Shown in pieces: positions 1-64,000 of a DNA stretch of 64,000 bases. The stretch spans positions 2,759,275 to 2,823,274 of the forward strand of contig OW818690.1 in assembly GCA_942493315.1 (NCBI GenBank), written 5' to 3'. Source of the stretch: an uncultured Bacteroidota bacterium. GTDB taxonomy: Bacteria; Bacteroidota; Bacteroidia; Bacteroidales; WCHB1-69. A program made the position numbers and the translations under genes. Numbering within the stretch: position 1 is the stretch's first letter; the number at the start of each line of letters is the position of its first letter. The notes under the pieces were generated by a model, which searched no databases, was not told the origin of the DNA, and worked only from the letters and a program-made list of their open reading frames with translations.

Positions 1-116
1 AATATTAATTAAATCTATAAATAGTGGTCTAAGGCTATCAAAATGGGTGAAATGATGAAATATTTGATTAAATGGCAAAATATGGGGTGAAATTCCCATT
101 CAATCTTTAATTTTCG

Positions 117-124
117 TATATTTG
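117..124 (+). promoter_or_regulatory. Bacteroidota-type -7 promoter box (TATATTTG) upstream of the LytTR gene
   Basis: Matches the TAnnTTTG consensus and is followed by CAAA, 23 nt before ATG 147. The same box-plus-CAAA pattern recurs before many genes in this window. Confidence 0.45.
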
Positions 125-146
125 CAAACTTAAAAATTGGAAAAGA

Positions 147-1013
147 ATGAGCAGCAAATTACCTGATTATTTGTTAAAAAAGAAAAATATATTTTTATTT
201 TTAGCTTTCGTTGCTCTTTTTTCTATTCTATTTATCAATATTTATAAACCTTTCAATTCAACTTCCTGGGCTAAAAATGGATCTAATAAAACGATCTATT
301 TTTTTGTATCCGGCTTGATTGTTCTATCCGGAATTGGGGTAATGCTTATCAGTCGTATCGTGATGTTGTTGTTAAAAAACAAAATAAAAATCACTATTTT
401 GGATTACTTTATCTGGATCATAATTGAAGTATTGATTATGTCCACCATTTATAGTATTGTAGCAATGCAGGTGGAAGAGAATTTGAAAGATTTTTTTGAC
501 ATTTTTCCCAATACCGTTTTATATATTTTTCTTACTCTATTCCTGCCCTACGTAGTATCCTGGCTATACTTTGCCTTGCAGGAAAAAAATTCTGCTATTG
601 CTAAATTGGTTGAAATGAACCGTTATATAGATGAAGAAAATTATGTTTCTTTAGGGAATGAAAAACAAAATTTAATCCATTTTCATGATGATAAAGGGAC
701 ATTAAGATTATCAATCAAATTCAGTAAACTTTATTATATTGAAGCTGCAGATAACTATGTTAATATTTATTATGAAAATAAAGGGAAAATCAGTCGTTTT
801 CTCTTACGTAAAAGCTTAAAAAGTATTGAAGATACCTATAAAGAGTATCCATTAATCCGATGCCATCGTTCTTATATCATCAATGTTGATAAAGTAAAAG
901 TTTTGAAAAAAGAGAAAGATGGAACCTACATTGATTTTGATTATGGGGAGATCAATGTGATCCCCGTTTCCAAAACGTATTCACAAAATATTATTGACAT
1001 TTTTTACAAGTAA
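147..1013 (+). CDS. Membrane-anchored LytTR DNA-binding domain protein
   Basis: Hydrophobic N-terminal half with about 4 TM segments. C-terminal LytTR signature (YYIEAADNYVNIYYENKG...IRCHRSYIINVDKV). Confidence 0.8.
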   Translation: MSSKLPDYLLKKKNIFLFLAFVALFSILFINIYKPFNSTSWAKNGSNKTIYFFVSGLIVLSGIGVMLISRIVMLLLKNKIKITILDYFIWIIIEVLIMSTIYSIVAMQVEENLKDFFDIFPNTVLYIFLTLFLPYVVSWLYFALQEKNSAIAKLVEMNRYIDEENYVSLGNEKQNLIHFHDDKGTLRLSIKFSKLYYIEAADNYVNIYYENKGKISRFLLRKSLKSIEDTYKEYPLIRCHRSYIINVDKVKVLKKEKDGTYIDFDYGEINVIPVSKTYSQNIIDIFYK

Positions 1014-1014
1014 T

Positions 1015-1497
1015 ATGTTTACAATTAGATTAGCAGAACCCAAAGATGTGAAAACTATATTGCACCTGATTAAAGGGATTGCAGAATATGAAAAATTATT
1101 GGATCAGGTTGAAGCCACAGAAGAGATTTTGTATGATTCTCTTTTTATAAAAAAGGGAGCAGAGGTTCTTTTAGGAGAATTAAACAATGAACCGATTGGA
1201 TTTGCTTTATTTTTCCATAATTTTTCCACATTTACCGGAAAAAGAGGCCTCTATTTAGAAGACATTTTTGTTCTTCCTGAACATCGAAACAACGGTTATG
1301 GTAAACTTTTCTTCAGTGAAATGGCCAAAATTGCTAAAGAAAGAGATTGTGGCAGAATGGAATGGATCTGTTTAGATTGGAACGAACCTTCTATTCAATT
1401 TTATAAAAACAGAATCGGTGCTATCGCTTTAGATGAGTGGACCGTTTACAGAATTCAAACTCATCAGTTTGATGATGTTATCAAAATGGGAAATTAA
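1015..1497 (+). CDS. GNAT family N-acetyltransferase (diamine/spermidine acetyltransferase-like)
   Basis: GNAT acetyl-CoA motif region (LEDIFVLPEHRNNGYGKLFF). I prefer ATG 1015 over the TTG at 994 used by the ORF track, because 1015 sits 1 nt after the upstream stop. Confidence 0.75.
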   Translation: MFTIRLAEPKDVKTILHLIKGIAEYEKLLDQVEATEEILYDSLFIKKGAEVLLGELNNEPIGFALFFHNFSTFTGKRGLYLEDIFVLPEHRNNGYGKLFFSEMAKIAKERDCGRMEWICLDWNEPSIQFYKNRIGAIALDEWTVYRIQTHQFDDVIKMGN

Positions 1498-1517
1498 AAA
1501 ACAAAAAAATAATATAC

Positions 1518-2165
1518 ATGAAAAAACAGATCATAACAGCAGAAGAAGCTGCTTCAAAAATTAAAGACGGTATGGTTTTGATGATTGGGGGTTTTATGGC
1601 AGCAGGAACTCCGAAAAAAATCATAGATGCATTAGTTAAAAGCCCTGTAAAAGATTTGATCGTTGTTTGCAACGATACCGCATTTCCCGATAAAGGGATT
1701 GGCAAACTTATTGCTGCTAAAAAAGTAAAAAAAGTGATTGCTTCACATATTGGAACCAATCCTCTGACCATCGAACAGTTTAATAATAAAGAGATTGAAG
1801 TGGATTTTGTTCCACAAGGAACTTTAGCTGAACAAGTAAGATGTGGTGGATCCGGATTAGGTGGTATTCTTACTCCTACCGGTATCGGCACAGTGGTTGC
1901 AGAAGGAAAACAGATCATTGAAATGGATGGCAAACAATATCTAATTGAAAAAGCTATTAGAGGTGATGTTGCTCTTATTGGTGCCAATGTAGCTGATCAT
2001 TCCGGTAATTTGGTTTATAAAGGAACCACTCAAAATTTTAATCCTCTAATGGCTATGGCTTGTGATTTAGTGATAGCAGAAGCTGAAGAGATCGTTGAAA
2101 CCGGCCAAATTCCAATGGAAAATATCCATACCCCTAATATTTTTGTAGATTTTTTAGTTCAATAA
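1518..2165 (+). CDS. 3-oxoacid / acetoacetate CoA-transferase subunit A
   Basis: N-terminus typical of AtoD/ScoA (ITAEEAASKIKDGMVLMIGGF...). Length 215 aa. Sits directly upstream of kal and kce. Confidence 0.8.
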   Translation: MKKQIITAEEAASKIKDGMVLMIGGFMAAGTPKKIIDALVKSPVKDLIVVCNDTAFPDKGIGKLIAAKKVKKVIASHIGTNPLTIEQFNNKEIEVDFVPQGTLAEQVRCGGSGLGGILTPTGIGTVVAEGKQIIEMDGKQYLIEKAIRGDVALIGANVADHSGNLVYKGTTQNFNPLMAMACDLVIAEAEEIVETGQIPMENIHTPNIFVDFLVQ

Positions 2166-2182
2166 TTTAAAAACAAAATAAT

Positions 2183-2572
2183 ATGATTAAATCAACAATA
2201 AGATTGAGAATGAGTTCACATGATGCCCATTATGGTGGTAATTTAGTGGACGGAGCACGTATGCTTCAACTTTTTGGAGACGTAGCAACTGAACTTCTCA
2301 TTATTCACGATGGTGATGAAGGTTTATTTGCAGCTTATGATAAAATTGAATTCTTAGCTCCTGTATTTGCCGGAGATTATATTGAAGCAACAGGAGAGAT
2401 TGTTTCTGTTGGAAATAGTTCCAGAAAAATGATTTTTGAAGCCAAAAAAGTGATTAAACCAAGACCGGATATTTCTGAATCTGCTGCAGACTTTTTAACA
2501 GAGCCTATTGTAGTTTGCAGAGCCAGTGGAACTTGTGTAGTTCCCAAAAAATGCCAAAGAATTGAACATTAA
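2183..2572 (+). CDS. kal: 3-aminobutyryl-CoA ammonia-lyase (hotdog fold)
   Basis: 129 aa with [27 protein letters not shown], typical of Kal in the lysine fermentation pathway. Adjacent to kce. Confidence 0.7.
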
Positions 2573-2591
2573 TATTGTAAACAAAAATAGT

Positions 2592-3416
2592 ATGAATAAA
2601 ATGATTATTACTGCAGCCATTTGTGGCGCTGAGGTTCTTAAAGAACATAATCCTGCCGTTCCTTATACTATCGAAGAATTGGTTAGAGAAGCTAAATCTG
2701 CTTATGATGCAGGCGCTTCCATTATTCACCTTCATGTTCGTTGGGATGATGGAACTCCAACTCAAGATAAAAACCGTTTCAAAGAAGCTATGGAGGCTAT
2801 CAAAAAAGTGATTCCTGATGTGATTATTCAACCTTCTACCGGTGGCGCTGTTGGAATGACCGATGATGAAAGACTACAACCTACCGAATTAATTCCTGAA
2901 ATGGCTACTTTAGATTGTGGTACCCTTAATTTCGGAGGGGATGATATTTTTATGAATACGGAAACTACCATCAAATATTTTGGAAAAAGAATGATCGAAT
3001 TGGGTATTAAACCTGAATTGGAATGTTTTGACAAAAGTATGATTGAGATGGCTCTTCGCTTACATAAAAAAGGATTTATCAATAAACCAATGCACTTTGA
3101 TTTTGTAATGGGTGTAAATGGTGGAATTGGTGGCGATTTGAGAGATTTCGTTTTCATGAGAGGTAGTATCCCTGAAGATGCAACTTATACTATTGCAGGT
3201 ATTGGTCGTTTTGAATTTCCTCTTGCTGTAGCTGCCATTGTTGATGGTGGACATGTTCGCGTTGGTTTTGAAGATAATGTATTCCTTTCTAAAGGGGTGC
3301 TCGCCAAATCAAATGGAGAGTTAGTAGCTAAAGTGGTTCGTATGGCTAAAGAATTAGGAAGAGAGATTGCCACTCCGGCTGAAGCACGTGAAATATTAGG
3401 ATTAAAACCTTTATAA
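2592..3416 (+). CDS. kce: 3-keto-5-aminohexanoate cleavage enzyme (BKACE/DUF849 family)
   Basis: MIITAAICGAEV...IIHLHVR...QPSTGG motifs of Kce. ATG 2592 is preferred to the TTG at 2562, which overlaps the kal stop. Confidence 0.8.
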   Translation: MNKMIITAAICGAEVLKEHNPAVPYTIEELVREAKSAYDAGASIIHLHVRWDDGTPTQDKNRFKEAMEAIKKVIPDVIIQPSTGGAVGMTDDERLQPTELIPEMATLDCGTLNFGGDDIFMNTETTIKYFGKRMIELGIKPELECFDKSMIEMALRLHKKGFINKPMHFDFVMGVNGGIGGDLRDFVFMRGSIPEDATYTIAGIGRFEFPLAVAAIVDGGHVRVGFEDNVFLSKGVLAKSNGELVAKVVRMAKELGREIATPAEAREILGLKPL

Positions 3417-3431
3417 TTTTAATTCAAGTTC

Positions 3432-3467
3432 AAAAAAAAAGAGGTCAAATTGACCTCTTTTTTTTTA
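3432..3467. terminator. Bidirectional rho-independent terminator
   Basis: Perfect hairpin GAGGTCA-AAT-TGACCTC (3441-3457) flanked by an A-run on the 5' side and a T-run on the 3' side. It lies between convergent genes. Confidence 0.8.
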
Positions 3468-4739
3468 TTTTCCTCCACTTAAAAGTTTCAATGCTATTTC
3501 TTTAAATGCCGGATCCATTTCCGCAGATCTGCCTGCACCACTGTAAGATTGGAATAAGTATTTTATAACATCCTCATTAGCAGGATTGATAACGTAAGCT
3601 TTTTTGAACCAAATAATAGCTTCGTCATAATATTGGCTTTTCAACACATTATTAGCTTCACTTTGTTTTCTTTTTTCTGCACCTGTCAATGTAGTTGAAC
3701 TCGCAATAGCTGCATTTTGATTAATGATTGCACTTATTTTAACTAAATTTAAAAATCCTTTATATTTGATCATATCAAAATCCATAGGATATTTTTCCAA
3801 ATATAAATCTAATATTTTTTCTGTCTCCAGTTCGATAAATTGATTAAATAATGTACCAATAACTTCAGTATAAAAATTTTTATTTATAGAATCTATACCA
3901 ATTTCATTAATCATTTCGATAGATCTGGATTTAAGAGAATCAACCATTGACATCATATCATAATAGGTTAACTCAAGTAAATAATAGTTTTTCTTATAAG
4001 AGATACTGTCTGTTTTTGAAGCAATCATTCTTGTTTTTTTAATCACTTTTCCACACTCTAAAGTATCTTTATTTTGGTAGAAAAAGTTATATGCAGTATA
4101 ATAAATGGCCGGAAAATCCTTATTTTTGGACATTGCTTTTTTTAAATTCACTTGAATATTTTCTTTATCATTTAAAGCTAAATATATACGGGTTAAGTCA
4201 AAATAAACTTCAAACATATTGTCTTCAAAAAGTTTTTCATCTTTCTCTTCTCCTTTTAAAACAATACCGTAGGTTTTTTGTGCAATGAGGATATATTCAA
4301 TCGCTTTTTTATAGTTAGTATCAAGAATTGCTTGTTTTCCCATAGCATGAATAAATTCACCACAGATTTTTTGTCCAGCTTTAGGTCCATATAACCCTGA
4401 TTTAACATTTTCTTCAATTTGGTTATCTAATTCAATCGCTTTTCTAAATGCTTCATACGCAACCACAATATACTCAGGATTAGCAATTATGTAATTTGTA
4501 TCCATTTCAGCTCTTTTCATTTCAGTTAGAGCATAGAAAAAATAGGTATTCCCTTTCATCAACCATACTTGGGCATTGGCTTCATTACCGGGCATACATT
4601 TTTTATCCATCATTTTCATTGCTTTCCCATAAGCTTTTTGATTGACTACAGTGTAGTAAATATCATTCAAACAATCTTGAGAAAAGAGTGTTCCACTCAA
4701 AATAATTGTAAATACAATTAAACTTAAGAATTTTTTCAT
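3465..4739 (-). CDS. Secreted TPR-like repeat protein, function unknown
   Basis: N-terminal signal peptide (MKKFLSLIVFTIILSGTLFSQ). Helical-repeat composition. Same strand as and downstream of gyrA. Confidence 0.55.
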   Translation of the reverse strand: MKKFLSLIVFTIILSGTLFSQDCLNDIYYTVVNQKAYGKAMKMMDKKCMPGNEANAQVWLMKGNTYFFYALTEMKRAEMDTNYIIANPEYIVVAYEAFRKAIELDNQIEENVKSGLYGPKAGQKICGEFIHAMGKQAILDTNYKKAIEYILIAQKTYGIVLKGEEKDEKLFEDNMFEVYFDLTRIYLALNDKENIQVNLKKAMSKNKDFPAIYYTAYNFFYQNKDTLECGKVIKKTRMIASKTDSISYKKNYYLLELTYYDMMSMVDSLKSRSIEMINEIGIDSINKNFYTEVIGTLFNQFIELETEKILDLYLEKYPMDFDMIKYKGFLNLVKISAIINQNAAIASSTTLTGAEKRKQSEANNVLKSQYYDEAIIWFKKAYVINPANEDVIKYLFQSYSGAGRSAEMDPAFKEIALKLLSGGK

Positions 4740-4766
4740 ATTTTTTTATTGATTAATTAATTATTG

Positions 4767-5945
4767 TTACTTTTTTAGCGTTTCTATTTTTTTTGAAATT
4801 TCATCAAATTTTGGTGATTGTAATCTTCCATATATGGACATCAAAGTATTTAAAACGTTTAAATCATTGGGAGTTGTTTCTACAACTTTTTCAAAATATA
4901 CACGAGCTTCATTCAAATAATAGTCGTATTCTACTTTCATTTTAGCACTATTTGTCTTATCTCCAATCACTTCTAACTCATTGTATTGTTTAAATTTATC
5001 ACTGGATATGTAATAATTACATACACCCAGATTGAACAGAATATTATAATTATTGGGATTCAAAGAGTTTGCAGTTTTTAATAATTCATTAGCCCTCACA
5101 TAATTACCATCTTTAATAAAACAATTAGATGCATTAAATAGGTGATCAGCGTTTTTATAAATGGAAGCTGGTAAATTATTCAATAAATTTCTGGCAGTTA
5201 CAGTATCCTGAATTTGAAAATAATAATCCACTTCAGAAATATTGATAGAAGGATCTTTGGGAAAAATTACTTTTGCTTTATTGATAGTTGATAAAACAAG
5301 ATCAAATTTTGATTCATTTTTATACTGTTCAATAAGTCTCACGTATACATTAATATTCTGAGAACTATCTAATATAGCTTTTTCATAATAGATTTTTGCA
5401 TTTGGATTTTGATCCATTTCTAAAGCATAACCATAATAGTAGTATAATTCGCCATTTAATTTGTAGGAAGGAGTTCCCATTTCATAACACTCAGTAGCTT
5501 TCTGGAATATTGAAATAGCTTGTTTATAATCATTTGAGATCAAAACATCTACACCATAAACAAAAAGCAGTACATAAAGGGAAGGAAGTGCCTGAGCAGG
5601 TGATAGCATGCTGTAACCTTCCACATTTTTATCGAGTTCTAATGCTTTTTTAAAAGCATCGAATGCTTGCACAGGAGCATCAGGATACTTAATAAGATAT
5701 GTATTATCGGTTCTTTTTAGTTCATATTCCTGATTTGCCAGGTACATATAGATATTCCCTTTATACAAAAAAGTGTTGGCTTTAGTCGCCAATTTAGGAT
5801 CCGCCACACATTCATCGATCAACTGTTTGGCTTCAACATAATCTTGATTAGAGTAGGCATTATAAGCTTTATTTAAAGAGGGTTTTTGCGCCCAAATTAA
5901 ACAGGAACTAACCAATAATAAAAGGAATAAAATATTCTTTTTCAT
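4767..5945 (-). CDS. Secreted tetratricopeptide repeat protein
   Basis: Signal peptide followed by repeated TPR-like AxxxY/F..A....P patterns. Confidence 0.6.
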   Translation of the reverse strand: MKKNILFLLLLVSSCLIWAQKPSLNKAYNAYSNQDYVEAKQLIDECVADPKLATKANTFLYKGNIYMYLANQEYELKRTDNTYLIKYPDAPVQAFDAFKKALELDKNVEGYSMLSPAQALPSLYVLLFVYGVDVLISNDYKQAISIFQKATECYEMGTPSYKLNGELYYYYGYALEMDQNPNAKIYYEKAILDSSQNINVYVRLIEQYKNESKFDLVLSTINKAKVIFPKDPSINISEVDYYFQIQDTVTARNLLNNLPASIYKNADHLFNASNCFIKDGNYVRANELLKTANSLNPNNYNILFNLGVCNYYISSDKFKQYNELEVIGDKTNSAKMKVEYDYYLNEARVYFEKVVETTPNDLNVLNTLMSIYGRLQSPKFDEISKKIETLKK

Positions 5946-5950
5946 GTATA

Positions 5951-8485
5951 TTAATTTTCATTTGAAGTATTCGTTTCGTTATCATTAACGATATTTTCTT
6001 CAGAATATTCTACATTTTCAACATCAATATCATCGATTTCATCTTCATCTCTTGGAACTTGTGTAACTGCAGCGATAATATCATCATTTTTAAGGTTAAT
6101 TAATCTAACCCCCTGAGTAGCACGACCCATCACTCTTAATTGATCTACATGTAAACGGATAGCGATTCCGGAACGGTTGATAATCATTAAATCATCAGCA
6201 TCAGTTACATTTTTAACAGAGATCAAACCACCTGTTTTTTCAGTAATACTGATCGTCTTAACCCCTTTTCCACCACGGTTGGTAGCTCTGTAATCTTCTA
6301 ATGGTGAGCGTTTACCATAACCATTTTCAGAAACAACCAAAATATCGTACTCTGGACTATCCACACAAATCATACCCACTACATAGTCTTGATCATGAGC
6401 TAATGTAACCCCTTTCACTCCTGATGCATTTCTACCCATTGGTCTAACTGTTTTTTCATTAAATCTGACTGCTTTTCCTGAATTCAGTGCCATCATGATT
6501 TCACTTTCACCATTGGTCAACTTAGCTTCTAATAAATGGTCATCTTCTCTGATTGTGATCGCAATAATACCGTTTTGACGTGGACGGGAATACGCTTCCA
6601 ATGAAGTTTTTTTAATAATCCCTTTTTCAGAACATAAGATGATATAATTATTGTTGATATAATCAGGATCTGATAGATTATTTACATTGATAACCGATTT
6701 AATTTTATCAGAAGGTTCAATATTGATCAAATTTTGGATAGCTCTACCTTTTGATAATTTATTACCTTCCGGAACTTCGTAAACTCTTAACCAGAAACAT
6801 TTTCCCTTTTCAGTAAAGAATAACAAGAAGTTATGATTGGTAGCAATATATAAATGTTCAATAAAATCTTCATCTCTTGAGTTACTCCCTTTTGAGCCTT
6901 TTCCGCCCCTATTTTGAACTTTATATTCTGTTAAAGATGTTCTTTTGATATAGCCCAAATGTGAAATAGTGATCACAACTTCCGTATCGGCAATGGTATC
7001 TTCTATTCTAAAGTCAGAAGCTGCAAATTCAATTTTGGAACGTCTTTCGTCACCATATTTTTGTTTTACTTCCATGACTTCATCTTTAAGAATCTGCATT
7101 CTTAAACCTTCATCAGATAAAATTTGTTGTAAGTATGTGATTTTCTTTAAAAGTTCATCGTATTCTGCTTGTAGTCTCTCTTTTTCAAGTCCAACCAACT
7201 GACGAAGTCTCATTTCAACGATAGCAGCAGCTTGTTTTTCAGAGAATTGCCATTTTACAATCAGGGTTTCTACTGCTTCAGCAACTGTTTTAGAGGATCT
7301 GATAACAGCAATTATTTCATCGATAATATCAAGAGCTTTGAGCAAACCTTCCAAAATGTGAGCTCTTTCCAATGCTTTATTCAAATCATATTCAGATCTT
7401 CTAACCACCACCTGATGGCGATGTTTCACAAATTCGACAATAATATCTCTTAAGTTTAAAGACATTGGACGTCCGTTAACCAAAGCCACATTATTAACAC
7501 TGTAAGAAGATTGGAGAGAAGTATATTGGTACAATTTGTTCAAAACCACATTAGCAACGGCATCTCTTTTCAGTTCGTAGATAATTTTTGTACCGGTTTT
7601 TTCGCTGGATAGGTTTTCAATATTAGAGATTCCATCAATTTTATCCTCACGAATCAATTCCACAGTTCTGCGAATCATTTCAGAAGGGTTAACCATGTAA
7701 GGAAGGGAATTCACAACAATGGTTGATCTGTTACCATCCTCTTCAATATTCACTTCACCACGCATCACAATACGACCTCTACCGGTTTCAAATGCTTCGC
7801 GCACCCCTTCATATCCATAAATTGAACAACCTGTTGGAAAATCGGGAGCTTTGATAAACTCCATTAGTTCAGCGACAGTAATATCTTTATTATCAATATA
7901 GGCAATAAGACCATCACAAACTTCAGAAAGGTTATGAGGGGGCATATTAGTAGCCATACCAACAGCGATACCGGAAGAACCATTAATCAAAAGATTAGGG
8001 ATTTTAGCAGGTAAAACGTTAGGTTCTTGTAAGGAATCATCAAAGTTATTTTCGAAATCCACTGTATTTTTTTCGATATCCTCCAACATCTCCTCTGCTA
8101 TTCTCATCATACGGGCTTCTGTATAACGCATCGCCGCAGGACTATCGCCGTCGGGAGAGCCAAAGTTACCTTGTCCATCAACAAATGGGTAACGCAATGA
8201 CCAGTTTTGGGCCATTCTCACCATAGCATCATAAACAGCAGTATCTCCGTGTGGGTGGTATTTACCTAAAACATCTCCAACAATTCTGGCTGATTTTTTA
8301 TAAGGTTTTCCGGAAACAATCCCCATATCCCACATGGCATATAATATTCTCCTATGTACCGGTTTAAATCCATCACGCACATCAGGTAAAGCTCTTGAGA
8401 CAATTACAGACATGGAATAGTCAATGTAAGCCGATTTCATTTGGTTTTCGATATTTACCTGTACAATTTTTTCTCCTTCAAACAT
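5951..8485 (-). CDS. gyrA: DNA gyrase subunit A
   Basis: Canonical GyrA N-terminus ([39 protein letters not shown] active-site Tyr region). C-terminal beta-pinwheel repeats and an acidic tail. Confidence 0.97.
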
Positions 8486-8601
8486 TTTTTTCGAAAAGTT
8501 TAGTTAAATTAAAGTTATGATTTTCAAATGGTTATATTATTTTTAAATAATTTACAAATATACAAAATTTTTCCAAACGAAAAGCTTAAAATCTATTAAA
8601 T

Positions 8602-8702
8602 AATTAGCAAATGTGATAATTAGCAAATGTGATAATTTGCTAATTTGCTAATTTACTAATTTGCTAATTTGCTAATTTGCTAATTCACTAATTTGCTAAT
8701 TC
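8602..8702. repeat. Octamer tandem array (TGCTAATT x ~9) preceded by 2 copies of a 16-mer containing its reverse complement
   Basis: Read directly. AATTAGCAAATGTGAT occurs twice, followed by TGCTAATT units. Lies 117-217 nt upstream of the gyrA start on the minus strand. Confidence 0.9.
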
Positions 8703-8711
8703 AAAATGATC

Positions 8712-9086
8712 TTATTTTGAAGCGATCGTTTCGATTTCAACTAAAACGCCCAATGGAAGTTCTCTAACTGCAAAAGCGGCTCTTGCAGGTGGATTTTCAG
8801 CATAATATTTGCCATAAACTTCGTTCATTGCTTTAAAATTAGCCATATCACTCAATAAACAAGTAGATTTAACAACATCCTGATAGGTATAACCTGCTTC
8901 ATGAAGGATGGCACCAATATTTTTCATCACTTGTTCGGTTTGAGCTTCGATCCCTTCAGGAACGGTAGTTGTTTCAGGGTTGATTGGAATTTGTCCGGAG
9001 ATAAATAACATTCCGTTCACTTCAATTGCTTGACTATAAGGGCCAATCGCTTTAGGGGCATTGTCAGTTTTAATAATTTTTTTCAT
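8712..9086 (-). CDS. ridA: RidA/YjgF family reactive-intermediate deaminase
   Basis: 124 aa with PKAIGPYSQA...PARAAFAVRELPLGVLVEIE, typical of the RidA family. Confidence 0.9.
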   Translation of the reverse strand: MKKIIKTDNAPKAIGPYSQAIEVNGMLFISGQIPINPETTTVPEGIEAQTEQVMKNIGAILHEAGYTYQDVVKSTCLLSDMANFKAMNEVYGKYYAENPPARAAFAVRELPLGVLVEIETIASK

Positions 9087-9174
9087 ATTATTTTTTATTT
9101 AGATTGAGTTCAAAAAAGTTTGCAAAATTATCAAAAAAAAGTGTGATTTTGATTATTTTTTTAATTTTTTATTT

Positions 9175-9354
9175 GGGCATTCCGGCACCATCCGACACAC
9201 GAGCATACCCTGGTGCCGTCGGGCTTGTTCCGGGGTCCGCTTCGCTCCCGTACTTCGCTGCACTTCACTTAGGATCATTAGTTTCATCTCGCTAACTCAT
9301 CACGGCGTTCGTTCCAGCTCGTACCACCTCCGGTGCCCTCCACATCCCTAATGC
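9175..9354 (+). repeat. GC-rich structured element, copy D (most divergent)
   Basis: Starts GGGCATTCC and ends CCCTAATGC like the other copies. Internal stem CGGCACCA...TGGTGCCG. GC-rich in an AT-rich context. Track ORF 9104-9295 lies inside it and is judged spurious. Confidence 0.75.
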
Positions 9355-9410
9355 AATGAAAATCTGCCCCAAATTTATCCGCTGGGGGGTAATATTTCAT
9401 ATTCTAATAT

Positions 9411-9504
9411 ATGCAGGGTACGGTATAAATGTAAAAATAACATTTTTTATAACATCCATTCATTCAATTATTTACACAATTTTTCACCCTGCTTTTATAA
9501 GAAT
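9411..9504 (+). repeat. AT-rich hairpin module, copy M5
   Basis: ATTCTAATATATGCAGGGT ... ACCCTGCTTTTATAAGAAT terminal inverted repeat enclosing an AT-rich loop of about 56 nt. Lies 3' of GC-rich copy D, as in copies A/M3 and C/M7. Confidence 0.7.
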
Positions 9505-9516
9505 ATAATAGCACAA

Positions 9517-9562
9517 TCGAGCATTCGAGCATTCCGAGCATTCGAGCAACCGAGCATTCGAA
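9517..9562. repeat. Short tandem repeat (GAGCATTC-type units)
   Basis: cgagcattcgagcattccgagcattcgagcaaccgagcattcg, read directly. Confidence 0.8.
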
Positions 9563-9641
9563 TTTTTGGCACGATATTTGCATTAATCTAAAATAACTCA
9601 AATTCTACTCAATCAAACTAAATTTTTCAAGCACTTTTTTG

Positions 9642-9649
9642 TACTTTTG
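9642..9649 (+). promoter_or_regulatory. -7 promoter box TACTTTTG upstream of the rhomboid operon
   Basis: TAnnTTTG followed by CAAA, 24 nt before ATG 9673. Confidence 0.45.
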
Positions 9650-9672
9650 CAAACTAAATATTACAACCATTT

Positions 9673-10491
9673 ATGAATGAAAGAATTGAACTCGGTCGAT
9701 ACAATATACTCCCTCCGGTAGTTAAAAATCTATTGATCATTAACGGATTATTTTATGTTGCTAAATTAGTTCTAAATTCACGAAATATTGATATCGATCT
9801 CGATCAATTATTTGGATTACACTATGTTCAGGCAACAGATTTTAAAATTTGGCAGGTAGTCACTTACATGTTTATGCACGGTGATTTCTGGCATCTCTTT
9901 TTCAATATGTTTGCCCTCTGGATGTTTGGATCTTCTATTGAAAATATCTGGGGAAGCAAAAAATTTCTGATCTATTACTTGATAACTGGAATTGGGGCTG
10001 CCTTAATTCATTATATTGTGATTTACTTTCAAATAAATCATGACATGTTGCTTTTTAATCAGTTTTTAGATGTACCGACTGAAGAAAATTTGAAAAATCT
10101 TTTTAGCTCTGTTAAATCTATAGAAGCTAGAAGAGAACTTCAACAGTATCTTATTAATAACGGTTCTTTAAATCCTTCATTAACCCAAATCAGTATGGAT
10201 ATTGTTAATGTAAAGGATCAATTTCTGAACGCTTTTAACATCATTGGAGCATCAGGATCTGTTTTCGGTATCCTTTTAGCTTTCGGGATGCTTTTTCCAA
10301 ATGCTTTGTTATACGTTTATTTCTTATTTCCAATCAAAGCTAAATGGTTTGTTTTAATATACGGAGCGTTAGAATTAATATATGGAGTTACCGGAACCAA
10401 TGATAATATTGCGCATTTTGCCCATTTAGGTGGTATGCTTTTTGGGATCATTTTAATTTTATTCTGGAAAAAGAAAAAAACATTCTATTAA
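9673..10491 (+). CDS. Rhomboid family intramembrane serine protease
   Basis: GASGSVFG catalytic Ser motif, HFAHLGG catalytic His motif, multiple TM segments. Confidence 0.9.
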   Translation: MNERIELGRYNILPPVVKNLLIINGLFYVAKLVLNSRNIDIDLDQLFGLHYVQATDFKIWQVVTYMFMHGDFWHLFFNMFALWMFGSSIENIWGSKKFLIYYLITGIGAALIHYIVIYFQINHDMLLFNQFLDVPTEENLKNLFSSVKSIEARRELQQYLINNGSLNPSLTQISMDIVNVKDQFLNAFNIIGASGSVFGILLAFGMLFPNALLYVYFLFPIKAKWFVLIYGALELIYGVTGTNDNIAHFAHLGGMLFGIILILFWKKKKTFY

Positions 10492-10497
10492 TCGTTT

Positions 10498-11436
10498 ATG
10501 AACTACTACAATCAACAATCCCCGTTTACCTTTACAAAAATTAACTGGAAACAATTCCTGAAAGGATATTTTGCCCTTACTTCAATGGTAAACAAACTGA
10601 TATTGATCAATGTCGGTGTTTATCTTATTTATCTGATTTTTAAACTTATTGTTGGACTATCAGGATTTTTATTTCAACAACCGGAATGGTCTGCTTTTGT
10701 TCCTAAAGTGGTTCAATGGCTCTCTTGTCCTGCTTCTTTAGATACACTCCTTTTACAACCCTGGTCATTGATTACATCTATTTTTCTTCATGTTGGGTTC
10801 TGGCATATTTTATTTAATATGATCATGTTATCTGTTGTGGGTGGATTATTCAGACAATTTTTAAATGAGAAAAAACTCCTCATTACCTATATTTTGGGTG
10901 GTATTTTTGGAAATATTTTATATATAGTAGCTTATAACTATTTTCCTGTATTTGAGAATAGTCTGGAGATAGGTTCTTTTGCTATGGGTGCTTCTGGTGC
11001 CATTATGGCTATTATGGCGGCTATTACTGCCTACAAACCAAACTATAAAATCAATCTGTTATTTATCGGACCGGTCAAACTTCTTTGGGTTACATTAGTT
11101 TTTATTTTTATCGATTTACTTAGTATTGAAGGTTCTAATGCCGGTGGACATCTGGCTCATTTAGGGGGTGTTATTTATGGAGCCATTTCGATTCTTTTTT
11201 ATACTAAAGTGAATTTTAATTTCTTAAAATTTAAAAAGAGAGATAAAAAGAAACCCAAATTTGCCACTTCTACTAATTATTCTTACAATGAAAGACCCAT
11301 TTCTGATGAAGAATATAATGCCAAAAAAGTTGAAAACGACAAAAAAATTGATACTATTTTAGATAAAATTTCCAAAAATGGTTATGAATCTTTAAGTAAA
11401 GAGGAGAAAGAGTTTTTATTCAAACAAAAAAGATAA
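10498..11436 (+). CDS. Rhomboid family intramembrane serine protease (second paralog, with a charged C-terminal tail)
   Basis: GASGAIMA and HLAHLGG motifs. Lys/Glu-rich C-terminal extension. Confidence 0.85.
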   Translation: MNYYNQQSPFTFTKINWKQFLKGYFALTSMVNKLILINVGVYLIYLIFKLIVGLSGFLFQQPEWSAFVPKVVQWLSCPASLDTLLLQPWSLITSIFLHVGFWHILFNMIMLSVVGGLFRQFLNEKKLLITYILGGIFGNILYIVAYNYFPVFENSLEIGSFAMGASGAIMAIMAAITAYKPNYKINLLFIGPVKLLWVTLVFIFIDLLSIEGSNAGGHLAHLGGVIYGAISILFYTKVNFNFLKFKKRDKKKPKFATSTNYSYNERPISDEEYNAKKVENDKKIDTILDKISKNGYESLSKEEKEFLFKQKR

Positions 11437-11437
11437 A

Positions 11438-12601
11438 ATGGCCAAAAGGAAAAAAAGAAAAATAAATTTTCTTAAACTTTTTAAGTATATAATCTTAATT
11501 ATCAATATTATATGCGCTATTGGTTTATTGTTTACTTTTATTGGACAATATGTTAAACCCTCTTATTCTACCGTCATTGCATTTTCAGGATTAGGGTTTC
11601 CCTATTTATTAATTGTAAATCTGTTTTTTGTTATTTTTTGGTTGTTTTTTAAAGCCAAACTTTCTATTGTTTCGTTAGTTTTAATTTTGATAAATATTAA
11701 TAACATTGATAAATTTTTTCAATTAAATGCATCACCAAAACCTGAAAATTGTGTAAATTGCATTAAAGTGATGAGTTACAATGTGAAACTTTTCGGTTTA
11801 TATAATTCAAACAATGTTCGTGAAAGAATTATTAATAAAGAGAAAGTATTAAATTTTATTGATCAGGAACAGCCCGATATTTTATGTTTACAGGAGTTTT
11901 TTTACGATAAAAGTGGACATTTGAATTTTAATACTTTGGATACCATTGTTTCAATTCTCAACCTAAAAGATGAAAATTACTACTATACCTATTTCCCTTA
12001 TAATCGAAAAAATGAGTATTTTTATGGCTATGCTACTTTTTCAAAGTACAGAATAGTGAATAGTGGAGTCGTATTACTCCCTGATAGTCACTCAATTGCA
12101 GCCACTTTTATTGATTTTAAATATAAAGGAGATACGATTAGAAACTATAATATCCATTTAGCTTCCAACTACTTTGATCCAGATGATGATCAAACCAGTA
12201 AGCAAATTTTAGCTTATGAACAATACGATTCATCATTAAATTCCAGAGCAAAAGTTGTTTACCGAAAAATGACAAAAGCGATCCATAAAAGGGAAATTCA
12301 AGCTCAAATGATTCAAAAACATATCGCTGAATCACCCTACAAAGTGATCGTTTGCGGAGATTTCAATGATCCTCCTTTTGCCTACACCTATAACCATATC
12401 AGTGATGATTTAAAAGACTCTTTCAGAGAGAGTGGCAAAGGAACCGGAAAAACATATCATGGTGATATCTACCCTAGTTTTAGAATTGATTACATCTTAC
12501 ACAACAGCACTTTTAATTCTTACGGGCATACCATTTACACTGATTTAAAAATCTCTGACCACTACCCTATTTCCTGTAACATTTCGCTTATTAAGAAATA
12601 A
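11438..12601 (+). CDS. Endonuclease/exonuclease/phosphatase (EEP) family membrane protein
   Basis: N-terminal TM segments. EEP motifs (MSYNV..., LCLQEF, CGDFND, SDHYPI). Confidence 0.8.
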   Translation: MAKRKKRKINFLKLFKYIILIINIICAIGLLFTFIGQYVKPSYSTVIAFSGLGFPYLLIVNLFFVIFWLFFKAKLSIVSLVLILININNIDKFFQLNASPKPENCVNCIKVMSYNVKLFGLYNSNNVRERIINKEKVLNFIDQEQPDILCLQEFFYDKSGHLNFNTLDTIVSILNLKDENYYYTYFPYNRKNEYFYGYATFSKYRIVNSGVVLLPDSHSIAATFIDFKYKGDTIRNYNIHLASNYFDPDDDQTSKQILAYEQYDSSLNSRAKVVYRKMTKAIHKREIQAQMIQKHIAESPYKVIVCGDFNDPPFAYTYNHISDDLKDSFRESGKGTGKTYHGDIYPSFRIDYILHNSTFNSYGHTIYTDLKISDHYPISCNISLIKK

Positions 12602-12602
12602 A

Positions 12603-12730
12603 GACTACGGACTACGGACTACGGACTACAGACTACGGACTACAGACTACGGACTACAGACTACGGACTACAGACTACAGACTACGGACTACAGACTACA
12701 GACTACGGACTACAGACTACGGACTACAGA
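12603..12730. repeat. Heptamer tandem array GACTACG/GACTACA (~18 units)
   Basis: Read directly. Starts 2 nt after the stop codon of the EEP gene. Confidence 0.95.
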
Positions 12731-12744
12731 CATTTATCTTTAAT

Positions 12745-12938
12745 CACCTGTCCCCTGTCCCCTGTCACCTGTTACCTGTTACCTGTTACCTGTTACCTGT
12801 CACCTGTTACCTGTTACCTGTTACCTGTTACCTGTCACCTGTCCCCTGTCACCTGTTACCTGTTACCTGTCCCCTGTCACCTGTCCCCTGTCACCTGTTA
12901 CCTGTTACCTGTCCCCTGTTACCTGTCACCTGTCCCCT
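12745..12938. repeat. Heptamer tandem array CCTGTCA/CCTGTTA/CCTGTCC (~27 units)
   Basis: Read directly. Ends 2 nt before the stop codon (12941-12943) of the minus-strand 1404-aa gene. Confidence 0.95.
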
Positions 12939-12940
12939 AT

Positions 12941-15900
12941 TTAGAGCCATTTAACCAAGTTAAAGTCCATATCATGTGGTAATATAGGATGACTAGGAAT
13001 TACTCGAATAGCAGTTTTCCATGATCCTGAAAATGAAGCATTCAAATCTAACAAAAAGTAAGAGATCCCCTTTTCAGTTTTGAGATACGAAATCGGATAT
13101 TTGGTAAATAATTGATTGGTATTTTCAGAAGAGTTCACAATCACCAATTCCATTTTAAGATCATCCGGTTTTAGATTTCCGAGTTTCACTTTTACTTCTA
13201 AATGAGCGCATTCCCCTACCTGAAAAACCTTTTCCCTTTCATTATCAAATTTAATGTTCACCAGCTCTAAATCATCCCAGTTGGAGAGAATTTTATCTTT
13301 CCAATAAATGAGCTGATGTAATTTTTCAAAGTTATTCTCAGACAAAATTTGAGTTCTTGCTTCCAGTTTGTGATAATATTGGGAATAGTAATCCTCCAAT
13401 TGCCTTTTCATTGTAAAATGGGGCGCAATCTGAGCAAAATTTTCTTTCATCATGGTAACCCAATCAGAAGGAATTCCTGATGATGTTCTGTTATAAAATG
13501 TTGTGGCAATTTGATCTTCAATTACTGAGTACAAAACAGCGGCATCCAACTCATCCTGGAAGAAGTTATCTTTATAGGTAATCTCCTCTTCCATGGCCCA
13601 GCCGGCTCCCGGTTTATAACCTTCTGCCCACCATCCATCTAAAACACTGAAGTTTAGTACACCATTCATAATCGCTTTTTCTCCACTGGTTCCCGATGCT
13701 TCAAGTGGTCGGGTCGGATTATTTAACCAGACATCACAACCGGAAATCAGTTTTTTGGCTAAAATCATATCATAATTTTCTAGAAATATAATTTTTCCGA
13801 TAAATTCGGGTTTTCTGGAAAATTCAATAATTTTTTTGATTAAATCCTGCCCCGCTTTATCGTGTGGATGCGCTTTTCCTGCAAAAAGAAATTGGATAGG
13901 TCTTTGAGGATTATTGACAATCGTTTTTAAACGTTCTTCATTTGTAAATAACAAATGTGCTCTTTTATAAGTGGCAAATCTACGGGCAAACCCAATAGTA
14001 AGTGTTTCATTATTAATAGATTTCAAAGTTTTAACGATCAAAGATGGGGATTCGTTCCGCTTTCTCATCTGAATCTCCAACTGTTCTTTTACATGATTTA
14101 ACATTTCAGTTCTCAATTCCTGTTTTATGGTCCAGATCGTTTCCTCTTTTCCGCTATAAATTCCATTCCATTTTTCCGGATAAGTCTGATAATCTATATA
14201 ATGAGATTGAAATTGTTCGGCATGAAACTTTTGCCATTTGGGGTGAGTCCAGGTTGGATAATGTACCCCATTGGTTACATAACCGATATGTAACTCGTTG
14301 GCAAAAAACCCGTTATATTGATTTACAAACATTTCACGAGATACTCTGCCATGAATTTTACTCACTCCATTCATTTCCTGAGATAACTTTAACGCAAGAA
14401 TACTCATAGAGAATTTTTCAAACTGGTTATCCCGATCTTTTCTACCAAATCCCATGAAAGTTTCCCAGGTGATGTTGAGATATGCAATATAATTTACAAA
14501 GTAGGTTCTCATCAGATCTTCACTGAATGCATCATGACCAGCCGGAACAGGAGTGTGCGTTGTAAAAAGTGTAGATGCCCGTACCATCTCAATAGCTGCT
14601 TGTAATGTATGATGATTCGTTTTTACCTCTTCCGATAACCTTTCAATCGCTAAAAAGGCTGCATGCCCTTCGTTCATGTGATAAATGACAGGTTTTTCAT
14701 CTAAAAGTTGCAACATTTTAACACCACCAATACCCAACAAAATCTCTTGTTTTAATCTATTTTCAATATCCCCGCCATATAAAGTGTGGGTTATTTGTCT
14801 ATCCTGCTGATTATTACATTCAAAATCAGTATCCAACAAATACAAAGGAATTCTGCCAACATCAACTTTCCAAATTCGGGCATAAAGCGTTCTTCCCGGC
14901 ATCGGAATTGAAATAAATTTCCAATCACCATTCTCCTCTTTAACAGGTGAAATGGGTAATTTTGAGAAACTTTGGGGCGGATAGAGACTGATTTGATCAC
15001 CCGAATGGCTAATCTGTTGGGTAAAATAACCATATCTGTATAGCAACCCTATACCAATCATATTCACATTTGAGTCACTCGCTTCTTTCAGATAATCACC
15101 CGCTAACATCCCTAACCCTCCTGAAAAGATTTTCAGTTCATTACTAATTCCGAACTCCATACTAAAATAGGCCACTTTTTGCTCCATTCTGGTTCTTGGA
15201 GCATTCAAATAATTTTGAAAATCCTGATATACACGATTCAATTTTTTCAAATAATCAACATTCGAGGCATAAGACTGAATTCTCTCGAATGATAACATTT
15301 GAAGCACATGGGTTGGATTTTCATGATATTGGTACCACAACTCTTTTCCGGCAATTTCAACAAACAATTCTCTGGCTTCAGGGGACCAGCTCCACCACAA
15401 ATTATGAGCAATCTCTTCTAATTTATTTAAGTCAGCTGTTAAATTTGATTTCACTGAAATATGAACCCAATTGGGCTCATTTTGAGGTAATTTTTCAGTA
15501 ATAAAGCTTATTCTCGATACTTTATGTTTAAAAAGATCAAAGCGTAAATCACTCTTTTCTAAAGCAATATGGTAAGCTTCCAAATAATGATTATACAAAT
15601 GACTCCATAGTGCTTGATTAGAAATCTCGGTAGCTTTTTGGTTGATTGCCAGCTTCTCTTCCGCTGACAAACTACAAAAATAACCGATAGAGGAAGCTAA
15701 TTGTTCAACCACTCGTTGATCATTATAATCATCTCTTTCTATGACAATAGCACTATTTTGCTTACCAAAATGGGATAATACCCAGGTTCCAAAACCGGCC
15801 AATGTTGTTGTGATAGTTGGAATACCAAAAGCAATACTTTCTAATGGAGTGTAACCCCATGGTTCATAATAGGATGGAAAAACAGAAAGATCAAAACCCA

Positions 15901-17155
15901 TGAGAAAGTCATAATAAGTCATATTAAAGACTCCATCATTTCCATCTAAATAAACGGGTACAAAAAGGATTTTTATATTGGACTTTGGATCATTATGTAA
16001 CCCGTTATTCAAAATATGATTGATCACAGGATCATGATTAGGATCAGAAAGCAGATGAGTAGCAAAGTCGTTTAAAACAGGAGTTTGAATCGGTTGCGCC
16101 ATTTTCTCCAAAAGATCGTGCCTTGCTCCCATATTTCCGGCAGGAACAGCTATAACGGCAACAATTTGTTTGGTCAGATTTTGTTTTCTGAGTTGAGCTA
16201 AAGATTCAATAAAGAGATCGATCCCCTTATTTTTAAACTCATATCTTCCGCTATTGATTACCAGAAGAGCCTCATGATCAATAGGTTGTTGTAATAGCGT
16301 TTCAGCAACTTTTATTATTTGTTTTCTTGCTTTGGCTCTTTTTTCCAGAAAAATAGCCTCTTCAGGAACTATTTTATTTTCAAAACCATTGATGGTCACA
16401 ACATCCACTGATTTTTTAAAGAACGATTCACATTCCACATTCGTAATTTCGCTTACAGTAGTAAATGAATCAGCATGTACAGCAGACAACATTTCCAATG
16501 AAAATTTGGATTGAATACCAAAATTAGTTGCTAATTCCTGTGGATTATATTCTTTAATTTTATTATAAAGTGGCAAACCGTTCCCTGCAATAGATCTTCC
16601 CAAAGCTGTTGCATGAGTAGTAAAAACTGTAGCAATTTGAGGCACATTTTCCTTTAAATGTAGAATACCGGTACCGGTCATCCATTCATGAAAATGGGCT
16701 ACAATATGGTCATTAGAATGGCAATAATAGTTATAAAAACTTTCAATCACTCTACCGGCAGTATATCCAAAAAGGGCAGGCTCAACATAATCCCACTGAC
16801 CTGAAATAGAATCTAACTTATACGAAAGCCAGAATTGAGTAAAAATTTCATCTTTTTTGGCAAAGAATGGGGTAAAATCAACTAAAAACACGATTGGAGA
16901 GCCTTTGATCTGCCATCTTCCGATTCTTACTTTTAATCCTTCCGTTTCCGCAATATCTTTCCATTTTTTGTATAAGGTAAAATCTTCCACAAATTCTACA
17001 TTCTGTTCCTTAGGTAAATCAGGTCCTATACAAATATATTTTTCAGGAAAATGTTCGGTTGCAGTAACCGCTTTCGTAGATAAAACGGTATAAATTCCGC
17101 CCACTTTATTACACACTTCCCAACTGGTTTCGAATACATAATCAGCTCTCTTCAT
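12941..17155 (-). CDS. Fusion protein: GT3-type glycogen synthase (N-terminal) plus alpha-glucan phosphorylase GT35 (C-terminal)
   Basis: The N-terminus YVFETSWEVCNKVGGIYTVLSTKA is the GT3 glycogen synthase signature. After about residue 570 come NLWWSWSPEARELF (DUF3417-type start of alpha-glucan phosphorylases) and EASGTSGEKAIMNGVLNFSVLDGWW (PLP-lysine region). Single uninterrupted 1404-codon ORF. Confidence 0.85.
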   Translation of the reverse strand: MKRADYVFETSWEVCNKVGGIYTVLSTKAVTATEHFPEKYICIGPDLPKEQNVEFVEDFTLYKKWKDIAETEGLKVRIGRWQIKGSPIVFLVDFTPFFAKKDEIFTQFWLSYKLDSISGQWDYVEPALFGYTAGRVIESFYNYYCHSNDHIVAHFHEWMTGTGILHLKENVPQIATVFTTHATALGRSIAGNGLPLYNKIKEYNPQELATNFGIQSKFSLEMLSAVHADSFTTVSEITNVECESFFKKSVDVVTINGFENKIVPEEAIFLEKRAKARKQIIKVAETLLQQPIDHEALLVINSGRYEFKNKGIDLFIESLAQLRKQNLTKQIVAVIAVPAGNMGARHDLLEKMAQPIQTPVLNDFATHLLSDPNHDPVINHILNNGLHNDPKSNIKILFVPVYLDGNDGVFNMTYYDFLMGFDLSVFPSYYEPWGYTPLESIAFGIPTITTTLAGFGTWVLSHFGKQNSAIVIERDDYNDQRVVEQLASSIGYFCSLSAEEKLAINQKATEISNQALWSHLYNHYLEAYHIALEKSDLRFDLFKHKVSRISFITEKLPQNEPNWVHISVKSNLTADLNKLEEIAHNLWWSWSPEARELFVEIAGKELWYQYHENPTHVLQMLSFERIQSYASNVDYLKKLNRVYQDFQNYLNAPRTRMEQKVAYFSMEFGISNELKIFSGGLGMLAGDYLKEASDSNVNMIGIGLLYRYGYFTQQISHSGDQISLYPPQSFSKLPISPVKEENGDWKFISIPMPGRTLYARIWKVDVGRIPLYLLDTDFECNNQQDRQITHTLYGGDIENRLKQEILLGIGGVKMLQLLDEKPVIYHMNEGHAAFLAIERLSEEVKTNHHTLQAAIEMVRASTLFTTHTPVPAGHDAFSEDLMRTYFVNYIAYLNITWETFMGFGRKDRDNQFEKFSMSILALKLSQEMNGVSKIHGRVSREMFVNQYNGFFANELHIGYVTNGVHYPTWTHPKWQKFHAEQFQSHYIDYQTYPEKWNGIYSGKEETIWTIKQELRTEMLNHVKEQLEIQMRKRNESPSLIVKTLKSINNETLTIGFARRFATYKRAHLLFTNEERLKTIVNNPQRPIQFLFAGKAHPHDKAGQDLIKKIIEFSRKPEFIGKIIFLENYDMILAKKLISGCDVWLNNPTRPLEASGTSGEKAIMNGVLNFSVLDGWWAEGYKPGAGWAMEEEITYKDNFFQDELDAAVLYSVIEDQIATTFYNRTSSGIPSDWVTMMKENFAQIAPHFTMKRQLEDYYSQYYHKLEARTQILSENNFEKLHQLIYWKDKILSNWDDLELVNIKFDNEREKVFQVGECAHLEVKVKLGNLKPDDLKMELVIVNSSENTNQLFTKYPISYLKTEKGISYFLLDLNASFSGSWKTAIRVIPSHPILPHDMDFNLVKWL

Positions 17156-17198
17156 TGAACAACAATTTTTTAGTAAAAAGATTGCAAAGATACGAAAT

Positions 17199-17288
17199 AA
17201 TGTGCTAATGTGCTAATGTGCTAATGTGCTAATGTGTTAATGTGCTAATGTGCTAATGTGCTAATGTGACAATGTGATAATGTAATAA
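17199..17288. repeat. Octamer tandem array AATGTGCT (~11 units)
   Basis: Read directly. Lies 44-133 nt upstream of the start of the glycogen fusion gene (minus strand). Shares the ATTAGCA core with the array upstream of gyrA. Confidence 0.9.
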
Positions 17289-17375
17289 TTTGCTAATTTT
17301 CTCAATGTGCTCTTTAGCTTGCTAATGTAAAAATTAATAAGAGGATACATTATATTGTATTTCTTTATGTAAATT

Positions 17376-18005
17376 TTAAAAATTAACACCAACTTTAAAA
17401 ATTCCTTGTGCTCCATATCCAATCTCCATATTCAAAATCTTTGATTTCGCAAAATTTAATCCAAGGAGGCATATTTGTATGTCTGGAAAAATGTAATTTG
17501 TACCTTCAGTAAATGAAAAACGATCACTTATACTCAATTCATTAGTATAGTTTATCCCAATTCCAATTGAGGAATAAACGGAAAAATTACTTTTATTTAT
17601 ATATGTAAACTTGTTTGAAATGAAAAGAGAATATACATGAATGTTGACCCCGTATTCAGTTGATAAAAGATCTTCTATTTTTTTCAAAGAGTAAACACCA
17701 CATACACCTAAACTATATTTAGAGTTAAAATTATAGAAATACCTAATATTAAAGGAGAATGGAATTGAATAGGAATCATTTTCTGGTTTATTAACAAAAC
17801 CAAAAAAGAAACCTGAAAAATAAAAATCTTCAAAAACTAAATTATATGGATTTAGTGGAATTGGAAAGACTCCCACTGAAACATTAAACTCATGTTTCTT
17901 CATTTTTAGTAGTTGTGATGATTGGTTTTCCTGTGCGAAAGCAGAAATTATCGTACAAAATAGCAAGACAATCAAAATTATTTTTTTTAAATGATACGAT
18001 TTCAT
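17376..18005 (-). CDS. Outer-membrane beta-barrel protein (small porin-like), function unknown
   Basis: Signal peptide MKSYHLKKIILIVLLFCTIISAFAQ at internal ATG 18005. Alternating aromatic/hydrophobic beta-strand pattern and C-terminal ...GVNF. The longer track ORF (to 18131) lacks a signal peptide at its start. Confidence 0.55.
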   Translation of the reverse strand: MKSYHLKKIILIVLLFCTIISAFAQENQSSQLLKMKKHEFNVSVGVFPIPLNPYNLVFEDFYFSGFFFGFVNKPENDSYSIPFSFNIRYFYNFNSKYSLGVCGVYSLKKIEDLLSTEYGVNIHVYSLFISNKFTYINKSNFSVYSSIGIGINYTNELSISDRFSFTEGTNYIFPDIQICLLGLNFAKSKILNMEIGYGAQGIFKVGVNF

Positions 18006-18301
18006 AATGCTTCGGTTTAAATTAAAATAATTTGATTCAATTTTATGAATCAAAAATAAGAAAAAAAATAATAGCTTATTAAAATAGTCATAATTTTTAA
18101 CATTTTCAACACTTTTTCCAAACGAACGCATGATTTTATGTCAAAAATGTTGAGATTTTTTTAATTTTTTTCACGCTGAGAACGCTTTATTCGCAGAGGT
18201 TTTTCTTGGTGATCTCTGTGATTTAAGACCTTAGTGTTCTTTGCGGTAAAATATAAAAGTTTAAAAAAAAATATTTATAAAAAAATAGAATTAATCGCTA
18301 A

Positions 18302-19441
18302 CTATTTCAAAAATAGCATTTTATAAATTAAGGAGAATGATTTTCCAATCTTCTCCTTGGAGAAATTATCAACAGCATAAGATCTGATATCCGAACTTGA
18401 ATATTGTGAATGGGAATCTAACATCTCTAAAATGGCGTATTTTAAACTATTTTCATTCTGTTTGGTTACCAAAATACCCCTTTCCTTATTCACAATTTCC
18501 GGGATTCCACCAACAGTGGTTCCAACAATCGGTTTGCCACACGAAAATGCTTCCAGAATAACACATGGTTGGTTTTCAAAATTGGAAAAAAGGACTAAAA
18601 AATCACTTTTTTTCAGGTGATGCGCCACTTGTGATTCACTCATACTTCCTAGAAAATGGATAAATTGATCCAATTGATGTTGCTTCACATACTCGATGAT
18701 CTCCGGCTTTTCAAATTCACTAATCACATCCAGTACAAAGTCTTGTCGCTCCTCTTTGATCTCTTCAATAACCCTGACAATGCCCATAAAATTTTTAGCT
18801 TCTTCATCCAAAGTTGAAATATGAATCAAGTGTTTTTTTGTTTTATGATGGTTCTCCGGTACAAAAAGATCGGTGTTGCATACATTGGAGATCACAAAAC
18901 CATGTTTGACCGGATAGATCTCTTTAATGGCATTCATGAGATGGTTGGAAACAGTTGTTAACCCATCAATCTGGCCATAAATGTTACTTATTTTATTTTT
19001 TAATCGTTTTGAAAGTTTTGACCAATTTTCGGGATGATAAACACTCCAATGTTCTGATAAAAGTAGTGGAATATTCCATTTTTTCTTGAATGAACAAGCA
19101 AATCCTCCCATGGGCAAAGCTACATGCAAATGGATCAATGCCGGTATTCCATAATTTTTTTCAATATAATGTGCCCCTTTTTGGTAATAAAAGTGGGTTA
19201 AAAATTTTGATTTATATTTATTTACTATCCCCTTTTTGTAATGAATGTAATAGGTGATCAATCGGTTATTAGGTGAAAGAAGTTCATCTTTCATGGGTTT
19301 GTTTTTTACTTCTGTTTTCTCAATTCTAAGGGTAATAGACGGGAAAAAAGAAGCTATCGAATCAATATGTTTTTCAATAAAATTGCCGGTATAGGGTTTA
19401 TTCATTTCCGGAAACCAGGAAGGAATATGGAGGATATACAT
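18302..19441 (-). CDS. Glycosyltransferase family 4 (GT-B, GT1 domain)
   Basis: C-terminal EAFSCGKPIVGTTVGGIPEIV motif typical of GT4 enzymes. Confidence 0.8.
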   Translation of the reverse strand: MYILHIPSWFPEMNKPYTGNFIEKHIDSIASFFPSITLRIEKTEVKNKPMKDELLSPNNRLITYYIHYKKGIVNKYKSKFLTHFYYQKGAHYIEKNYGIPALIHLHVALPMGGFACSFKKKWNIPLLLSEHWSVYHPENWSKLSKRLKNKISNIYGQIDGLTTVSNHLMNAIKEIYPVKHGFVISNVCNTDLFVPENHHKTKKHLIHISTLDEEAKNFMGIVRVIEEIKEERQDFVLDVISEFEKPEIIEYVKQHQLDQFIHFLGSMSESQVAHHLKKSDFLVLFSNFENQPCVILEAFSCGKPIVGTTVGGIPEIVNKERGILVTKQNENSLKYAILEMLDSHSQYSSSDIRSYAVDNFSKEKIGKSFSLIYKMLFLK

Positions 19442-19444
19442 AGA

Positions 19445-20794
19445 TCAATATTTAATTTTTTTTGAAAAAAGTTTCACCATTTCCGTTTTAAAAAGGGATA
19501 TTTCAACATCCGTAATGACAAAATCTGAAAAATGGAGTTTCTGTTCTTTATGAAAAAAGAGTAAACTAATTATCAAACTGATGAAATAGGAACCACTGGT
19601 TATAAAACCAGCAATCAGAATCCCATTCAGATAACCGCTTTTGGCTGCTAATGGAATTAAAAAATACCCCCCAACAGCAGTTAAAAGGAGTCCGATTAAT
19701 GAGGACAACCCATTTTTCCAATAGTGTCCTTTTGCTGCAAAATGGTGAGAAATGATGGTTAAGCATGATAAAAAGAAGATTCCGGGAGACAAAGCGTAGA
19801 TGATCGCTTTGGTATCTATGAAGTCAGAGCCAAAAATTAAGGTATAAAAAGAGGATGGGAGTAACAATAACAAGATGAGAACGATGAGTGTAAAAAGGGC
19901 CGAAATTTTAGCAAACATTAAGGTTAGTTTTCGGGCATATTCAGGATCTTTATTGTTGGACAACCGGGCATATTGTACTAAACACAAGCTTTTCGGAAAA
20001 ACCCATACAGCTTCAGAAATTTTAGTACCTAAATCATAAATCCCAAGTGGTTTTCTCCCAATAAACCATTCAATCAGAAAATAACTTAATCTGTAATTTA
20101 ACAATTGTGCTAAATTGGCAATCTGAACCCAAAAACCAAGCGTAACCATCTCTTTTAACTGGCTCCAAATCCCTTTTTGTTCAATGGTTATCGAACTATT
20201 CTGAAAATGGAAATCTCCTTTTTGGTAAAATTTCCAGATCACCATACCTGAGACTATAAAAGTTAGTAAATAGGACAAAAGATACGCATAAAAGTAAGAG
20301 TCAATGTTGGGTTTCTGATGATCTATTTTTTCAAAAAGTATCAAGGAAATTAAAATCAAAATTATGGCAACAGATTGAAAAATCTGAAAAAAGTTAAAGG
20401 TTTTAATTTTTTCAATCGCTTGAAAAAGAGTTAATTGTATTGAATTTAAAGAGAAAACAATGGAAATTATCAATAATAGAAAAACATAATTTTTAGGAAC
20501 CATCGCTAATGATTTCAATACAAATAGACCTCCAATATTTCCAATAAATGCCCAAAGTACAGTTAAAATGATCAGATGGGAAAAAGTTCTGCGTGGAATT
20601 AAATAAACTAGTGTAGTTCCTCCAATAAAGGAAGTGATCAGTTGTAAAATGGTAACATTCAGGATCATTAATCCAATCGTTCCAACCCCTTCTGCTCCAA
20701 AACTATTGGCATTAATCACTACAATGATCAACATAATCAACATAGTAAACACTCTGGAGAAAAAAGTAGATAAAATATTTCCAAACATAATCAA
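19445..20794 (-). CDS. Polysaccharide flippase (Wzx / MOP superfamily)
   Basis: 449 aa with about 12 predicted TM segments. Immediately upstream of the GT4 gene in the same operon orientation. Confidence 0.65.
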   Translation of the reverse strand: MIMFGNILSTFFSRVFTMLIMLIIVVINANSFGAEGVGTIGLMILNVTILQLITSFIGGTTLVYLIPRRTFSHLIILTVLWAFIGNIGGLFVLKSLAMVPKNYVFLLLIISIVFSLNSIQLTLFQAIEKIKTFNFFQIFQSVAIILILISLILFEKIDHQKPNIDSYFYAYLLSYLLTFIVSGMVIWKFYQKGDFHFQNSSITIEQKGIWSQLKEMVTLGFWVQIANLAQLLNYRLSYFLIEWFIGRKPLGIYDLGTKISEAVWVFPKSLCLVQYARLSNNKDPEYARKLTLMFAKISALFTLIVLILLLLLPSSFYTLIFGSDFIDTKAIIYALSPGIFFLSCLTIISHHFAAKGHYWKNGLSSLIGLLLTAVGGYFLIPLAAKSGYLNGILIAGFITSGSYFISLIISLLFFHKEQKLHFSDFVITDVEISLFKTEMVKLFSKKIKY

Positions 20795-20928
20795 ACCATT
20801 TAGAGTGGCAAAAATAACGAAAATAAATTTGTGTTATTATGTTAAAATGGAGACTAAATTCTAAGATGTTAGAAAAAACATATCGAAAAAATGAGTACTT
20901 TTGCCCCTTTTTATTTTTAGAAAACAAA

Positions 20929-22269
20929 ATGACAAAATTAGGGGAACTTCCTATCAAAAAACTATTCTGGAATTACGCCATTCCGGCTATTATTGCTACA
21001 ACTTCCACCTCTTTGTACAATGTCATTGATCGAATTTTTATCGGACATGGTGTGGGTCCTTATGCGATTTCCGGATTAGCCATCACCTTACCTTTGATGA
21101 ATATTGCAGTTGCATTGAGTACTTTAATTGGTACCGGAGCCTCTTCCATTATTTCGATCAGATTGGGTGAAAAAAGAAACGATTTAGCCAATAAAACCTT
21201 AGGAAATGCTACGATATTGTTTATTATTGTAGGATTTATATTCACATCACTATCATTAATTTTTATTGATCCCATTTTGAGGGCATTTGGTGCCAGTGAT
21301 TTAACATTACCTTTTGCCAAAGACTTCATGCAAATCATTTTGTTGGGAAATATCTTCACGAATCTGTTTTACGGGTTTTACAACATGTTAAGATCAGCCG
21401 GATATCCTACGAGAGCTATGAAAGGGATGATTTTTTCTGTTCTATTGAATTTAGCATTAGCTCCACTTTTCATTTTTGTATTCAAGTGGGGAATCAAAGG
21501 GGCAGCGTATGCCACTCTGATTGCTCAAATTGCAGGTTTTTTGATTTTCTTCTCCCACCTAATCACCAAAAATCATGTGATCCATTTTACGAAAGCAGGG
21601 TTTATTCTATCTAAAGAGATCATATCCAAAATATTCTCGATTGGCCTCTCCCCTTTTATCGTGCATACTTGTGCATTTTTAGTGGTTACTGTAGTCAATT
21701 TGCAACTTAAAAAATATGGCGGAGATTTTGCTATTGGTGCAGCGGGCATTATCAATAGCATTGCCGGCTTGATCATCATGATCATTTTTGGATTTGCTCA
21801 GGGGATGCAGCCTATTGTTGGTTATAACTACGGAGCCAAGTTATACGAGCGAATGTGGGAAGCGTATAGAATCACGGTTCTTTTTGCCACCATCACTTCT
21901 ATTGTGTCCTGGATTGCTGCATTGACTTTTCCACATGCCATTGCCGCTGTTTTCACTAATGATCCTGAAATGATCGAAAAAACCGCACATGGTATCAAAC
22001 TATATTTTATTGCTTATCCTGTGATCGGATTTCAACTGATCACTTCCCATTTCTTTTTATCCATCGGAAAATCAAAAATTTCCATTTTATTATCCTTATT
22101 CAGACAAGTGATTATCCTTTTACCCATATTATTTATTTTTCCACCGATTTGGAAATTGGATGGTATTTGGTTAAGTGAACCGGTTTCTTCTGTCATAGCA
22201 ATGGGATTATCTGTGTATATCATGTATCAATGGTATAAGAAACAAACATGGAAAACAGTCAGATTCTGA
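20929..22269 (+). CDS. MATE family efflux transporter
   Basis: N-terminus LPIKKLFWNYAIPAIIATTSTSLYNVIDRIFIGHG is typical of MATE/NorM-like proteins, with 12 TM segments. ATG 20929 is preferred to the track start at 20839. Confidence 0.85.
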   Translation: MTKLGELPIKKLFWNYAIPAIIATTSTSLYNVIDRIFIGHGVGPYAISGLAITLPLMNIAVALSTLIGTGASSIISIRLGEKRNDLANKTLGNATILFIIVGFIFTSLSLIFIDPILRAFGASDLTLPFAKDFMQIILLGNIFTNLFYGFYNMLRSAGYPTRAMKGMIFSVLLNLALAPLFIFVFKWGIKGAAYATLIAQIAGFLIFFSHLITKNHVIHFTKAGFILSKEIISKIFSIGLSPFIVHTCAFLVVTVVNLQLKKYGGDFAIGAAGIINSIAGLIIMIIFGFAQGMQPIVGYNYGAKLYERMWEAYRITVLFATITSIVSWIAALTFPHAIAAVFTNDPEMIEKTAHGIKLYFIAYPVIGFQLITSHFFLSIGKSKISILLSLFRQVIILLPILFIFPPIWKLDGIWLSEPVSSVIAMGLSVYIMYQWYKKQTWKTVRF

Positions 22270-22306
22270 TTTTTTTTACTAATTTTGTACTTTAATTTAT
22301 AATGCT

Positions 22307-23014
22307 ATGTATTTACATTCAAAAATATTTATAACCCCTGATACCATTATTGCAGCCATTATTAAAGAGAATCCATTAATCATGTTAGTTGTGGAAAACT
22401 TTGGAATTTGGGATTTTCCTAAGGGAGTCACTGTTTCAAAACTTTGTTCTCAAAATGGTATTAATGAATCCCTTTTTATTCAGATTTGCAATCTTCACAA
22501 TGGCTACTTTCTTGATTACTCCATTGAATACTCCAAAGAGGATCTTCCTGAAATTATCAAATATCTCCAAAAAAGTCATCAATACTATACCGGTGAAAAA
22601 TATCCGATTATCCTATCAGAGATAAAAAAACTTTATAAGGAAACCCGGTTGGATATCTTAAAAATTATTGAAAAGTACTTTGAAGAGTACTTCAAAGAGG
22701 TTCATGATCACATGGATTATGAAGATAAGATCGCTTTTCCCTATTTTAATACGTTGATCAATGCACAACAAACAGAAAGCACTTATTCATCGGAAACCTA
22801 CAGGGAACACCATTCTGATATTGAATCTAAACTGGATGCTTTGAAAGAATTGTTTATTGAACATATTCATTTTCAACAACCTAACCCATTAAGAAGAAAG
22901 ATTTTAAATAATTTAAACGAATTAGAATTTGAATTGAATATACACTCCCATATTGAAGATATGATTTTAATACCGCTGGTAAATAAAATTGAAAAAGGGG
23001 GAATTCATGGATAA
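22307..23014 (+). CDS. Hemerythrin-like (HHE cation-binding) domain protein, RIC/ScdA-like
   Basis: Three H..xE motifs (HDHMDYEDKIAFPYF, EHHSDIESKL, HSHIEDMILIPL). The N-terminal region resembles the ScdA_N/DUF1858 type. Confidence 0.55.
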   Translation: MYLHSKIFITPDTIIAAIIKENPLIMLVVENFGIWDFPKGVTVSKLCSQNGINESLFIQICNLHNGYFLDYSIEYSKEDLPEIIKYLQKSHQYYTGEKYPIILSEIKKLYKETRLDILKIIEKYFEEYFKEVHDHMDYEDKIAFPYFNTLINAQQTESTYSSETYREHHSDIESKLDALKELFIEHIHFQQPNPLRRKILNNLNELEFELNIHSHIEDMILIPLVNKIEKGGIHG

Positions 23015-23591
23015 AAAGAGAATCAACATTGCCATTTTGGAAAATGCTTCCATTGTAAGTGAAGGGATTCAAAGTTTGCTTCAAAAATCACATTTGTATA
23101 TCAAACCGATATGGATCAAAGATATTGACAATTTGAATTTTCATATAGAACGTTTAAAAATTGACATGATTATCATCAATCCAAACTTGGTAATCAATAG
23201 GTTCAAGTTTTTTACACAATTAAAAAACAACAATCCTCAGGTTAAATGGTTAGGGTTAACTTACAATCTGATTGAAAGGGAGATACAGCCTTTGTTTGAT
23301 GATGTTATTCAAATCGATGATGCTTATGAAAATATCACACGTAAGATCGATTATTTCATTGAAAATACGCAAAATGAGGAGACCACTGTATTAACAGATC
23401 GGGAGCAAAATGTATTAAAAGAGATTATCAAGGGATTATCAAATAAAGAGATAGCAGTTCGGTTGAATATCAGTATCCATACTGTAATGAGTCATCGTAA
23501 AAATATATACCAGAAAACCGATATCAAAAGTCAGGCCGGATTAACGGTTTATGCACTGACACACAATATTGTTTCGATAGAATCTCTATAG
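23007..23591 (+). CDS. LuxR-family transcription regulator with an atypical receiver-like N-terminal domain
   Basis: C-terminal LuxR HTH (LTDREQNVLKEIIKGLSNKEIAVRLNISIHTVMSHRKNIYQK). The ATG overlaps the upstream stop (ATGGATAA). The N-terminal domain lacks the usual DD pocket and phospho-Asp (ILEN, IIINPN). Confidence 0.75.
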   Translation: MDKKRINIAILENASIVSEGIQSLLQKSHLYIKPIWIKDIDNLNFHIERLKIDMIIINPNLVINRFKFFTQLKNNNPQVKWLGLTYNLIEREIQPLFDDVIQIDDAYENITRKIDYFIENTQNEETTVLTDREQNVLKEIIKGLSNKEIAVRLNISIHTVMSHRKNIYQKTDIKSQAGLTVYALTHNIVSIESL

Positions 23592-23622
23592 GGCTAAGGG
23601 CGAAGGGCGAAGGGCGAAGGGG
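23591..23622. repeat. Heptamer tandem repeat AGGGCGA/AGGGCTA
   Basis: gggctaagggcgaagggcgaagggcgaaggggg, starting right after the LuxR-family gene stop. Confidence 0.85.
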
Positions 23623-23697
23623 GATTATGTTTTACATTTTAATACAATTTTTAACAATTTAATAGTTTATCAAATTAAAGATTTCAAAAAAAATTTC

Positions 23698-23705
23698 TAT
23701 CTTTG
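23698..23705 (+). promoter_or_regulatory. -7 promoter box TATCTTTG serving the ATPase cassette
   Basis: TAnnTTTG followed by CAAA, 45 nt upstream of ATG 23750. Confidence 0.5.
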
Positions 23706-23749
23706 CAAAATAATCATGTTATTATGAATTAAAAAAAAATTAATTTTGA

Positions 23750-25081
23750 ATGAATAAGAATCAAATTAGTATTGAACTTAAAAACATAAGATCTGTTAGA
23801 GATGCAAATATTGTTTTTGATGGAATTACTGTAATTACTGGAGAAAACGGCAGTGGAAAGAGTACAATATCAAAATTGACTTATCATCTTTTTCGTACAT
23901 CTATTGAATTTGAAAAGATAGTTGAGGATAAGCTACAGGATGAATTAAAAAGAATTTATAGAAGTTTAGATCAATTATCTAGGGAATTAGAGTATTTTTT
24001 GGATAAAGATGAATATATTAAAATTAGAAATTCATTTAGAAATTTTTATAGATATGAAAATCAACTTAGTCTTTTTGAAGAAGACAATTCGATTTTTTCA
24101 GCAATTGACGCATTAATAAACATTTTTACAAATGAAAATATTAATTTAAAAAATAACAAACAATTATCTCAGCGATTGAAAAGAATTAAAATTATTATAA
24201 GTAATTCGATTCCCACAGATGATTATGAAAAAATAGAGATTCCAGAACTTTTAATTGTACTAAAAAACTTTATTAAGGATCACATCCAACAGACCACAAA
24301 TTATAAAGAAAATAGACCTTTATCAATTTTAAATGAAAAATTGGCTGAAGCTTTCTATGACTCTTCAATAACCAATTCATTTAATATATATGAATATGGA
24401 GTTCCAATAATTGATAGAGATAAAAATAAATTACTGCCAATACATTCAATCCAAAAAGTAGCATATATAGATACTCCAATGATAATTGGAATTGATTTCT
24501 TAGCAGAAAGGGCTCATTGGGATGATATTAATGAATTAATTTCTAATAAAAAAACATATAAATCTGACTCTGAATTAGACTCAATTTTTAAGAATGAAAT
24601 TTTGAAAGGAGATGTTAGCTATAATGAAAATGAAATTTCAAGTCAAACTTTTATTTATAAAAGAGATGATGGAAAGGATTTTGATTTGTTAGAATGTGCC
24701 ACTGGCTTAAAATCATTTAGTTTACTCCAATTGCTATTTAAAAATGGATTTCTCAACAATCAAACTTTACTCATCATTGATGAACCAGAAGTTCATTTAC
24801 ATCCACAATGGATTGTTGAGTATGCAAGACTTATCGTTCTATTTAATAAATATTTGGGAGTAAAGTTTCTCATAGCTAGTCATAATCCAGATATGATTAG
24901 TGCAATAAAATATATTTCAAAAAAAGAAAATTCTTGTAAAGATTTAAACTTTTATTTAGCTACCAAATATAAAAAAACATATACATATAATTACAAAAAT
25001 CTCGGAATAGAGATTGATGAAATTTTCGCTTCATTTAATATTGCTTTAGAAAGAATTGATTTTTATGGACAATCTGAATAA
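23750..25081 (+). CDS. SMC/ABC-type (AAA_15/AAA_21-like) ATPase with a coiled-coil insertion
   Basis: Walker A GENGSGKST. Signature-like ATGLKSFSLLQ. Walker B LLIIDEPEVHLHP. H-loop region IASHNPD. A helical insert of about 250 aa separates the two halves of the ATPase head. Confidence 0.8.
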   Translation: MNKNQISIELKNIRSVRDANIVFDGITVITGENGSGKSTISKLTYHLFRTSIEFEKIVEDKLQDELKRIYRSLDQLSRELEYFLDKDEYIKIRNSFRNFYRYENQLSLFEEDNSIFSAIDALINIFTNENINLKNNKQLSQRLKRIKIIISNSIPTDDYEKIEIPELLIVLKNFIKDHIQQTTNYKENRPLSILNEKLAEAFYDSSITNSFNIYEYGVPIIDRDKNKLLPIHSIQKVAYIDTPMIIGIDFLAERAHWDDINELISNKKTYKSDSELDSIFKNEILKGDVSYNENEISSQTFIYKRDDGKDFDLLECATGLKSFSLLQLLFKNGFLNNQTLLIIDEPEVHLHPQWIVEYARLIVLFNKYLGVKFLIASHNPDMISAIKYISKKENSCKDLNFYLATKYKKTYTYNYKNLGIEIDEIFASFNIALERIDFYGQSE

Positions 25082-25571
25082 CTTAACTTACTGTTCTACA
25101 ACAACTAATAATCACAAAATTGCATCTATTTGTCCTCAATGTGTTCAGAAAATTAATGCTGTATGTATCAAGGATGGTGCTAAACATACTTGTTTTACTA
25201 ATGAAGTTTGTCTTAATATAGATGATTTTGAAACCTTTTTAGCTCAACATGAAAAAAGAGATAAACAAAAAACCATGGATTTCTCTTTTGGAGTTAATAT
25301 CGAAAATAGAAATGAGCAAAAGATGATTTTAGTTGAACTTAGACTAAATTATACTAATTGGCGAAATATTAGCAAAAAAGAACTTGATGATAAAATTAAT
25401 CATTCAAAAGTTATTCTCGGGCATTCTCCTATTATTTCGAATCAATATTATTTCGTTTTCAAATCAGATTTAAAACAGCAAGCTCATAATCACTTAAGAA
25501 GACTATATTTAAATCGAAATTTTGTTTTTGGAGTTGATCTTAATGAATTGAAAAATAATTTTTTTCAATAA
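25065..25571 (+). CDS. Small Cys-cluster protein of unknown function, translationally coupled to the ATPase
   Basis: ATG 25065 overlaps the ATPase stop by 17 nt. N-terminal CPQC-x7-C-x8-C cluster. I recognise no domain. Possible weak D...ExR (MDFSF...ILVELR) nuclease-like pattern. Confidence 0.6.
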   Translation: MDNLNNLTYCSTTTNNHKIASICPQCVQKINAVCIKDGAKHTCFTNEVCLNIDDFETFLAQHEKRDKQKTMDFSFGVNIENRNEQKMILVELRLNYTNWRNISKKELDDKINHSKVILGHSPIISNQYYFVFKSDLKQQAHNHLRRLYLNRNFVFGVDLNELKNNFFQ

Positions 25572-25744
25572 TTTCTATATTCTATTAGATCTATTGATTA
25601 TTTATGATTCAATTATCAAATTAATAACTCAATTTTTTCAACTAAAAAAAGCACAATTTCATTTGAGTTTGTTTGATAATCTTAAGCAAATGTTTATTTT
25701 CAAAAAGACGGCAGCCTTTAAACTGTTGTCTGCTGACTGCTTTC

Positions 25745-27301
25745 TTATTTGCTCCCTTTCATCATTTTAATGAACGGATTGAAATAGTTTTCACCTTTGG
25801 CGACAACGCCGGTGAGACCTTTTCCACCTGTTTTGGAACGTTTGATAGCGCCAAACATCCCTTTTTCGAGTGCTTCGAAAAGACCCTCTTTCACCATATT
25901 ATCTAGTAATTCATGAGCATCGTTCAATACTTTGGCTGCTCTGTTTTTAATAATTCCACCCTCTTTATATTCCACTTCATCACCAATATTTTTCATATTG
26001 TTGAAAATATATTTGGCATTTTCAATCGCTAAATAACGATCCGACATAAATGGGGTATGAATCGCCTCAGTAATCATTCCTAACAGTTGTAATCCCTGCC
26101 CTGTCCAGATGGCAATTTGGTTAAAAAGAGCATCTTGAATTTGACCACGGAAGATGTTTCCTGTCATAAATTTTGTTGGGGGCATATATTTTAGAGGTGC
26201 ATTAGGGAAAATTTCGCGGGTCATTTGAGCCTGAGCCAATTCATAGAGAAAGCCATTTTCGAGTTCAGGATCCATTTCAAAAGCGTGACCTAAACCCATT
26301 TGTTCTTCAGGAATACCAGCTAATTTTGCCAATTGTTCATTGATAAGATCTGAGGCTAAAACGGTATGTGCTTCATCAAATGCATCTGCAGTAGTAAGAT
26401 AGTTATCCTCACCTGTATTGATGATCACACCGGCAAAACCATTGATCACTCTAGAGAAATATTGATCTATTAAAGTTCTTTGAGGATTAATATCTCTAAA
26501 AAGGATACCATAAAGTGCATCGTTCAACATCACATCAAGACGTTCCAAAGCACCCATAGCAGCGATTTCAGGCATACAAAGTCCTGAACAATAGTTACAT
26601 AAACGGATATAACGGCCCACTTCTTCTCCCACTTCATCCAATGCTTTTCTCATGATTTTAAAGTTCTCCTGAGTCGCATAAGTTCCGCCAAAGCCTTCAG
26701 TAGTAGCGCCATAAGGAACATAATCGAGCAAGCTCTGACCGGTAGTACGAATCACTGCAATAATATCAGCACCCTGACGAGCTGCAGCCTGAGCCTGAAC
26801 AACATCTTCAAAGATATTACCGGTTGCCACGATCACGTAAATATAGGGTTTTGAGCCCTCACCAATAGTATTCAGATACTCATTTCTACGGGCAACGTTA
26901 GCTTTGATACGGTCAACAGCAGCATCGATATAAGGTTGAACAGCTTGTTTCACTGCATTCAAGTCGTGAGCAGGAAGTTGGGTAATAGATAGTTGATTAT
27001 CAGCAATTTTTTCAGCAATCTGTTGAGGATTCAAACCGGTTTCCAAAATAGCATTTCCGATATAGTATAAAACGCCTTGACCCAAAACACCATTTTCATG
27101 AATATCATTCACCACCACATTGGGAAGGGGTACTTCATTTATATCGATACCATCTATACCGATTAAGCGACACAAAGTTCGTTCAACGGCAACGGTAGAG
27201 TAATTTTCAACAAATTGTTGCACATCAACTGCAATTTTGTGCGCCAACTCTTTAGCAGCATCCACTTTAGTAAAATCTAGTCCTAACTTACTGTTTCTCA
27301 T
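25745..27301 (-). CDS. kamD: Beta-lysine / D-lysine 5,6-aminomutase alpha subunit
   Basis: Near end-to-end similarity, from memory, to Clostridium sticklandii KamD (VERTLCRLIGIDG, IAVIRTTGQSLLDYVPYGATTEGFGGTYATQENF, CNYCSGLCMPEIAAMGA, GVIINTGEDNYLTTADA). Confidence 0.9.
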   Translation of the reverse strand: MRNSKLGLDFTKVDAAKELAHKIAVDVQQFVENYSTVAVERTLCRLIGIDGIDINEVPLPNVVVNDIHENGVLGQGVLYYIGNAILETGLNPQQIAEKIADNQLSITQLPAHDLNAVKQAVQPYIDAAVDRIKANVARRNEYLNTIGEGSKPYIYVIVATGNIFEDVVQAQAAARQGADIIAVIRTTGQSLLDYVPYGATTEGFGGTYATQENFKIMRKALDEVGEEVGRYIRLCNYCSGLCMPEIAAMGALERLDVMLNDALYGILFRDINPQRTLIDQYFSRVINGFAGVIINTGEDNYLTTADAFDEAHTVLASDLINEQLAKLAGIPEEQMGLGHAFEMDPELENGFLYELAQAQMTREIFPNAPLKYMPPTKFMTGNIFRGQIQDALFNQIAIWTGQGLQLLGMITEAIHTPFMSDRYLAIENAKYIFNNMKNIGDEVEYKEGGIIKNRAAKVLNDAHELLDNMVKEGLFEALEKGMFGAIKRSKTGGKGLTGVVAKGENYFNPFIKMMKGSK

Positions 27302-27477
27302 TCTATTATTGTTTATATATAATCAAATTTTAGTATTCTAATATTTTAAATAAAAGTAAATAAATACCCTATTTAAAGACGGCTGCAAAATTACAGAAAA
27401 TAATGAACTTTTTGATTATAGACACCATCAATCATTCAAATTGAAAAAATTAGAGACAATGTTACCATAAATTACTC

Positions 27478-27485
27478 TATATTTG
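27478..27485 (+). promoter_or_regulatory. -7 promoter box TATATTTG upstream of the SDR gene
   Basis: TAnnTTTG followed by CACA, 39 nt before ATG 27524. Confidence 0.4.
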
Positions 27486-27523
27486 CACATTAAATAACAA
27501 ATTCAACTATTAAAAAACAAGAT

Positions 27524-28327
27524 ATGAAAACCGAAAACAAAATATTTGTAGTTACCGGAGCCGGAAGTGGCATTGGTAGAGAATTAACCTTACAATTAGT
27601 AGCAAAAGGGGCACAAGTGGCCATGATTGACTTGAATCAGGAAAGCATGAATGAAACAGCATCCTTGACCAATAAAGAGAAGGTAACCTCATATATCGTT
27701 GATATTTCCAAACTGGAAAGTATTGAAAAATTCAAAGATGATGTATTGACCAAGTATGGTTTTGTAGATGGGATCATCAACAATGCCGGGATAATTCAAC
27801 CATTTATTCCGGTAAATCAATTAGATATGTCACAAATTGAAAAAATTGTGAATATTAATTTCTATGGTACTGTTTATATGATTAAAACGTTCCTTCCCCA
27901 TCTTTTAAACAGACCTGAAGGGCATATTGTGAACATTTCCAGCATGGGTGGTTTTATTCCATTTCCGGGCCAAACGATATATAGTGCAACGAAAGCAGCC
28001 GTAAAAACCTTAACTGAAGGACTTTATGCAGAACTCAAAAACTCGAATGTAAAGGTCACTGTGGTGCATCCGGGAGCGATTGCAACGAACATCAGTAAGA
28101 ATTCCGGAATAAAGATGCCGACTCAGACTGAAAATAAGGGGCAAAAATCAGCCATGAAAGCGTTACCTGCCGATCAAGCAGCCAGGATCATCATAAACGG
28201 TATTGAGAAGAACAAATTTAGGGTACTTGTAGGCAAAGATGCCAGTTTTTTAGACCTATTTTATCGAATTAGCCCTGAAAAAGCAGTAAATTTCATAGTC
28301 AAAAAGATGAGTTCCCTGATGAAATAA
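27524..28327 (+). CDS. Short-chain dehydrogenase/reductase (SDR) family oxidoreductase
   Basis: TGAGSGIG cofactor motif, NNAG, and catalytic YSATKAA. Confidence 0.9.
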   Translation: MKTENKIFVVTGAGSGIGRELTLQLVAKGAQVAMIDLNQESMNETASLTNKEKVTSYIVDISKLESIEKFKDDVLTKYGFVDGIINNAGIIQPFIPVNQLDMSQIEKIVNINFYGTVYMIKTFLPHLLNRPEGHIVNISSMGGFIPFPGQTIYSATKAAVKTLTEGLYAELKNSNVKVTVVHPGAIATNISKNSGIKMPTQTENKGQKSAMKALPADQAARIIINGIEKNKFRVLVGKDASFLDLFYRISPEKAVNFIVKKMSSLMK

Positions 28328-28338
28328 TCGAAATGCAA

Positions 28339-28460
28339 TCAGCTTTCAGCTATCAGTTTTCAGCTATCAGTTTTCAGCTTTCAGTTTTCTAATGGTCAAC
28401 CAAATTCAGGCATTGACACATTATTCATTATTCATTATTCATTATTCATTATTCATTAAT
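28339..28460. repeat. Two heptamer arrays: CAGCTTT/CAGCTAT/CAGTTTT (28339-28389) and TTATTCA (28420-28460)
   Basis: Read directly. The CAGCTAT/CAGTTTT units recur at 54609-54635, and the reverse complement of TTATTCA recurs at 29070-29100. Confidence 0.9.
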
Positions 28461-28492
28461 TTATTATCTTTGCAATCTAAAAATTAGAAATT

Positions 28493-28909
28493 ATGGAAAA
28501 TTATTGTACATTTTGTGAGTTATTTGACGGTATTAATTGGTGGATCTATTTGGCATCAGTTGTGACTGTGTTTATTATTGGGGCTATCTGGTTTTCATTT
28601 TTGTTTTCTAAAATGTGGATGGAAGTGAATAAATTGGATAAAGATGCCAAAATCAGCACCGGAAATATGGTTTTTACCATGTTATTTCAATTGACAACCA
28701 CCGCATTGTTGGGATTGGCCATATTTGTGTTAGTTTCAGAAACATCATGGGAATTGACTTTATTTGTAATTATTGGAGTTGTTGGCTGGATGAAGTCCAA
28801 CCTTAAATTCAAATTCAATGATTTTAAAACCTTTTTCAAAGCAGCGATTTCAGAAGTGGGCTATTTTGCCATTTCCGCGATTGTGTTTATGTTGTTTGCA
28901 TTGATATAG
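28493..28909 (+). CDS. DUF1761-like small membrane protein
   Basis: 138 aa, 4 TM segments. The N-terminal INWWIYLASVVTVFIIGAIWFSFLF resembles DUF1761 family starts. Own TATCTTTG box at 28465-28472. Confidence 0.5.
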   Translation: MENYCTFCELFDGINWWIYLASVVTVFIIGAIWFSFLFSKMWMEVNKLDKDAKISTGNMVFTMLFQLTTTALLGLAIFVLVSETSWELTLFVIIGVVGWMKSNLKFKFNDFKTFFKAAISEVGYFAISAIVFMLFALI

Positions 28910-28931
28910 TGACCTAATAGGGCAAAATCCA

Positions 28932-29012
28932 CCAACCTTTTATTAGATTAGCTATTCAGAGCTCAGTCGGCCCAATAGTCACGCATTTCCATTGTATTAG
29001 GGCGAAGGTCAG
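28932..29012 (-). repeat. Truncated junction fragment of the composite repeat (end of the AT module plus end of the GC-rich element)
   Basis: caaccttttattagattagc...gagctcagtcgg...gtattagggcgaagg aligns with 38716-38786 (junction of M7 and GC copy C). Confidence 0.6.
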
Positions 29013-29018
29013 ATAAAA

Positions 29019-29102
29019 AGACTACGGACTACGGACTACGGACTACGGACTACGGACAACGGACGAAAAATGAATAATGAAAAATGAATAATGGGAAATG
29101 AG
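29019..29102. repeat. Heptamer arrays GACTACG (x6, ending GGACAAC) followed by TGAATAA/TGAAAAA units
   Basis: Read directly. Same GACTACG unit as at 12603-12730. Confidence 0.9.
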
Positions 29103-29224
29103 TACTTTGAGAGTAGAGCGAATTATTGAATTTTTAAAAAAAGATTTATTGAATAAATTTGTGGTAAAATAAATAGAATAATTTTTATCTTTGCAAAAAA
29201 AATATTAGATAAACATTTTTTAAC

Positions 29225-30232
29225 ATGAGCCATTTATTTATAAAAAACGTTAATGATAGATCTATATACTATCTAAACTTTTACAAATCTGTATCATTTC
29301 TTTTTTTAGGCTTATTTTTAATATCTCTTGTTTGCTGTACTGAAGAGGAAAATTACAATGCTCTTATAAAAATTTCAAAAATAACTGATATAAAACAGTT
29401 TACAGCAAAATGCGAGGTTGCTTTTCAATCAGAAGATGATTTAATTGTTTTTAAAAGGGGTGTTTGTTGGAATAGTTTTGCAAATCCCACAGTTAATGAT
29501 AATAATATTCAAAATGGTGATGGTAATGGATCATTTACTATTCAACTTTCCGGTTTATCGATTGGAACAACTTATTATATTCGAGCTTATGCACTTACAA
29601 ACGAAGGAATTATTTATAGTCAAACCGTTCGTTTTTCAACAATTGGATCTCATTTTACAGATCCAAGGGACAAATATTCATACAAGATTTTAACCATAGG
29701 TAATCAAATTTGGTTAGGAGAAAATCTCAGATATTTACCAAAAGTTCATTCAATGAGTAGACTCTCCATAGATAGTGCCTGTTATTATGTAAATGGTTAT
29801 AATGGTCAAAATTTAGATTCAGCCAGACAAAATTATAACTACCACACATATGGGGTTTTATACAATTTTAAAGCAGCTTTAAGTGCTTGTCCTATAGGAT
29901 GGCATTTACCTTCTAATGAAGAATGGGAAGAATTAGCTGATTCTTTGGGTGGAAGAACCATTGCTGGTGGTAAACTAAAAGAGATGGGATATGAACACTG
30001 GAGCTATCCGAATGTGGGAGCCACTAATTCAAGTGGATTTACAGCATTACCCGGTGGGTTTAACATTAATGCTGAATATACATTAATCAACAATTTAGGA
30101 CAGTGGTGGAGTTCAACCGAATATAGTACATCTTTAGCAGAACATCAGTATCTTTTCTATGAATATGAACGATTTCATAATTCAATTTCGAACAAATCAA
30201 CCGGGAATTCTGTTCGATGTATAAAAGATTAA
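29225..30232 (+). CDS. Lipoprotein with a Fibrobacter succinogenes major paralogous (FISUMP) domain
   Basis: Lipobox-like LISLVCC. C-terminal FISUMP signature (GVLYNF..A..ACPIGWHLPSNEEWEEL...GGKLKE...SSGFTALPGG...WWSST...SVRCIKD). Confidence 0.8.
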   Translation: MSHLFIKNVNDRSIYYLNFYKSVSFLFLGLFLISLVCCTEEENYNALIKISKITDIKQFTAKCEVAFQSEDDLIVFKRGVCWNSFANPTVNDNNIQNGDGNGSFTIQLSGLSIGTTYYIRAYALTNEGIIYSQTVRFSTIGSHFTDPRDKYSYKILTIGNQIWLGENLRYLPKVHSMSRLSIDSACYYVNGYNGQNLDSARQNYNYHTYGVLYNFKAALSACPIGWHLPSNEEWEELADSLGGRTIAGGKLKEMGYEHWSYPNVGATNSSGFTALPGGFNINAEYTLINNLGQWWSSTEYSTSLAEHQYLFYEYERFHNSISNKSTGNSVRCIKD

Positions 30233-30316
30233 TTTATGTAAACATCTAAAGTGTCATATCAGTTTTTTTCTTATTTTTGTAGCTATGTTTTTTAGAAATA
30301 ATTAATTTTTGCTAAT

Positions 30317-32326
30317 ATGAAAGAAAAAGAGTTACAAGAGGAACTTTCCGAAATTAAACTGCCTGAAAATGCTTATACTGAGCTACATGAAGGTGAAGAG
30401 TACAAACCCATTCTTTTAGGAACTAAAAAATATCCTGAAATAAATGTTTGGTCTGTGACCTGGGGAATTATTATGGCTGTCATTTTTTCTGCAGCTACAG
30501 CCTATTCCGGATTAAAATTTGGTCAGGTTTTTGAAGCAGCTATCCCAATCGCGATTATTGCTGTGGGTGCTTCTACCCTTGCTAAAAGAAAAGGGGCTTT
30601 ATCTGAAAATGTGATCATTCAATCTATTGGAGCTAGTTCAGGAGTGATTGTTGCCGGTGCTATTTTTACGTTACCTGCAATTTATATTATCAAAGAAACA
30701 AACCCTGTTTTAGGTGCTGAAATTCAAGTTAGCTTTTTCCAGATCTTCTTTGCTTCCCTTTTTGGTGGATTCCTCGGAATTATGTTCCTGATCCCTTTCA
30801 GAAAATATTTTGTTGGCGATATGCATGGTAAATATCCATTTCCTGAAGCTACTGCTACAACTGAAATATTAGTTTCAGGAGCTAAAGGCGGCAATCAGGC
30901 TAAATTATTAATTGTTAGTGGATTAGTTGGTGGATTATTTGACTTTTTTGTTAGTACATTCAAATTTTGGGCCGAAGATATTAGTACCAGAATGACCGGT
31001 TGGGGTGAAAAATTAGCTTTAGATTACAAGTTTGTATTCAAAATGAATGCCGGATCGATTTTACTGGGGACAGGTTATTTGATTGGATTAAAATACGCTA
31101 TGATTATTTGTGCCGGATCATTACTTTCCTGGTGGTTTATTGTTCCACTTTTAGGAAGTTACGGGGTTACAGGTGATGGGATTTTAATGAGTACGCTCGA
31201 TCCTGAATTGATTTTCAAAGGATATGTTCGTTATATCGGTATTGGTGGAATTGCAATGGCTGGTATTCTTGGAGTAATAAAATCTGCAGGTGTCATTAAA
31301 AAATCTTTAGGTGTTGCTTTCAAAGCAGGTAAAGCAGGTGCTGAAAATCAAAATAGTGTTTTAAGAACACAAAAAGATATTTCTATGAAGATCATATTAA
31401 TTGGATTCGTAGTTGTTTTAGCTTTATTAGGTGTATTTTTCTTTTTTGGAGGTATGGAAATGAATATGACCCAAGTTTTAGTTGGCATTTTAGTCATTTT
31501 CATTTTTGCATTTTTATTTACAACAGTTGCTGCTACGGCAATCGCTACTGTAGGAACAAACCCTGTATCAGGTATGACCATGATGACCTTGATTTTATCA
31601 TCCTTCATTCTTTCAATGGTTGGATTAAAAGGGGGTACAGGAATTGTAACCGCATTAGTAGTGGGTGGTATTGTTTGTTCTGCTCTTTCCATGGCAGGTG
31701 GTTTTATCACCGATTTAAAAATTGGGTACTGGATTGGAACTTCCCCATACAAACAACAAGCACTAAAATTTTTAGGCACTTTGGTTTCAGCTTTGACTGT
31801 AGGTGCTGTAATTATGATATTATCAAAAACTTACGGATATGATCCATCAAAAGGTGGTTTGGTTGCTCCACAAGCAAATGCTATGGCTTCCATTATTCAA
31901 CCCTTAATGTCAGGTGGTCAAACACCTTGGATTTTATACATTATTGGAGCCGTATTAGCCTTATTATTAGACCGATTAAAAATTCCTGCATTAGCGTTTG
32001 CTCTAGGAATGTTCATTCCTTTACAACTAAATATTCCATTACTTGTAGGTGGAGCTATTGCCTGGTTTGTTGGAAGTAGAAGTAAAGATGAAGAGATCAA
32101 TAAATTGAGAAAAGAGAAAGGAACCTTACTTGCATCCGGATTATTAGCCGGTGGCGCCATTATGGGTGTAGTAAGTGCGATTTTAAAATATGCAAATATT
32201 AATCTTTCTACCGGTATAATTTACCAAAGCTCCGATTTCTTCTCTGTTTTAGCAGTGATTGCATATATTGGGTTGGTAACTTACTTAATTATTCACTCTT
32301 TTAAAGTAAAAAAAGAGAACATTTAA
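30317..32326 (+). CDS. OPT family oligopeptide transporter
   Basis: 669 aa polytopic membrane protein whose N-terminal region is typical of bacterial OPT transporters (EYKPIL...TWGIIMAVIFSAATAYSGLKFGQVFEAAIP). Confidence 0.8.
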   Translation: MKEKELQEELSEIKLPENAYTELHEGEEYKPILLGTKKYPEINVWSVTWGIIMAVIFSAATAYSGLKFGQVFEAAIPIAIIAVGASTLAKRKGALSENVIIQSIGASSGVIVAGAIFTLPAIYIIKETNPVLGAEIQVSFFQIFFASLFGGFLGIMFLIPFRKYFVGDMHGKYPFPEATATTEILVSGAKGGNQAKLLIVSGLVGGLFDFFVSTFKFWAEDISTRMTGWGEKLALDYKFVFKMNAGSILLGTGYLIGLKYAMIICAGSLLSWWFIVPLLGSYGVTGDGILMSTLDPELIFKGYVRYIGIGGIAMAGILGVIKSAGVIKKSLGVAFKAGKAGAENQNSVLRTQKDISMKIILIGFVVVLALLGVFFFFGGMEMNMTQVLVGILVIFIFAFLFTTVAATAIATVGTNPVSGMTMMTLILSSFILSMVGLKGGTGIVTALVVGGIVCSALSMAGGFITDLKIGYWIGTSPYKQQALKFLGTLVSALTVGAVIMILSKTYGYDPSKGGLVAPQANAMASIIQPLMSGGQTPWILYIIGAVLALLLDRLKIPALAFALGMFIPLQLNIPLLVGGAIAWFVGSRSKDEEINKLRKEKGTLLASGLLAGGAIMGVVSAILKYANINLSTGIIYQSSDFFSVLAVIAYIGLVTYLIIHSFKVKKENI

Positions 32327-32351
32327 ATTTAAAATTAAAGAATTCTAAATT

Positions 32352-32969
32352 ATGCATATAGCAATTGCCGGAAATATCGGATCAGGAAAAACAACATTAA
32401 CCGGAATGTTAGCCAAACATTATGGATGGGAACCACAATACGAAAGTGTGGACAACAATCCATACCTTGCCAGTTTTTACGAAGATATGCAAAGATGGTC
32501 TTTCAACTTGCAAATCTATTTTTTAAATTGTCGTTTCAGACAGGTTACAGAAATCAGAAAAAAGAAAAAAGATATTGTACAAGATCGTACTATTTACGAA
32601 GATGCTTACATTTTTGCACCCAACTTACACACCATGGGATTAATGCCCACACGTGATTTTGAAAATTACTCTTCGTTGTTTGAGTTGATGTCACAATTTC
32701 TTCAAGCTCCTGATTTGCTTATTTATCTAAAAGCTGATGTATCCACTCTGGTATCCCAGATACAAAAAAGGGGACGTGAGTACGAAAGTTCTATTCGTCT
32801 GGACTATTTGCAACATTTGAATGAACGTTATGAAGAGTGGATATCCAAATATACTGCAGGAAAATTATTGATTATTGATGTTAATACCATTAAATTTGGC
32901 GAAATACCTGAAGATTTTGGAATCGTAATTGATAAAATTAACGCTGAATTGTTTGGGTTATTCAAATAA
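32352..32969 (+). CDS. Deoxynucleoside kinase
   Basis: P-loop IAIAGNIGSGKTTL, DRTIYED and the lid region. 205 aa. Confidence 0.85.
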   Translation: MHIAIAGNIGSGKTTLTGMLAKHYGWEPQYESVDNNPYLASFYEDMQRWSFNLQIYFLNCRFRQVTEIRKKKKDIVQDRTIYEDAYIFAPNLHTMGLMPTRDFENYSSLFELMSQFLQAPDLLIYLKADVSTLVSQIQKRGREYESSIRLDYLQHLNERYEEWISKYTAGKLLIIDVNTIKFGEIPEDFGIVIDKINAELFGLFK

Positions 32970-32978
32970 AAAAACGGC

Positions 32979-33707
32979 ATGAGAAAAATCGGAATCATTC
33001 CTGCCAGATACGGGTCAACACGTTTTCCGGGAAAACCATTGGTTAAGATCTTTGAAAAACCGATGATTCAACATGTTTATGAACGTGCATCTGAATCCAG
33101 ATTGGACTTGGTATTTGTGGCCACTGATAATGAAGACATTTACAATTGTGTTCAGCAATTTGGTGGAAATGTTGTCATGACTTCCGCTGAACACCCTTCA
33201 GGAACAGATCGTTGTGGGGAAGCTGCTCAACTCATAGGAGCTGAAAATTCTGATATCATCATCAATATTCAGGGGGATGAACCATTTATTCAGAGTGAAC
33301 AGATTGATAATCTGATTGATCTTTTTGACCATTCTGAAGTTGAAATTGCCACTTTGGTAAAACCAATAGATTCATTAGATGATGCAAATAATCCTAATAA
33401 AGTTAAAGTTGTTTTTTCTTCTGATTATAAAGCCCTTTACTTTAGCAGATCCCCAATTCCCTATCCGAGAGAAAATGTAGCTGCATCTTTTTATAAACAC
33501 TTAGGAATCTATGCATATCGTTATTCTGTCTTACAACAATTAATAAAATTACCCGTTTCTTCATTAGAAAAAATTGAAAAACTGGAACAACTCAGATGGT
33601 TGGAATCCCATTTTTCCATTTATGTTTCTATAACTCATCACGAAAGCGTTGCCATCGATACTCCTGAAGATCTTTTAAACATTGAACATTTGAATCATAA
33701 AATATAA
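32979..33707 (+). CDS. kdsB: 3-deoxy-manno-octulosonate cytidylyltransferase (CMP-Kdo synthetase)
   Basis: IIPARYGSTRFPGKPL, HPSGTDR, IQGDEPF and LEQLRWLE motifs. Confidence 0.92.
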   Translation: MRKIGIIPARYGSTRFPGKPLVKIFEKPMIQHVYERASESRLDLVFVATDNEDIYNCVQQFGGNVVMTSAEHPSGTDRCGEAAQLIGAENSDIIINIQGDEPFIQSEQIDNLIDLFDHSEVEIATLVKPIDSLDDANNPNKVKVVFSSDYKALYFSRSPIPYPRENVAASFYKHLGIYAYRYSVLQQLIKLPVSSLEKIEKLEQLRWLESHFSIYVSITHHESVAIDTPEDLLNIEHLNHKI

Positions 33708-33711
33708 CACC

Positions 33712-35085
33712 ATGATTATAAATAGTATCATCAGGTTTTTTCATACAGATAATGAACTAACCATCAATAAATTAGGCAAATTTACTAAAAAACATATTGC
33801 ATCGCAATTGGAAGGTGGTCAAATTTTTCCACCTAAGGTTATTTTAGAGTTTGAATATAATGAAGATATCAATGGGTTTTCGTTTGTTGATAAAATATCT
33901 CAATGGGAGTCACTTCGGTTATTAGATGCTGATGATCAAGTTACTAAATGGGTAAAAGAATTAAAAAACGCCATTCAAAATAACAAAAGTGTTAGTTTTG
34001 AGAATTTTGGAACATTCTATATGAATCCAACCGGGGTTATTTGTTTTGATTCTGATATCATCAAGGAATTGAACAGTGAATATTACGGTATGGCACCGGT
34101 TCCGTTGAATAAGACGGGAGACGGGAGACAGGAGACGGGAGACGGGGGAATTCAGATTACGGACAACGGACTACAGACTATGGACGAGGGTATTCAGACT
34201 GCGGACAACGGACTACAGACTACGGACGAGGGTATTCAGACTGCGGACAACGGACTACAGACTACGGACGGGGGACTGGAGACTGGAGACGAGGGAGTAC
34301 AGACTGCGGACAACGGACTACAGACTACGGACGAGAGACTGGAGACGGGAGACGGGAGACAGGAGATTGGAGACGGGAGACAGGAGACGGGAGACGGGAG
34401 ACAGGAGACGGGAGACGGGAGACGTGAGATTGAGGACGACGGACTACAGACTACGGAAGAGGTTGAGGAAGAAGAAAAAGAAGAGGTTTTTATGCCGGTT
34501 AAAAAGAGAAAAAATAGATGGTTGGAGAGGCTCATTTTTATTTTGATTATTTTGGGATCAATCGGATTGGTTGCTTATCTTTTTAGATCTGATATAAAAA
34601 AATTCTATGATCAAAAATTTAATAAAAATAATCAGGTGGAAACCCCTACCCCTCAAGCTGTTGCGGTTGATACAAATATGGATGAATATATTGACTATGA
34701 AGCAGATTCTTTAGAAAATTCAAACTCTGCTACTAATACTTCAGAAGAGATTACTAATCCAACAGTTTCTAAAGTTGAGACAACAAAAAATTCAAATAAT
34801 TCCAATACAACAACAAAACCTGTTCAAATTGAAACAAATCAAAATGGAAGTAAAGATATTTCCTCCATTTCATTTGAAAAAGGGAAATTTTATGTTATTG
34901 CAGGTAGCTTTGGTAAAAAAAGTGATGCGATACAACATATCAAAGACAAAAAGTTAACACAATACAATCCTGTTCTTCTGGTTGGAGATTCAAGAGTCAG
35001 AGTTTGTATTGGAACCTATAAAACAGAAGCTGAAGCAACTGCTTTTGCTAAAAAAATTGATCAATCCTTTTGGGTATTAAAATAG
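33712..35085 (+). CDS. HU-like N-terminal domain / TM / SPOR-domain protein with an internal repeat-encoded low-complexity region
   Basis: C-terminal SPOR-like domain (GKFYVIAGSFGKKSDAIQHI...VRVCIGTYKTEAEATAFAKKI). Central TM segment (LIFILIILGSIGLVAYL). The Gly/Asp/Thr/Gln-rich region is encoded by heptamer repeats. Confidence 0.7.
   Translation: MIINSIIRFFHTDNELTINKLGKFTKKHIASQLEGGQIFPPKVILEFEYNEDINGFSFVDKISQWESLRLLDADDQVTKWVKELKNAIQNNKSVSFENFGTFYMNPTGVICFDSDIIKELNSEYYGMAPVPLNKTGDGRQETGDGGIQITDNGLQTMDEGIQTADNGLQTTDEGIQTADNGLQTTDGGLETGDEGVQTADNGLQTTDERLETGDGRQEIGDGRQETGDGRQETGDGRREIEDDGLQTTEEVEEEEKEEVFMPVKKRKNRWLERLIFILIILGSIGLVAYLFRSDIKKFYDQKFNKNNQVETPTPQAVAVDTNMDEYIDYEADSLENSNSATNTSEEITNPTVSKVETTKNSNNSNTTTKPVQIETNQNGSKDISSISFEKGKFYVIAGSFGKKSDAIQHIKDKKLTQYNPVLLVGDSRVRVCIGTYKTEAEATAFAKKIDQSFWVLK
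34113..34456 (+). repeat. Heptamer tandem repeats (GGAGACG, GGACTAC, AGACTAC and others) embedded in frame within a CDS
   Basis: Read directly. The units match the intergenic arrays at 12603 and 29019. The translation shows 7-aa periodic strings (GDGRQET, DNGLQTT). Confidence 0.9.
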
Positions 35086-35091
35086 TAAATC

Positions 35092-36042
35092 ATGGACATT
35101 TCAATTGTTATTCCTTTATTAAATGAAGAAGAGTCGCTTCCTGAATTAATGGGATGGATTAAAAAAGTAATGGATGAAAATCATTTTAGTTATGAAGTGA
35201 TGTTTATCGATGATGGTAGTAAGGACAAATCATGGAGTGTTATCCAAGAGCTTCAAAAAGAGAACAATTCAATCAAAAGCGTAAAATTCAGAAGAAATTA
35301 CGGAAAATCTGCTGCCTTAAATGTTGGTTTTCAAAGAGTTTCAGGAGATGTCGTGATCACAATGGATGCAGACCTTCAAGATAGTCCTGATGAGATTCCT
35401 GAATTGTACAGAATGATCAAAGAAGAGAACTATGACATTGTATCCGGTTGGAAAAAAGTGAGATACGATTCAAAAATAGCAAAAAACATTCCATCAAAAG
35501 TATATAATTGGACAGCACGTCAAATGTCAGGAATCTATTTACATGACTTTAACTGTGGACTAAAAGCCTACCGTTTAGAGGTAGTAAAAACGATTGAAGT
35601 ATATGGGGAAATGCACCGTTATATTCCTGTAATTGCAAAATGGGCTGGTTTTGAGCATATTGGTGAAAAAGTTGTAATTCATCAAAAAAGAAAATATGGA
35701 GTTACTAAATTTGGATGGAATCGGTTTATCAATGGATTTTTAGATCTGATGTCTATCACTTTTACTTCAAAATTTGGTAAAAAGCCGATGCATCTTTTTG
35801 GATTATTAGGAACATTATCATTTATAATTGGTTTTATGTTAACGCTTTATGTTATTATAGTTAAAATGATACATGTTATCAATGAAACAACCTATCGGCA
35901 AATCACTGACCAACCATTATTCTATTTAGCACTATTAGCGATGGTTCTAGGAACACAACTATTCTTAGCCGGATTCTTAGGAGATTTAATCGCCAGAAAT
36001 GCCGGTGATCGGAATCAATACATTATTGAAAAAGACATTTAA
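35092..36042 (+). CDS. Glycosyltransferase family 2 (polyprenyl-phosphate sugar transferase, GtrB/DPM1-like)
   Basis: ISIVIPLLNEEESL, IDDGSKD and DADLQD motifs. Two C-terminal TM segments. Confidence 0.85.
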   Translation: MDISIVIPLLNEEESLPELMGWIKKVMDENHFSYEVMFIDDGSKDKSWSVIQELQKENNSIKSVKFRRNYGKSAALNVGFQRVSGDVVITMDADLQDSPDEIPELYRMIKEENYDIVSGWKKVRYDSKIAKNIPSKVYNWTARQMSGIYLHDFNCGLKAYRLEVVKTIEVYGEMHRYIPVIAKWAGFEHIGEKVVIHQKRKYGVTKFGWNRFINGFLDLMSITFTSKFGKKPMHLFGLLGTLSFIIGFMLTLYVIIVKMIHVINETTYRQITDQPLFYLALLAMVLGTQLFLAGFLGDLIARNAGDRNQYIIEKDI

Positions 36043-36043
36043 T

Positions 36044-37162
36044 ATGAAAATCTGTATTGTTGGACCTGCACATCCATTGAGAGGTGGGTTGGCTTCTTTT
36101 AATGAAAGATTAGCTACTCAGTTTCAAAATGAGGGACATGAGGTTCAGATTATAACATTCAAACTACAATACCCCAAATTACTATTTCCAGGAAAGACAC
36201 AATATTCGAATTCTCCAAAACCGGAACATTTGAATATTGATATGCTGATAAACTCAATCAATCCTTTAAATTGGATTCAAATAGGTAAAAAAATCAGATC
36301 TTCAAAACCAGATTTAGTGATTATTCGATATTGGACCCCTTTTATGGCACCCTGTTTAGGAACCCTTGGAAGACTGGTAAAAAGAAAGGATAAAACAAAA
36401 GTGATCTGTTTAGTGGATAATCTCATTCCTCACGAAAAGCATTTTTTTGATACGTTTCTAACCCGATATTTTGTTAAAGGTGTAGATGGATTCGTCACTA
36501 TGAGTCAATCTGTTTACGATGATGTCGCAAATTTAAAAACCAGGAAACCGATCAAATTAACTCCTCATCCTATGTTTGATAATTTTGGATCACCTGTTGA
36601 AAAAGAGGAAGCATTAGAAAGGTTGAATCTGAATCCAAATTTTAGGTATTTGCTCTATTTTGGATTTATTAGAAGTTATAAAGGATTAGATTTATTAATT
36701 GAAGCATTTGGAAATGAAAAACTAAGATCCTTTCCATATAAATTGATCATTGCAGGAGAATTTTATGAAGACTCCACTCCCTATTATGAGTTAATTAAAA
36801 AAAACAAAATCGGAGATTATATTGAGTTAAGGACTGAATTTATCCCCAATCATTTAGTTGCAGATTATTTCAGTGTAGCAGATTTAGTTGTATTACCATA
36901 CAAGGATGCCACTCAGAGTGGTGTAACACAAATAGCATATCACTTTAAAAAGCCCATGTTAGTAACCAATGTAGGCGGACTACCGGAAATCGTTATAAAT
37001 GGAATTAGTGGCTATGTAGTGGAACCTAAAGTGGAAGCTATATCAGAAAAATTAATTGAATTTTGTTCTAAGGAGAACCCCAATCTATTTAATAATGGAA
37101 TTGAGCAGGAACGGAAAAGATTTGAATGGAATAAAATGACGGAGATTTTTTATTTGTTTTGA
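36044..37162 (+). CDS. Glycosyltransferase family 4
   Basis: MKICIVGPAHPLRGG start 1 nt after the upstream stop. C-terminal GVTQIAYHFKKPMLVTNVGGLPE motif. Confidence 0.75.
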   Translation: MKICIVGPAHPLRGGLASFNERLATQFQNEGHEVQIITFKLQYPKLLFPGKTQYSNSPKPEHLNIDMLINSINPLNWIQIGKKIRSSKPDLVIIRYWTPFMAPCLGTLGRLVKRKDKTKVICLVDNLIPHEKHFFDTFLTRYFVKGVDGFVTMSQSVYDDVANLKTRKPIKLTPHPMFDNFGSPVEKEEALERLNLNPNFRYLLYFGFIRSYKGLDLLIEAFGNEKLRSFPYKLIIAGEFYEDSTPYYELIKKNKIGDYIELRTEFIPNHLVADYFSVADLVVLPYKDATQSGVTQIAYHFKKPMLVTNVGGLPEIVINGISGYVVEPKVEAISEKLIEFCSKENPNLFNNGIEQERKRFEWNKMTEIFYLF

Positions 37163-37200
37163 TTAGAGGGGGTTTGGATTTTGATTTGGGGGATCTTTAT

Positions 37201-38758
37201 CCGACGGAGCACTCATTGGGTAATCTAATAAATGATGGGTAAAAAATTTAGTAAATTGTTTATTCATTGAAAGATATGAAATCTACTGATTTTGCATCCT
37301 TGTTTCACCAACCTTTTAATAGATTACCTAAATGAAAACCCAAATTTGAAATCTATCACCCATTTGACAACTCCAAAATCAAACCAAATTCTAAATTTAG
37401 CTCCTCTAAAATTAATCCAAATCTTCCTAAAATCAATCAGACTTTAGCTACAAACAAACCAATATTACCATTTTTAAATTAAATGGTTTTTTAATAACTT
37501 ATAAGATTATTTATTGTTTATACAAACATTTTGCAATGTTTGTAGTTTTCTTTCCCATTGTTGATTGAGATCGATTTTTCAATCATAGCAGATGAGGGAT
37601 CTAATCTGAATTTGATCTGTTCAAAGATCATATACCAATACAGATAGTTTTGCAGATAACTGGAGGATACTCCATGAAACCGATCCATAAATGCAATTAA
37701 CTTCAGGTATCTGCTTTCAATCGTTTTTGTATCATAATATTGGTTACATCCTTTCACTTTCTGATCCTTTTTTCTAATAAAGTAGCTGATCTTTCTCTTT
37801 CCTGCAAATTGTTTAAGAATCGGATGATCACTCAAACATAGTTTTTTTACTTTGTTTAGTTTTTTTCCAAGATGGTTCTTTAATTCTTCTTCTTGTAATG
37901 CACCTTGTTGAATAATTGTGATTTCAAAATGGGATATTCTGTCACCAATAGCCACTAAAGAAAGAGGTTTGTATTCCCCATTTCGGATACTTTCTGCTTT
38001 TCTATTACAGGCAGGATTCGTTATCTTTCCTTTTTGTCCTATTTGTTTAGCTTTGGCTCCTTGACCCTTTCGGGAGAAAGGTTCTGAAATATCAATCATT
38101 TCCGTTATTCCTCGATATTTATCCGGGACATATTCACCCAGAGAGGATATAATTTTATGTCTCCAATCAAATGAAGTTTGGTTAGAGATATCCAATGCAT
38201 CAGAACAATCTTTGATTCCTGTTCCTGATAACATCAACAAGAAGTAGGATTGTAGTTTCTCCTTCTTTTTGATGTAGGAAATTGTAGTACCTGAGAACTC
38301 ATTAAAGCTTCTGCCACAACTCTTACAAAGGAAATATTGAACTCCTTTTTTCTTACCGTTTAGAATAAAATGTGATTTTCCACATTTAGGACAAACTCTG
38401 ACTTGCTTCTCACTGATATACTTACATATAGAAGCCAAAGGATTAACAAAACTCTTTTTTTGGGGGGTAACTTCAGCAGATGGTGAGGGTTGAACTGAAG
38501 TAGGGTCAATGGTTTGCTTAGAGGATTGGGGTAGATCATTCATAGTATTTTGAGTTTAGTGAGTACTTGATATTGATGCAAATATAAACAAAAAAATGAA
38601 CGAATTGCAACAAAAATAAAAAAAAATCTGCTAATCTAATAAAAGATTGGTGCTATTGTGATGCAAAATCACAAGACTATAAAAAAGTGTTTAAAATCAA
38701 AAATATACCGAAAAACTCACCCATCTTTTAATAGATTAGCCAATTAAAGCTCCGTCGG
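37201..38758 (-). mobile_element. IS-like unit: IS1595-like transposase gene bracketed by inverted AT-hairpin modules of about 130 bp (M6 37201-37328, M7 38630-38758)
   Basis: The outermost 10 bp are perfectly inverted (CCGACGGAGC ... GCTCCGTCGG), followed by an extended imperfect inverted repeat through ATTGG-TAATCTA-TAAA-GATGGGT. No target-site duplication was recognised. Confidence 0.55.
37518..38543 (-). CDS. IS1595-family-like DDE transposase with an N-terminal zinc ribbon
   Basis: CPKCG...x18...CKSCG zinc ribbon. C-terminal HGVSSSYLQNYLYWYMIFE resembles the IS1595 (ISXO2-like) conserved end. A TATATTTG -7 box lies on the minus strand at 38579-38586. Confidence 0.6.
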   Translation of the reverse strand: MNDLPQSSKQTIDPTSVQPSPSAEVTPQKKSFVNPLASICKYISEKQVRVCPKCGKSHFILNGKKKGVQYFLCKSCGRSFNEFSGTTISYIKKKEKLQSYFLLMLSGTGIKDCSDALDISNQTSFDWRHKIISSLGEYVPDKYRGITEMIDISEPFSRKGQGAKAKQIGQKGKITNPACNRKAESIRNGEYKPLSLVAIGDRISHFEITIIQQGALQEEELKNHLGKKLNKVKKLCLSDHPILKQFAGKRKISYFIRKKDQKVKGCNQYYDTKTIESRYLKLIAFMDRFHGVSSSYLQNYLYWYMIFEQIKFRLDPSSAMIEKSISINNGKENYKHCKMFV

Positions 38759-38771
38759 ACAGTAAACCCCC

Positions 38772-38981
38772 GCATTAGGGCGAAGGCCAGGTACCCCGCA
38801 AGTTGAGCTGCTTAGGGCCTGACGGATCGGGCAGAGCGACGAAGGAGCTACTGCCCGGCCGATCAGACCCTTGCAGCGAAACGAGGAGTACAGGCCGGAG
38901 ACCGACCCTTTGGCCAGCGACGCGACTATTATTCATATTGGTCTGGATTTTTATTGAGCGCAGCCAAAGGGGAATGCCCTA
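38772..38981 (-). repeat. GC-rich structured element, copy C (reverse orientation)
   Basis: The reverse complement aligns along its length with copy A (47564-47770). It has the same CCTTTGGC...GCCAAAGG stem and a compensated CGGGCAG...CTGCCCG hairpin. Confidence 0.85.
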
Positions 38982-38999
38982 AATAACTAAATTTGAAAT

Positions 39000-40067
39000 C
39001 TATCTTGGAATATAATCCCTATAGTGTTTAAATCCTAAATGTGATGTTTTGGATCCCTTAACTAATGAATCTTCACTGACTGCAGAAATATTATAATATT
39101 TTACCGCATTATATCTTGCTCCTAATATGCCATAAGCTGTTTTAAATTCATCGTCAGTAGGACAAACCATGTTGGTATATTCCAAATGTTCCTGAACTAT
39201 ACTTGATGAAGGTTGGTTAACAATCAGATAGTTGAACAAACTTTTAGATGCCCCCCAAACCTGAATCGAAATACATGACGTTCCTAATTTATATCGATCT
39301 ACTGATGGATTTGGCTGTATTTGTAAGGCTATAATATCAAAAATGGCAGATGGTTTATATTCTTTGTTAATCTCTCCATTTGCAACATTTTTTTGTGTTA
39401 AAAAAGTCTGATTTGTAATATCTCTTTTTACAGTTCCATATTTAGTTATCTCTCCTGTCAATTTTGAAACCTCAAAATAATAAAAATATTGGTAGATTTC
39501 ATATCCAAATGCTTTTGGATTGTGCGTGAAAATGATATTTGATTTATTACCAATTAAATTCAATCCATTATTAATTGGAATAAATGGCGCAGTAATATTT
39601 ATTGAATCTATTAAATCTGTGGTACCTGTCACTTCTCTTCCTGTTTCTTTATTAACTATCTTGATGGAATAAGATGCTTTTCTATTCAATCTTTCACTTG
39701 TATAATATAGTAATTGTTTAGGATTTGCAAAAATTCCGGGATTTTTTGGAACTGCTGTTGTTGTATCTAAAGTTATGATTCTATTGGTTGATTCTCCATT
39801 AATAAACTCCTCTAAAGTAACATTTACTTTATCAAAATAGTATAAATTGGTCCAGTCAGCAGCTGCAATGATGCTATTTCCTTCTGTCTGAAATCCCTTA
39901 TAAACTTTTATGTATTGGATGGAATCATTTGGATTTAATAATCCATATACCACAGTCACATCTTTATAAGGTGCATTCAATGAAAATTCATCATTACAAG
40001 ATATTAGTAATAAGGATAATAGAGCTATTAAAGCTAATAATTTTGTTTTTTTCATATTATTTTTCAA
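39000..40067 (-). CDS. Lipoprotein of unknown function (possibly DUF4249-like)
   Basis: Lipoprotein signal LLLISC. Overlaps the upstream beta-barrel gene by 11 nt, consistent with one operon. Confidence 0.45.
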   Translation of the reverse strand: MKNNMKKTKLLALIALLSLLLISCNDEFSLNAPYKDVTVVYGLLNPNDSIQYIKVYKGFQTEGNSIIAAADWTNLYYFDKVNVTLEEFINGESTNRIITLDTTTAVPKNPGIFANPKQLLYYTSERLNRKASYSIKIVNKETGREVTGTTDLIDSINITAPFIPINNGLNLIGNKSNIIFTHNPKAFGYEIYQYFYYFEVSKLTGEITKYGTVKRDITNQTFLTQKNVANGEINKEYKPSAIFDIIALQIQPNPSVDRYKLGTSCISIQVWGASKSLFNYLIVNQPSSSIVQEHLEYTNMVCPTDDEFKTAYGILGARYNAVKYYNISAVSEDSLVKGSKTSHLGFKHYRDYIPR

Positions 40068-40818
40068 TTCTTACCCAACGAGGACCAATTCTTTTTCCAC
40101 TCTTATCATTTTTTTCGTTGTATGTATATTTGTCATTAAATGTATATAAAATTCTAAATGTCAAGACATTATTATATGGTGATCTGACTGATGTTCCTCC
40201 ATTATTATTGGCATAAAATATTTTATCTTTTCCTATTGGGACTATGGAATATTGATATCTAAAGTTAAATTTTAATCCTTTATAAACCGGAACTTTTACA
40301 TCTAAAAGGAAGCTCCATTCATTTCTATTATATCTACCGGATTGTAAATCTGCAAATAATCTTTGACCAAATACTGTTTCTTGGTAATTCACTAACCTTG
40401 CCCATGATGCTCCAATTCCAAATGCCCATCCAGTATATGGATCTTCATAATGAAAAACAATAGGAACTTCAACATAATCCAACCTTAATTTATAGTAAAT
40501 ATCATTTCTAAAAGGATATTCCATATCAAATAAAAGTGTATCATCTAATGGTTTGGCATCTACATTATTGGAATAATTTTTTTGAAATGCCCCTTTTTGA
40601 GTAAATAGCAGCTCCATGGTTACAAAAAATCGCTGTTTTTTATCTAAAGAAATCATAACTGAGGGACCCACGTTAAAACCCAATTTATTATAACCATTAA
40701 CTTCATCTCCCTCAACTTGTGTAATATTTGCACCGGCAGTGAAGCCTCCGATGAAAATCTGAGACTTCCCAACTACTAGAATTGAGGCAAATAAAAATAC
40801 AAATAATAGCTTTTTCAT
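40057..40818 (-). CDS. Outer-membrane beta-barrel (porin-family/PorT-like) protein
   Basis: Signal peptide MKKLLFVFLFASILVVGKSQ. Alternating beta-strand pattern with aromatic girdle residues. Confidence 0.55.
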   Translation of the reverse strand: MKKLLFVFLFASILVVGKSQIFIGGFTAGANITQVEGDEVNGYNKLGFNVGPSVMISLDKKQRFFVTMELLFTQKGAFQKNYSNNVDAKPLDDTLLFDMEYPFRNDIYYKLRLDYVEVPIVFHYEDPYTGWAFGIGASWARLVNYQETVFGQRLFADLQSGRYNRNEWSFLLDVKVPVYKGLKFNFRYQYSIVPIGKDKIFYANNNGGTSVRSPYNNVLTFRILYTFNDKYTYNEKNDKSGKRIGPRWVRIEK

Positions 40819-40857
40819 ATTCTTTTTTTAGAGTATGCAAAAATACATTTTTTTTTG

Positions 40858-40865
40858 TAATTTTG
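40858..40865 (+). promoter_or_regulatory. -7 promoter box TAATTTTG driving the riboswitch leader
   Basis: TAnnTTTG located 3 nt before the proposed P1 stem of the riboswitch. Confidence 0.45.
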
Positions 40866-40868
40866 CCA

Positions 40869-41050
40869 TGATTTTCAACAAGGGAATCGGGTGAAATTCC
40901 TGAACAGTTCCCGCTGCTGTAAGTCTCATTAAGTTCTTAGGATTTAGCCACTGTTTTTATTCCAAAAATGGGAAGGCCCTCAAGAGAGACAAGTCAGAAA
41001 ACCTATTGTAAATCAAGCATTAAGGCTTCGGGAAAAAGCTGAAACGAACC
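40869..41050 (+). promoter_or_regulatory. Cobalamin (B12) riboswitch
   Basis: AAGGGAATCGGGTGAAATTCCTGAACAGTTCCCGCTGCTGTAAG matches the conserved GGGAA..GGTGAAA.TCC...CCCGC.GCTGTAA core. Also GCCACTG...GGGAAGGC, a B12-box-like AAGTCAGAAAACCT, and a P1 candidate TGATTT (40869-40874) / AAATCA (41010-41015). Confidence 0.75.
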
Positions 41051-41119
41051 GTTTGTTCCAACTCTTTCCGATTCCAAATTTATTCATCTAACCAATCCAT
41101 TTTGGTTACTAAAAACGAA

Positions 41120-42196
41120 ATGATGAAACGGGAAAATTTTATCAAAAGATTACAAAAATTGATCTTTTTATGTTTTGGAATTGTACTTTTAGCAGTTTCT
41201 TGTGAACCACCTATTGATCCTCCCATTAATCAGGGAGAAAGTGGTATTTATATCCTTAATGAAGGGGGTTTTAATATGAATAACAGCTCTTTAAGTTTCT
41301 TTAATTTTAAAGATCACTCAGTAATTGAAAATATTTTTCTGCAATCTAATAACCGCGGATTAGGGGATGTGGCAAACGATATGAAACAATATGGTAATAA
41401 AATCTACATTGTTGTGAATAATTCCGAAATTATTGAAATTATAAATCTCAAAACTGCTAAATCAATAAAGCAAATCTCACTTACAGGAAAACAACCTAGA
41501 AATATAACTTTTTTTGAAAATAAAGCTTATGTTAGTTGTTTTGATGGTACAGTTGTAAGAATTGACACAACAACTCTTCTAATAGATGGAACCATAACCG
41601 TTGGTTCAAACCCTGAAGGGATCTGTGTCGCCAATAATAAACTATATGTGGCTAATTCAGGAGGATTAAGTTCACCCATCACTTCCAATACAGTTTCTGT
41701 TGTTGATTTGAATAGCTATACAGAATTGAAAAGAATACCGGTTGCAATTGGCCCCAGGATACTTAAAACTGATCAATATGGAGATATTTATGTGTCATGT
41801 ACTGGAAACTATGGGAATATTCCTGCGTCATTTCATCGAATCAATACAATTACAGATGAAACTGTTGAAAATTTTAATTTAGAAGTTCATAATTTTACTA
41901 TCCAGGGAAATTTTGCTTATTTATATTCCTATGATTTTACTGATCAATCTAAATGGTTTAAAGTAATGGATATTTCTACTGAAAACATTGTAAAAGATAA
42001 TTTCATTTCTGATGGTACGCAAATTACTATTCCTTATGGGATAGCAATTGATCCGGTAACCAATTATATTTATATCACTGATGCAGGTGATTATGTGTCA
42101 ACCGGTGATGTATTTTGTTTTAATCAGAACGGAGTTCTTCAGTATCAATTCGAAGCTGGTATTATACCTAATGGAAGTATGGTTTTTAAAAGATAA
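41120..42196 (+). CDS. Surface lipoprotein with a YncE-like beta-propeller (DUF5074-like)
   Basis: Lipobox LLAVSC. Repeated blades of about 40 aa (G..P..I......YV.N.....V..ID). ATG 41120 is preferred to TTG 41102. Confidence 0.6.
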   Translation: MMKRENFIKRLQKLIFLCFGIVLLAVSCEPPIDPPINQGESGIYILNEGGFNMNNSSLSFFNFKDHSVIENIFLQSNNRGLGDVANDMKQYGNKIYIVVNNSEIIEIINLKTAKSIKQISLTGKQPRNITFFENKAYVSCFDGTVVRIDTTTLLIDGTITVGSNPEGICVANNKLYVANSGGLSSPITSNTVSVVDLNSYTELKRIPVAIGPRILKTDQYGDIYVSCTGNYGNIPASFHRINTITDETVENFNLEVHNFTIQGNFAYLYSYDFTDQSKWFKVMDISTENIVKDNFISDGTQITIPYGIAIDPVTNYIYITDAGDYVSTGDVFCFNQNGVLQYQFEAGIIPNGSMVFKR

Positions 42197-42238
42197 TGAT
42201 TTGGATTTATATTTAAAACTTAAAATGGATGCATAAAA

Positions 42239-43435
42239 CTAATTTTTAATAAACTTAGCTTGCCCAATTTTTTGATTATGTTCTAAAGTAATGAAATAAA
42301 TACCTTTTGGAATTGTTGAAATATTCACTTGAATTTCAGAATTATTATCAAACTGTTCCATAATCTTAGTTCCTACTGCACTATAAATGGTTAATTTATA
42401 TTGATTAAATGAATCATTTAATCTTATATTAATCTGATCAGATGCTGGATTTGGATACACAAGAAATGGAATTGATGTTAAATTTTCCAATACATTCATA
42501 ATGATATCATTTCTAATAATATCTTTAAATGCATAAAAAACTGTTTGATTGATTCTGGCGTATACAACATGGTCTATTCCTCCACCTGATAAAACTCCAT
42601 AAGAAGTATAAAAATTTCCATTATCAATTTTCACTATTGAACTTCCACTTTCTCCAGGAATTGCGTTCAAATGATCTACAAAAATAAAATTATCTGTTGG
42701 CAAAGAGTTGTTAATAGTTCCATACCCATAATATAGAGTATCTCCATTATAATTATTTGAATCCACTTCTATCATTGTTCTAGCGGGGTATGAAAATTTA
42801 TAAAAAATACCATCTATCAAATCATCATCATCACTATTATAACCTATACTCACCCATCCTGTATTTTCACCAATAGGATTATTCAATTCTAATAAAGCTA
42901 AATCTCTATTCAAACTCCAGTGTTCAAAAAAATAAATTTTGGAAACCCAATCACCATTAAAAGGACTAAAACTATTATTATCATATGCCGGAGCTATGAA
43001 CAACTTACTATTTTGAATGGAATCCATTTCAAATGTAGCCACACAATGACATGCAGTAATAACATGTTTTTTACTAATCAATATACCAGAACATAAATTT
43101 TTCAACGTATCATTATGTAATCTGAATATTTTTACAGTTGTTCTAATTGGGTATTCATAAACATTATAATCTAACGAAGCTCTTTTCTTTTTTGTAAAAC
43201 TTGAGTTCGGATAAAGATTTTCTGTGGGAATATTTTGATCCAGAAAATTGATATCTGGATTTACATTTCCAACAAAATATGGTGTTTCTTCTTTTACCAC
43301 AGCAGAATCAAATGTGGGTGTATCCAATGTATCAATTAAACTTGTTTCTACATCAAAAACTAAGATTTTATTTTGTTGAGAAAAAAGAAATAAAGGTAAA
43401 AATGCAAATAAAAAAACAGCTAAATTTTTCATCAT
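42239..43435 (-). CDS. Secreted trypsin-like (S1) serine protease with a T9SS C-terminal sorting domain
   Basis: Catalytic triad contexts ITACHC (His), DLALLEL (Asp) and PGESGSSIV (Ser). C-terminal VYPNPASDQINI...GIYFITLEHNQKIGQAKFIKN. Confidence 0.8.
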   Translation of the reverse strand: MMKNLAVFLFAFLPLFLFSQQNKILVFDVETSLIDTLDTPTFDSAVVKEETPYFVGNVNPDINFLDQNIPTENLYPNSSFTKKKRASLDYNVYEYPIRTTVKIFRLHNDTLKNLCSGILISKKHVITACHCVATFEMDSIQNSKLFIAPAYDNNSFSPFNGDWVSKIYFFEHWSLNRDLALLELNNPIGENTGWVSIGYNSDDDDLIDGIFYKFSYPARTMIEVDSNNYNGDTLYYGYGTINNSLPTDNFIFVDHLNAIPGESGSSIVKIDNGNFYTSYGVLSGGGIDHVVYARINQTVFYAFKDIIRNDIIMNVLENLTSIPFLVYPNPASDQINIRLNDSFNQYKLTIYSAVGTKIMEQFDNNSEIQVNISTIPKGIYFITLEHNQKIGQAKFIKN

Positions 43436-43563
43436 TAAAACTCTAAGAACTGAATAATAACGTATGAAAATTTAAGAAATTGTATGCAATATTATTTTTT
43501 TAAATTCAATAAAATTATTGAATTTTGGGATTTATAAATATCAAAATTATTATTTAAATTAAT

Positions 43564-43700
43564 CGACAGAGCTATTTACCCCTATTCTAATAAATGATGG
43601 ATGAAAATTTTGTATCTATTTTATATTCAAACACATACAAAATTTCATTTTTTCTATCGAAACAGTATCAACCTTTTATTAGAATATAAAATATTGACGC
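43564..43700 (+). repeat. AT-rich hairpin module, copy M1
   Basis: CGACAGAGC...ATTCTAATAAATGATGG...CAACCTTTTATTAGAATATAAAATATTGACGCA. Near-identical to M2. Confidence 0.85.
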
Positions 43701-43791
43701 ACTTCGGTACATTTTTTTGTATTTTTCGTCATGAGTTCCGGATTTAAAAGTCGAGTAATTTTTCAATTTTGAACATTTGCAAATTATTCCC

Positions 43792-43799
43792 TATTTTTG
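43792..43799 (+). promoter_or_regulatory. -7 promoter box TATTTTTG upstream of the helicase gene
   Basis: TAnnTTTG followed by CA. It overlaps the TTG used as the start in the ORF track, which argues for a later start codon. Confidence 0.4.
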
Positions 43800-43847
43800 C
43801 ATTCCAAATTGCCACTAATTCATCATATTTCATCAAATTTAACTTTT

Positions 43848-46001
43848 GTGACTTCTTCTTTAAAATCAAATCTTAGTAATTTAAACACCCAACAACTAGA
43901 GGCTGTTATCAGTGACCATAAAAGACTTCTCGTATTAGCTGGTGCCGGTTCAGGTAAAACTAAAACACTTTTACAAAAAATTATCTATTTGATGGAAGAA
44001 AAAGGTGTTAGCCCTTCTCAAATACTTGCTATCACTTATACCAAAAATGCTACTAATGAAATGATTGATCGTCTCATTATCTCAGCTGATTCAACCGGAA
44101 ATTACGAAAAATTACTTTTGGATAGAAATCGTACTAAAGAGGAAAAAGAAAAAGAACGATATCTGCAACAAAAAAAATATAAATGGATTGATAACTTGAC
44201 TGTTAAAACATTCCATTCTTTTTGTTATTCGGTTCTAAGAAATTATGGTGTCAACGAATTCGATAATCAATTTAGAATTGTTGGGGATGAAAAGAAAGAA
44301 GAATCTGATGAATTAAATAAACATGTTGCTCCTGAAACGGCATTTGAGATTTTTCATAAACTATTGATTCATCAATGTGAAGATCATGAATACCTTTTAA
44401 AATTAAAAAGGCATATCCTTGATTATATGATTGATAAAATTCATATAAATCCAAAAAAGTCTGGATTTTTTGAATATGATGGTAAATTCTTTACTACACT
44501 CGACGGGATAAAAGTTAGATCAAAATCTGAACAATTTATTGCCGATTGGTTTTACCGACACTCTATCAAATACGAATATGAGCCTCTTTTGAACATTAAA
44601 GATTTCTCATTTCACCCAGACTTTTTTATTCCAGCTGCCAATCTTTATATTGAACATGTTAGTGATAAAAGTTATTCAACCAAAAATAAAGAGGAACAAT
44701 TTCGAAAAGGGAATCTATTGTTGGTGAAGACTTTTGAAAACATGACTACTGATTCAGCTCTTTTCAATCATACGCTAGATAATATTGTCAAGAATAGGTT
44801 ACCGGAACATTATCATGAGACTGTTGGATTAAATTTTAAAGAAGAATTTAATGGGTATCATGAAGATGTTAAAGATTTTGTTCGTCAAATCATGCGAATC
44901 ACCGATATGATCAAGGTTGAAAATATTGATATTGAAACAGTTTCTAAAAATGGACGAAATGACCAGCATGAAAGAGTTCGGCAATTTTATGAATTAGCGA
45001 TTCCAATCGTCAAAAAATATATTGAATATTGTACAGATAAATCCTTTTTAGATTTTAATGATCTGATTTCCAGAACTACATCTTTGTTTCAAAATCAAAA
45101 AGACATAGCGAATAAGTTCAGATCAAAATACAATTATATACTTGTGGATGAATTTCAGGATGTCAATAATTTACAAGTAGAGTTAATTCAATTGTTATTG
45201 ACAGAACAATCTCAGTTATTTTGTGTTGGTGATGACTGGCAAAGTATTTATGGTTTTAGAGGCTCCAATGTAAGTTATATTGTTGAATTTGAAAAACACT
45301 TTAAAGAAGCTAAAACGATAAAACTAAACCTAAATTACCGAAGCACTCAAAACATTGTGGGGGCAAGTAATGAGGTAATAAAACACAATAAATTCAAAGT
45401 GGAGAAAGAGATTTATGCATCAAAAAAATCGGAACACAAAATTGTGGTTTATGCTGGAAATAATGAAGATGAAAACCTTCAATTTTGCTTAGATAAAGTC
45501 AAAAAACTTCTCAAAGATGGCATCTCTAGTGACGATATTTTCTTTCTATACCGAAGAAGTAAAATGTACGCACCTTACTATTATAAATTCAGAAATGAAG
45601 GGATCAAAGTTCAAGGAAAAACAATTCATGCAGCTAAAGGGTTGGAAGCAAAAGTAGTCTTTATCATCGGCTTAACCGATGGGAATGGCGGGTTTCCGGA
45701 TATTTGGTTAGAAGATCGGATATTCCAGATGATCAAAAAATCAAACCATGATTTATTAATGGAAGAAGAGCGAAGACTTTTTTATGTTGCTATTACCCGA
45801 GCAAAAGAAAAGTTGTTTCTTATCACTGAAAAAGGATTTGAATCCAGCTTTTTAAAAGAGATTCCTGAAGTTTATACAGTAAGAACATCACAATACTTTA
45901 AAGCTGAAACTGAAAATGTTAAAACATGCCAAAATTGTTTAAGTCAGTTAGAAAATTTGTGGGTAGTTTGTCCTTATTGTGGAGAAAAAATTTGCGATTA
46001 A
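43848..46001 (+). CDS. UvrD/Rep-like SF1 helicase with an inserted PD-(D/E)xK-like module and a C-terminal zinc ribbon
   Basis: Walker A AGAGSGKT, TFHSFC, Walker B/motif II VDEFQDVN, GDDWQSIYGFRG, NYRS, and VAITRAKEKL (motif VI). The insert is RSKSEQFIADWFYRHSIKYEYEP...FHPDFFIP...LYIEH. C-terminal CQNC...CPYCG. The start is uncertain: GTG 43848, TTG 43809 or TTG 43797. Confidence 0.8.
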   Translation: MTSSLKSNLSNLNTQQLEAVISDHKRLLVLAGAGSGKTKTLLQKIIYLMEEKGVSPSQILAITYTKNATNEMIDRLIISADSTGNYEKLLLDRNRTKEEKEKERYLQQKKYKWIDNLTVKTFHSFCYSVLRNYGVNEFDNQFRIVGDEKKEESDELNKHVAPETAFEIFHKLLIHQCEDHEYLLKLKRHILDYMIDKIHINPKKSGFFEYDGKFFTTLDGIKVRSKSEQFIADWFYRHSIKYEYEPLLNIKDFSFHPDFFIPAANLYIEHVSDKSYSTKNKEEQFRKGNLLLVKTFENMTTDSALFNHTLDNIVKNRLPEHYHETVGLNFKEEFNGYHEDVKDFVRQIMRITDMIKVENIDIETVSKNGRNDQHERVRQFYELAIPIVKKYIEYCTDKSFLDFNDLISRTTSLFQNQKDIANKFRSKYNYILVDEFQDVNNLQVELIQLLLTEQSQLFCVGDDWQSIYGFRGSNVSYIVEFEKHFKEAKTIKLNLNYRSTQNIVGASNEVIKHNKFKVEKEIYASKKSEHKIVVYAGNNEDENLQFCLDKVKKLLKDGISSDDIFFLYRRSKMYAPYYYKFRNEGIKVQGKTIHAAKGLEAKVVFIIGLTDGNGGFPDIWLEDRIFQMIKKSNHDLLMEEERRLFYVAITRAKEKLFLITEKGFESSFLKEIPEVYTVRTSQYFKAETENVKTCQNCLSQLENLWVVCPYCGEKICD

Positions 46002-46006
46002 ATACG

Positions 46007-46144
46007 CGACGAAGCACTACACCCCTATTCCAATAAATGATGGGTAAAAATATTGTATCTATTTTATATTCAAACACATACAAAATTTAATTTTTTCAAT
46101 CGAAACAGTATCAACCTTTTATTAGAATATAAAATATTAACGCA
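46007..46144 (+). repeat. AT-rich hairpin module, copy M2
   Basis: Direct repeat of M1 beginning 6 nt after the helicase stop. Confidence 0.85.
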
Positions 46145-46360
46145 AATTGGATAATTTTGAGTTCAGATCCAGAAAGTTACAATTTCAACAAATCATAATT
46201 ATTCTTAATTTTTATATTTAATATTTATTATTTAGAATAATGTACTAAATTTGCATCATTAATAATCTTCAAAACCTACTTTTGAAGATTAATAGATTAA
46301 TTAAAATCTATTTCTTAATTTATTCTGAATTAACAGCTGAAATTTTAAAAAAAATATAAA

Positions 46361-47512
46361 ATGAAAAAACTATTATTTATTTCAATCCTTTTCTTTTCAA
46401 TGAATTTGAATGCACAATGGGCTCCAACCAATTGTCCCGGAACTGAGGTTCCCAAAATTGCAACTTATGGTAATTTACTATATGCTGCGACTGGTACTGG
46501 GGGTGGTTTTCATACTTCTAGTGATTCAGGACAAACTTGGACTGCTCCTTTTACTTTTCCATTAGGGGATTTTATTCAATCCGTTTTTTATTGTGATGGT
46601 TATTTATTTTTAGGAGGTTCTATTGGAAATTATAGATCTTCTGATGGGGGTTATACTTGGTCTCAAATGCCCACTTTAGTAGAGGAAACTTACTCTTTTT
46701 TAAAATTTGGATCGACAATATATGCCGGAACCTTTGGTGGTGGTGTATATAAAAGTATTGATACTGGAAATACATGGATTTCGTGTAATAATGGTTTATT
46801 TAATGGTTATATTCTTGCTTTAACAAATGATCAAAATTCATTATATGCTGCAAGTCCAAATGGACTATTCAAATCAATAAATAATGGGCAAAGTTGGCTT
46901 GACGTTACAATTTCTATTGGATCTCCCAACTTTGATGCAGTTACTTATGATGGAAGTTATATTATTGCCGGTGGTAACTATTGTGGAATTTACCGTTCTG
47001 CAGACGGTGGATCTACTTGGAATAGTGCTAACTCCGGTTTATCATCGACAGATATTAGGTCTTTATATACTGTCGGAGAAACGGTTTTTCTTGGTGGAGC
47101 TAATGGTGTAAAGTATTCTATTGACCATGGTGCAACCTGGGTAGATTACAATTTAGGATTTCCCGGAACATATTATGTAGAGAGTTTTTGTGTAATGGGT
47201 TCTACGCTTTTCTGTGGAACGATAACAAATGGTTTATGGAAACGTCAGTTAACAAATTCTTTATCAATTCCAACAATTGAAGAGCCGGTATTTTTCATTA
47301 TTCCTAATCCCAATAACGGAACATTTCAAATTTCACTTCCAAATGGAAATGAAACAGTTTTTATCACCAATAGTCTGGGACAAGAAATTTACAGAGCTAC
47401 AGCTAATAATAAATATACTTCAATAGATCTTGATGTACAGAATGGACTTTATTTTGTTAATATTCTGACAGATAAAGGAATTCTAAACCGTAAAGTTATA
47501 ATAAAAAAATAG
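46361..47512 (+). CDS. BNR/sortilin-type repeat beta-propeller protein with a T9SS C-terminal sorting domain
   Basis: Six S-x-D-x-G-x-T-W motifs (SSDSGQTW, SSDGGYTW, SIDTGNTW, SINNGQSW, SADGGSTW, SIDHGATW). C-terminal IIPNPNNGTFQI...GLYFVNILTDKG...IIKK. Confidence 0.8.
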   Translation: MKKLLFISILFFSMNLNAQWAPTNCPGTEVPKIATYGNLLYAATGTGGGFHTSSDSGQTWTAPFTFPLGDFIQSVFYCDGYLFLGGSIGNYRSSDGGYTWSQMPTLVEETYSFLKFGSTIYAGTFGGGVYKSIDTGNTWISCNNGLFNGYILALTNDQNSLYAASPNGLFKSINNGQSWLDVTISIGSPNFDAVTYDGSYIIAGGNYCGIYRSADGGSTWNSANSGLSSTDIRSLYTVGETVFLGGANGVKYSIDHGATWVDYNLGFPGTYYVESFCVMGSTLFCGTITNGLWKRQLTNSLSIPTIEEPVFFIIPNPNNGTFQISLPNGNETVFITNSLGQEIYRATANNKYTSIDLDVQNGLYFVNILTDKGILNRKVIIKK

Positions 47513-47563
47513 CACATTAACACTTTAGCATATTACTATTCACTATTAGTTATTCACTCTATA

Positions 47564-47770
47564 GGGCATTCCCCTTTGGCTGCGCTCAACCAAACCCCCA
47601 CCCCAACGAACAGAAACACCGTCGCTTGCCAAAGGGTCGGTCTCCGGCCTGTACTCCTCGCAGTTCCGCCAAGTGTTGCATCGGCCCGGCAGGAGCTCCT
47701 CCGTCGCTCTGCCGGTCTCGGCACCACTAAGCGTCCCTGCTTGCGGGGTACCTGGCCTCCGCCCTAATGC
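47564..47770 (+). repeat. GC-rich structured element, copy A
   Basis: GGGCATTCC...CCGCCCTAATGC. Stems CCTTTGGC/GCCAAAGG and CCGGCAG/CTGCCGG. Track ORF 47576-47767 lies entirely within it and is judged spurious. Confidence 0.85.
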
Positions 47771-47815
47771 AATTTCAGTAAGTGGTTAATATTTCAATTC
47801 GCCCCAAAACTTTAT

Positions 47816-47927
47816 ATTCTATTTAATGATGGGTAAAAATATTGTATCTATTTTATATTCAAATACATACAAAATATCATTTTTTCAATCGAAACACTAA
47901 CAACCTTTTATTGGAATATGAAATATT
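47816..47927 (+). repeat. AT-rich hairpin module, copy M3
   Basis: ATTCTATTTAATGATGGGTAAAAATATTGTATC...CAACCTTTTATTGGAAT. Lies 45 nt 3' of GC-rich copy A. Confidence 0.8.
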
Positions 47928-48052
47928 GGGATTTAATGGCAAAATTGGAGCATTTTTTTATTACTATTTTGTCAATAACTGTTATTTGTCTTGTCTCAAA
48001 TAAATATTTCAATATTTTATTTATTTTTGTAAACAAATATAAAAATTGATTT

Positions 48053-48916
48053 ATGTATAAAAGATTCATTCTTTTTTCGATTTTCTTACTATTATTTCAA
48101 AGCTCCTTTTTTGGTCAAGAGAATAAAAAAATGAATTTTTTTCCTATATGGACTTATCATCAAAAAAATATTAATATTCATGGTATATCAATTGGAATTG
48201 GAACTGTAAGATCCGTTCCACGTTTTACAAACACTAATGGAATTAAAATTGAACTAATAGGAGCGGGAATTGGTTTACTATTAATACCAAAGAGTCCATT
48301 AGCTTATGATGATAGTTCATTTATAGCTCTTGCAAACCAACCTATTTCAGAAATCATTAATGGGATAAGTCTGTCCGCTACTGGGACTGTTTGTGATTGT
48401 AAAACAAATGGAGTAAATATTGGTTTAATAGGAAATTTAAATTATCAGGTTAATGGACTTACAAGTTCAATTTTTATGAATTTTTCTCAGATCCATAACG
48501 GTTTACAATTTGCATTATTTAATGAAAGTTTTCTTTTAAATGGATTTCAATTGGGTTTATCAAATTTTGGATATCGGGTTAAAGGAGTACAATTTGGATT
48601 ATGGTATAATGAAAATAAAGAAATGAAAGGGGTCCAAAACGGAATTCATTTATATTTATTAACCATTAATTCACAGAATGAACAACTGATCGATTTTTAT
48701 GAAATTGGAACTCAAACAACACAATTTTTGGTATCCAAAGAGAATATGGATATTTATGAAGTATATGATGTTTCAGCAAAAAGGTTGGAATTTAATCAAT
48801 ACGAAGTGATCCGAAAAATGGAGATTCACTTTGATTTTAAAGATGAAAACAAGAACGATTCAATTATTCTTCAAACTCAAAAATGGAATATTAGCACATT
48901 ACGAAAACTACATTAA
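48053..48916 (+). CDS. Secreted repeat protein of unknown function (about 9 degenerate NG-x-Q/N-x-G-L repeats)
   Basis: Signal peptide. Repeats of about 20-24 aa (TNGIKIELIGAGIGL, TNGVNIGLIGNL, LNGFQLGLSNFG, VKGVQFGLWYNE, MKGVQNGIHLY). A TATTTTTG box lies at 48022-48029. Confidence 0.5.
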   Translation: MYKRFILFSIFLLLFQSSFFGQENKKMNFFPIWTYHQKNINIHGISIGIGTVRSVPRFTNTNGIKIELIGAGIGLLLIPKSPLAYDDSSFIALANQPISEIINGISLSATGTVCDCKTNGVNIGLIGNLNYQVNGLTSSIFMNFSQIHNGLQFALFNESFLLNGFQLGLSNFGYRVKGVQFGLWYNENKEMKGVQNGIHLYLLTINSQNEQLIDFYEIGTQTTQFLVSKENMDIYEVYDVSAKRLEFNQYEVIRKMEIHFDFKDENKNDSIILQTQKWNISTLRKLH

Positions 48917-48973
48917 TATTCATATAAATCCTTTCAAAACTTTTCACCTGGAAATAATTTCAAAAACATCAAA

Positions 48974-50242
48974 ATGAAACGATTCTCTTTATTTATTTTA
49001 TGGATTACTTTGGCACAATTGACTTTATACAGTCAACCAAAAACAGTTAAAACAAGTGTGTATTTTGATAGTGACAAATTTGTTTTGCGCGAAGATGGTA
49101 AAAATTCTATTGACGATATTTTGGATACTCTACTTCAATACAATATTGTAAAAATAACGATCACCGGGAATACCGATAATTCTGCTGATAGTTTGTATAA
49201 TCTTCAGCTTTCTGAAAACAGAACCAATGCTGTTAAAAGATATATTTTAGGGTATGGTATTGATGAAAAATTGATTAAAAGCAATTATTTTGGCGAAGAT
49301 AAACCTATTGCTCCAAATGACAACGACCAAGGGATGCAGATGAACCGAAGAGTTGATATCGTTTTCATTTATAAGAAAAAAAGTCCAAAAAAACAAATAG
49401 TTACCGATACTCTCCCAAAAATCGAGGAAAAAGCCGTTTTAAATGATGGTGATACTATTATCAATTTGCCCTATGGTACACAATTGGTTTTTAATCGCAA
49501 TGAATATTTAGAGATCAAGGATTGCTTGGAGTTTACAGAAGCCAATGATCCTAATTCAGTTTTATTGAATGGAATGTCATTGATGAACGATTCCGGAATT
49601 CCAATCGCCAGTTGTGGAATGTTAAAAGTAATGATGAAACCCGGTTGTACAGAAAGGATTTGTTTTAAATTTCCGGTAAAAGTCAGATTTCCTGTTCCTA
49701 AAGAAAATGAGTGTGATTATTGTAGAAGAAATGCACGAGTTTGGGATATTAATAGTCGAGGAACATGGGTTACAGAACAAGGTAGAAAAAGTCGGGTGAA
49801 AACGATTCGAGTGAATGGAGTTGCCTATTATGAATTTTTTATTTATTGTCCAAATTCATGGAAAAATTGTGACTGTTTAATAAAAGGGAAAAAAGTAAAG
49901 TTTAAAACCCAAAAAAACTATAAAATTGTAAATCTGACAATTACAAATGATTGTCCTACGTTGGTAATCAACACACATTCAAAAAAAAGGGAGCATGTTG
50001 CAACTGCAATAATTCCATGTTGGCAGGGTTATAAGACTATCAGCGGAAAAATCATTGACGATAAAGGTGACACTTTAATCTTACAACAACAACCCCTCAA
50101 TGATTTAACCAAAAGAACCCTATTTTCAAGATGTCACAGATATAAGGGACAATATATCGGTTATCGTTTATGGATTTTCCCTATTCACAAACGGGATGTT
50201 TACAGAAAATACATCATAAAGCCCAAGGATCTCCAATTATAA
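48974..50242 (+). CDS. OmpA-domain protein with a Cys-rich C-terminal extension
   Basis: Signal peptide. OmpA-like peptidoglycan-binding motif (ITGNTDNSADSLYNLQLSENRTNAVKRYIL...NRRVDIVF). The C-terminal 270 aa carry many Cys and match no domain I recognise. Confidence 0.7.
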   Translation: MKRFSLFILWITLAQLTLYSQPKTVKTSVYFDSDKFVLREDGKNSIDDILDTLLQYNIVKITITGNTDNSADSLYNLQLSENRTNAVKRYILGYGIDEKLIKSNYFGEDKPIAPNDNDQGMQMNRRVDIVFIYKKKSPKKQIVTDTLPKIEEKAVLNDGDTIINLPYGTQLVFNRNEYLEIKDCLEFTEANDPNSVLLNGMSLMNDSGIPIASCGMLKVMMKPGCTERICFKFPVKVRFPVPKENECDYCRRNARVWDINSRGTWVTEQGRKSRVKTIRVNGVAYYEFFIYCPNSWKNCDCLIKGKKVKFKTQKNYKIVNLTITNDCPTLVINTHSKKREHVATAIIPCWQGYKTISGKIIDDKGDTLILQQQPLNDLTKRTLFSRCHRYKGQYIGYRLWIFPIHKRDVYRKYIIKPKDLQL

Positions 50243-50355
50243 ATGTTATTTAACTGTATATAACTGTAAATGTGTTCAAATTTTCACTATTATTTGTCAT
50301 ATTTTATTAGAACATTATCACATTAATTAAGGTATTCCGTTTTGCCGCCCCACAT

Positions 50356-50458
50356 ATTCTAATAAATGACGGGAGAAAATAATTTTATTTATATCATTTA
50401 CAAATACTTACAAAATTTCATTTTTTCAATCAAAACAACAACCTGCTTTTATAAGAAT
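50356..50458 (+). repeat. AT-rich hairpin module, copy M4 (preceded by a remnant of about 20 bp resembling the fused ends of the GC-rich element)
   Basis: ATTCTAATAAATGACGGGAG...CAACCTGCTTTTATAAGAAT. Upstream GGTATTCCGTTTTGCCGCCCCA (50332-50352) resembles the GGGCATTCC and CCGCCC ends. Confidence 0.7.
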
Positions 50459-50596
50459 ATCTAAAACCTGTGGATTTGTATCGAAGGGGTAAGAGTTTTG
50501 CTAATATTCAAATTTTCAATTGTTATTTCAATACGTTTATATATATTTGTGCCAAAAATCAATGTACCAGAATAAGTAAAATAAACTCCTAATTTC

Positions 50597-52303
50597 ATGA
50601 AAAGAATTCTACTTTTTGCAATACTCCTAAATCTTACTACTTTAACTTTCAGTCAAACTTTTCCGGCTGATCAAGATCATGAGTTTGATCATGATTCTAA
50701 AGTCGTTTTTCCGGAAATGAATAATCAAATTGTTGAAAACTTAGAGCTATTAGGAAAAATTTGGGGATTTTTGAAATATAATCATCCTAAAATCGGAGAT
50801 GGAACATACAACTGGGATTATGAATTGTTTAGAATTTTACCCTCATATTTGAAGTCTACAAGTATTGAAGAAAGGGATCAAATTTTACTCCATTGGATTT
50901 CCAATTTAGGGATCATTGACTCTTGTTTATCTTGTAAACAAACATCTAAAGAAACCTATCTGGAACCCGATTTTTCCTGGTTGAATGATATGAACAGGAG
51001 TATCCTGTTGAGAAAAACTATTGAAAATATTTACAATAATCGTCATCAAGGGAAACATTATTATATCAGTTATGATAAGTATGGTAATCCTTCATTTATA
51101 AATGATCATCTTTATTCAGACATGCCCTACCCTGACGCTGGGTATAGATTATTGGCTTTATATCGTTATTGGAATTATATTCAATACTTTTCTCCTTACA
51201 GAAACCTAACAGATAAAAATTGGAATACTATTCTTAAAGAGTATATTCCTATTTTTATAAATGCAAAAACAGAATTGGAATATGAAACTGTAGCTCTTCA
51301 ATTAATAACTGAAACAAACGATTCACACTCCGGAACCATCCTCATAGGAAATAAAATTGCGGAAACAAAAGGTAAACAATTTCCACCTTTTAAAGTTAGA
51401 TTTATTGACAATCAATTGGTTGTGTATGAATTTTATAATCCGGAAAAGCCATGGCTTACTGATCTAAAAATTGGTGATGTTATTACTCATTTATCCGGAA
51501 AATCTGTACAATTTATTTTAGATAGTCTTAAATCATTATATCCTGCTTCAAATAATGCTTCAAAATTAAGAGATATTGCCTTTAATATTTTGCGTTCAAA
51601 TTCACAATACATTGAATTACAAATTATTAGCAATAATCAATCTAAATTAACAACCCTAAAGCTTTATCCTTCTGATAGTCTAAATCTATTTCCTAAAAAT
51701 AATGAAAAATGTTTCCAATTAATGAGTGGAAATGTTGGATATATCAACTTAGAATCAATTAAAAAGGAAGATATCTCTGTCATTAAATCAACATTCAAAA
51801 ACACAAAAGGTCTCATAATAGATTTAAGAAACGGGGTTTCTGAATATGTTCCTTATTCACTTGGGTCTTTTTTTGTAAATGAAGTAACTCCTTTTGCAAA
51901 AATAACTAGAGGGAATATAAATAATCCTGGTGAATTTTATTTTTCTGAAGTACCTCCCCTATTACCTGACAAAGATCCATACAAAGGAAAAGTTGTTGTT
52001 CTGGTAAACGAATTTACGCAAAGTATGGGAGAGTTTACAGCGATGGCTTTCAGAGCAGGGATAAACACAACCATCATTGGAAGCACCACTGCTGGAACCG
52101 ATGGAACTGCTCGTCAGGTTAACTTGCCGGGGAATTTAAAAACGATGATAACCGGTTATGGTGTATTCTATCCGGATGGAAAACTAACCCAAAGAGTCGG
52201 AATTGTTCCTAATGTAGTGATTTATCCTACTATTGAAGGTATAAAAGATGGCATGGATGAAGTTTTAGAAAAGGCAATCGAAATGATCCAAAATGAAGAG
52301 TGA
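50597..52303 (+). CDS. S41 family (tail-specific/C-terminal processing) peptidase with a PDZ-like domain
   Basis: Signal peptide. PDZ-like GDVITHLSGKSV. S41 core region (VVVLVNEFTQSMGEFTAMAF...GSTTAGTDG). A TATATTTG box lies at 50542-50549. Confidence 0.7.
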   Translation: MKRILLFAILLNLTTLTFSQTFPADQDHEFDHDSKVVFPEMNNQIVENLELLGKIWGFLKYNHPKIGDGTYNWDYELFRILPSYLKSTSIEERDQILLHWISNLGIIDSCLSCKQTSKETYLEPDFSWLNDMNRSILLRKTIENIYNNRHQGKHYYISYDKYGNPSFINDHLYSDMPYPDAGYRLLALYRYWNYIQYFSPYRNLTDKNWNTILKEYIPIFINAKTELEYETVALQLITETNDSHSGTILIGNKIAETKGKQFPPFKVRFIDNQLVVYEFYNPEKPWLTDLKIGDVITHLSGKSVQFILDSLKSLYPASNNASKLRDIAFNILRSNSQYIELQIISNNQSKLTTLKLYPSDSLNLFPKNNEKCFQLMSGNVGYINLESIKKEDISVIKSTFKNTKGLIIDLRNGVSEYVPYSLGSFFVNEVTPFAKITRGNINNPGEFYFSEVPPLLPDKDPYKGKVVVLVNEFTQSMGEFTAMAFRAGINTTIIGSTTAGTDGTARQVNLPGNLKTMITGYGVFYPDGKLTQRVGIVPNVVIYPTIEGIKDGMDEVLEKAIEMIQNEE

Positions 52304-52313
52304 AAGTAAGATC

Positions 52314-54209
52314 TCAGACACAACTAGGCAACGTGAAGTAAAATGTTGACCCTACCCCTTCTTCACTTTCTATCCAAATTCTGCCCCCATATTGTTCAAT
52401 AAATTCTTTACAGAGTATTAATCCTAAACCTGTTCCTTTTTCGTTTTGTGTTCCTTTAACGGTGAAATTTTCTTCAATTTTGAACATCCTTAACTGATCA
52501 GCTTTACTGATGCCTATACCAGTATCCCTAACCAAAAGAACAAGTTCATTGTCCAGTTTTTCTGTCAAAATGGTTATTTTACCTCCCGGATTAGTAAATT
52601 TTAGGGCATTCGAAATCAAATTTCGTAATATGGTGCCCATCATTGATTGATCTGCATGAATAGTAATTTCTTGATCTATTGTATTTATAATCTGAATTGA
52701 TTTTTGAGATGCTGCATCATTCAATAATAGAATGGTTTCAGTTAAAAGTTCATTTAGTGAAAAATCAATAGCAATAAACTCCATTTTTCCGGTTTGTAAT
52801 CGGGCCCAATCCAAAAGATTTGTCAATAAATCAAAAGTCCTTTGTGATGAGTTTTGGATGATAACGGCATATTCTTCCATATTTTCATAATTTTTATCCC
52901 GGATCTGTTCAGTTAATAGTTCACTAAACCCCATAATGGCATTAAATGGACTTCTAAGATCGTGGGCAATAATGGAAAAAAATTTATCTTTCGTATTGTT
53001 CAGATGATTTAATTTTAGGTTTAATTCTGATATCTCTTCCGTTTTATGCATCAATTGAGTATTTGTCCTAGATTTTAATCTATAGAATGAATACAACACT
53101 ATGGAAACTATAATCATTAAAATAGCAATGAAAATAGCTATTTTAGTATTTATCTTAGATATCCGTATCTCACTTTCTTTTTTTAAATTCAATTCCTTTA
53201 GTTGATGATCATATTCATGTTTTGCTTCAATATAAGCAATTGATTTTATGTTACTTTCGTTTCGCATTGTATCTGATAATTCAAAGAATTTGGTTCTGTA
53301 TTTCAATGCATTTTCATAATCTTTAATACTCAGATATGCTTTTGCAATCAGATCAGTTGCTTCCAAAACAATGTATCTACTTCCAATCGATTCTCCGATT
53401 TTATTCGCTTTTTGGGCAAAATTCAATGCATCAGAATAGTTTTTGATATTCATCAAAAAATCAGCATATTGGTTGTATGCCATAGCCGTTAAATTCGGAT
53501 TTTCAAGTTTTTGGAATATTTTTATACTTTCTTGAATTTGGATTTGAGCACTATCTAATTTATTGAGTTTAATAAAACATTTTCCTATAGATAAATAATT
53601 ATATCCCATTAACATTAAGTTATTTTCACTTTTCGCAAAATAATAACTTTTGTAATGATTCTCAATGGATTTATTGAAATCACCATTTTCAAATTCAATT
53701 AATGCCAGATTGTGTAATAATCGGGACATCTCTGTGTTATTTTTTATCTTGTTTGCAATTTCTAAACCTTGCAGTATATAACTTTTTGCCTTTGAAAATT
53801 GATTTCTGGCATAATAAACCAAACCAATATTATTATACGTTTTAGAAAGTAAAATGGGTTCGTTTAATTCTTTAAATATCGATATGGCTTTCAGATTATT
53901 ATCCAATGAAGCATCATAAATACCCATTCGGTAATAATTGATTCCTAATGCTTTATGTGCTTCTCCAATTCCCAACTTGTAATTTAATTTCTTTGCTAAG
54001 GCTAATGCATTATTGGCATAATACAATCCTTTTCCGGTATCAAAATCTTTTAATTCATCAGCTAATCTATTCATTAAATTAACTTTAGCTGTATCATCAG
54101 CCATAGTTTTAATTTTGATAGTATCGATCAATACATCAGCATTTGCATCAAAACAGATCAAGATTGCTATTACAGTAAAAAAAACAAATAATTTTCTTTT
54201 AAATTTCAT
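52314..54209 (-). CDS. TPR-repeat sensor histidine kinase
   Basis: N-terminal signal/TM, multiple TPR units and a TM segment. HisKA H-box FFSIIAHDLRSPFNAI. HATPase N/G boxes (NLISNALKFT, DTGIGI, GTGLGL). ATG 54209 is preferred to the TTG at 54221. Confidence 0.85.
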   Translation of the reverse strand: MKFKRKLFVFFTVIAILICFDANADVLIDTIKIKTMADDTAKVNLMNRLADELKDFDTGKGLYYANNALALAKKLNYKLGIGEAHKALGINYYRMGIYDASLDNNLKAISIFKELNEPILLSKTYNNIGLVYYARNQFSKAKSYILQGLEIANKIKNNTEMSRLLHNLALIEFENGDFNKSIENHYKSYYFAKSENNLMLMGYNYLSIGKCFIKLNKLDSAQIQIQESIKIFQKLENPNLTAMAYNQYADFLMNIKNYSDALNFAQKANKIGESIGSRYIVLEATDLIAKAYLSIKDYENALKYRTKFFELSDTMRNESNIKSIAYIEAKHEYDHQLKELNLKKESEIRISKINTKIAIFIAILMIIVSIVLYSFYRLKSRTNTQLMHKTEEISELNLKLNHLNNTKDKFFSIIAHDLRSPFNAIMGFSELLTEQIRDKNYENMEEYAVIIQNSSQRTFDLLTNLLDWARLQTGKMEFIAIDFSLNELLTETILLLNDAASQKSIQIINTIDQEITIHADQSMMGTILRNLISNALKFTNPGGKITILTEKLDNELVLLVRDTGIGISKADQLRMFKIEENFTVKGTQNEKGTGLGLILCKEFIEQYGGRIWIESEEGVGSTFYFTLPSCV

Positions 54210-54280
54210 TTGTTGTATCAATTTATGGATGCAAATATACCAAATAATTTATGAATATATTAAAAGTAAATATTTTTTTA

Positions 54281-54341
54281 GGTTTTGGGTTTTGGGTTAT
54301 GAGTTTTGGGTCTTGGGTTTTGGGTCTTGGGTTTTGGGTTA
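54281..54341. repeat. Heptamer array GGTTTTG/GGTCTTG (~9 units)
   Basis: Read directly. Its reverse complement (CCCAAGACCCAAAACCC) occurs at 57952-57969 on the other side of the island. Confidence 0.9.
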
Positions 54342-54387
54342 TTGCATAAAAAATTAATATCTAAAACCTTAAAACTAATATCTTTTT

Positions 54388-54567
54388 GGGCATTCCGGCA
54401 CCATCCCACCCACTTTCCTACCCTGCTGCCGTCGGTCTCCGGCCTGTACTCCTCGCAGTACCGCCAAGTGTTGCATCGGCCCGGCAGTAGCTCCCAAGGT
54501 CGCTCTGCCGGTCTCGTGCACCACTAGGCGTCCCTGCTTGCGGGGTACCTGACCTCCGCCCTAATGC
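54388..54567 (+). repeat. GC-rich structured element, copy B
   Basis: GGGCATTCCGGCA...TGCCGTCGGTCTCCGGCCTGTACTCCTCGCAG...CCGGCAG-TAGCTCCCAAGGTCGCT-CTGCCGG...CCGCCCTAATGC. Confidence 0.85.
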
Positions 54568-54571
54568 TTCT

Positions 54572-54692
54572 CGGGCTCAGGGCTCAGGGCGAAAGGCCAA
54601 GGGCTATCAGCTATCAGTTTTCAGCTATCAGTTTTGCATTTTGCTTATTTAGTGGCTGTTGTCTGTGGTCTGTAGTCCGTAGACCGTTGTCC
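54572..54692. repeat. Mixed short tandem repeats (GGGCTCA, CAGCTAT/CAGTTTT, and the complement of GACTACR)
   Basis: Read directly. Track ORF 54564-54824 is a translation of repeats and is judged spurious. Confidence 0.8.
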
Positions 54693-54700
54693 AAAATTGA

Positions 54701-54930
54701 GGAACGTTATATTTGTAGCAAATCAACCTCCGACAACTCCAACCCGCTCCGTAGGAGCGTTATATTTGTAGCCAATCAACCTCCGACAAAACCACTTCGC
54801 TCCAGCGGAGCGTTATATTTGTAGCCAAACAAATACCCGACAAAACCACTTCGCTCCAGCGGAGCGTTATATTTGTAGGCAAACGATTACCCGACAAAAC
54901 GATCCCGCTCCAGCGGAGCGTTATATTTGT
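54701..54930 (-). repeat. REP-like 53-54 bp hairpin units, ~4 copies, inverted relative to the downstream array
   Basis: Four CGCTCC-N3/4-GGAGCG hairpins, each followed by TTATATTTGTAG. The reverse complement matches the CAAATATAACGCTCCGCTGGAGCG units at 57170-57600. Confidence 0.9.
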
Positions 54931-54972
54931 TTTTTTTATTTCAAAAATTATGAATAATTAAAATAATTTCAC

Positions 54973-54980
54973 TATTTTTG
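54973..54980 (+). promoter_or_regulatory. -7 promoter box TATTTTTG upstream of the Y1 transposase gene
   Basis: TAnnTTTG, 26 nt before ATG 55006. Confidence 0.45.
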
Positions 54981-55005
54981 CTTCACTCTCTTAAAACTAA
55001 TTATT

Positions 55006-55476
55006 ATGGCTAACACTTACTCTCAATGCTATTTTCACCTTGTTTTTTCTCCTAACATTTCAAAATCATTAATTGATACATCTTGGAGCAATAATCTAGA
55101 AATTTTCATTACATCAATTGTTCAGGAAAATGTACATAAAATGATTGCCATTAAATGTATGCCTGATCATGTTCATATCTTTTTTGGATATAATTTGAAT
55201 CAAAAAATACCTGATTTGGTTAATGTCATTAAAATGACTTCTTCAAAATGGTTGAAAGAACAAAATTTTTGTAAAAACTCATTTAATTGGCAAAATGGGT
55301 ATGGTGCTTTTACTCATGTAAAATCTTCTGTTAATGATGTTTATAATTACATTATGAATCAAGAAAATCACCATAAAAAAATAAGTTTTAAAGAAGAATT
55401 TTTATCATTTTTAAAAAGAAATGAAATTGATTATCACGATGATTATTTATTCCATTTTTTAGACCCTAAGTTTTAA
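55006..55476 (+). CDS. IS200/IS605-type Y1 (HUH) transposase, REP-associated (RAYT-like)
   Basis: HUH motif in MPDHVHIFF. WQNGYGAFT. C-terminal catalytic Tyr helix SSVNDVYNYIMNQENHH (Y-I-x-N-Q). 156 aa. No tnpB partner. Flanked by inverted hairpin repeats. Confidence 0.85.
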   Translation: MANTYSQCYFHLVFSPNISKSLIDTSWSNNLEIFITSIVQENVHKMIAIKCMPDHVHIFFGYNLNQKIPDLVNVIKMTSSKWLKEQNFCKNSFNWQNGYGAFTHVKSSVNDVYNYIMNQENHHKKISFKEEFLSFLKRNEIDYHDDYLFHFLDPKF

Positions 55477-55485
55477 TTCCAAAAA

Positions 55486-57635
55486 CCAATTTAACGCTCC
55501 GATGGAGCGGGTTCGTTTTGTCCGTTATTTGTTTGCTACCAATTTAACGCTCCGATGGAGCGGGTTCGTTTTGTCCGTTATTTGTTTGCTACCAATTTAA
55601 CGCTCCGCTGGAGCGGGTTCGTGTCGCCGGTTATTCGTTTGCTACCAATATAACGCTCCGCTGGAGCGGGTTCGTGTCGTCCGTTATTTGTTTGCTACCA
55701 ATATAACGCTCCGATGGAGCGGGTTCGTTTTGTCCGTTATTCGTTCGCTACAAATATAACGCTCCGCTGGAGCGGGTTCGTGTCGACCGTTATTCGTTCG
55801 CTACCAATTTAACGCTCCGCTGGAGCGGGTTCGTTTTGTCCGTTATTTGTTTGCTACCAATTTAACGCTCCGATGGAGCGGGTTCGTTTCGCCTGTTATT
55901 TGTTTGCTACCAATTTAACGCTCCGCTGGAGCGGGTTCGTTTTGTCCGTTATTTGTTTGCTACCAATTTAACGCTCCGTTGGAGCGGGTTCGTGTCGCCG
56001 GTTATTCGTTTGCTACCAATATAACGCTCCGCTGGAGCGGGTTCGTGTCGCCGGTTATTCGTTCGCTACCAATTTAACGCTCCGCTGGAGCGGGTTCGTT
56101 TCGCCGGTTATTCGTTCGCTACCAATTTAACGCTCCGCTGGAGCGGGTTCGTTTTGTCCGTTATTTGTTTGCTACCAATTTAACGCTCCGTTGGAGCGGG
56201 TTCGTGTCGCCGGTTATTCGTTCGCTACCAATATAACGCTCCGCTGGAGCGGGTTCGTTTTGTCCGTTATTCGTTCGCTACAAATTTAACGCTCCGATGG
56301 AGCGGGTTCGTTTTGTCCGTTATTTGTTTGCTACCAATTTAACGCTCCGCTGGAGCGGGTTCGTGTCGCCGGTTATTCGTTTGCTACCAATTTAACGCTC
56401 CGATGGAGCGGGTTCGTTTTGTCCGTTATTTGTTTGCTACCAATTTAACGCTCCGATGGAGCGGGTTCGTTTCGCCTGTTATTTGTTTGCTACCAATTTA
56501 ACGCTCCGCTGGAGCGGGTTCGTTTCGCCGGTTATTCGTTCGCTACCAATTTAACGCTCCGCTGGAGCGGGTTCGTTTCGCCGGTTATTCGTTCGCTACC
56601 AATTTAACGCTCCGCTGGAGCGGGTTCGTTTTGTCCGTTATTTGTTTGCTACCAATTTAACGCTCCGATGGAGCGGGTTCGTTTTGTCCGTTATTTGTTT
56701 GCTACCAATTTAACGCTCCGATGGAGCGGGTTCGTGTCGCCGGTTATTCGTTTGCTACCAATTTAACGCTCAGATGGAGCGGGTTCGTGTCGCCGGTTAT
56801 TCGTTCGCTACCAATTTAACGCTCAGATGGAGCGGGTTCGTTTCGCCGGTTATTCGTTTGCTACCAATATAACGCTCCGCTGGAGCGGGTTCGTGTCGTC
56901 CGTTATTTGTTTGCTACCAATTTAACGCTCCGCTGGAGCGGGTTCGTGTCGTCCGTTATTTGTTTGCTACCAATTTAACGCTCAGATGGAGCGGGTTCGT
57001 TTTGTCCGTTATTCGTTCGTTACCAATATAACGCTCAGATGGAGCGGGTTCGTTTTGTTCGTTATTCGTTCGCTACCAATTTAACGCTCCGCTGGAGCGG
57101 GTTCGTTTTGTCCGTTATTCGTTCGCTACCAATTTAACGCTCCGCTGGAGCGGGTTCGTTTTGTCCGTTATTCGTTCGCTACAAATATAACGCTCCGCTG
57201 GAGCGGGTTCGTTTCGCAGGTTATTCGTTTGCTACCAATATAACGCTCCGCTGGAGCGGGTTCGTGTCGTCCGTTATTCGTTTGCTACAAATATAACGCT
57301 CCGCTGGAGCGAGTATGTTTTGTCCGTTATTCGTTTGCTACAAATATAACGCTCCGCTGGAGCGAGTATGTTTTGTCCGTTATTCGTTTGCTACAAATAT
57401 AACGCTCCGCTTGAGCGGGTTCGTGTCGTCCGTTATTCGTTTGCTACAAATATAACGCTCCGCTGGAGCGAGTATGTTTTGTCCGTTATTCGTTTGCTAC
57501 AAATATAACGCTCCGCTGGAGCGAGTATGTTTTGTCCGTTATTCGTTTGCTACAAATATAACGCTCCGCTGGAGCGAGTATGTTTTGTCCGTTATTCGTT
57601 TGCTACAAATATAACGCTCCGATATAGAGGGTTAC
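55486..57635 (+). repeat. Tandem array of ~40 REP-like 53-bp hairpin units
   Basis: The period is exactly 53 bp by counting (ACCAATTTAACGCTCCGCTGGAGCGGGTTCGTTTTGTCCGTTATTTGTTTGCT). Each unit has a CGCTCC-N4-GGAGCG hairpin. There are several unit subtypes. The last 7 or so units include five copies of a distinct GAGCGAGTATG variant, interrupted by one GGGTTCGTG-type unit. Confidence 0.97.
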
Positions 57636-57711
57636 ATCGAACTTCTAATATCTAACTTCTCCAGTCACCAGTCTCTCGTCCCTTGTCCTAAACAAAACCG
57701 CAGGTTTTGTT

Positions 57712-57874
57712 GCGTTAGGACGGAGCCGAGAAAGCCCGCAAAGGAGGAAGCCGATGTGATGCAGGGAGGAAAAGAGCGAACTTGTGAGCTCCTTTTACGA
57801 CCATGCAGTCACACGGCTTACGACTGCGGACTTGAAGGCGGAGACCGACGGCGAGCCTGCGAGCCGGAACGCCC
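57712..57874 (-). repeat. GC-rich structured element, copy F (reverse orientation, divergent)
   Basis: The reverse complement begins GGGCGTTCCGGC and ends CCGTCCTAACGC, and shares GTCGGTCTCCG and the AGCTC...TTCGCT loop. Track ORF 57756-57938 lies on it and is judged spurious. Confidence 0.75.
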
Positions 57875-57880
57875 AAAAAA

Positions 57881-57969
57881 GACTAAAGACAAAGGACGAA
57901 GGACAAAAGTCAAATTAAAAATGAAAAATGAAAAATGAAAAATGAGAAAAACCCAAGACCCAAAACCCA
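57881..57969. repeat. Short tandem repeats (AAGGACR units, AAAAATG x4, CCCAAGA/CCCAAAA)
   Basis: Read directly. Confidence 0.85.
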
Positions 57970-58042
57970 GAAATTAATTCCGTGAATAGTGCGTATTGAT
58001 ATTTTTATATACTTAGATGGGGAATAATTCACCATTTTTTCG

Positions 58043-58050
58043 TAATTTTG
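58043..58050 (+). promoter_or_regulatory. -7 promoter box TAATTTTG upstream of thrS
   Basis: TAnnTTTG followed by CAAA, 26 nt before ATG 58076. Confidence 0.5.
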
Positions 58051-58075
58051 CAAACTTATTAAAATTATATACAAG

Positions 58076-60013
58076 ATGATAAATATTACACTACCTGACG
58101 GGTCAAAAAAGCAGTTTGAAAGCGGCGTTACTCCCTACCAAATTGCACTAAGTATTAGCGAAGGACTTGCTCGTAACGTTCTAGCAGCTAAAGTGGATGA
58201 TAAAGTTGTTTCTCTGAATTATGAGATCACAACCGATTGTAATTTTAAGCTGTTCACGTGGGAAAATCCTGAAGGTAAAGCAACCTACTGGCACTCATCA
58301 TCTCATATCATGGCCGCCGCTATCGAACAACTCTATCCCGGAGTTAAATTTGGTATCGGTCCTGACATCGAAAACGGATTCTATTACGATATAGATTTTA
58401 TGGACTATTCCATCTCTTCTGATGACTTCCCTAAAATTGAAGCAAAAATGATGGAGATCATCCAAACTAAAGCTCAATTCGAAAGAAAAGAGGTTACTAA
58501 AGCCGAAGCTATCGAATATTTTACTAAAAAAGGGGACGAATATAAACTGGAACTCATCAGCGCATTGGAAGATGGAACCATCACCTTCTATCAAACCGGT
58601 GATTTTACTGACTTATGTAGAGGACCACACTTATTCAACACAGCAAGCATTAAAGCGGTTAAGTTGTTGAATACTGCCGGTGCTTACTGGAGAGGCGACG
58701 AGAAAAGAAAACAGCTTACCCGTATCTACGGAATCTCTTTCCCTAAGAAAAAAGACTTAGATGATTATCTACTTATGCTTGAAGAAGCTAAGAAAAGAGA
58801 TCATAGAAAACTAGGTAAAGAAATGGAACTTTTCGCATTCTCACCTAAAGTGGGTATGGGTTTACCATTGTGGTTACCTCGTGGAACTCAATTGAGAGAT
58901 CGCTTAGAGCAATTCTTGAAGAAAATCCAGAAAAAATATGGATACCAACAAGTTATGTGTCCACATATCGGTGATGTAAACTTGTATAAAACATCCGGAC
59001 ACTACCAAAAATATGGTGCAGATTCATTCCATCCAATCACTACTCCTCAAGAAGGGGAAAGTTTTATGTTGAAACCTATGAACTGCCCTCACCACTGTGA
59101 AATCTACTCTGTTAAACCTAGATCTTACCGTGATCTTCCGATCAGAATCGCTGAATTCGGAACCGTTTACCGTTACGAACAAAGTGGTGAATTACATGGG
59201 TTGACAAGGGTTAGAGGTTTTACTCAGGATGATGCCCATATTTTCTGTACTCCTGATCAATTAAAAGATGAATTTTGTAAGGTTATCGATATCATCCTTT
59301 ACATCTTTAAAGTGTTGAATTTCGAAAACTTCACAGCTCAGATTTCATTAAGAGACCCTAATAACAAAGAAAAATACATCGGTTCTGACGAAAACTGGGA
59401 AAAAGCAGAAAGAGCGATCATCGAATCGGCTGCTGAAAGAGGCTTGAATACCACTACAGAAACAGGTGAAGCTGCTTTCTATGGTCCAAAATTGGACTTT
59501 ATGGTAAAAGATGCCTTAGGAAGAAAATGGCAGCTAGGAACTGTTCAGGTAGACTACAACCTTCCCGAACGTTTTGAATTGGAATATATTGATGCTGATC
59601 AACTAAAACGTCGTCCAATCATGATTCACAGAGCACCATTTGGTTCTATGGAACGTTTTGTGGCTGTTTTATTAGAGCATACTGCTGGTCGTTTCCCATT
59701 GTGGCTAACTCCTGAACAAGTGATTGTGCTTCCTATCAGTGAGAAATATCATGATTATGCTATGAAAGTGAAAGAGATCTTAGAAGAACAAGAGATTCGT
59801 ACTATTGTTGATGAGAGAGCTGAAAAAGCAGGTAAAAAGGTTCGTGATGCAGAAATGAAAAAGATACCATTTATGGTGATTGTAGGAGAAAAAGAGGAAA
59901 ATGATAGAACGGTATCAGTAAGAGAACACGGACAAGGAGACATGGGAACACTATCAATTAGCGATTTTGTAACGATGATCAATAAAAAAATTGCAACAGA
60001 ATTAGAATCATAA
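58076..60013 (+). CDS. thrS: Threonine--tRNA ligase
   Basis: TGS domain start ([10 protein letters not shown]...). Class II motifs ([32 protein letters not shown]). C-terminal anticodon-binding domain. Confidence 0.97.
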
Positions 60014-60028
60014 AGAGAGAGAACAATT

Positions 60029-61363
60029 ATGTTTGAAAGTTTAAGCAACAAACTCGACAGAGCTTTTAAAGTCCTAAAAGGACAAGGATACATTACGGAA
60101 ATCAACGTCGCAGAGACCATGAAAGAGGTGCGTAAAGCCCTTTTGGATGCCGACGTAAACTATAAAATTGCTAAAGATTTTACAGACAATGTAAAAAAGA
60201 AAGCACTCGGACAAAACGTTTTGAAAGCGGTTTCTCCCAGTCAATTATTGGTAAAGATCACGTATGATGAGTTGATTGAATTGATGGGAAAATCATCTGA
60301 AGATATCAACATCAAATCAAATCCATCCATCATTTTGATGGCCGGTTTGCAAGGTTCCGGTAAAACAACACATTCAGCAAAGTTAGCCAAACTGTTGAAA
60401 ACCAAAAGAAATAAGAAAGTACTTTTGGTTGCTTGTGACGTTTATCGTCCAGCAGCAATTGACCAGTTAAAAGTGTTAGGAGAACAAATTGAAGTAGAAG
60501 TATTTACAGATCCAAACTCTAAAAGCCCGGTTGATATTGCCAAAAAAGCGGTTGCACATGCTAAAGATTGGGGACACCAGGTGGTGATCATCGATACTGC
60601 GGGTCGTTTGGCCATTGATGAGATGATGATGGAAGAGATCGGCAACATCAAAAAAGCCGTGAATCCTCACGAAATCTTGTTTGTTGTGGATGCAATGACA
60701 GGTCAGGATGCTATCAATACTGCTAAAGCTTTCAATGATAGACTCAATTTTGACGGAGTTATCCTAACCAAAATGGATGGAGACACCCGAGGTGGGGCAG
60801 CGATCTCTATTAGAGCTGTTGTTAACAAACCAATCAAATATATTGGAGTTGGTGAAAAAATGGAAGCCTTAGATGTTTTCCACCCTGATCGTTTAGCTGA
60901 AAGGATCTTAGGGATGGGAGACATCAGATCTTTTGTTGAGAAAGCGCAAGAACAATTTGATGAAGAGGAAGCGATTAAACTTCAAAAGAAACTAGCTAAA
61001 AACCAATTTGACTTCAATGACTTTCTAGCACAGATTGCCCAAATCAAAAAGATGGGTAATATCAAAGATATGATGGGCATGATCCCAGGAATGGGAAAAG
61101 CAATCAAGGATATGGATATTGACGACAACGCCTTTAAAGGAGTTGAAGCGATCATTTTATCCATGACCCCTCAGGAAAGAACCAACCCTGATATCTTAAA
61201 CGGAAGCAGAAAGAAAAGAATAGCTATTGGTAGCGGATCTGATATTCAAGAAGTTAACAGATTGATAAAACAATTTGAAGATACCCGAAAAATGATGAAA
61301 ATGGTGAACAGTGGCAAAGCGAAAAACTTAATGCAAGCGCTATCTGCTCCCGGAAGAAGATAA
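60029..61363 (+). CDS. ffh: Signal recognition particle protein Ffh
   Basis: MFESLSNKLDRAFKVLKG start. GTPase G1 GLQGSGKTT, DTAGR and TKMDGD. Met-rich M domain. Confidence 0.97.
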   Translation: MFESLSNKLDRAFKVLKGQGYITEINVAETMKEVRKALLDADVNYKIAKDFTDNVKKKALGQNVLKAVSPSQLLVKITYDELIELMGKSSEDINIKSNPSIILMAGLQGSGKTTHSAKLAKLLKTKRNKKVLLVACDVYRPAAIDQLKVLGEQIEVEVFTDPNSKSPVDIAKKAVAHAKDWGHQVVIIDTAGRLAIDEMMMEEIGNIKKAVNPHEILFVVDAMTGQDAINTAKAFNDRLNFDGVILTKMDGDTRGGAAISIRAVVNKPIKYIGVGEKMEALDVFHPDRLAERILGMGDIRSFVEKAQEQFDEEEAIKLQKKLAKNQFDFNDFLAQIAQIKKMGNIKDMMGMIPGMGKAIKDMDIDDNAFKGVEAIILSMTPQERTNPDILNGSRKKRIAIGSGSDIQEVNRLIKQFEDTRKMMKMVNSGKAKNLMQALSAPGRR

Positions 61364-61381
61364 TAATCAAGTTTTTAATTC

Positions 61382-62395
61382 ATGGAAACAACTAAAAAAA
61401 CACCCCTAATTTTAGACGGGAGACAAATAGCTGCCGATATTAAAAAAGAGATCGCGATACAGGTTGAAAAAATCTTAGATTCAGGAAAAGAAGCACCCCA
61501 TTTAGCTGCAATCATTGTTGGAGAAGATGGTGCTTCTAAAACTTATGTGGAGAGTATCGAAAGAAATGCCAAAGAGGTAGGATTTATCAGCTCCATTTAT
61601 CAATTTCCTTCAAAATTCACTGAAAATGAATTGATTGAAGTGATAGAATTTATCAATCGTGACGAAGAGATTGACGGTTACATCATCCAACTTCCCCTAC
61701 CCGATCATATTTCAGTAGATCACATCATCAATCATGTGAATCCTATGAAAGATGTGGATTGTTTTCATCCTGCCAACATGGGAAATTTAGTGTTAGGTAA
61801 AGAAACCTTCTTACCAGCTACTCCTCATGCTTGTATGGAGATCTTAAAACGTTACCATATCGAAGTTGCCGGAAAAAACTGTGTGGTTGTAGGTAGAAGT
61901 AACATCGTAGGTAAACCATTGGCTCTTTTATTATCTCAAAATAGTGCTGATGCTAATGGAACTGTAACGATAACTCACAGCAAGACCCAAAACTTGAAAG
62001 AGGTTTGCAAACAAGCCGATATCCTGTTGGTTGCCATCGGAAAACCTGAAATGATCACAAAAGAGTATGTGAAAGAGGGTGCAACTGTGATCGATGTAGG
62101 CATTCATCGTATTGAAGACAAAAAATCGGAAAAAGGATACAAAATTGTAGGCGATGTGAAACATGATGAAGTGGATCCTATCTGTTCTGCTGTTACTCCT
62201 GTTCCGGGTGGTGTTGGCGCTGTAACGATGAGTTGTTTGTTACTCAATACCTTAAAAGCTTACACGTTAACGCGTGGTTCTATCGAAAATTTAATTGCAG
62301 ATCACCCTATTGATGAAGAGATCATCGAAGAGGATCACGATCACCACCATCATGACCATGACCACGATCATTGTGGCTGTGGCTCAGATCATTAA
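61382..62395 (+). CDS. folD: Bifunctional methylenetetrahydrofolate dehydrogenase/cyclohydrolase with a C-terminal His/Asp/Cys-rich tail
   Basis: FolD motifs (ILDGR, VGEDGASKTYV, GRSNIVGKP, PVPGGVGAVT). Extra tail of about 40 aa ending EEDHDHHHHDHDHDHCGCGSDH. Confidence 0.92.
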   Translation: METTKKTPLILDGRQIAADIKKEIAIQVEKILDSGKEAPHLAAIIVGEDGASKTYVESIERNAKEVGFISSIYQFPSKFTENELIEVIEFINRDEEIDGYIIQLPLPDHISVDHIINHVNPMKDVDCFHPANMGNLVLGKETFLPATPHACMEILKRYHIEVAGKNCVVVGRSNIVGKPLALLLSQNSADANGTVTITHSKTQNLKEVCKQADILLVAIGKPEMITKEYVKEGATVIDVGIHRIEDKKSEKGYKIVGDVKHDEVDPICSAVTPVPGGVGAVTMSCLLLNTLKAYTLTRGSIENLIADHPIDEEIIEEDHDHHHHDHDHDHCGCGSDH

Positions 62396-62437
62396 TTCAT
62401 ATTGAGTCAATATTGATTGACCTAATACCCATTTTTT

Positions 62438-63430
62438 ATGAAAAAAAAGATATTATATGGTACTTTAATCACACTGGGTATCATTGTTATTATCTTTTTG
62501 TTAGGCCCAAAACCAACAAAACCCGAATACAATACTCAATTACCTGAGATTTCTGTTGATTTAGACCATTTAGATAGCTTAATTGCCCATAAAGAGGCAC
62601 AATACCGGATAAAACCGGATAATCAGAGTCGGATTATTTGGGCAAATGACAGTATTAAACAAAAAACAGAATGGGTATTGCTCTATTTACACGGCTTTTC
62701 AGCGTCCTGGTTTGAAGGATCTGACCTCAATCTTGATTTTGCCACCAGATACGGCTGTAATGCCTATTTTCCCAGATTAGCAGATCATGGATTGGTAACT
62801 GATGATCCATTACTTCACATGGCTCCCGATTCCTTATGGAACTCAGCCAAGGAAGCATTGGTTATTGCCCGCCAATTAGGTCATAAAGTGATGATTATGA
62901 GCACTTCAACAGGTGGAACCCTCTCATTAAAATTAGCTGCAGAATATCCTGAATTAGTAGATGGTTTGATTCTTTATTCTCCCAATATTAAAATCAACGC
63001 CCCCACTACCCTATTGACCAAACCTTGGGGATTACAGATTGCACGTTTATTATTCAAAGGAAAATATAGAACAATAACAGAAGATTTTGAGTGTCCTGAG
63101 TGTAAGTATTGGTTCTGTAAATATCGTTTGGAAGCAGTTGTTTATTTACAACAATTGGTGTCAACCACAATGACCAAAGAAACCTTTCAAAAAGTAAAAT
63201 GTCCGGTTTTTTTGGGGTATTATTATAAAGATAAAAAAAATCAGGATCCTGTTGTAAAAGTAAGTGCAGAACTGAAAATGTTTGAACAATTAGGGACTCA
63301 TGAAAAACAAAAAATCAAGAAAGGGTTTCCGGATGCGGGAGTTCATGTTATTGCTAACTCATTATTTTCCAAAGATTATAAATCTGTAGCTGCTGAAACT
63401 TTCCGATTTGCCGATTCTCTAATGAAATAA
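62438..63430 (+). CDS. Alpha/beta hydrolase fold protein (membrane-anchored)
   Basis: N-terminal TM segment. LYLHGFSAS oxyanion region, nucleophile elbow-like MSTSTGG, and a C-terminal His context (AGVHV). Confidence 0.65.
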   Translation: MKKKILYGTLITLGIIVIIFLLGPKPTKPEYNTQLPEISVDLDHLDSLIAHKEAQYRIKPDNQSRIIWANDSIKQKTEWVLLYLHGFSASWFEGSDLNLDFATRYGCNAYFPRLADHGLVTDDPLLHMAPDSLWNSAKEALVIARQLGHKVMIMSTSTGGTLSLKLAAEYPELVDGLILYSPNIKINAPTTLLTKPWGLQIARLLFKGKYRTITEDFECPECKYWFCKYRLEAVVYLQQLVSTTMTKETFQKVKCPVFLGYYYKDKKNQDPVVKVSAELKMFEQLGTHEKQKIKKGFPDAGVHVIANSLFSKDYKSVAAETFRFADSLMK

Positions 63431-63449
63431 GAAAAACAAAATAGAATTC

Positions 63450-64000
63450 ATGATAACAAAATTAACCAAAGAAGAGATTATCCAATTGCTGCAGAGCACC
63501 GGCGATGAACGGACTGCCCTATTTGAAAGATCTGCTAAGATTAAAGAGGAGACAGTTGGAAATCTGGTTTATTTGCGAGGATTGGTTGAATTCTCCAATT
63601 ATTGCAGTAAAGATTGCTTCTATTGCGGTATTAGAAAATCAAATAGAAATACGGAACGATACAACATCAGTGATGAAGAGATTGTTGATGCAGCGAAGTT
63701 TGCGTATGAGAACAAATATGGATCGATTGTGCTTCAATCGGGTGAATTAAAGAGTCCAGCCTTCACCAAAAGGATCACCAATTTAATTAAACTAATACAT
63801 CAAGAAACCGATCCAAGACTCAGAATCACATTATCTTGCGGCGAACAAACAAAAGAAACTTATCAGGAGTGGTTTGATGCGGGAGCTAAAAGATTCTTAT
63901 TAAGAATCGAATCCTCAAATCCGGAATTATATGTTAAATTACACCCACAAAACAAACTTCATTCATTTGAAGAACGAGTAAAATGTATCGACTATTTGCA
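63450..64000 (+). CDS. Radical SAM protein, HydE/biotin-synthase-like (5' partial, runs off the window)
   Basis: Not in the ORF track because it has no stop inside the window. My translation from ATG 63450 gives MITKLTKEEIIQLL...VEFSNYCSKDCFYCGIRKSN (CxxxCxxC radical SAM cluster) ...LQSGE...RFLLRIESSNPELY, open to position 64000. Confidence 0.75.
   Translation, partial: MITKLTKEEIIQLLQSTGDERTALFERSAKIKEETVGNLVYLRGLVEFSNYCSKDCFYCGIRKSNRNTERYNISDEEIVDAAKFAYENKYGSIVLQSGELKSPAFTKRITNLIKLIHQETDPRLRITLSCGEQTKETYQEWFDAGAKRFLLRIESSNPELYVKLHPQNKLHSFEERVKCIDYL

Follow-up and report, generated by a model that had tools for sequence, protein, structure and literature searches.

Heptamer and octamer arrays with a shared unit vocabulary in a convergent intergenic spacer and around GC-rich elements of a Bacteroidales-like genome

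The 339-bp spacer between two convergent genes in the 64,000-nt stretch of DNA analyzed here (the window) was found to consist to 96% of two heptamer arrays, (GACTACR)x18 and (CCTGTYM)x27, at about 12602-12938 (TRF and direct reading). We regard the arrays as heptanucleotide microsatellites of the LSSR/STRR type, which have grown by slippage and recombination from a lineage-wide pool of repeat units, and we assign this reading a probability of about 60%. Por_Secre_tail proteins and homologs from Bacteroidales point to a Bacteroidales-like host. For now, the repeats represent a known class in a new lineage, and the mechanism is not new. The coordinates of the arrays, the flanking genes and a GC-rich element that is often found close to arrays are compiled in Table 1.

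The measured length and fill of the spacer verified the preliminary description, in which it consisted almost entirely of heptamer arrays that start or stop within 2 nt of the stop codons. Array 1 is oriented sense to the upstream gene and begins 1 nt past its stop codon, and array 2 and the stop codon of the minus-strand gene are 2 nt apart. Array 1 is composed of 9 GACTACG and 9 GACTACA units, array 2 of 13 CCTGTTA, 7 CCTGTCC and 7 CCTGTCA units, and neither contains any further variant. A period of 14 nt fits array 1 better than a period of 7 nt (94% versus 88%), and array 2 has a higher-order period of 42 nt with a match of 91%. The 45 units of the two arrays do not include a single singleton mutation, and the higher-order periods are superior to period 7. 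The small number of unit variants together with the better fit of higher-order periods is the signature of recent block duplication. The two arrays had been described as unrelated, which needs to be qualified: in the reading direction of the glycogen synthase gene, array 2 is (GACAGGK/AACAGGT)n and lies one substitution away from the GACAGGA units of an array within a coding region of the window. The stretch ATTTATCTTTAATCA between the two arrays was considered as a relic of the ancestral spacer, and its similarity to L005 is very short.

Table 1. Repeat arrays, GC-rich elements and genes flanking the main spacer in the window
Feature	Position	Strand	Remarks
Octamer array (TAATTTGC) x12.6	8601..8701		upstream of gyrA
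GC-rich structured element	9162..9390	+	
Octamer array (TCGAGCAT) x5.5	9517..9561		127 nt 3' of GC-rich element
Upstream convergent gene, Exo_endo_phos family hydrolase, 387 aa	11438..12601	+	TAA stop at 12599-12601
Array 1, (GACTACR) x18 plus GAC	12603..12731	+	TRF, direct reading
Non-repeat 15 nt separating array 1 from array 2, ATTTATCTTTAATCA	12732..12746		
Array 2, (CCTGTYM) x27	12747..12938 (27 units = 12747-12935)	-	TRF, direct reading
Downstream convergent gene, glycogen synthase-phosphorylase fusion, 1404 aa	12941..17155	-	stop at 12941-12943
Octamer array (TAATGTGC) x14	17198..17311		upstream of glycogen synthase gene
(AGGGCGA) x4.6	23590..23621	+	overlapping stop codon of GerE-family gene
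CAGCTAT/CAGTTTT 14-mer array	28339..28389		
(CATTATT) x6.9	28419..28467		adjoining TAnnTTTG-type promoter box of next gene
(GACTACG) x6.4, then directly (GAAAAAT/GAATAAT) x5.3	29020..29101 (29020-29064, 29065-29101)	+	
CDS array, 49 heptamer units in GAC register	34113..34457 (TRF: 34112-34457)	+	
GC-rich structured element, subfamily A	38746..38992	-	
GC-rich structured element, subfamily A	47551..47798	+	
(TTTTGGG) x9.3	54276..54340	+	5' of forward GC-rich element
GC-rich structured element, subfamily A	54377..54591	+	
3' tail of element: GGGCTCA x2.6, GGGCGAA-like, CAGCTAT/CAGTTTT 14-mer, degenerate (YGTAGTC) x6	54573..54700	+	
GC-rich structured element, subfamily B	57682..57885	-	short hairpin at end
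(AAAAGAC) x5, (GAAAAAT) x5, (AAAACCC) x3	57877..57969 ((AAAACCC) at 57948-57969)	+	

Neither terminator-like sites (0 in 12300-13300) nor inverted repeats were detected at the main locus, and the arrays did not fold better than shuffled sequences (z of +1.25 and +0.88). The earlier statement that a hairpin terminator is lacking was thus correct, and the GC-rich hairpin followed by a T run that characterizes intrinsic terminators is absent. The units are arranged head-to-tail without spacers, which separates the arrays from CRISPR arrays. Pairing between array 1 and array 2 was considered and rejected, because only a 4-of-7 ACAG/CUGU register is available and folding is no better than that of shuffles.

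In the window, 13 arrays of period 7 and 3 arrays of period 8 were found, while 0.03 and 0.07, respectively, are expected per dinucleotide shuffle, in accordance with the initial characterization as STRR-like heptamer and octamer arrays. No arrays with periods of 5, 6, 9 or 10 were present in the window. In 165 kb of sequence from relatives, chosen without regard to heptamers, 45 arrays had a period of 7, 16 a period of 8, 16 a period of 14 and 2 a period of 9, and none had a period of 6 or less. At every other position for which the preliminary description had named a repeat unit, that unit was recovered (TRF and direct reading). It had also claimed a shared vocabulary beyond composition, and this was confirmed by 12 identical unit pairs between loci, compared to 0.75 for base-shuffled units; none of 2000 shuffles reached 12. 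GACTACR occurs at 4 loci of the window, and CAGCTAT/CAGTTTT, GAAAAAT, TTTTGGG and CATTATT occur at 2 loci each.

Units of the window recur in the relatives L006, L124 and L126-L148, and at a non-orthologous locus of L124 the pair (GACTACR)n followed by (TTACCTS)n was seen again. More than 117 matches to GACTACR arrays, some of them in Pedobacter isolates, were obtained from many phyla, a number that may merely reflect the size of the collection, and a scan of viral contigs for (GACTACR)x4 yielded 1 match. Seventeen of the 18 arrays of the window are intergenic. The notion that arrays fill intergenic space is true for the main spacer but not for the window as a whole, where they occupy 11% of it (1055 of 9259 nt). 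The only array in a coding region (34113-34457) contains GACGGGA, GACAGGA, GACTACR, GACAACG and other units with a higher-order repeat of 42 nt, and it encodes a disordered linker of an HU-CCDC81/SPOR protein (P0121). The box next to the array at 28419-28467 presumably represents a promoter of the consensus TAnnTTTG.

Comparison with relatives revealed how the arrays differ between genomes. In L006, the orthologous main spacer is 8 nt long; in L132 it measures about 7 nt, and in the P0002 contig 33 nt. As these relatives, at about 70-76% identity, have spacers of just 7-33 bp, the arrays at the main locus are derived. In L001 (88.6% identity), 8 GACTACR units are present at the main locus, followed by a different downstream gene. 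Over 2284 nt of flank, L002 and L003 share 99.96% identity, and from the same junction onwards L002 carries AGTCRGC and GAAAAAT units and L003 carries GACTACG units, a difference by replacement rather than by stepwise change. L077 contains (GACTACR)x8 at the junction where the window has AGGGCGA (23590-23621). At 57877-57969, the GGGTYTT array of the window comprises 3 copies and its ortholog in L145 8-9 copies, and the inner arrays and the element subfamily are swapped between the two. At the site orthologous to 17198-17311, (TAATAAGC)x4.5 and a GC-rich element were found in L006. The octamer array at 9517-9561 has the same length in L001 at 11% divergence, yet has gained substitutions, which characterizes it as an old, decaying array.

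Between strains or contigs with 99.6-100% identity, no differences in array length were detected, indicating that the slippage rate is not extreme. The arrays had been proposed to be hypervariable, and a comparison of their lengths across strains had been suggested as a check. Copy number, unit and presence indeed differ between relatives, and the units differ even between L002 and L003, but the lengths were unchanged at 99.6% identity. A metagenome scan with the conserved gene-end junction (a 25-mer) for further alleles of the main locus gave 0 matches. Synteny breakpoints in L145, L136 and L001 carry arrays and elements, and in a sister species 3 of 4 contigs end within the array. Such short-read contigs of relatives that stop inside arrays might suggest that the arrays are artefacts of assembly or sequencing. 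However, the array is fully traversed both in L001 and in the window, the same arrays are found in independent assemblies and in isolate genomes, and their internal variant patterns are ordered, so that the chance of an artefact is negligible.

The constant lengths among close strains, together with the unit replacement between L002 and L003, also bear on the idea that the arrays are contingency loci, that is, phase-variation switches for the adjacent genes. The unit of the CDS array has 7 nt, and therefore, a change by one unit would shift the frame of the HU/SPOR gene; in addition, the arrays at 28419-28467 and 17198-17311 adjoin promoter boxes. However, the CDS array is degenerate with many variants, and its homolog P0122 is intact, with length differences that keep the frame. 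The main arrays are not placed in a coding region or a promoter spacer but between two stop codons, so that a change in length alters neither gene, and the flanking genes are housekeeping genes. Switching of this kind is thus highly improbable.

The LSSR/STRR-type arrays most likely result from slippage combined with recombination. The arrays would have arisen in a spacer that ancestrally comprised just 7-33 bp, and their position beside stop codons would be a consequence of such tiny ancestral spacers. Growth could have proceeded by replication slippage and by unequal recombination of blocks of one to six units, and block duplication would generate the higher-order periods of 14, 21 and 42 nt. 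Turnover may involve a change in copy number or wholesale replacement by recombination with other arrays. We propose that the units common to different loci stem from a lineage-wide pool of arrays. Part of this pool may be carried by or seeded from a dispersed GC-rich structured element of about 200 nt, whose flanks hold the same units in a polar order.

We infer that the arrays are neutral. No gene-specific function is ascribed to them, and their effects would be structural. One observation is not predicted by pure neutrality, namely that GACTACR arrays are placed in sense orientation, 1-8 nt past a stop codon, at six non-orthologous loci of the lineage. Across phyla, the sense bias is weak (43 versus 22), and crude ORF calling underlies the orientation counts.

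Sense placement of GACTACR arrays, seen at 6-7 loci of the lineage, would be in line with a role of the arrays at the RNA level, as modules of 3'-UTRs or leaders that serve as pads for Rho or RNA-binding proteins (S1, Csp, CsrA) or as insulators of convergent transcripts. The arrays are unstructured and begin right past stop codons, and in L060 an operon-internal spacer is an array throughout. Furthermore, the array that comes after GACTACR on the same strand is often rich in C and poor in G (TTACCTS, TCTTMAC, TTCACTC or ACTCTTC), a composition that resembles the rut site of Rho. An RNA-binding role of the CsrA/S1/Csp type was proposed by MacGregor for TAACTGA repeats (PMC4679880). However, arrays in intergenic regions between co-directional genes have no C/G or purine bias on the transcribed strand (43 with C>G versus 40 with G>C, p = 0.83), and therefore, Rho/rut was rejected as a general rule. 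The terminator role that had been suggested for the arrays could not be upheld either, in view of the missing hairpin and the missing strand bias. In addition, the transcript of the convergent minus-strand gene would carry the G-rich complement, relatives do without the array and have a spacer of 7-8 nt, and units and copy numbers are freely swapped at one site. Taken together, a function of the arrays in RNA is improbable.

The GC-rich element has a length of about 200 nt and a structure that is backed by covariation, and no match to Rfam was obtained (gathering threshold for the whole window; E<=1 for 54200-58100). The copy at 9162-9390 is about 97% identical in L001, compared to 88.6% for the flanking genes. 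A hairpin at the end is present in about a third of the copies. The unit TTTTGGG corresponds to the 5' terminus of the element and AGGGCGA to the complement of its 3' terminus. In 35 unique elements from several genomes, T-rich units were found 5' and their complements 3' of the element. All 8 instances of (GGGTTTT)n were located 5' of the element in forward orientation, and all 3 instances of the (GACTACR)n complement were located 3' of it. In the window, the arrays at 57877-57969 represent the 5' arm of a reverse-oriented element and the mirror of 54276-54340. In the 3' tail of the forward element, the CAGCTAT/CAGTTTT 14-mer lies at 54603-54635, and the degenerate (YGTAGTC)x6 at 54652-54700 is the complement of GACTACR. 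A truncated end of a GC-rich element at about 28925-29010 directly precedes the GACTACG array at 29020.

It had been hypothesized that slippage is seeded by the GC-rich elements. This is compatible with the units that equal element termini, but an intact element is present in just 3 of the 9 intergenic regions of the window that bear arrays and is lacking in the other 6 (association within the window, p of about 0.06), and thus, the element cannot be the sole source. Conversely, the conserved order of arrays round the element across genomes is more than local slippage alone can account for. An alternative, which we consider possible but rather unlikely, is that the arrays are arms of a composite mobile or copied unit with the GC-rich element as its core, spread by transposition or gene conversion and not of local origin. 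The main locus would then be a 'solo arm' consisting of a 3' tail, (GGTRACA)n-(YGTAGTC)n, which either remained behind after insertion or was copied by itself, with no core. The polar syntax, the structure of the element that is backed by covariation and its conservation, which exceeds that of adjacent genes, argue for a composite, as does the GACTACG array directly after the truncated element end. In L124, the element, (GAGGTAA)13, (TGTAGTC)8 and the stop codon of a convergent gene follow one another, and the main locus on the minus strand is ordered alike. In addition, 66 of 109 arrays of period 7 or 8 lie within 200 nt of an element versus 8.4% of the bases, in loci that had been chosen for the presence of an element. 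However, the main locus and L001-L004 contain neither an element nor a relic of one, no outer boundary, terminal repeats or target duplications of a composite were found, and GACTACR arrays are present in many phyla; the weak association within the window is a further counterargument.

A more specific version appears doubtful, in which the arrays are ordered arms of a dispersed composite round a structured RNA (or ssDNA) element of about 200 nt without a match in Rfam. The layout would tentatively comprise (GGGTTTT)n and T-rich units at the 5' side and purine-rich units followed by the (GACTACR)n complement at the 3' side. The composite or its arms alone might conceivably be copied or moved between intergenic sites and thereby drive rearrangements and changes of gene content. 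If true, the composite would be a new bacterial repeat architecture and would resemble a SINE with microsatellite tails more than REP or STRR.

A dedicated enzyme that builds the arrays was also considered, either a Y1 (IS200-like) transposase through nicking or a reverse transcriptase or telomerase-like activity through the addition of templated heptamers. The window contains a Y1_Tnp gene (55006-55476) within a symmetric block that has elements and arrays at its borders, and this gene is flanked by inverted repeats of 53/54 bp (54701-57621). The strict preference for units of 7 or 8 nt would also suggest a mechanistic ruler. However, tblastn with the Y1 protein gave a match at 1 of 148 loci, which is 8.5 kb from an element, and of 23 loci of relatives that bear elements and arrays, 22 lack Y1, so that the earlier suggestion of the Y1 transposase as the generator had to be discarded. 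Pfam annotation, which covered 46 of 48 genes predicted in the window, revealed no reverse transcriptase, primase-polymerase or similar enzyme, and many coexisting units are unlike the output of a single template. According to the account of Mrazek 2007 in PMC4679880, a like preference for unit length exists across phyla. An enzyme of this kind is therefore very unlikely.

The arrays are expected to have several consequences. They would push convergent genes apart, give the HU/SPOR protein a variable linker, mark breakpoints of rearrangement and thus flag sites at which relatives differ in gene order and content, and, at a density of one array per 4 kb, break short-read assemblies. The strict preference for units of 7 and 8 nt, together with a vocabulary that is kept between genomes with just about 70% nucleotide identity, makes this a tractable system. 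It could be used to separate a property of the replisome, as in the proposal of Mrazek as far as it is summarized by later authors, from spread by a mobile structured element.

The heptamer arrays belong to the known heptanucleotide LSSR/STRR class, which has been reported before in Bacteroidetes. The preliminary description had been aware of no equivalent for Bacteroidota, but heptamer direct-repeat assemblages have been described in five Bacteroidetes (MacGregor 2015, PMC4679880). In these, intergenic TAACTGA arrays are accompanied by 'other heptamer direct repeats', relatives have short repeat-free spacers and contigs end within arrays; TAACTGA repeats also occur in Beggiatoaceae and cyanobacteria, and a role in rearrangement was suggested (PMC4679880). 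The TAACTGA repeats are mostly located just upstream of start codons, in forward orientation and with 2-6 copies (PMC4679880), whereas the main arrays of the window have a stop codon on either side, comprise 18 and 27 copies and consist of other units. GACTACR units are not present in MacGregor's supplementary text (PMC4679880). Tandem TAACTGA is lacking in the window; the minus strand of 28339-28389 reads AAACTGA/TAGCTGA, which, as at 54603-54635, are both one mismatch away from TAACTGA.

LSSRs are found in bacteria that are not host-adapted and have units of 5-11 nt (Mrazek et al. 2007, as presented in PMC4679880 and PMC4692102). In the parts of that survey reproduced there, heptanucleotides were the commonest long simple repeats in most surveyed genomes, and polymerase slippage was proposed as the cause (PMC4679880, PMC4692102). 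The window arrays share the unit length of 5-11 nt, the dominance of heptanucleotides, a length and frequency above those expected from composition and the mostly intergenic location, as well as the proposed slippage. No Bacteroidetes were among the ten genomes with the most repeats of 5-11 nt, and neither a multi-unit vocabulary across genomes nor an ordered arrangement round another element is described in the account of the survey in PMC4679880.

In Xanthomonas and Nostoc, the heptamers GGGAATC and GGGGAYT have been reported (Rehm et al. 2015, PMC4692102). One heptamer occupies more than 100 intergenic sites per genome near ORF ends, with wide variation in length and sequence among related species (PMC4692102), and the window arrays vary likewise. 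As the repeats of Xanthomonas and Nostoc, (GGGTTTT)n is a potential former of G-quadruplexes; however, these genomes have a single G-rich unit each, whereas the window has at least 12 units, most of which are not G-rich.

REPs are palindromic units of 20-40 nt, and REP/BIME are associated with RAYT (Y1) transposases. The arrays resemble them in being extragenic and multi-copy and in often lying right past stop codons, and a Y1 gene is present in the window. In contrast to REP/BIME or MITEs, the heptamer arrays have no inverted repeats, terminal or palindromic, their folding z is positive, and they are unlinked to Y1 in relatives.

STRR, short tandemly repeated repetitive sequences of heterocystous cyanobacteria, were reportedly described by Mazel et al. 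in 1990. Their units are CCCCAGT, TTGGTCA and CAACAGT. Tandem heptamers with few unit types at many dispersed, mostly intergenic sites, in arrays of up to tens of copies, are common to STRR and the window. STRR of heterocystous cyanobacteria are also mentioned in PMC4692102. In contrast to these, the window has neither a heterocystous host nor the units of STRR1-3, but a Bacteroidota host with units of its own (GACTACR, CCTGTYM and others), octamers in addition to heptamers, and a polar order round an element. The recurrence of few repeat units genome-wide and in relatives, often in a fixed order round the element, may be new, and the polar order of arrays round a GC-rich element of about 200 nt with a covariation-supported structure is possibly new as well.

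The sequence between the two convergent genes agreed with the preliminary description, which had reported two heptamer arrays adjoining the stop codons and no hairpin terminator, and the other arrays listed there were all found at their positions. Array 1 begins one base past the Exo_endo_phos stop codon and, according to TRF and direct reading, contains 18 perfect heptamers, 9 GACTACG and 9 GACTACA, which alternate irregularly (last bases G G G A G A G A G A A G A A G A G A). After 15 nt without a repeat, array 2 follows with 27 heptamers that fall into just three unit types (13 CCTGTTA, 7 CCTGTCC, and 7 CCTGTCA), and it ends two bases before the stop codon of the glycogen synthase-phosphorylase fusion gene. 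Searches of the region revealed neither a terminator-like site nor an inverted repeat, and on neither strand did it fold better than shuffled sequence (z +1.25, +0.88). The fusion gene joins a glycogen synthase domain and a glycogen phosphorylase domain in a single ORF, which has the same length in the related contig L006.

Genes and GC-rich intergenic elements of the window
Feature	Position	Strand	Remark
Exo_endo_phos gene	11438-12601	+	stop codon TAA
Glycogen synthase-phosphorylase fusion gene	12941-17155	-	1404 aa
HU-CCDC81/SPOR-domain protein gene	33712-35085		49 heptamer units in linker
GC-rich element	9162-9390	+	
GC-rich element	38746-38992	-	
GC-rich element	47551-47798	+	
GC-rich element	54377-54591	+	
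GC-rich element	57682-57885	-	

Quantification with TRF yielded 13 arrays of period 7 and 3 of period 8 in the window, compared with 0.03 and 0.07 per dinucleotide shuffle (30 shuffles), and none of period 5, 6, 9 or 10 at equal score. When rotation and strand were allowed, an identical unit was common to 12 pairs of arrays from different loci. The value for base-shuffled units was 0.75, and none of 2000 shuffles reached 12; therefore, units are shared more often than composition explains, and the outcome that the preliminary description had named as a refutation did not occur. The arrays occupy 1055 (11%) of the 9259 intergenic bases, the GC-rich elements 1143, and arrays of 53/54-bp repeats 2367. 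Arrays of (GGGTTTT)n / (TTTTAGG)n with 9-30 copies (54276-54340; L126, 8399-8540; L139, 2750-2958) resemble telomere repeats and could form G-quadruplexes.

The convergent gene pair is kept in three relatives at 69-76% nucleotide identity. None of them has an array at this site, and the spacer comprises only 8 nt in L006, about 7 nt in L132, and 33 nt in the P0002 contig. The arrays at the main locus therefore represent the derived state. In a sister species with 88.6% identity (contigs L001-L004, all encoding the identical protein P0001), an array starts at the same base. In L001, 8 GACTWCR units are present, and the gene downstream of them is another one (FGE-sulfatase); L003 and L004 terminate within a GACTACG array, and L002 has four copies of AGTCRGC and then at least four of GAAAAAT. 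L002 differs from L003 at 1 base in 2284, yet the repeat units at the junction are different. Therefore, the site varies in the number of copies as well as in the unit itself, and the array is a gene-order breakpoint.

Arrays at other loci did not behave uniformly. In L077, from the Bacteroidales MAG AMR_MDS_3861 (71-84% identity to the window), the junction of the GerE-family and lysine aminomutase orthologs carries eight GACTACR units facing two inverted GACWACA units, whereas the window has 4.6 copies of AGGGCGA and a two-gene AAA_15 cassette. This cassette (23750-25571) encodes an AAA_15/AAA_21 ATPase and a 171-aa protein without a Pfam match, between genes that directly adjoin convergently in L077; it may represent a defence-type module that was inserted here, with the AGGGCGA array at its boundary. 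L060 comes from the same MAG and has co-directional genes whose 124-nt spacer consists wholly of GACTACR x12 and TCTTMAC x4. An orthologous GGGTYTT array has 8-9 copies in L145 (87% identity) and 3 in the window, and the inner arrays and the element subfamily differ as well. The octamer array at 9517-9561 has an equal length in L001, but contains substitutions. Among contigs of different metagenomes with 99.6-100% identity, no array differed in length. The arrays thus do turn over, but not at an extreme rate, and the proposed hypervariability is borne out in part. Arrays that are long and perfect look young, and those that are short and imperfect look old.

One array lies within a gene. At 34113-34457, 49 heptamers in a single register, all starting with GAC or a near variant and showing a 42-nt higher-order repeat, code for the linker that connects the HU-like domain of a 457-aa protein with its transmembrane/SPOR part, with repeats of 7 and 14 aa (e.g., DNGLQTT, GDGRQET). 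Homologs keep both protein ends, but the acidic linker is quite different, and the heptamer-coded repeats are common only to the closest homologs, P0122 and, in part, P0123. GAC-type units can reside in coding sequences because they lack stop codons in all sense frames; among the matches listed, 28 GACTACR arrays within ORFs were sense and none antisense. As slippage by a single unit would put the gene out of frame, it could be phase-variable.

The five GC-rich intergenic islands of the window, about 200-250 nt long, belong to one family with two subfamilies and extend from GGGCRTTCC to CGCCCTAAYGC. When metagenomes were scanned with a conserved 23-mer of the element and nhmmer was then applied, the total came to 40 copies, 35 of them unique, in the window, L006, L124, and L126-L148. 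RNAalifold predicted 29 pairs, with 95% pairing versus 81% in shuffles, and 100 doubly changed cells, versus 34 in shuffles and at most 24 in slid controls, so that covariation supports the modeled structure. About one third of the copies end with a terminator-like hairpin and a T run, and no Rfam family matched. Between the window and the species whose genes are 88.6% identical, the copy at 9162-9390 keeps about 97% identity. The elements probably represent a structured RNA present in many copies and not described before, or possibly an ssDNA element. Synteny with L145 and L136 is broken exactly at these elements, where arrays also occur: two elements join the orthologs of 57948-62952 and 39001-43518 in L145, and one joins those of 46026-47545 and 39001-42324 in L136, which lacks the UvrD-like helicase gene.

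Within 200 nt of an element lay 66 of 109 arrays, a figure biased upward because the loci had been picked for containing one; in the window, only 3 of 9 array-bearing intergenic regions have an intact element. The arrangement is ordered, with T-rich units 5′ and their complements 3′ of the element. For (GGGTTTT)n, all 8 cases lie 5′ and are oriented forward, and the complement of (GACTACR)n lies 3′ in 3 of 3 by a strict test, with further degenerate cases. The 5′ terminus of the element is TTTTGGG, and the complement of its 3′ terminus AGGGCGA. In L124, a gene stop is followed by (GACTACA)8, a spacer, (TTACCTC)13, and a reverse-oriented element; the main locus mirrors this order with (GACTACR)18, a spacer, and (TTACCTG-type)27, but the element is absent. 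This ordered association may be the part that is new, and it is worth a whole-genome census.

The region 54276-57969 is mirror-symmetric: (TTTTGGG)n, a forward element, heptamers, the Y1 transposase gene with a 53-bp array, heptamers, a reverse element, heptamers, and (AAAACCC)n. Within it (54701-57621), the Y1 gene (55006-55476) has 4.3 copies of a 54-bp repeat to its left and 40.3 tandem copies of a 53-bp repeat to its right (55485-57621, 92% matches). The 53-bp repeat holds a CGCTCC-GCT-GGAGCG hairpin, and the repeats left and right of the gene are inverted relative to each other. The layout is like that of a RAYT with REP sequences, but the tandem array is unusually long. The Y1 transposase had been proposed to generate the heptamer arrays; it was rejected, as at the loci of relatives it is linked neither to arrays nor to GC-rich elements.

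The genes of the window include housekeeping genes (gyrA, the glycogen synthase fusion, lysine aminomutase, a UvrD-like helicase, glycosyltransferases) and genes for proteins with Por_Secre_tail domains; the closest named homologs are Bacteroidales or Lentimicrobiaceae MAG proteins with about 50% identity. Pfam annotation, which covered 46 of 48 predicted genes, revealed neither a reverse transcriptase nor an unusual polymerase. A cobalamin riboswitch (RF00174, 84 bits) was found at 40841-41024, upstream of a DUF5074 gene.

Microsatellite dynamics are the best-supported reading. Slippage and unequal exchange of blocks of one to six units would build and alter the arrays, and the common unit pool would be maintained through recombination between arrays and through GC-rich elements of this family that seed or carry units. 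The adjacency to stop codons is explained by the tiny ancestral spacers; the mechanism gives no account of the weak sense bias of GACTACR (43 versus 22 among the matches listed) or of its consistent sense orientation just past stop codons in this lineage. The suggested function as terminators gained no support from strand composition, which showed no bias relative to transcription.

Four-unit GACTACR stretches are widespread. More than 117 were found in the GTDB species collection, in at least 10 phyla and in genomes of low to very high GC; these counts are for GACTACR alone and give no measure of over-representation. The matches listed include Acidobacteriota, Actinomycetota, Chloroflexota, Planctomycetota, Verrucomicrobiota, Cyanobacteria, Pseudomonadota, Bacillota, and many Bacteroidota, and their flanks hold about 160 more heptamer arrays with other units. 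Several genomes have 4-5 such loci (e.g., a Blastocatellia MAG, Ca. Onstottus arcticum, a Clostridia MAG, and Bacteroidaceae MAG52).

Taken together, the arrays are genuine and have strong statistical support, they are hypervariable in part, and they represent a known class of repeat. As reported in PMC4679880 and PMC4692102, Mrazek 2007 described heptanucleotides as dominating the long simple repeats of bacteria and suggested polymerase slippage as the cause. In Xanthomonas and Nostoc, one heptamer occurs at more than 100 intergenic sites, with much variation between species (Rehm 2015, PMC4692102). Assemblages of heptamer direct repeats were found in five Bacteroidetes, with short, repeat-free spacers in relatives and contigs that stop within repeats (MacGregor 2015, PMC4679880). 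The minus strand at 28339-28389 and 54603-54635 reads AAACTGA/TAGCTGA, and each unit is one mismatch from the TAACTGA that MacGregor described in Beggiatoaceae, cyanobacteria, and these five Bacteroidetes. The arrays of the window belong to this class, in a lineage in which it had been documented only briefly before.

Follow-up and report, generated by a model that had tools for sequence, protein, structure and literature searches.

A low-GC two-gene cassette of an ABC-type ATPase and a small unannotated protein in Bacteroidota, a candidate defence system

The two-gene locus and its ATPase

Within a 64-kb stretch of DNA from an uncultured Bacteroidota bacterium (hereafter the window), inspection of open reading frames (ORFs) identified a two-gene operon in which an ABC-type ATPase gene is followed on the same strand by a small unannotated gene (table 1). 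An earlier reading of this DNA from its letters and ORFs, without database searches (the sequence-only reading), had proposed that the small ORF starts at the ATG at 25065, overlaps the ATPase gene by 17 nt and encodes 169 aa. The start codon and the 17-nt overlap (25065–25081) are as proposed; the stop codon occupies 25569–25571 and the protein has 168 aa, the difference arising because the stop codon had been counted. The pair had also been described as A/T-richer than the neighboring genes and as placed between a regulator gene and kamD, and both statements agree with our results. In a composition profile the GC content of the cassette is 0.23–0.27 versus 0.30–0.44 in the flanks, the upstream neighbor is a GerE-type regulator, and the downstream, convergent neighbor encodes the lysine 5,6-aminomutase alpha subunit (Pfam Lys-AminoMut_A, 3.9e-273). 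We found no other defence or mobile genes in the rest of the 64-kb window, the remainder of which is housekeeping, and a search 3′ of the small gene found no intrinsic terminator.

Table 1. Features of the two-gene locus in window coordinates
Feature	Position	Strand	Remarks
Low-GC cassette	23620..25740	.	Between core genes; GC 0.23–0.27 (composition profile)
Conserved promoter block AAAAAAAATTTCTATCTTTGCAAAATAATCA	23686..23716	+	Contains the Bacteroidota −7 box TATCTTTG (23698–23705)
ABC-type ATPase (AAA_15/AAA_21), 443 aa	23750..25081	+	Pfam AAA_15 4e-16, AAA_21 7e-15
Walker A, G31-ENGSGKST-39 (residues 31–39)	23840..23866	+	G31, N33, G34, G36, K37, S38 invariant (40 homologs)
ABC signature-like motif, A317-TGLKSFS (317–324)	24698..24721	+	A317, T318, G319, K321 invariant (40 homologs)
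Walker B/D-loop, LLIIDEPEVHLHP (340–352)	24767..24805	+	D344, E345, P346, E347, H349, L350, H351 invariant (40 homologs)
H-loop region, ASHNPD (376–381)	24875..24892	+	H378, P380, D381 invariant (40 homologs)
Small partner, 168 aa, candidate PD-(D/E)xK-type nuclease effector	25065..25571	+	Unannotated family; directly 3′ of the ATPase in 78/78 testable loci
D53-x-x-E56, start of helix 52–63 (model)	25221..25232	+	D53 99%, E56 91% conserved
D72, immediately before strand 73–79	25278..25280	+	Invariant, 147/147 sequences
E91-L-R93, end of strand 84–92, (D/E)xK motif	25335..25343	+	Position 91 E 87%/D 13%; position 93 K 67%/R 33%
K110-x3-S114 in helix 104–118	25392..25406	+	K110 invariant; position 114 S or T in 97%

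The pair has its own promoter box, as the sequence-only reading had claimed: TATCTTTG, directly followed by CAAA, lies 45 nt upstream of the ATPase ATG and within a 31-nt block that the window shares unchanged with a syntenic locus from a metagenome (L005), where the spacer around the block has diverged or been deleted. A sigma-70 scan showed no excess of sites, a Bacteroidota-type promoter being outside the coverage of that scan. The two genes form a self-contained module with coupled translation.

In the ATPase, Walker A and the signature motif are separated by an insert of approximately 250 aa. The motifs GENGSGKST, ATGLKSFS, LLIIDEPEVHLHP, and ASHNPD, which had been recognized earlier, are present, and their residues vary little or not at all among 40 homologs; judged by its sequence, every catalytic ABC motif of the protein is intact. 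A total of 1,922 homologs were found at E ≤ 1e-10. In PADLOC the best match is HEC-02A (5.4e-25), followed by NsnB (3e-20), PtuA (5e-17), and AriA (4e-16), which agrees with the earlier assignment to the AAA_15/AAA_21 defence-type ATPases, and the nearest solved structures are PtuA (3e-7, by sequence) and AriA.

Synteny and distribution of the pair

Using the ATPase alone, we retrieved 80 genome loci with 33–72% ATPase identity. An ORF of the small family lies directly 3′ of the ATPase gene in 76 of these and remnants of it in two more; the other two end at a contig edge, leaving 78 testable loci, all of which have the small gene or a remnant. The two genes overlap in 42 of 62 loci, most commonly by 17 nt, and are separated by a gap of 0–10 nt in another 15, and across loci ATPase identity and small-protein identity, each taken relative to the window copy, are correlated (Pearson r = 0.91). 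The small gene and the ATPase are an obligate, co-diverging unit, and the small ORF, on whose conservation the earlier proposal depended, is a true partner gene that is conserved and keeps strict synteny with the ATPase. No third gene recurs; the commonest Pfam family among the 147 nearest neighbor genes occurs three times.

A word-indexed search for the small-protein family returned four relatives, or 22 with a profile query, and alone would have wrongly suggested a tiny family; an exhaustive profile search corrected this and yielded 491 cluster representatives (50% identity) at E ≤ 1e-3. Members are annotated solely as "hypothetical protein". The family matches no Pfam, NCBIfam, or PADLOC model, and its profile, searched against the sequences of the PDB, gave no match even at E ≤ 10. 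As had been noted, the partner is none of the TOPRIM, HNH, and RloB effectors, and the libraries contain no model for it. Matches of the small protein to DUF1779, a zinc ribbon, and ApaG are sub-threshold chance matches that other family members do not repeat.

We confirmed the pair at 377 or more places among 185,579 species genomes (one genome per species), and its distribution is therefore sporadic. Its hosts are mostly Bacteroidota, with abundant gut genera such as Bacteroides, Prevotella, Alistipes, and Parabacteroides among them, and several copies have decayed. In the lineage of the window, pair and flanks have descended together by vertical inheritance (86–89% identity for the pair, 86–97% for the flanks). 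The flanking genes vary from one locus to the next and include IS110 and PDC-S27; an integrase, KilA-N, a nucleotidyltransferase, and a kinase-UvrD fusion; and IS66, AbiEii, Mrr, and a UvrD helicase. Unrelated genomic contexts are thus visited by a pair that moves between them. Approximately 10–12 of the 147 nearest neighbors have strong PADLOC matches, a semi-quantitative count made without a matched genomic background, and these are type I and IIG restriction enzymes, AbiLi, MzaA, and PDC candidates. Siting in defence islands, a possibility raised by the sequence-only reading, occurs at some loci, and the pair behaves as a movable cassette; in the window and at many other loci it has only housekeeping genes around it and lies in no defence island. 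We found no close relatives on viral contigs (IMG/VR) and no matches among 72,556 plasmids (PLSDB).

Motifs and predicted fold of the small partner

The sequence-only reading had pointed to a D...ExR pattern in the small protein (MDFSF...ILVELR) and had considered it weak. Both elements are present, containing D72 and E91/R93, respectively, and the pattern is far from weak, being the defining motif of the family; the window copy has R (R93) where the ExK motif has K. A further conserved patch, consisting of Y9, T14, and H17, lies at the N-terminus. An AlphaFold run with four sequences was unusable (pLDDT 37), whereas a run with 147 sequences gave a usable AlphaFold2 model (pLDDT 96.4, pTM 0.90). 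In this model D72 precedes one strand of a hairpin (73–79) and the ExK motif ends the next (84–92), so that, by conservation and model together, the family has the PD-(D/E)xK-type arrangement of a conserved D…(D/E)xK on adjacent β-strands. The partner accordingly carries invariant acidic and basic residues, D…(D/E)xK…K, on what is confidently predicted to be a β-hairpin followed by a helix. The predicted topology has two consecutive strands after the first helix versus the canonical three of the αβββαβ core.

A Foldseek search with the model gave no significant match (best E 0.23 in the PDB and 0.03 in a viral library), so that the structural comparison suggested earlier yields a confident model whose matches to known folds are all insignificant. 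Nearly all of the best weak hits are PD-(D/E)xK nucleases. The top PDB matches, each insignificant individually, are MspJI, Can2, FokI, HamA, PaqCI, and XisH, and the weak matches in the viral library are DUF2726, Mrr-like, and MmcB-like proteins. At the sequence level, the Pfam families weakly matched by more than one family member include TnsA-like_N and Hjc, and HamA was matched once. A joint motif pattern, defined post hoc, is present in 73% of the small family, 92% of the HEC-02B family (see later), and 1% of unrelated ORFs.

A cysteine cluster, C23-P-Q-C26-x7-C34-x8-C43, had been given as a feature of the small protein. It is present in the window copy and does not extend to the family, in which just C10 (63%) and C26 (67%) are semi-conserved, C49 is found in 17%, and C23, C34, and C43 are lineage-specific; 50 of the 147 members have at most one Cys within the N-terminal 52 positions. 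We rejected a zinc-ribbon or zinc-finger identity, as four metal-ligand Cys/His residues are not conserved across the family.

Known systems and interpretation

Modules of an ABC ATPase plus an effector are among the commonest designs of prokaryotic immunity, and to our knowledge the characterized examples are nearly all from Proteobacteria and Firmicutes. Septu, including the retron-associated PtuAB, resembles the window pair in its AAA_15/AAA_21-type ATPase and in the logic of an ATPase plus a small nuclease; however, its PtuB is an HNH nuclease, whereas none of the 147 partner-family members has an HNH match, and the window ATPase scores 39.6 with the NCBIfam PtuA model versus a cut-off of 500. 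PARIS and OLD/Gabija GajA belong to the same ATPase clade (AriA 4e-16). In PARIS a phage protein is sensed and the ATPase scaffold releases the nuclease, but this nuclease, AriB, is a TOPRIM protein of twice the size of the small protein. Neither the window small protein nor the 147 members match Toprim, DUF4435, DUF4276, or RloB, and the small family has no TOPRIM-type conserved DxD. PARIS is the mechanistic model for an ATPase scaffold combined with a nuclease (PMC11464382). The NsnB model of Menshen (NsnABC) aligns with ATPase residues 7–410 (E 3e-20), but Menshen has three genes, whereas the pair has no conserved third gene and its partner matches neither NsnA nor NsnC. HamA (Hachiman), Shedu SduA, NERD, and Mrr share with the small protein a D…(D/E)xK on a β-hairpin preceded by an acidic helix. 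Such PD-(D/E)xK effectors provide its best though weak fold and HMM matches, none of them significant, and they differ in that the small-protein model has an unusual order of strands beyond its first helix.

HEC-02 (Hma-embedded candidate 02; Payne et al., bioRxiv 10.1101/2024.01.29.577857), published in 2024, consists of an ABC ATPase and a 169-aa NERD-like PD-(D/E)xK partner, and in Dickeya it provides phage defence for which both genes are required (bioRxiv 10.1101/2024.01.29.577857). Because HEC-02 fills this architectural niche, the earlier suggestion of an undescribed variant holds at the level of the protein families alone and fails for the ATPase-plus-effector design. In both systems gene A is directly followed on the same strand by gene B, A encoding an AAA_15/AAA_21 ABC ATPase and B an overlapping partner of approximately 169 aa (168 aa here) with a (D/E)xK motif; the overlap is 4 nt in HEC-02 and 17 nt in the window. 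The ATPase cores are homologous (hhalign probability 96%, E 4.6e-9, over 106 columns), the signature motif aligning with AEGLRKLA of HEC-02A. The best stretch of the PADLOC match is confined to HEC-02A profile positions 172–295 of 338, spanning just the signature motif to the H-loop of the window ATPase, which has 443 aa and a much larger insert versus 342 aa in HEC-02A. For the partners, hhalign at relaxed settings places all four HEC-02B motifs (D…D…ExK…Kxxx[S/T]) in register with those of the small family; the profile-profile probability is 0.3% (E 0.18; 147 vs. 39 sequences), and no comparison reached significance (E 0.06 to 0.29) when HEC-02B was represented by a single sequence, a 3-sequence alignment, or a 39-sequence alignment from a metagenome scan. 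The N-terminal region of approximately 30 aa with Y9, T14, and H17 is absent from HEC-02B, and the C-terminal halves have no common motif (HLEQ…DPHP in HEC-02B, QA…R in the small family). The window small protein has no PADLOC match and the HEC-02B models catch 1 of the 147 family members (E 0.002); PADLOC v2 would not call the window locus. The hosts also differ, the window-type pair being found mainly in Bacteroidota and the HEC-02 representatives examined being from Proteobacteria and Cyanobacteria.

On this evidence we consider the locus a probable anti-phage or anti-mobile-element defence system, with an ABC ATPase as sensor or regulator and a small nuclease as effector, in a design nearest to that of HEC-02. 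The small protein would be a divergent PD-(D/E)xK (restriction-endonuclease-fold) nuclease kept inactive by the ATPase, whose likely form is a head-engaged dimer or a higher oligomer. The insert of the ATPase may serve as the sensing surface, and ATP binding or hydrolysis would relay a phage cue that releases or activates the nuclease to cut nucleic acid, with the result that the invader is destroyed or the infection aborted.

An alternative that we regard as unlikely is that the pair is simply a divergent HEC-02, with a true HEC-02B homolog, an insert-expanded HEC-02A, and no novelty beyond sequence divergence. Partner size, gene order, and overlapping junction all agree with this, as do HEC-02A as the best PADLOC match, the four motifs in the same register and with similar spacing, and the single member caught by a HEC-02B model; moreover, the missing NERD match of the small family is uninformative because HEC-02B itself has no significant Pfam NERD match. 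The profile-profile probability, the 146 of 147 members that PADLOC HEC-02B misses, the partial ATPase match with 100 aa more in the window protein, the extra N-terminus, and the unrelated C-terminal halves speak against it. Less probable still is a defensive pair whose small protein is an adaptor, a sensor, or an enzyme of other chemistry using the D/E/K residues. Such a role would fit the lack of a significant fold or family match, the non-canonical strand order, and the Y9/T14/H17 patch, which has no counterpart in PD-(D/E)xK enzymes, but metal-dependent phosphodiesterases typically have just such an invariant acidic/acidic/basic set on a hairpin, together with a Lys on a helix, and the weak matches concentrate in the PD-(D/E)xK clan in three independent libraries.

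That the pair is a selfish addiction (toxin-antitoxin-like) or mobile-element maintenance module seems very improbable. The patchy distribution, the variable contexts with occasional adjoining transposases or integrases, and the Pfam AAA_21 label, which refers to AbiEii/type IV TA, could be read in its favor; against them stand the absence of plasmid matches and of close relatives on viral contigs, the vertical inheritance with the flanks in the window's lineage, and the fact that the nearest characterized relatives are defence systems. We give hardly any credence to a housekeeping role in DNA repair or recombination like that of RecF, RecN, or SbcCD, a possibility that would have undermined the sequence-only reading. 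The ATPase does have weak SMC_N, Rad50, and RecF matches in the Walker A region only, but its scores are far under the family cut-offs (recF 24.4 vs. 172 and recN 15.6 vs. 408 bits, Rad50 26 vs. 1,087 bits, Pfam SMC_N 31.1 vs. 40), and the pair is sporadic, has no conserved genomic context, decays in places, and has an atypically low GC content.

Defence by an ATPase-regulated nuclease thus remains our preferred reading of the pair. More tentatively, the small partner may found an effector family without detectable kinship to described domains, whether as a divergent nuclease or another enzyme, and form with the insert-expanded ATPase a largely Bacteroidota-specific defence that is invisible to PADLOC, Pfam, and NCBIfam. 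If so, the system may matter for the resistance of Bacteroidota to their phages, crAss-like ones among them. Including the small family in defence-finding tools would close an annotation gap for gut and environmental Bacteroidota. At 1.8 kb, this compact system could also serve to study the control of a minimal candidate nuclease of about 165 aa and the tuning of phage sensing by variation in the ATPase insert.

The two-gene cassette and its conservation

The two-gene unit is real. Every motif quoted in the sequence-only reading is found in the window ORFs, and the second ORF and its overlap with the ATPase ORF stand as described, although its product is 168 aa rather than 169 aa in length. 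The GC content of the pair is 0.23–0.27, compared with 0.30–0.44 in the flanks.

Features of the window and of related loci (L-numbers) fetched for comparison
Feature	Locus	Position	Strand	Remarks
(GGGCGAA)n heptamer tandem repeat	window	23592-23622		immediately 3' of the GerE-type regulator stop codon; left border of the low-GC cassette
GerE-type regulator	window			upstream neighbor of the pair
31-nt block	window	23686-23716		
Promoter box TATCTTTG	window	23698-23705		inside the 31-nt block
ATPase ORF	window	23750-25081	+	443 aa
Small partner ORF	window	25065-25571	+	ATG at 25065, 17 nt inside the ATPase ORF
Lysine 5,6-aminomutase alpha subunit	window	25745-27301	-	Lys-AminoMut_A, 3.9e-273; convergent, downstream of the pair
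Cobalamin riboswitch	window	40841-41024	+	Rfam RF00174, 84.4 bits, E 2.4e-19; upstream of ORF 41102-42196
(GGGCGAA)n, ~8 units	L005	9876-9950		
(CTTCTTA)n heptamer array	L005	~11975-12050		right of the cassette
Second, different AAA_21/AAA_15 ATPase	L155	3514-4797		with an Imm_superinfect gene, 5-6 kb upstream of the pair
Protein kinase-UvrD/AAA_11/AAA_12 helicase fusion (1119 aa) and overlapping unannotated ORF (470 aa)	L007	3206-7944		
Longer partners (260-278 aa)	L080	11292-12122		Xylanibacter and Prevotella
	L083	11292-12095		
	L084	11292-12074		
	L088	11214-12050		

The consensus of the Bacteroidota -7 promoter is TAnnTTTG, with which the box upstream of the pair agrees. In a pairwise comparison with L005, a metagenome contig syntenic with the window, the 31-nt block around this box shows no differences while the remaining spacer has diverged or been deleted, which gives good comparative support to the putative dedicated promoter already proposed from the sequence. 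A search for an intrinsic terminator of the pair detected none. The (GGGCGAA)n repeat has expanded in L005 and is thus variable in length; the (CTTCTTA)n array is not present in the matching window spacer (25572-25744).

Using the ATPase alignment alone, we fetched 80 loci, out of at least 377 confirmed matches, from a collection with one genome per species. A small-family ORF directly follows the ATPase gene in 76 of the 80, degraded remnants of it are found in L063 and L086, and L013 and L072 stop at a contig edge and were left out of the count; therefore, the two genes are adjacent in 78 of 78 testable loci. They overlap in 42 of 62 loci, most commonly by 17 nt, and are separated by 0–10 nt in a further 15, a pattern that fits translational coupling. 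Identities of ATPase and partner to the window copies rise together across loci (Pearson r = 0.91) with no evident partner swapping among the fetched loci, and the 147 nearest neighbors include no recurrent third gene.

Among the matches listed, hosts are mostly Bacteroidota (Bacteroidales, Flavobacteriales, Chitinophagales, Cytophagales, and Sphingobacteriales), with scattered copies in Cloacimonadota, WOR-3, Melainabacteria, Acidobacteriota, Treponema, and Firmicutes MAGs. This spread across phyla implies horizontal transfer. Within the window lineage the pair is inherited vertically: the flanks are the same in L005, and identity is 86–89% for the pair versus 86–97% for flanking genes. Several copies carry frameshifts or truncations; broken copies are common for accessory genes.

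The small partner family

A word-indexed search with the small protein returned only four relatives; when a profile was run exhaustively against 1.84 billion cluster representatives, 491 matched at E ≤ 1e-3 and 239 of these at E ≤ 1e-10, almost all of them 155–185 aa long, bearing out the ORF as a genuine gene. No credible Pfam or PADLOC family could be assigned to any of the 147 aligned members, the family profile found nothing among PDB sequences, and public sources label members "hypothetical protein." No Pfam family matched the C-terminal extension of the longer Xylanibacter and Prevotella partners, which could be an added domain.

Conservation is highest at D72 and K110 (both 100%), D53 (99%), Y9 and T14 (both 96%), and E56 (91%), followed by R146 (84%) and H17 (82%); position 91 is E (87%) or D (13%), position 93 K (67%) or R (33%), and position 114 S or T (97%). 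The D…ExR pattern noted earlier thus exists but was wrongly called weak: D…(D/E)xK is the family signature, and the window copy is its R variant at position 93. The CPQC-x7-C-x8-C cluster was, judging from the alignment, a red herring. C23 is usually replaced by Y, F, or H, C34 by I, L, or V, and C43 by L, P, or F; Cys is frequent only at positions 10 (63%) and 26 (67%), and 50 of 147 members carry one Cys or none within the N-terminal 52 positions, ruling out a zinc finger.

An AlphaFold2 model based on the 147-sequence alignment is confident (pLDDT 96.4, pTM 0.90). It places D53 and E56 at the start of helix 52–63, D72 directly before strand 73–79, E91-x-K/R93 at the end of its hairpin partner strand 84–92, and K110 and S114 on helix 104–118. 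Foldseek gave no significant fold match in PDB (best E 0.23) or among BFVD viral structures (best E 0.03). The top weak PDB matches are mostly PD-(D/E)xK enzymes (MspJI, Can2, FokI, HamA, PaqCI, and XisH), those in BFVD are DUF2726, Mrr-like, and MmcB-like proteins, and weak HMM matches point in the same direction (TnsA-like_N and Hjc, twice each, HamA, SduA, and type II restriction enzymes).

The ATPase and comparison with HEC-02

The ATPase matches AAA_15 (4e-16) and AAA_21 (7e-15) in Pfam; its top PADLOC matches are HEC-02A (5e-25, C-terminal half only) and NsnB (3e-20, full length), along with PtuA, PD-T4-4_A, and AriA. By sequence, PtuA and AriA are the closest proteins of solved structure, with the match confined to the Walker B region. 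A housekeeping identity was rejected, as the NCBIfam models for RecF, RecN, Rad50, and SbcC align with the Walker A region alone and fall far short of their cut-offs. Across 40 homologs with identities down to 39%, there is no variation in Walker A, the signature-like ATGLK, the Walker B/D-loop DEPExHLH, or the H-loop SH.PD; therefore, the window protein can be expected to function as an ABC ATPase.

HEC-02 consists of an ABC ATPase and a NERD-like PD-(D/E)xK protein (342 aa and 169 aa in Dickeya; sequences from Table S2) and shields E. coli against phages, for which both genes are needed (Payne et al., bioRxiv 10.1101/2024.01.29.577857). The Dickeya genes overlap by 4 nt. HEC-02A and the window ATPase have homologous cores, with the alignment running between the signature motif and the H-loop (hhalign 96%, E 4.6e-9). 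For HEC-02B we built an alignment of 39 sequences from two plasmid homologs and 50 metagenome loci, and its profile comparison with the 147-sequence small family was not significant (probability 0.3%, E 0.18), so that membership of the pair in HEC-02, as tested in this way, fails on the B component. Relaxed settings align the two families in register (D53/D23, D72/D43, E91xK93/E56xK58, and K110xxxS114/K78xxxT82). A joint motif expression is found in 73% of small-family sequences, 92% of those in the HEC-02B family, and 1.0% of 976 unrelated ORFs; because it was derived post hoc, it can serve only as supporting evidence. Pfam NERD does not significantly match even HEC-02B, which indicates that sequence-based methods have little power for folds of this class. 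We conclude that the pair would work like HEC-02.

HEC-02-like pairs are present on one plasmid each of Pseudanabaena (L102, NZ_CP112875.1) and Paracoccus (L103, NZ_CP115765.1), where the annotation goes no further than "ATP-binding protein/AAA family ATPase" and "hypothetical protein"; the Paracoccus pair lies between YoeB/Phd toxin-antitoxin genes and an integrase.

Genomic surroundings and proposed function

Surroundings of the pair vary by locus: IS110 with a PDC-S27 neighbor in one; integrase, KilA-N, nucleotidyltransferase, and the kinase-UvrD fusion in L007; IS66, AbiEii, Mrr, and UvrD helicase in another; and purely housekeeping genes in many, including the window. Strong PADLOC matches among the 147 nearest neighbors number ~10–12, a count without matched background that suggests defence-gene enrichment. 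No other defence or mobile genes were found in the 64 kb of the window, where the only further PADLOC signal is one UvrD-type helicase matching GajB models, and IMG/VR and PLSDB hold no close relatives of the pair. The window also encodes lysine-fermentation type genes (Lys-AminoMut_A, BKACE, and CoA transferase) and core genes (gyrA, SRP54, FolD, and glycogen synthase). In L155 the region around the second ATPase and Imm_superinfect is otherwise housekeeping. The L007 fusion and its 470-aa ORF, adjoining KilA-N, nucleotidyltransferase, and integrase, look like another candidate defence module.

Taken together, the pair probably serves in defence, with the small protein as its nuclease effector. 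On the model of PARIS, Septu, and HEC-02, ATPase oligomers would bind the small nuclease and hold it inactive, the large variable ATPase insert would detect a phage component or nucleic-acid structure, and ATP binding or hydrolysis would relay this signal so that the nuclease is released or activated and can cleave nucleic acid of the phage or the host. Coupling the translation of the two genes would mean that the effector is never produced without its controller. The general idea of a defence-like ATPase-plus-effector pair holds up, and this overall design is already known from a validated, published counterpart; what is new is an effector family without a model in the libraries searched, together with an insert-expanded ATPase clade centered on Bacteroidota.

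Follow-up and report, generated by a model that had tools for sequence, protein, structure and literature searches.

Hairpin modules between genes of an uncultured Bacteroidota bacterium are probably derived from the ends of a divergent IS1595-family insertion sequence

Introduction

MITEs such as the Correia elements of Neisseria and the ERIC sequences of enterobacteria are dispersed intergenic elements of 100–150 bp, which contain no open reading frame (ORF) and whose inverted-repeat arms form hairpins; classical MITEs carry both termini of an insertion sequence (IS). Enterobacterial BIMEs and REP sequences are mosaics, in which short motif types are combined in variable intergenic orders. 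To our knowledge, no RNA component has been described for DDE insertion sequences of the IS1595 family. The TIRs of typical IS1595 elements are short, amounting to 14 bp in ISApl4 (PMC12561309). In this study, we analyzed a 64,000-nucleotide stretch of DNA from an uncultured Bacteroidota bacterium (referred to as the window), in which hairpin modules lie between genes, and found that the modules are probably derived from the ends of a divergent member of this family.

Results

Hairpin modules and the genes between them

The hairpin modules (M) that lie outside an intact insertion sequence in the window are the following; the GC-rich elements (G) that adjoin two of them are described further below.

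M1, core 43579–43692, in a conserved unit with the CGACAGAGC box at about 43564–43700, plus strand: solo hairpin module preceding the helicase gene
M2, core 46021–46135, plus strand: solo hairpin module right after the helicase stop codon, with orthologous copies in the relatives L077 and L079
M3, core 47813–47924, plus strand: hairpin module 42 nt downstream of the GC-rich element G3
M4, core 50351–50462, plus strand: solo hairpin module with the OmpA-domain gene on its upstream side and the S41 peptidase gene on its downstream side
M0, 9394–9512, strand ambiguous (the minus strand scores higher with a broader HMM): divergent module with the inner stem GCAGGGT/ACCCTGC, adjoining G0

The original prediction had described four plus-strand modules (M1–M4), and all four were recovered in place, as was the divergent copy with its different inner stem. 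M1 and M2, predicted to be near-identical, share 95% identity, and M1 is 88% and 78% identical to M3 and M4, respectively. A degenerate two-arm pattern matched the window five times, as compared with 0.00 matches expected from 100 shuffles. The outer inverted repeat, TATTCTAATAAA/TTTATTAGAATA, encloses an AT-rich interior of about 70–80 nt, in agreement with the predicted loop of about 80 nt. A solo module is about 115 bp long, and the unit continues for about 35 nt on the upstream side, across a CGAC(N)GAGC box; at M2, as anticipated, the conserved unit starts a few bases past the helicase stop codon at 46001. This extension had been overlooked in the prediction, together with two further modules around a transposase gene and the G elements preceding M3 and M0.

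The arms of M are 75–88% conserved and co-vary, and the loops are about 50% identical. When pairs were counted on a hand-defined stem, 79% were formed, versus 42–48% when the stem was slid, with double changes in 10 of 20 pairs; moreover, a T/T mismatch in the hairpin is conserved. RNAalifold found no consensus structure for 63 M copies. A scan of a genome collection gave only three to four true matches to M.

The genes separated by M1–M4 encode a UvrD-type helicase, a protein whose T9SS sorting tail scored above the Pfam cutoff, a 287-aa protein without a Pfam match followed by an OmpA-domain protein, and, beyond M4, an S41 peptidase. Thus, the predicted gene labels largely stood, except that no nuclease domain was detected in the helicase and the BNR match of the second protein was sub-threshold only. 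Each downstream gene had been thought to possess its own TAnnTTTG box, and indeed such a box was located between the module and the start codon of every one of them (43792, 46277, 48022, and 50542), with leaders of 100–220 nt; a sigma-70 promoter scan has no informative value in this phylum. More than 100 homologues of the helicase were listed, with an identity of about 80%; the few for which a source was named come from Bacteroidota MAGs and isolates. The helicase gene is a core gene, and the genes in the M1–M4 interval are ordinary chromosomal genes with their own promoters.

No M copy lay inside an ORF (0 of 81). Over 42 placements relative to the neighbouring genes, the orientation was mixed (>M>, 20; <M>, 8; <M<, 7; >M<, 7), with a mild excess of co-orientation in co-directional gene pairs (20 of 27, the placements not being independent), which could point to an RNA-level role of M.

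An IS1595-type insertion sequence carrying M5 and M6

Two further modules delimit an insertion sequence in the window.

Transposase gene (tnp), 37518–38543, minus strand: divergent IS1595-family transposase of 341 aa with a zinc ribbon and a DDE-type domain
M5, 37217–37331, plus strand: IS end downstream of tnp, in the opposite orientation to M6 and lacking an outer G
M6, 38625–38742, minus strand: IS end on the tnp promoter side; a T-run and the tnp promoter (TAnnTTTG) come next
Whole inserted block M5-tnp-M6-G6 (about 1.8 kb), 37163–38999, minus strand: missing at the orthologous site in a relative (L079)

At the empty site in L079, the two genes flanking the block are 5 bp apart. The transposase matched the NCBIfam model NF033547 (E = 3e-14, over 205 of the 215 positions of the model, but short of its full-length cutoff of 75 bits) and the IS1/IS1595 zinc-domain model NF050000 (41 bits; cutoff, 28); the Pfam model DDE_Tnp_IS1595 gave no match to this transposase, which is too divergent. 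Its homologues at 30–34% identity carry PF12762, and in a tblastn search of plasmids (101 records) all 12 listed matches were annotated as IS1595-like. The motifs CxxC..CxxC, FDWRHK, DR, and YLQNYL are conserved.

The same layout was found in seven further IS copies on other Bacteroidota contigs, in which M is usually preceded by G. Thus, inverted M, usually with G, occurs at both ends in all eight copies, even though their transposases are only 55–60% identical to that of the window. An intact IS reads G (180–207 nt), a linker of about 30 nt with CCGACGGAGC, M, promoter, tnp, inverted M, linker, and inverted G; T-runs follow only the IS-borne M copies. Moreover, at least eight variant transposase sequences, 94–96% identical to that of the window, are present on a single 3.47-Mb NCBI contig. 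No 8-bp target-site duplication (TSD) was found around the window IS, the G..g pairs, or an indel in the relative L051, the flanks being diverged and rich in short tandem repeats. The architecture and the insertion of one copy in the window are shown by these data. Collectively, the zinc-ribbon and DDE-type transposase, the inverted repeats at both ends (far longer than usual), the insertion polymorphism, and the multiple copies indicate that the carrier of M5 and M6 is probably a divergent IS1595-family insertion sequence.

The GC-rich structured element G

Five copies of G were located in the window.

G6, 38772–38979, minus strand: long-type GC-rich structured element abutting M6
G3, 47564–47770, plus strand: long-type GC-rich structured element preceding M3
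G0, 9175–9354, plus strand: short-type GC-rich element upstream of M0
G54, 54388–54567, plus strand: short-type GC-rich element with no module adjacent
G57, 57712–57877, minus strand: short-type element, inverted relative to G54 and followed by a small terminator-like hairpin

G is a strongly structured, GC-rich element of 180–207 nt with the invariant ends GGGCATTCC...CCCTAATGC and 43 conserved pairs, 15 of which co-vary; both G and M have sharp ends. The gap between G and M is fixed at 26–41 nt in about 36 composites. Besides G-M, the forms solo M, solo G, M-G-M, and G..g were found, the single sub-modules being the commonest; in many G copies without M, a canonical small terminator stands in the position of M. 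The antisense strands of both G and M fold slightly better, which is uninformative given the G+C skew. Searches of Rfam, at gathering thresholds over the whole window and at E ≤ 10 over 47480–48060, returned a cobalamin riboswitch only and nothing for M or G; neither element was found in viral contigs, and we found no relevant literature on the motifs or on IS1595 MITEs in Bacteroidetes. G may be part of the IS or else its preferred target.

Module turnover in relatives

In L077 and L079, too, M copies flank the helicase gene, with M1 and M2 at the same sites. The M1 orthologue of L079 retains a remnant of G, that of M4 in L082 has a full G, and relatives carry M or G-M downstream of the OmpA-domain gene. 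When the gene content between modules was compared across relatives, as the original prediction had proposed, the neighbours beyond the modules differed: a 166-aa gene lies beyond the helicase block in L077 and L079, the S41 gene is absent in L049, and in L062 a trypsin-like gene directly abuts a G-M-207-aa block. Furthermore, short contigs terminate at M/G repeats.

Neighbouring M copies in one genome are 88–95% alike, whereas orthologous copies have diverged to 68–74%, presumably because of gene conversion or recombination among the dispersed copies. The paralogous copies show concerted evolution, which fits recombination-prone dispersed repeats. The differing gene neighbourhoods and the concerted evolution speak for the predicted role of the direct repeats as substrates for excision or duplication. 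The one close-relative indel examined (L051, 97% identical) has ragged ends and no site-specific boundaries.

Origin of the solo modules

The solo copies M1–M4 are short and non-coding, and their inverted repeats match those of an IS in the same genome: between M1–M3 and the IS-borne M5/M6, the arms are 80–88% identical and the loops about 50%. From this arm identity, the inversion of M5 and M6 around tnp, and the empty site in L079, we consider it probable that M represents the subterminal foldback segments of a divergent IS1595-family insertion sequence, and that M1–M4 are solo copies devoid of a transposase, either MITE-like derivatives or decayed relics, in intergenic DNA. No TSD was found at M1–M4, nor a clean presence/absence difference between close relatives, and the solo copies may have spread by decay, recombination, or another mechanism instead of transposition.

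In the mechanism that we propose, the zinc-ribbon/DDE transposase would bind the conserved arm TATTCTAATAAATGnnGGGT. Each IS contains this arm four times, and each solo M has two inverted copies of it, so that a solo M could be a minimal transposase substrate. Within the IS, the M hairpin and the T-run upstream of the tnp promoter might shield tnp from read-through transcription. The dispersed copies would then serve as substrates for homologous recombination and gene conversion, which may be why gene neighbourhoods break at M and G.

Alternative explanations

One alternative is that M acts mainly as RNA, in 3'-UTR hairpins that terminate, insulate, or stabilize transcripts and are kept for that purpose, like REP/BIME sequences. 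Indeed, the context >M> outnumbers each of the others, several copies, among them M2, lie within 20–33 nt after a co-oriented stop codon, T-runs follow the IS-borne copies, the small terminator of many M-less G copies takes the same position, and M is kept at orthologous sites. However, M1–M4 have neither a G+C-rich stem nor a U-tract and gave nothing in a terminator scan, and their AT-rich stems are weak (about −20 kcal/mol for 120 nt) and yielded no consensus in RNAalifold. In 15 of 42 placements, M points away from the gene upstream of it, and the distance to the stop codon varies between 20 and 678 nt. A dedicated terminator role of M1–M4, which had been offered as an option, is thus unsupported, and the RNA explanation as a whole appears unlikely. 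We likewise regard as improbable a more far-reaching proposal, namely that G is a new structured RNA at the ends of an IS1595-type DDE transposon and its derivatives, that it takes part with M in transposition or in controlling it, for instance through targeting, recognition of the ends, or insulation against read-through, and that G/M units actively re-assort the gene blocks that they bracket.

The original prediction likened the layout to a cassette array. In such an array, M would be an attC-like folded recombination site, and a site-specific recombinase with its gene elsewhere would move the intervening genes as mobile cassettes. Like integron attC sites, M1–M4 lie between genes of one orientation and are imperfect palindromes of comparable length, in whose hairpin a mismatch is conserved and compensatory changes occur, and the M/G-bounded gene blocks have different neighbours in relatives (L077/L079, L049, and L062). 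Unlike in integrons, however, M forms the ends of a DDE transposon, a core gene (the helicase) lies between M copies, the genes have their own promoter boxes and leaders rather than being promoterless co-oriented cassettes, the orientation of M is mixed elsewhere, and the examined indel boundaries are ragged. The module alignment, with its conserved ends TATTCTAATAAA/TTTTATAAGAATA, contains no GTTRRRY-type core (R''-L''/L'-R'), and a search for the tyrosine or serine recombinase (IntI or any Phage_integrase or resolvase match) found none among the 40 window ORFs scanned. The cassette array was therefore not borne out, and we judge it very improbable.

It is scarcely plausible that the IS200-like Y1 transposase (RAYT) encoded at 55006–55476 mobilizes M and/or G in the form of single-strand hairpins, like REPINs/PATEs: the window does contain this Y1_Tnp gene, bracketed by G54 and G57, and M and G are sharp-ended with co-varying structure and no detected TSD, but the RAYT gene has its own flanking arrays of 53-bp REP-like repeats unrelated to M, Y1 homologues occur in only two fetched loci as against about 12 with an IS1595-like gene, whose register with M is fixed in every case, and the G flanks have no constant tetranucleotide.

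Discussion

With derivation from IS1595-type ends as the preferred reading, the attractive yet unsupported idea of an integron-like array in Bacteroidota gives way to IS1595-derived mosaic repeats, which are strewn through intergenic DNA, interrupt metagenome assemblies, are locally homogenized, and coincide with synteny breaks. They go beyond a routine MITE in their unusually long structured IS ends, frequent solo sub-modules, and an uncatalogued GC-rich structured element, and provide a system for asking how the ends of DDE transposons evolve and whether their structured transcripts function.

Among the known systems, BIME/REP mosaics resemble the present repeats in that M, G, the linker, and 7–8-nt tandem repeats are combined in variable orders; the motifs here are tied to a DDE transposase, in contrast to a RAYT, and the window RAYT has its separate 53-bp repeat. 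With MITEs, M shares the form of short, dispersed, ORF-less intergenic hairpins whose arms match a resident IS; it differs from them in being one sub-module of an IS end rather than the two outermost termini fused together, in having no TSD, in persisting at orthologous sites, and in being homogenized locally. With members of the IS1595 family (for example ISSag10, ISCco2, ISMsa1, and ISApl4), the window IS shares a single zinc-ribbon and DDE-type transposase (24–29% identity over 76–88% of the length), inverted ends, multiple copies, and A/T-rich intergenic insertion. The 8-bp duplication was not detected here, whereas the family makes A/T-rich duplications of 7–9 bp, usually 8 bp, and the ends of the window IS, in place of TIRs of 14–40 bp, are composites of about 350 bp made of the structured element G and the foldback module M.

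Hairpin modules in the window

The four AT-rich hairpin modules (M, about 115 bp) of the original prediction were all found on the plus strand, where it had placed them, and an HMM built from these four recovered the divergent copy that it had claimed near 9400, together with two additional modules (M5 and M6).

Modules M in the window
9394-9512, divergent module M0
37217-37331, plus strand, M5
38625-38742, minus strand, M6
43579-43692, plus strand, solo copy M1
46021-46135, plus strand, solo copy M2
47813-47924, plus strand, solo copy M3
50351-50462, plus strand, solo copy M4

M1 is 95%, 88%, and 78% identical to M2, M3, and M4, respectively, and a degenerate two-arm pattern gave 5 matches in the window versus 0.00 expected from 100 shuffles. 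Weak partial likeness to the M arms (E about 0.01, both strands) was also seen at 28916-28957, beside a GACTACG tandem repeat; this may be a decayed module remnant.

Over 63 distinct copies of M, pairing in the outer stem (20 pairs) was 79% versus 42–48% with the partner slid, and 10 of the pairs showed double changes. Many copies have a T/T mismatch (AAATG versus CTTTT), position 20-104 being unpaired in 41/63 copies. Between solo M1–M3 and insertion sequence (IS)-borne M5/M6, the arms are 80–88% identical and the loops about 50%. As judged from sequence, this pattern would fit paired protein-binding arms, inverted-repeat arms, or a hairpin, and does not by itself separate a DNA-level from an RNA-level function. 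After removal of duplicate loci, M as detected with a broader HMM lay within ORFs in 0 of 81 cases, and the arrangements relative to genes were >M> (20), <M> (8), <M< (7), and >M< (7), a mild excess of co-orientation in a sample that is not independent. M may have an exapted RNA-level role.

GC-rich element G and its association with M

A GC-rich stretch directly upstream of M3, M0, and the minus-strand M6, designated G, has about 60% G+C (33.6% for the window) and the invariant ends GGGCATTCC...CCCTAATGC, and occurs in a long (about 207 nt) and a short (about 180 nt) form.

Elements G in the window
9175-9354, plus strand, G0, upstream of M0
38772-38979, minus strand, G6, upstream of M6
47564-47770, plus strand, G3, upstream of M3
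54388-54567, plus strand, G54, short form
57712-57877, minus strand, G57, short form

More than 90 copies occur in the comparison loci L002-L075. Rfam gave no match for G even at E<=10. RNAalifold predicted 43 pairs from 44 distinct long-form copies; double compensatory changes occur at 15 of these pairs, and three pair types at several. Many M-less copies end in a small canonical hairpin and a T-run, followed by 7–8-nt tandem repeats; truncated inverted 'mini' copies are present in L044 and L016.

Among species-representative genomes, the M pattern was found in only two Bacteroidota MAGs. Scanning metagenomes with the G pattern yielded 69 loci, in which nhmmer detected 91 G and 76 M arranged as G alone (44), G-M (23), M alone (19), M-G-M (8), G-inverted M (6), and G-M-M (3), with a G-to-M spacing always of 26–41 nt. 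The literature yielded no publication with these motifs.

An IS1595-type transposase between M5 and M6

The only ORF family recurring beside the M/G repeats is a 341-aa protein, encoded in the window between M5 and M6.

37518-38543, minus strand, transposase gene (tnp)

Pfam detected a weak zinc ribbon and nothing else in this protein; with NCBIfam, an IS1/IS1595 zinc domain exceeded its cutoff, and the match to the IS1595 transposase model had E 3e-14. Its database homologues (30–34% identity) carry PF12762, one among those listed being source-named an IS1595 family transposase, and 12/12 plasmid tblastn matches among those listed are annotated IS1595-like. The motifs CxxC..CxxC, FDWRHK, DR, and YLQNYL are kept.

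The layout is identical in all eight aligned IS copies, the transposases of which are only 55–60% identical to that of the window: G (often), a linker GGGG..CCGACGGAGC, M, a T-rich stretch, and a TAnnTTTG promoter precede tnp, which is followed by an inverted M (sometimes two), inverted linker, and inverted G. Moreover, in L079, a relative with an 89% identical helicase, seven flanking genes stand in the same order as in the window, with 5 bp separating the glycosyltransferase gene from the 353-aa gene; 37163-38999 is therefore an insertion, being absent between these two genes. Variants 94–96% identical to the window's transposase occur in at least 8 copies on one 3.47-Mb NCBI contig. The weak points of the IS1595 reading are that no target-site duplication was detectable, that composite ends of 350 bp are unusual, and that G may belong to the IS, serve as a preferred target, or be an element in its own right.

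Presumably, M is the sub-terminal segment, of foldback type, in an IS1595-type element, and M1–M4 would be solo copies of a MITE-like kind or else decayed G-M ends. The transposase is predicted to bind the M arms, solo M to be mobilisable, and M with the T-run to shield tnp from read-through.

Genes between the modules

The layout of M1–M4 had been likened to cassette arrays or to repeated terminator/insulator modules; for the integron and terminator readings, the defining tests failed. No tyrosine or serine recombinase was found among 40 window ORFs, and gyrA, thrS, ffh, folD, and other housekeeping genes otherwise make up the region. Pfam bore out the S41 peptidase, the OmpA-domain protein, the UvrD-type helicase, and, above cutoff, a T9SS sorting tail in the supposed BNR cargo protein; the BNR match itself was sub-threshold, no nuclease domain was found with the helicase, and the 287-aa 'repeat protein' before OmpA had no match. 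Every downstream gene does have a TAnnTTTG box, each time outside the module.

The 287-aa protein (48053-48916) shares only its C-terminal 93 residues (54–68% identity) with relatives' 207–215-aa proteins, which hold the same position in L049, L051, L062, and L082; since only the C-terminus is shared, even beside a 98% identical OmpA, the N-terminal part is variable.

Helicase homologues span 97% of the ORF, with more than 100 among the matches listed being about 80% identical; the few that are source-named are Bacteroidota MAGs and isolates, e.g., Chitinophagales and Ferruginibacter. The mechanically called TTG start (43797-43848) is probably too early. The L079 orthologue aligns from 43848, and the box at 43792 is therefore upstream of the true start.

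L077 and L079 have M at both orthologous positions flanking the helicase, a G remnant being retained at the upstream copy in L079; in L076, the third relative, an inverted end of G together with tandem repeats takes their place. These flanking copies are 87–95% alike within one genome and orthologous copies 68–74%, which indicates, at the level of sequence, probable gene conversion or replacement. Beyond M2, a stretch of 8.4 kb from the BNR gene to G54 follows in the window, and L077/L079 have a 166-aa gene and then the shared Y1 transposase. The S41 gene is absent between M and a histidine kinase in L049, and a trypsin-like gene is joined directly to G-M-207aa in L062. In L051 (OmpA DNA 97% identical), ~490 bp extra with ragged boundaries, comprising M and an inverted G, lies between the 2xx-aa gene and OmpA; in L081, M is broken by a G start after about 50 nt. 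Collectively, M1–M4 would behave as recombination-prone dispersed repeats, which would explain the cassette-like look.

Other elements in the window

A cobalamin riboswitch (40841-41024, plus strand; Rfam RF00174, 84 bits) lies upstream of a DUF5074 gene (41102-42196), an arrangement also kept in L079. An IS200-like, RAYT-like Y1 transposase gene (55006-55476, plus strand; Pfam Y1_Tnp E 7e-24) is flanked at 54690-57650 by a 53-bp REP-like unit that contains the hairpin CGCTCCAGCGGAGCG and is repeated in inverted arrays, with about 5 copies on the upstream side and about 40 on the downstream side; L079 has the same gene and repeat. The inverted G54 and G57 bracket this whole locus.

Tandem repeats of 7–8 nt and variable sequence (GACTACG, CGAGCATT, GGTTTTG, GCTATCA, and others) adjoin nearly every G or M, flank most of those in other loci as well, and blur the limits of the elements.

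7–8-nt tandem repeats in the window
9513-9560
12533-12800
28997-29078
34099-34423
54260-54345
54570-54690
57900-57970

These repeats are reminiscent of cyanobacterial heptamer repeats.
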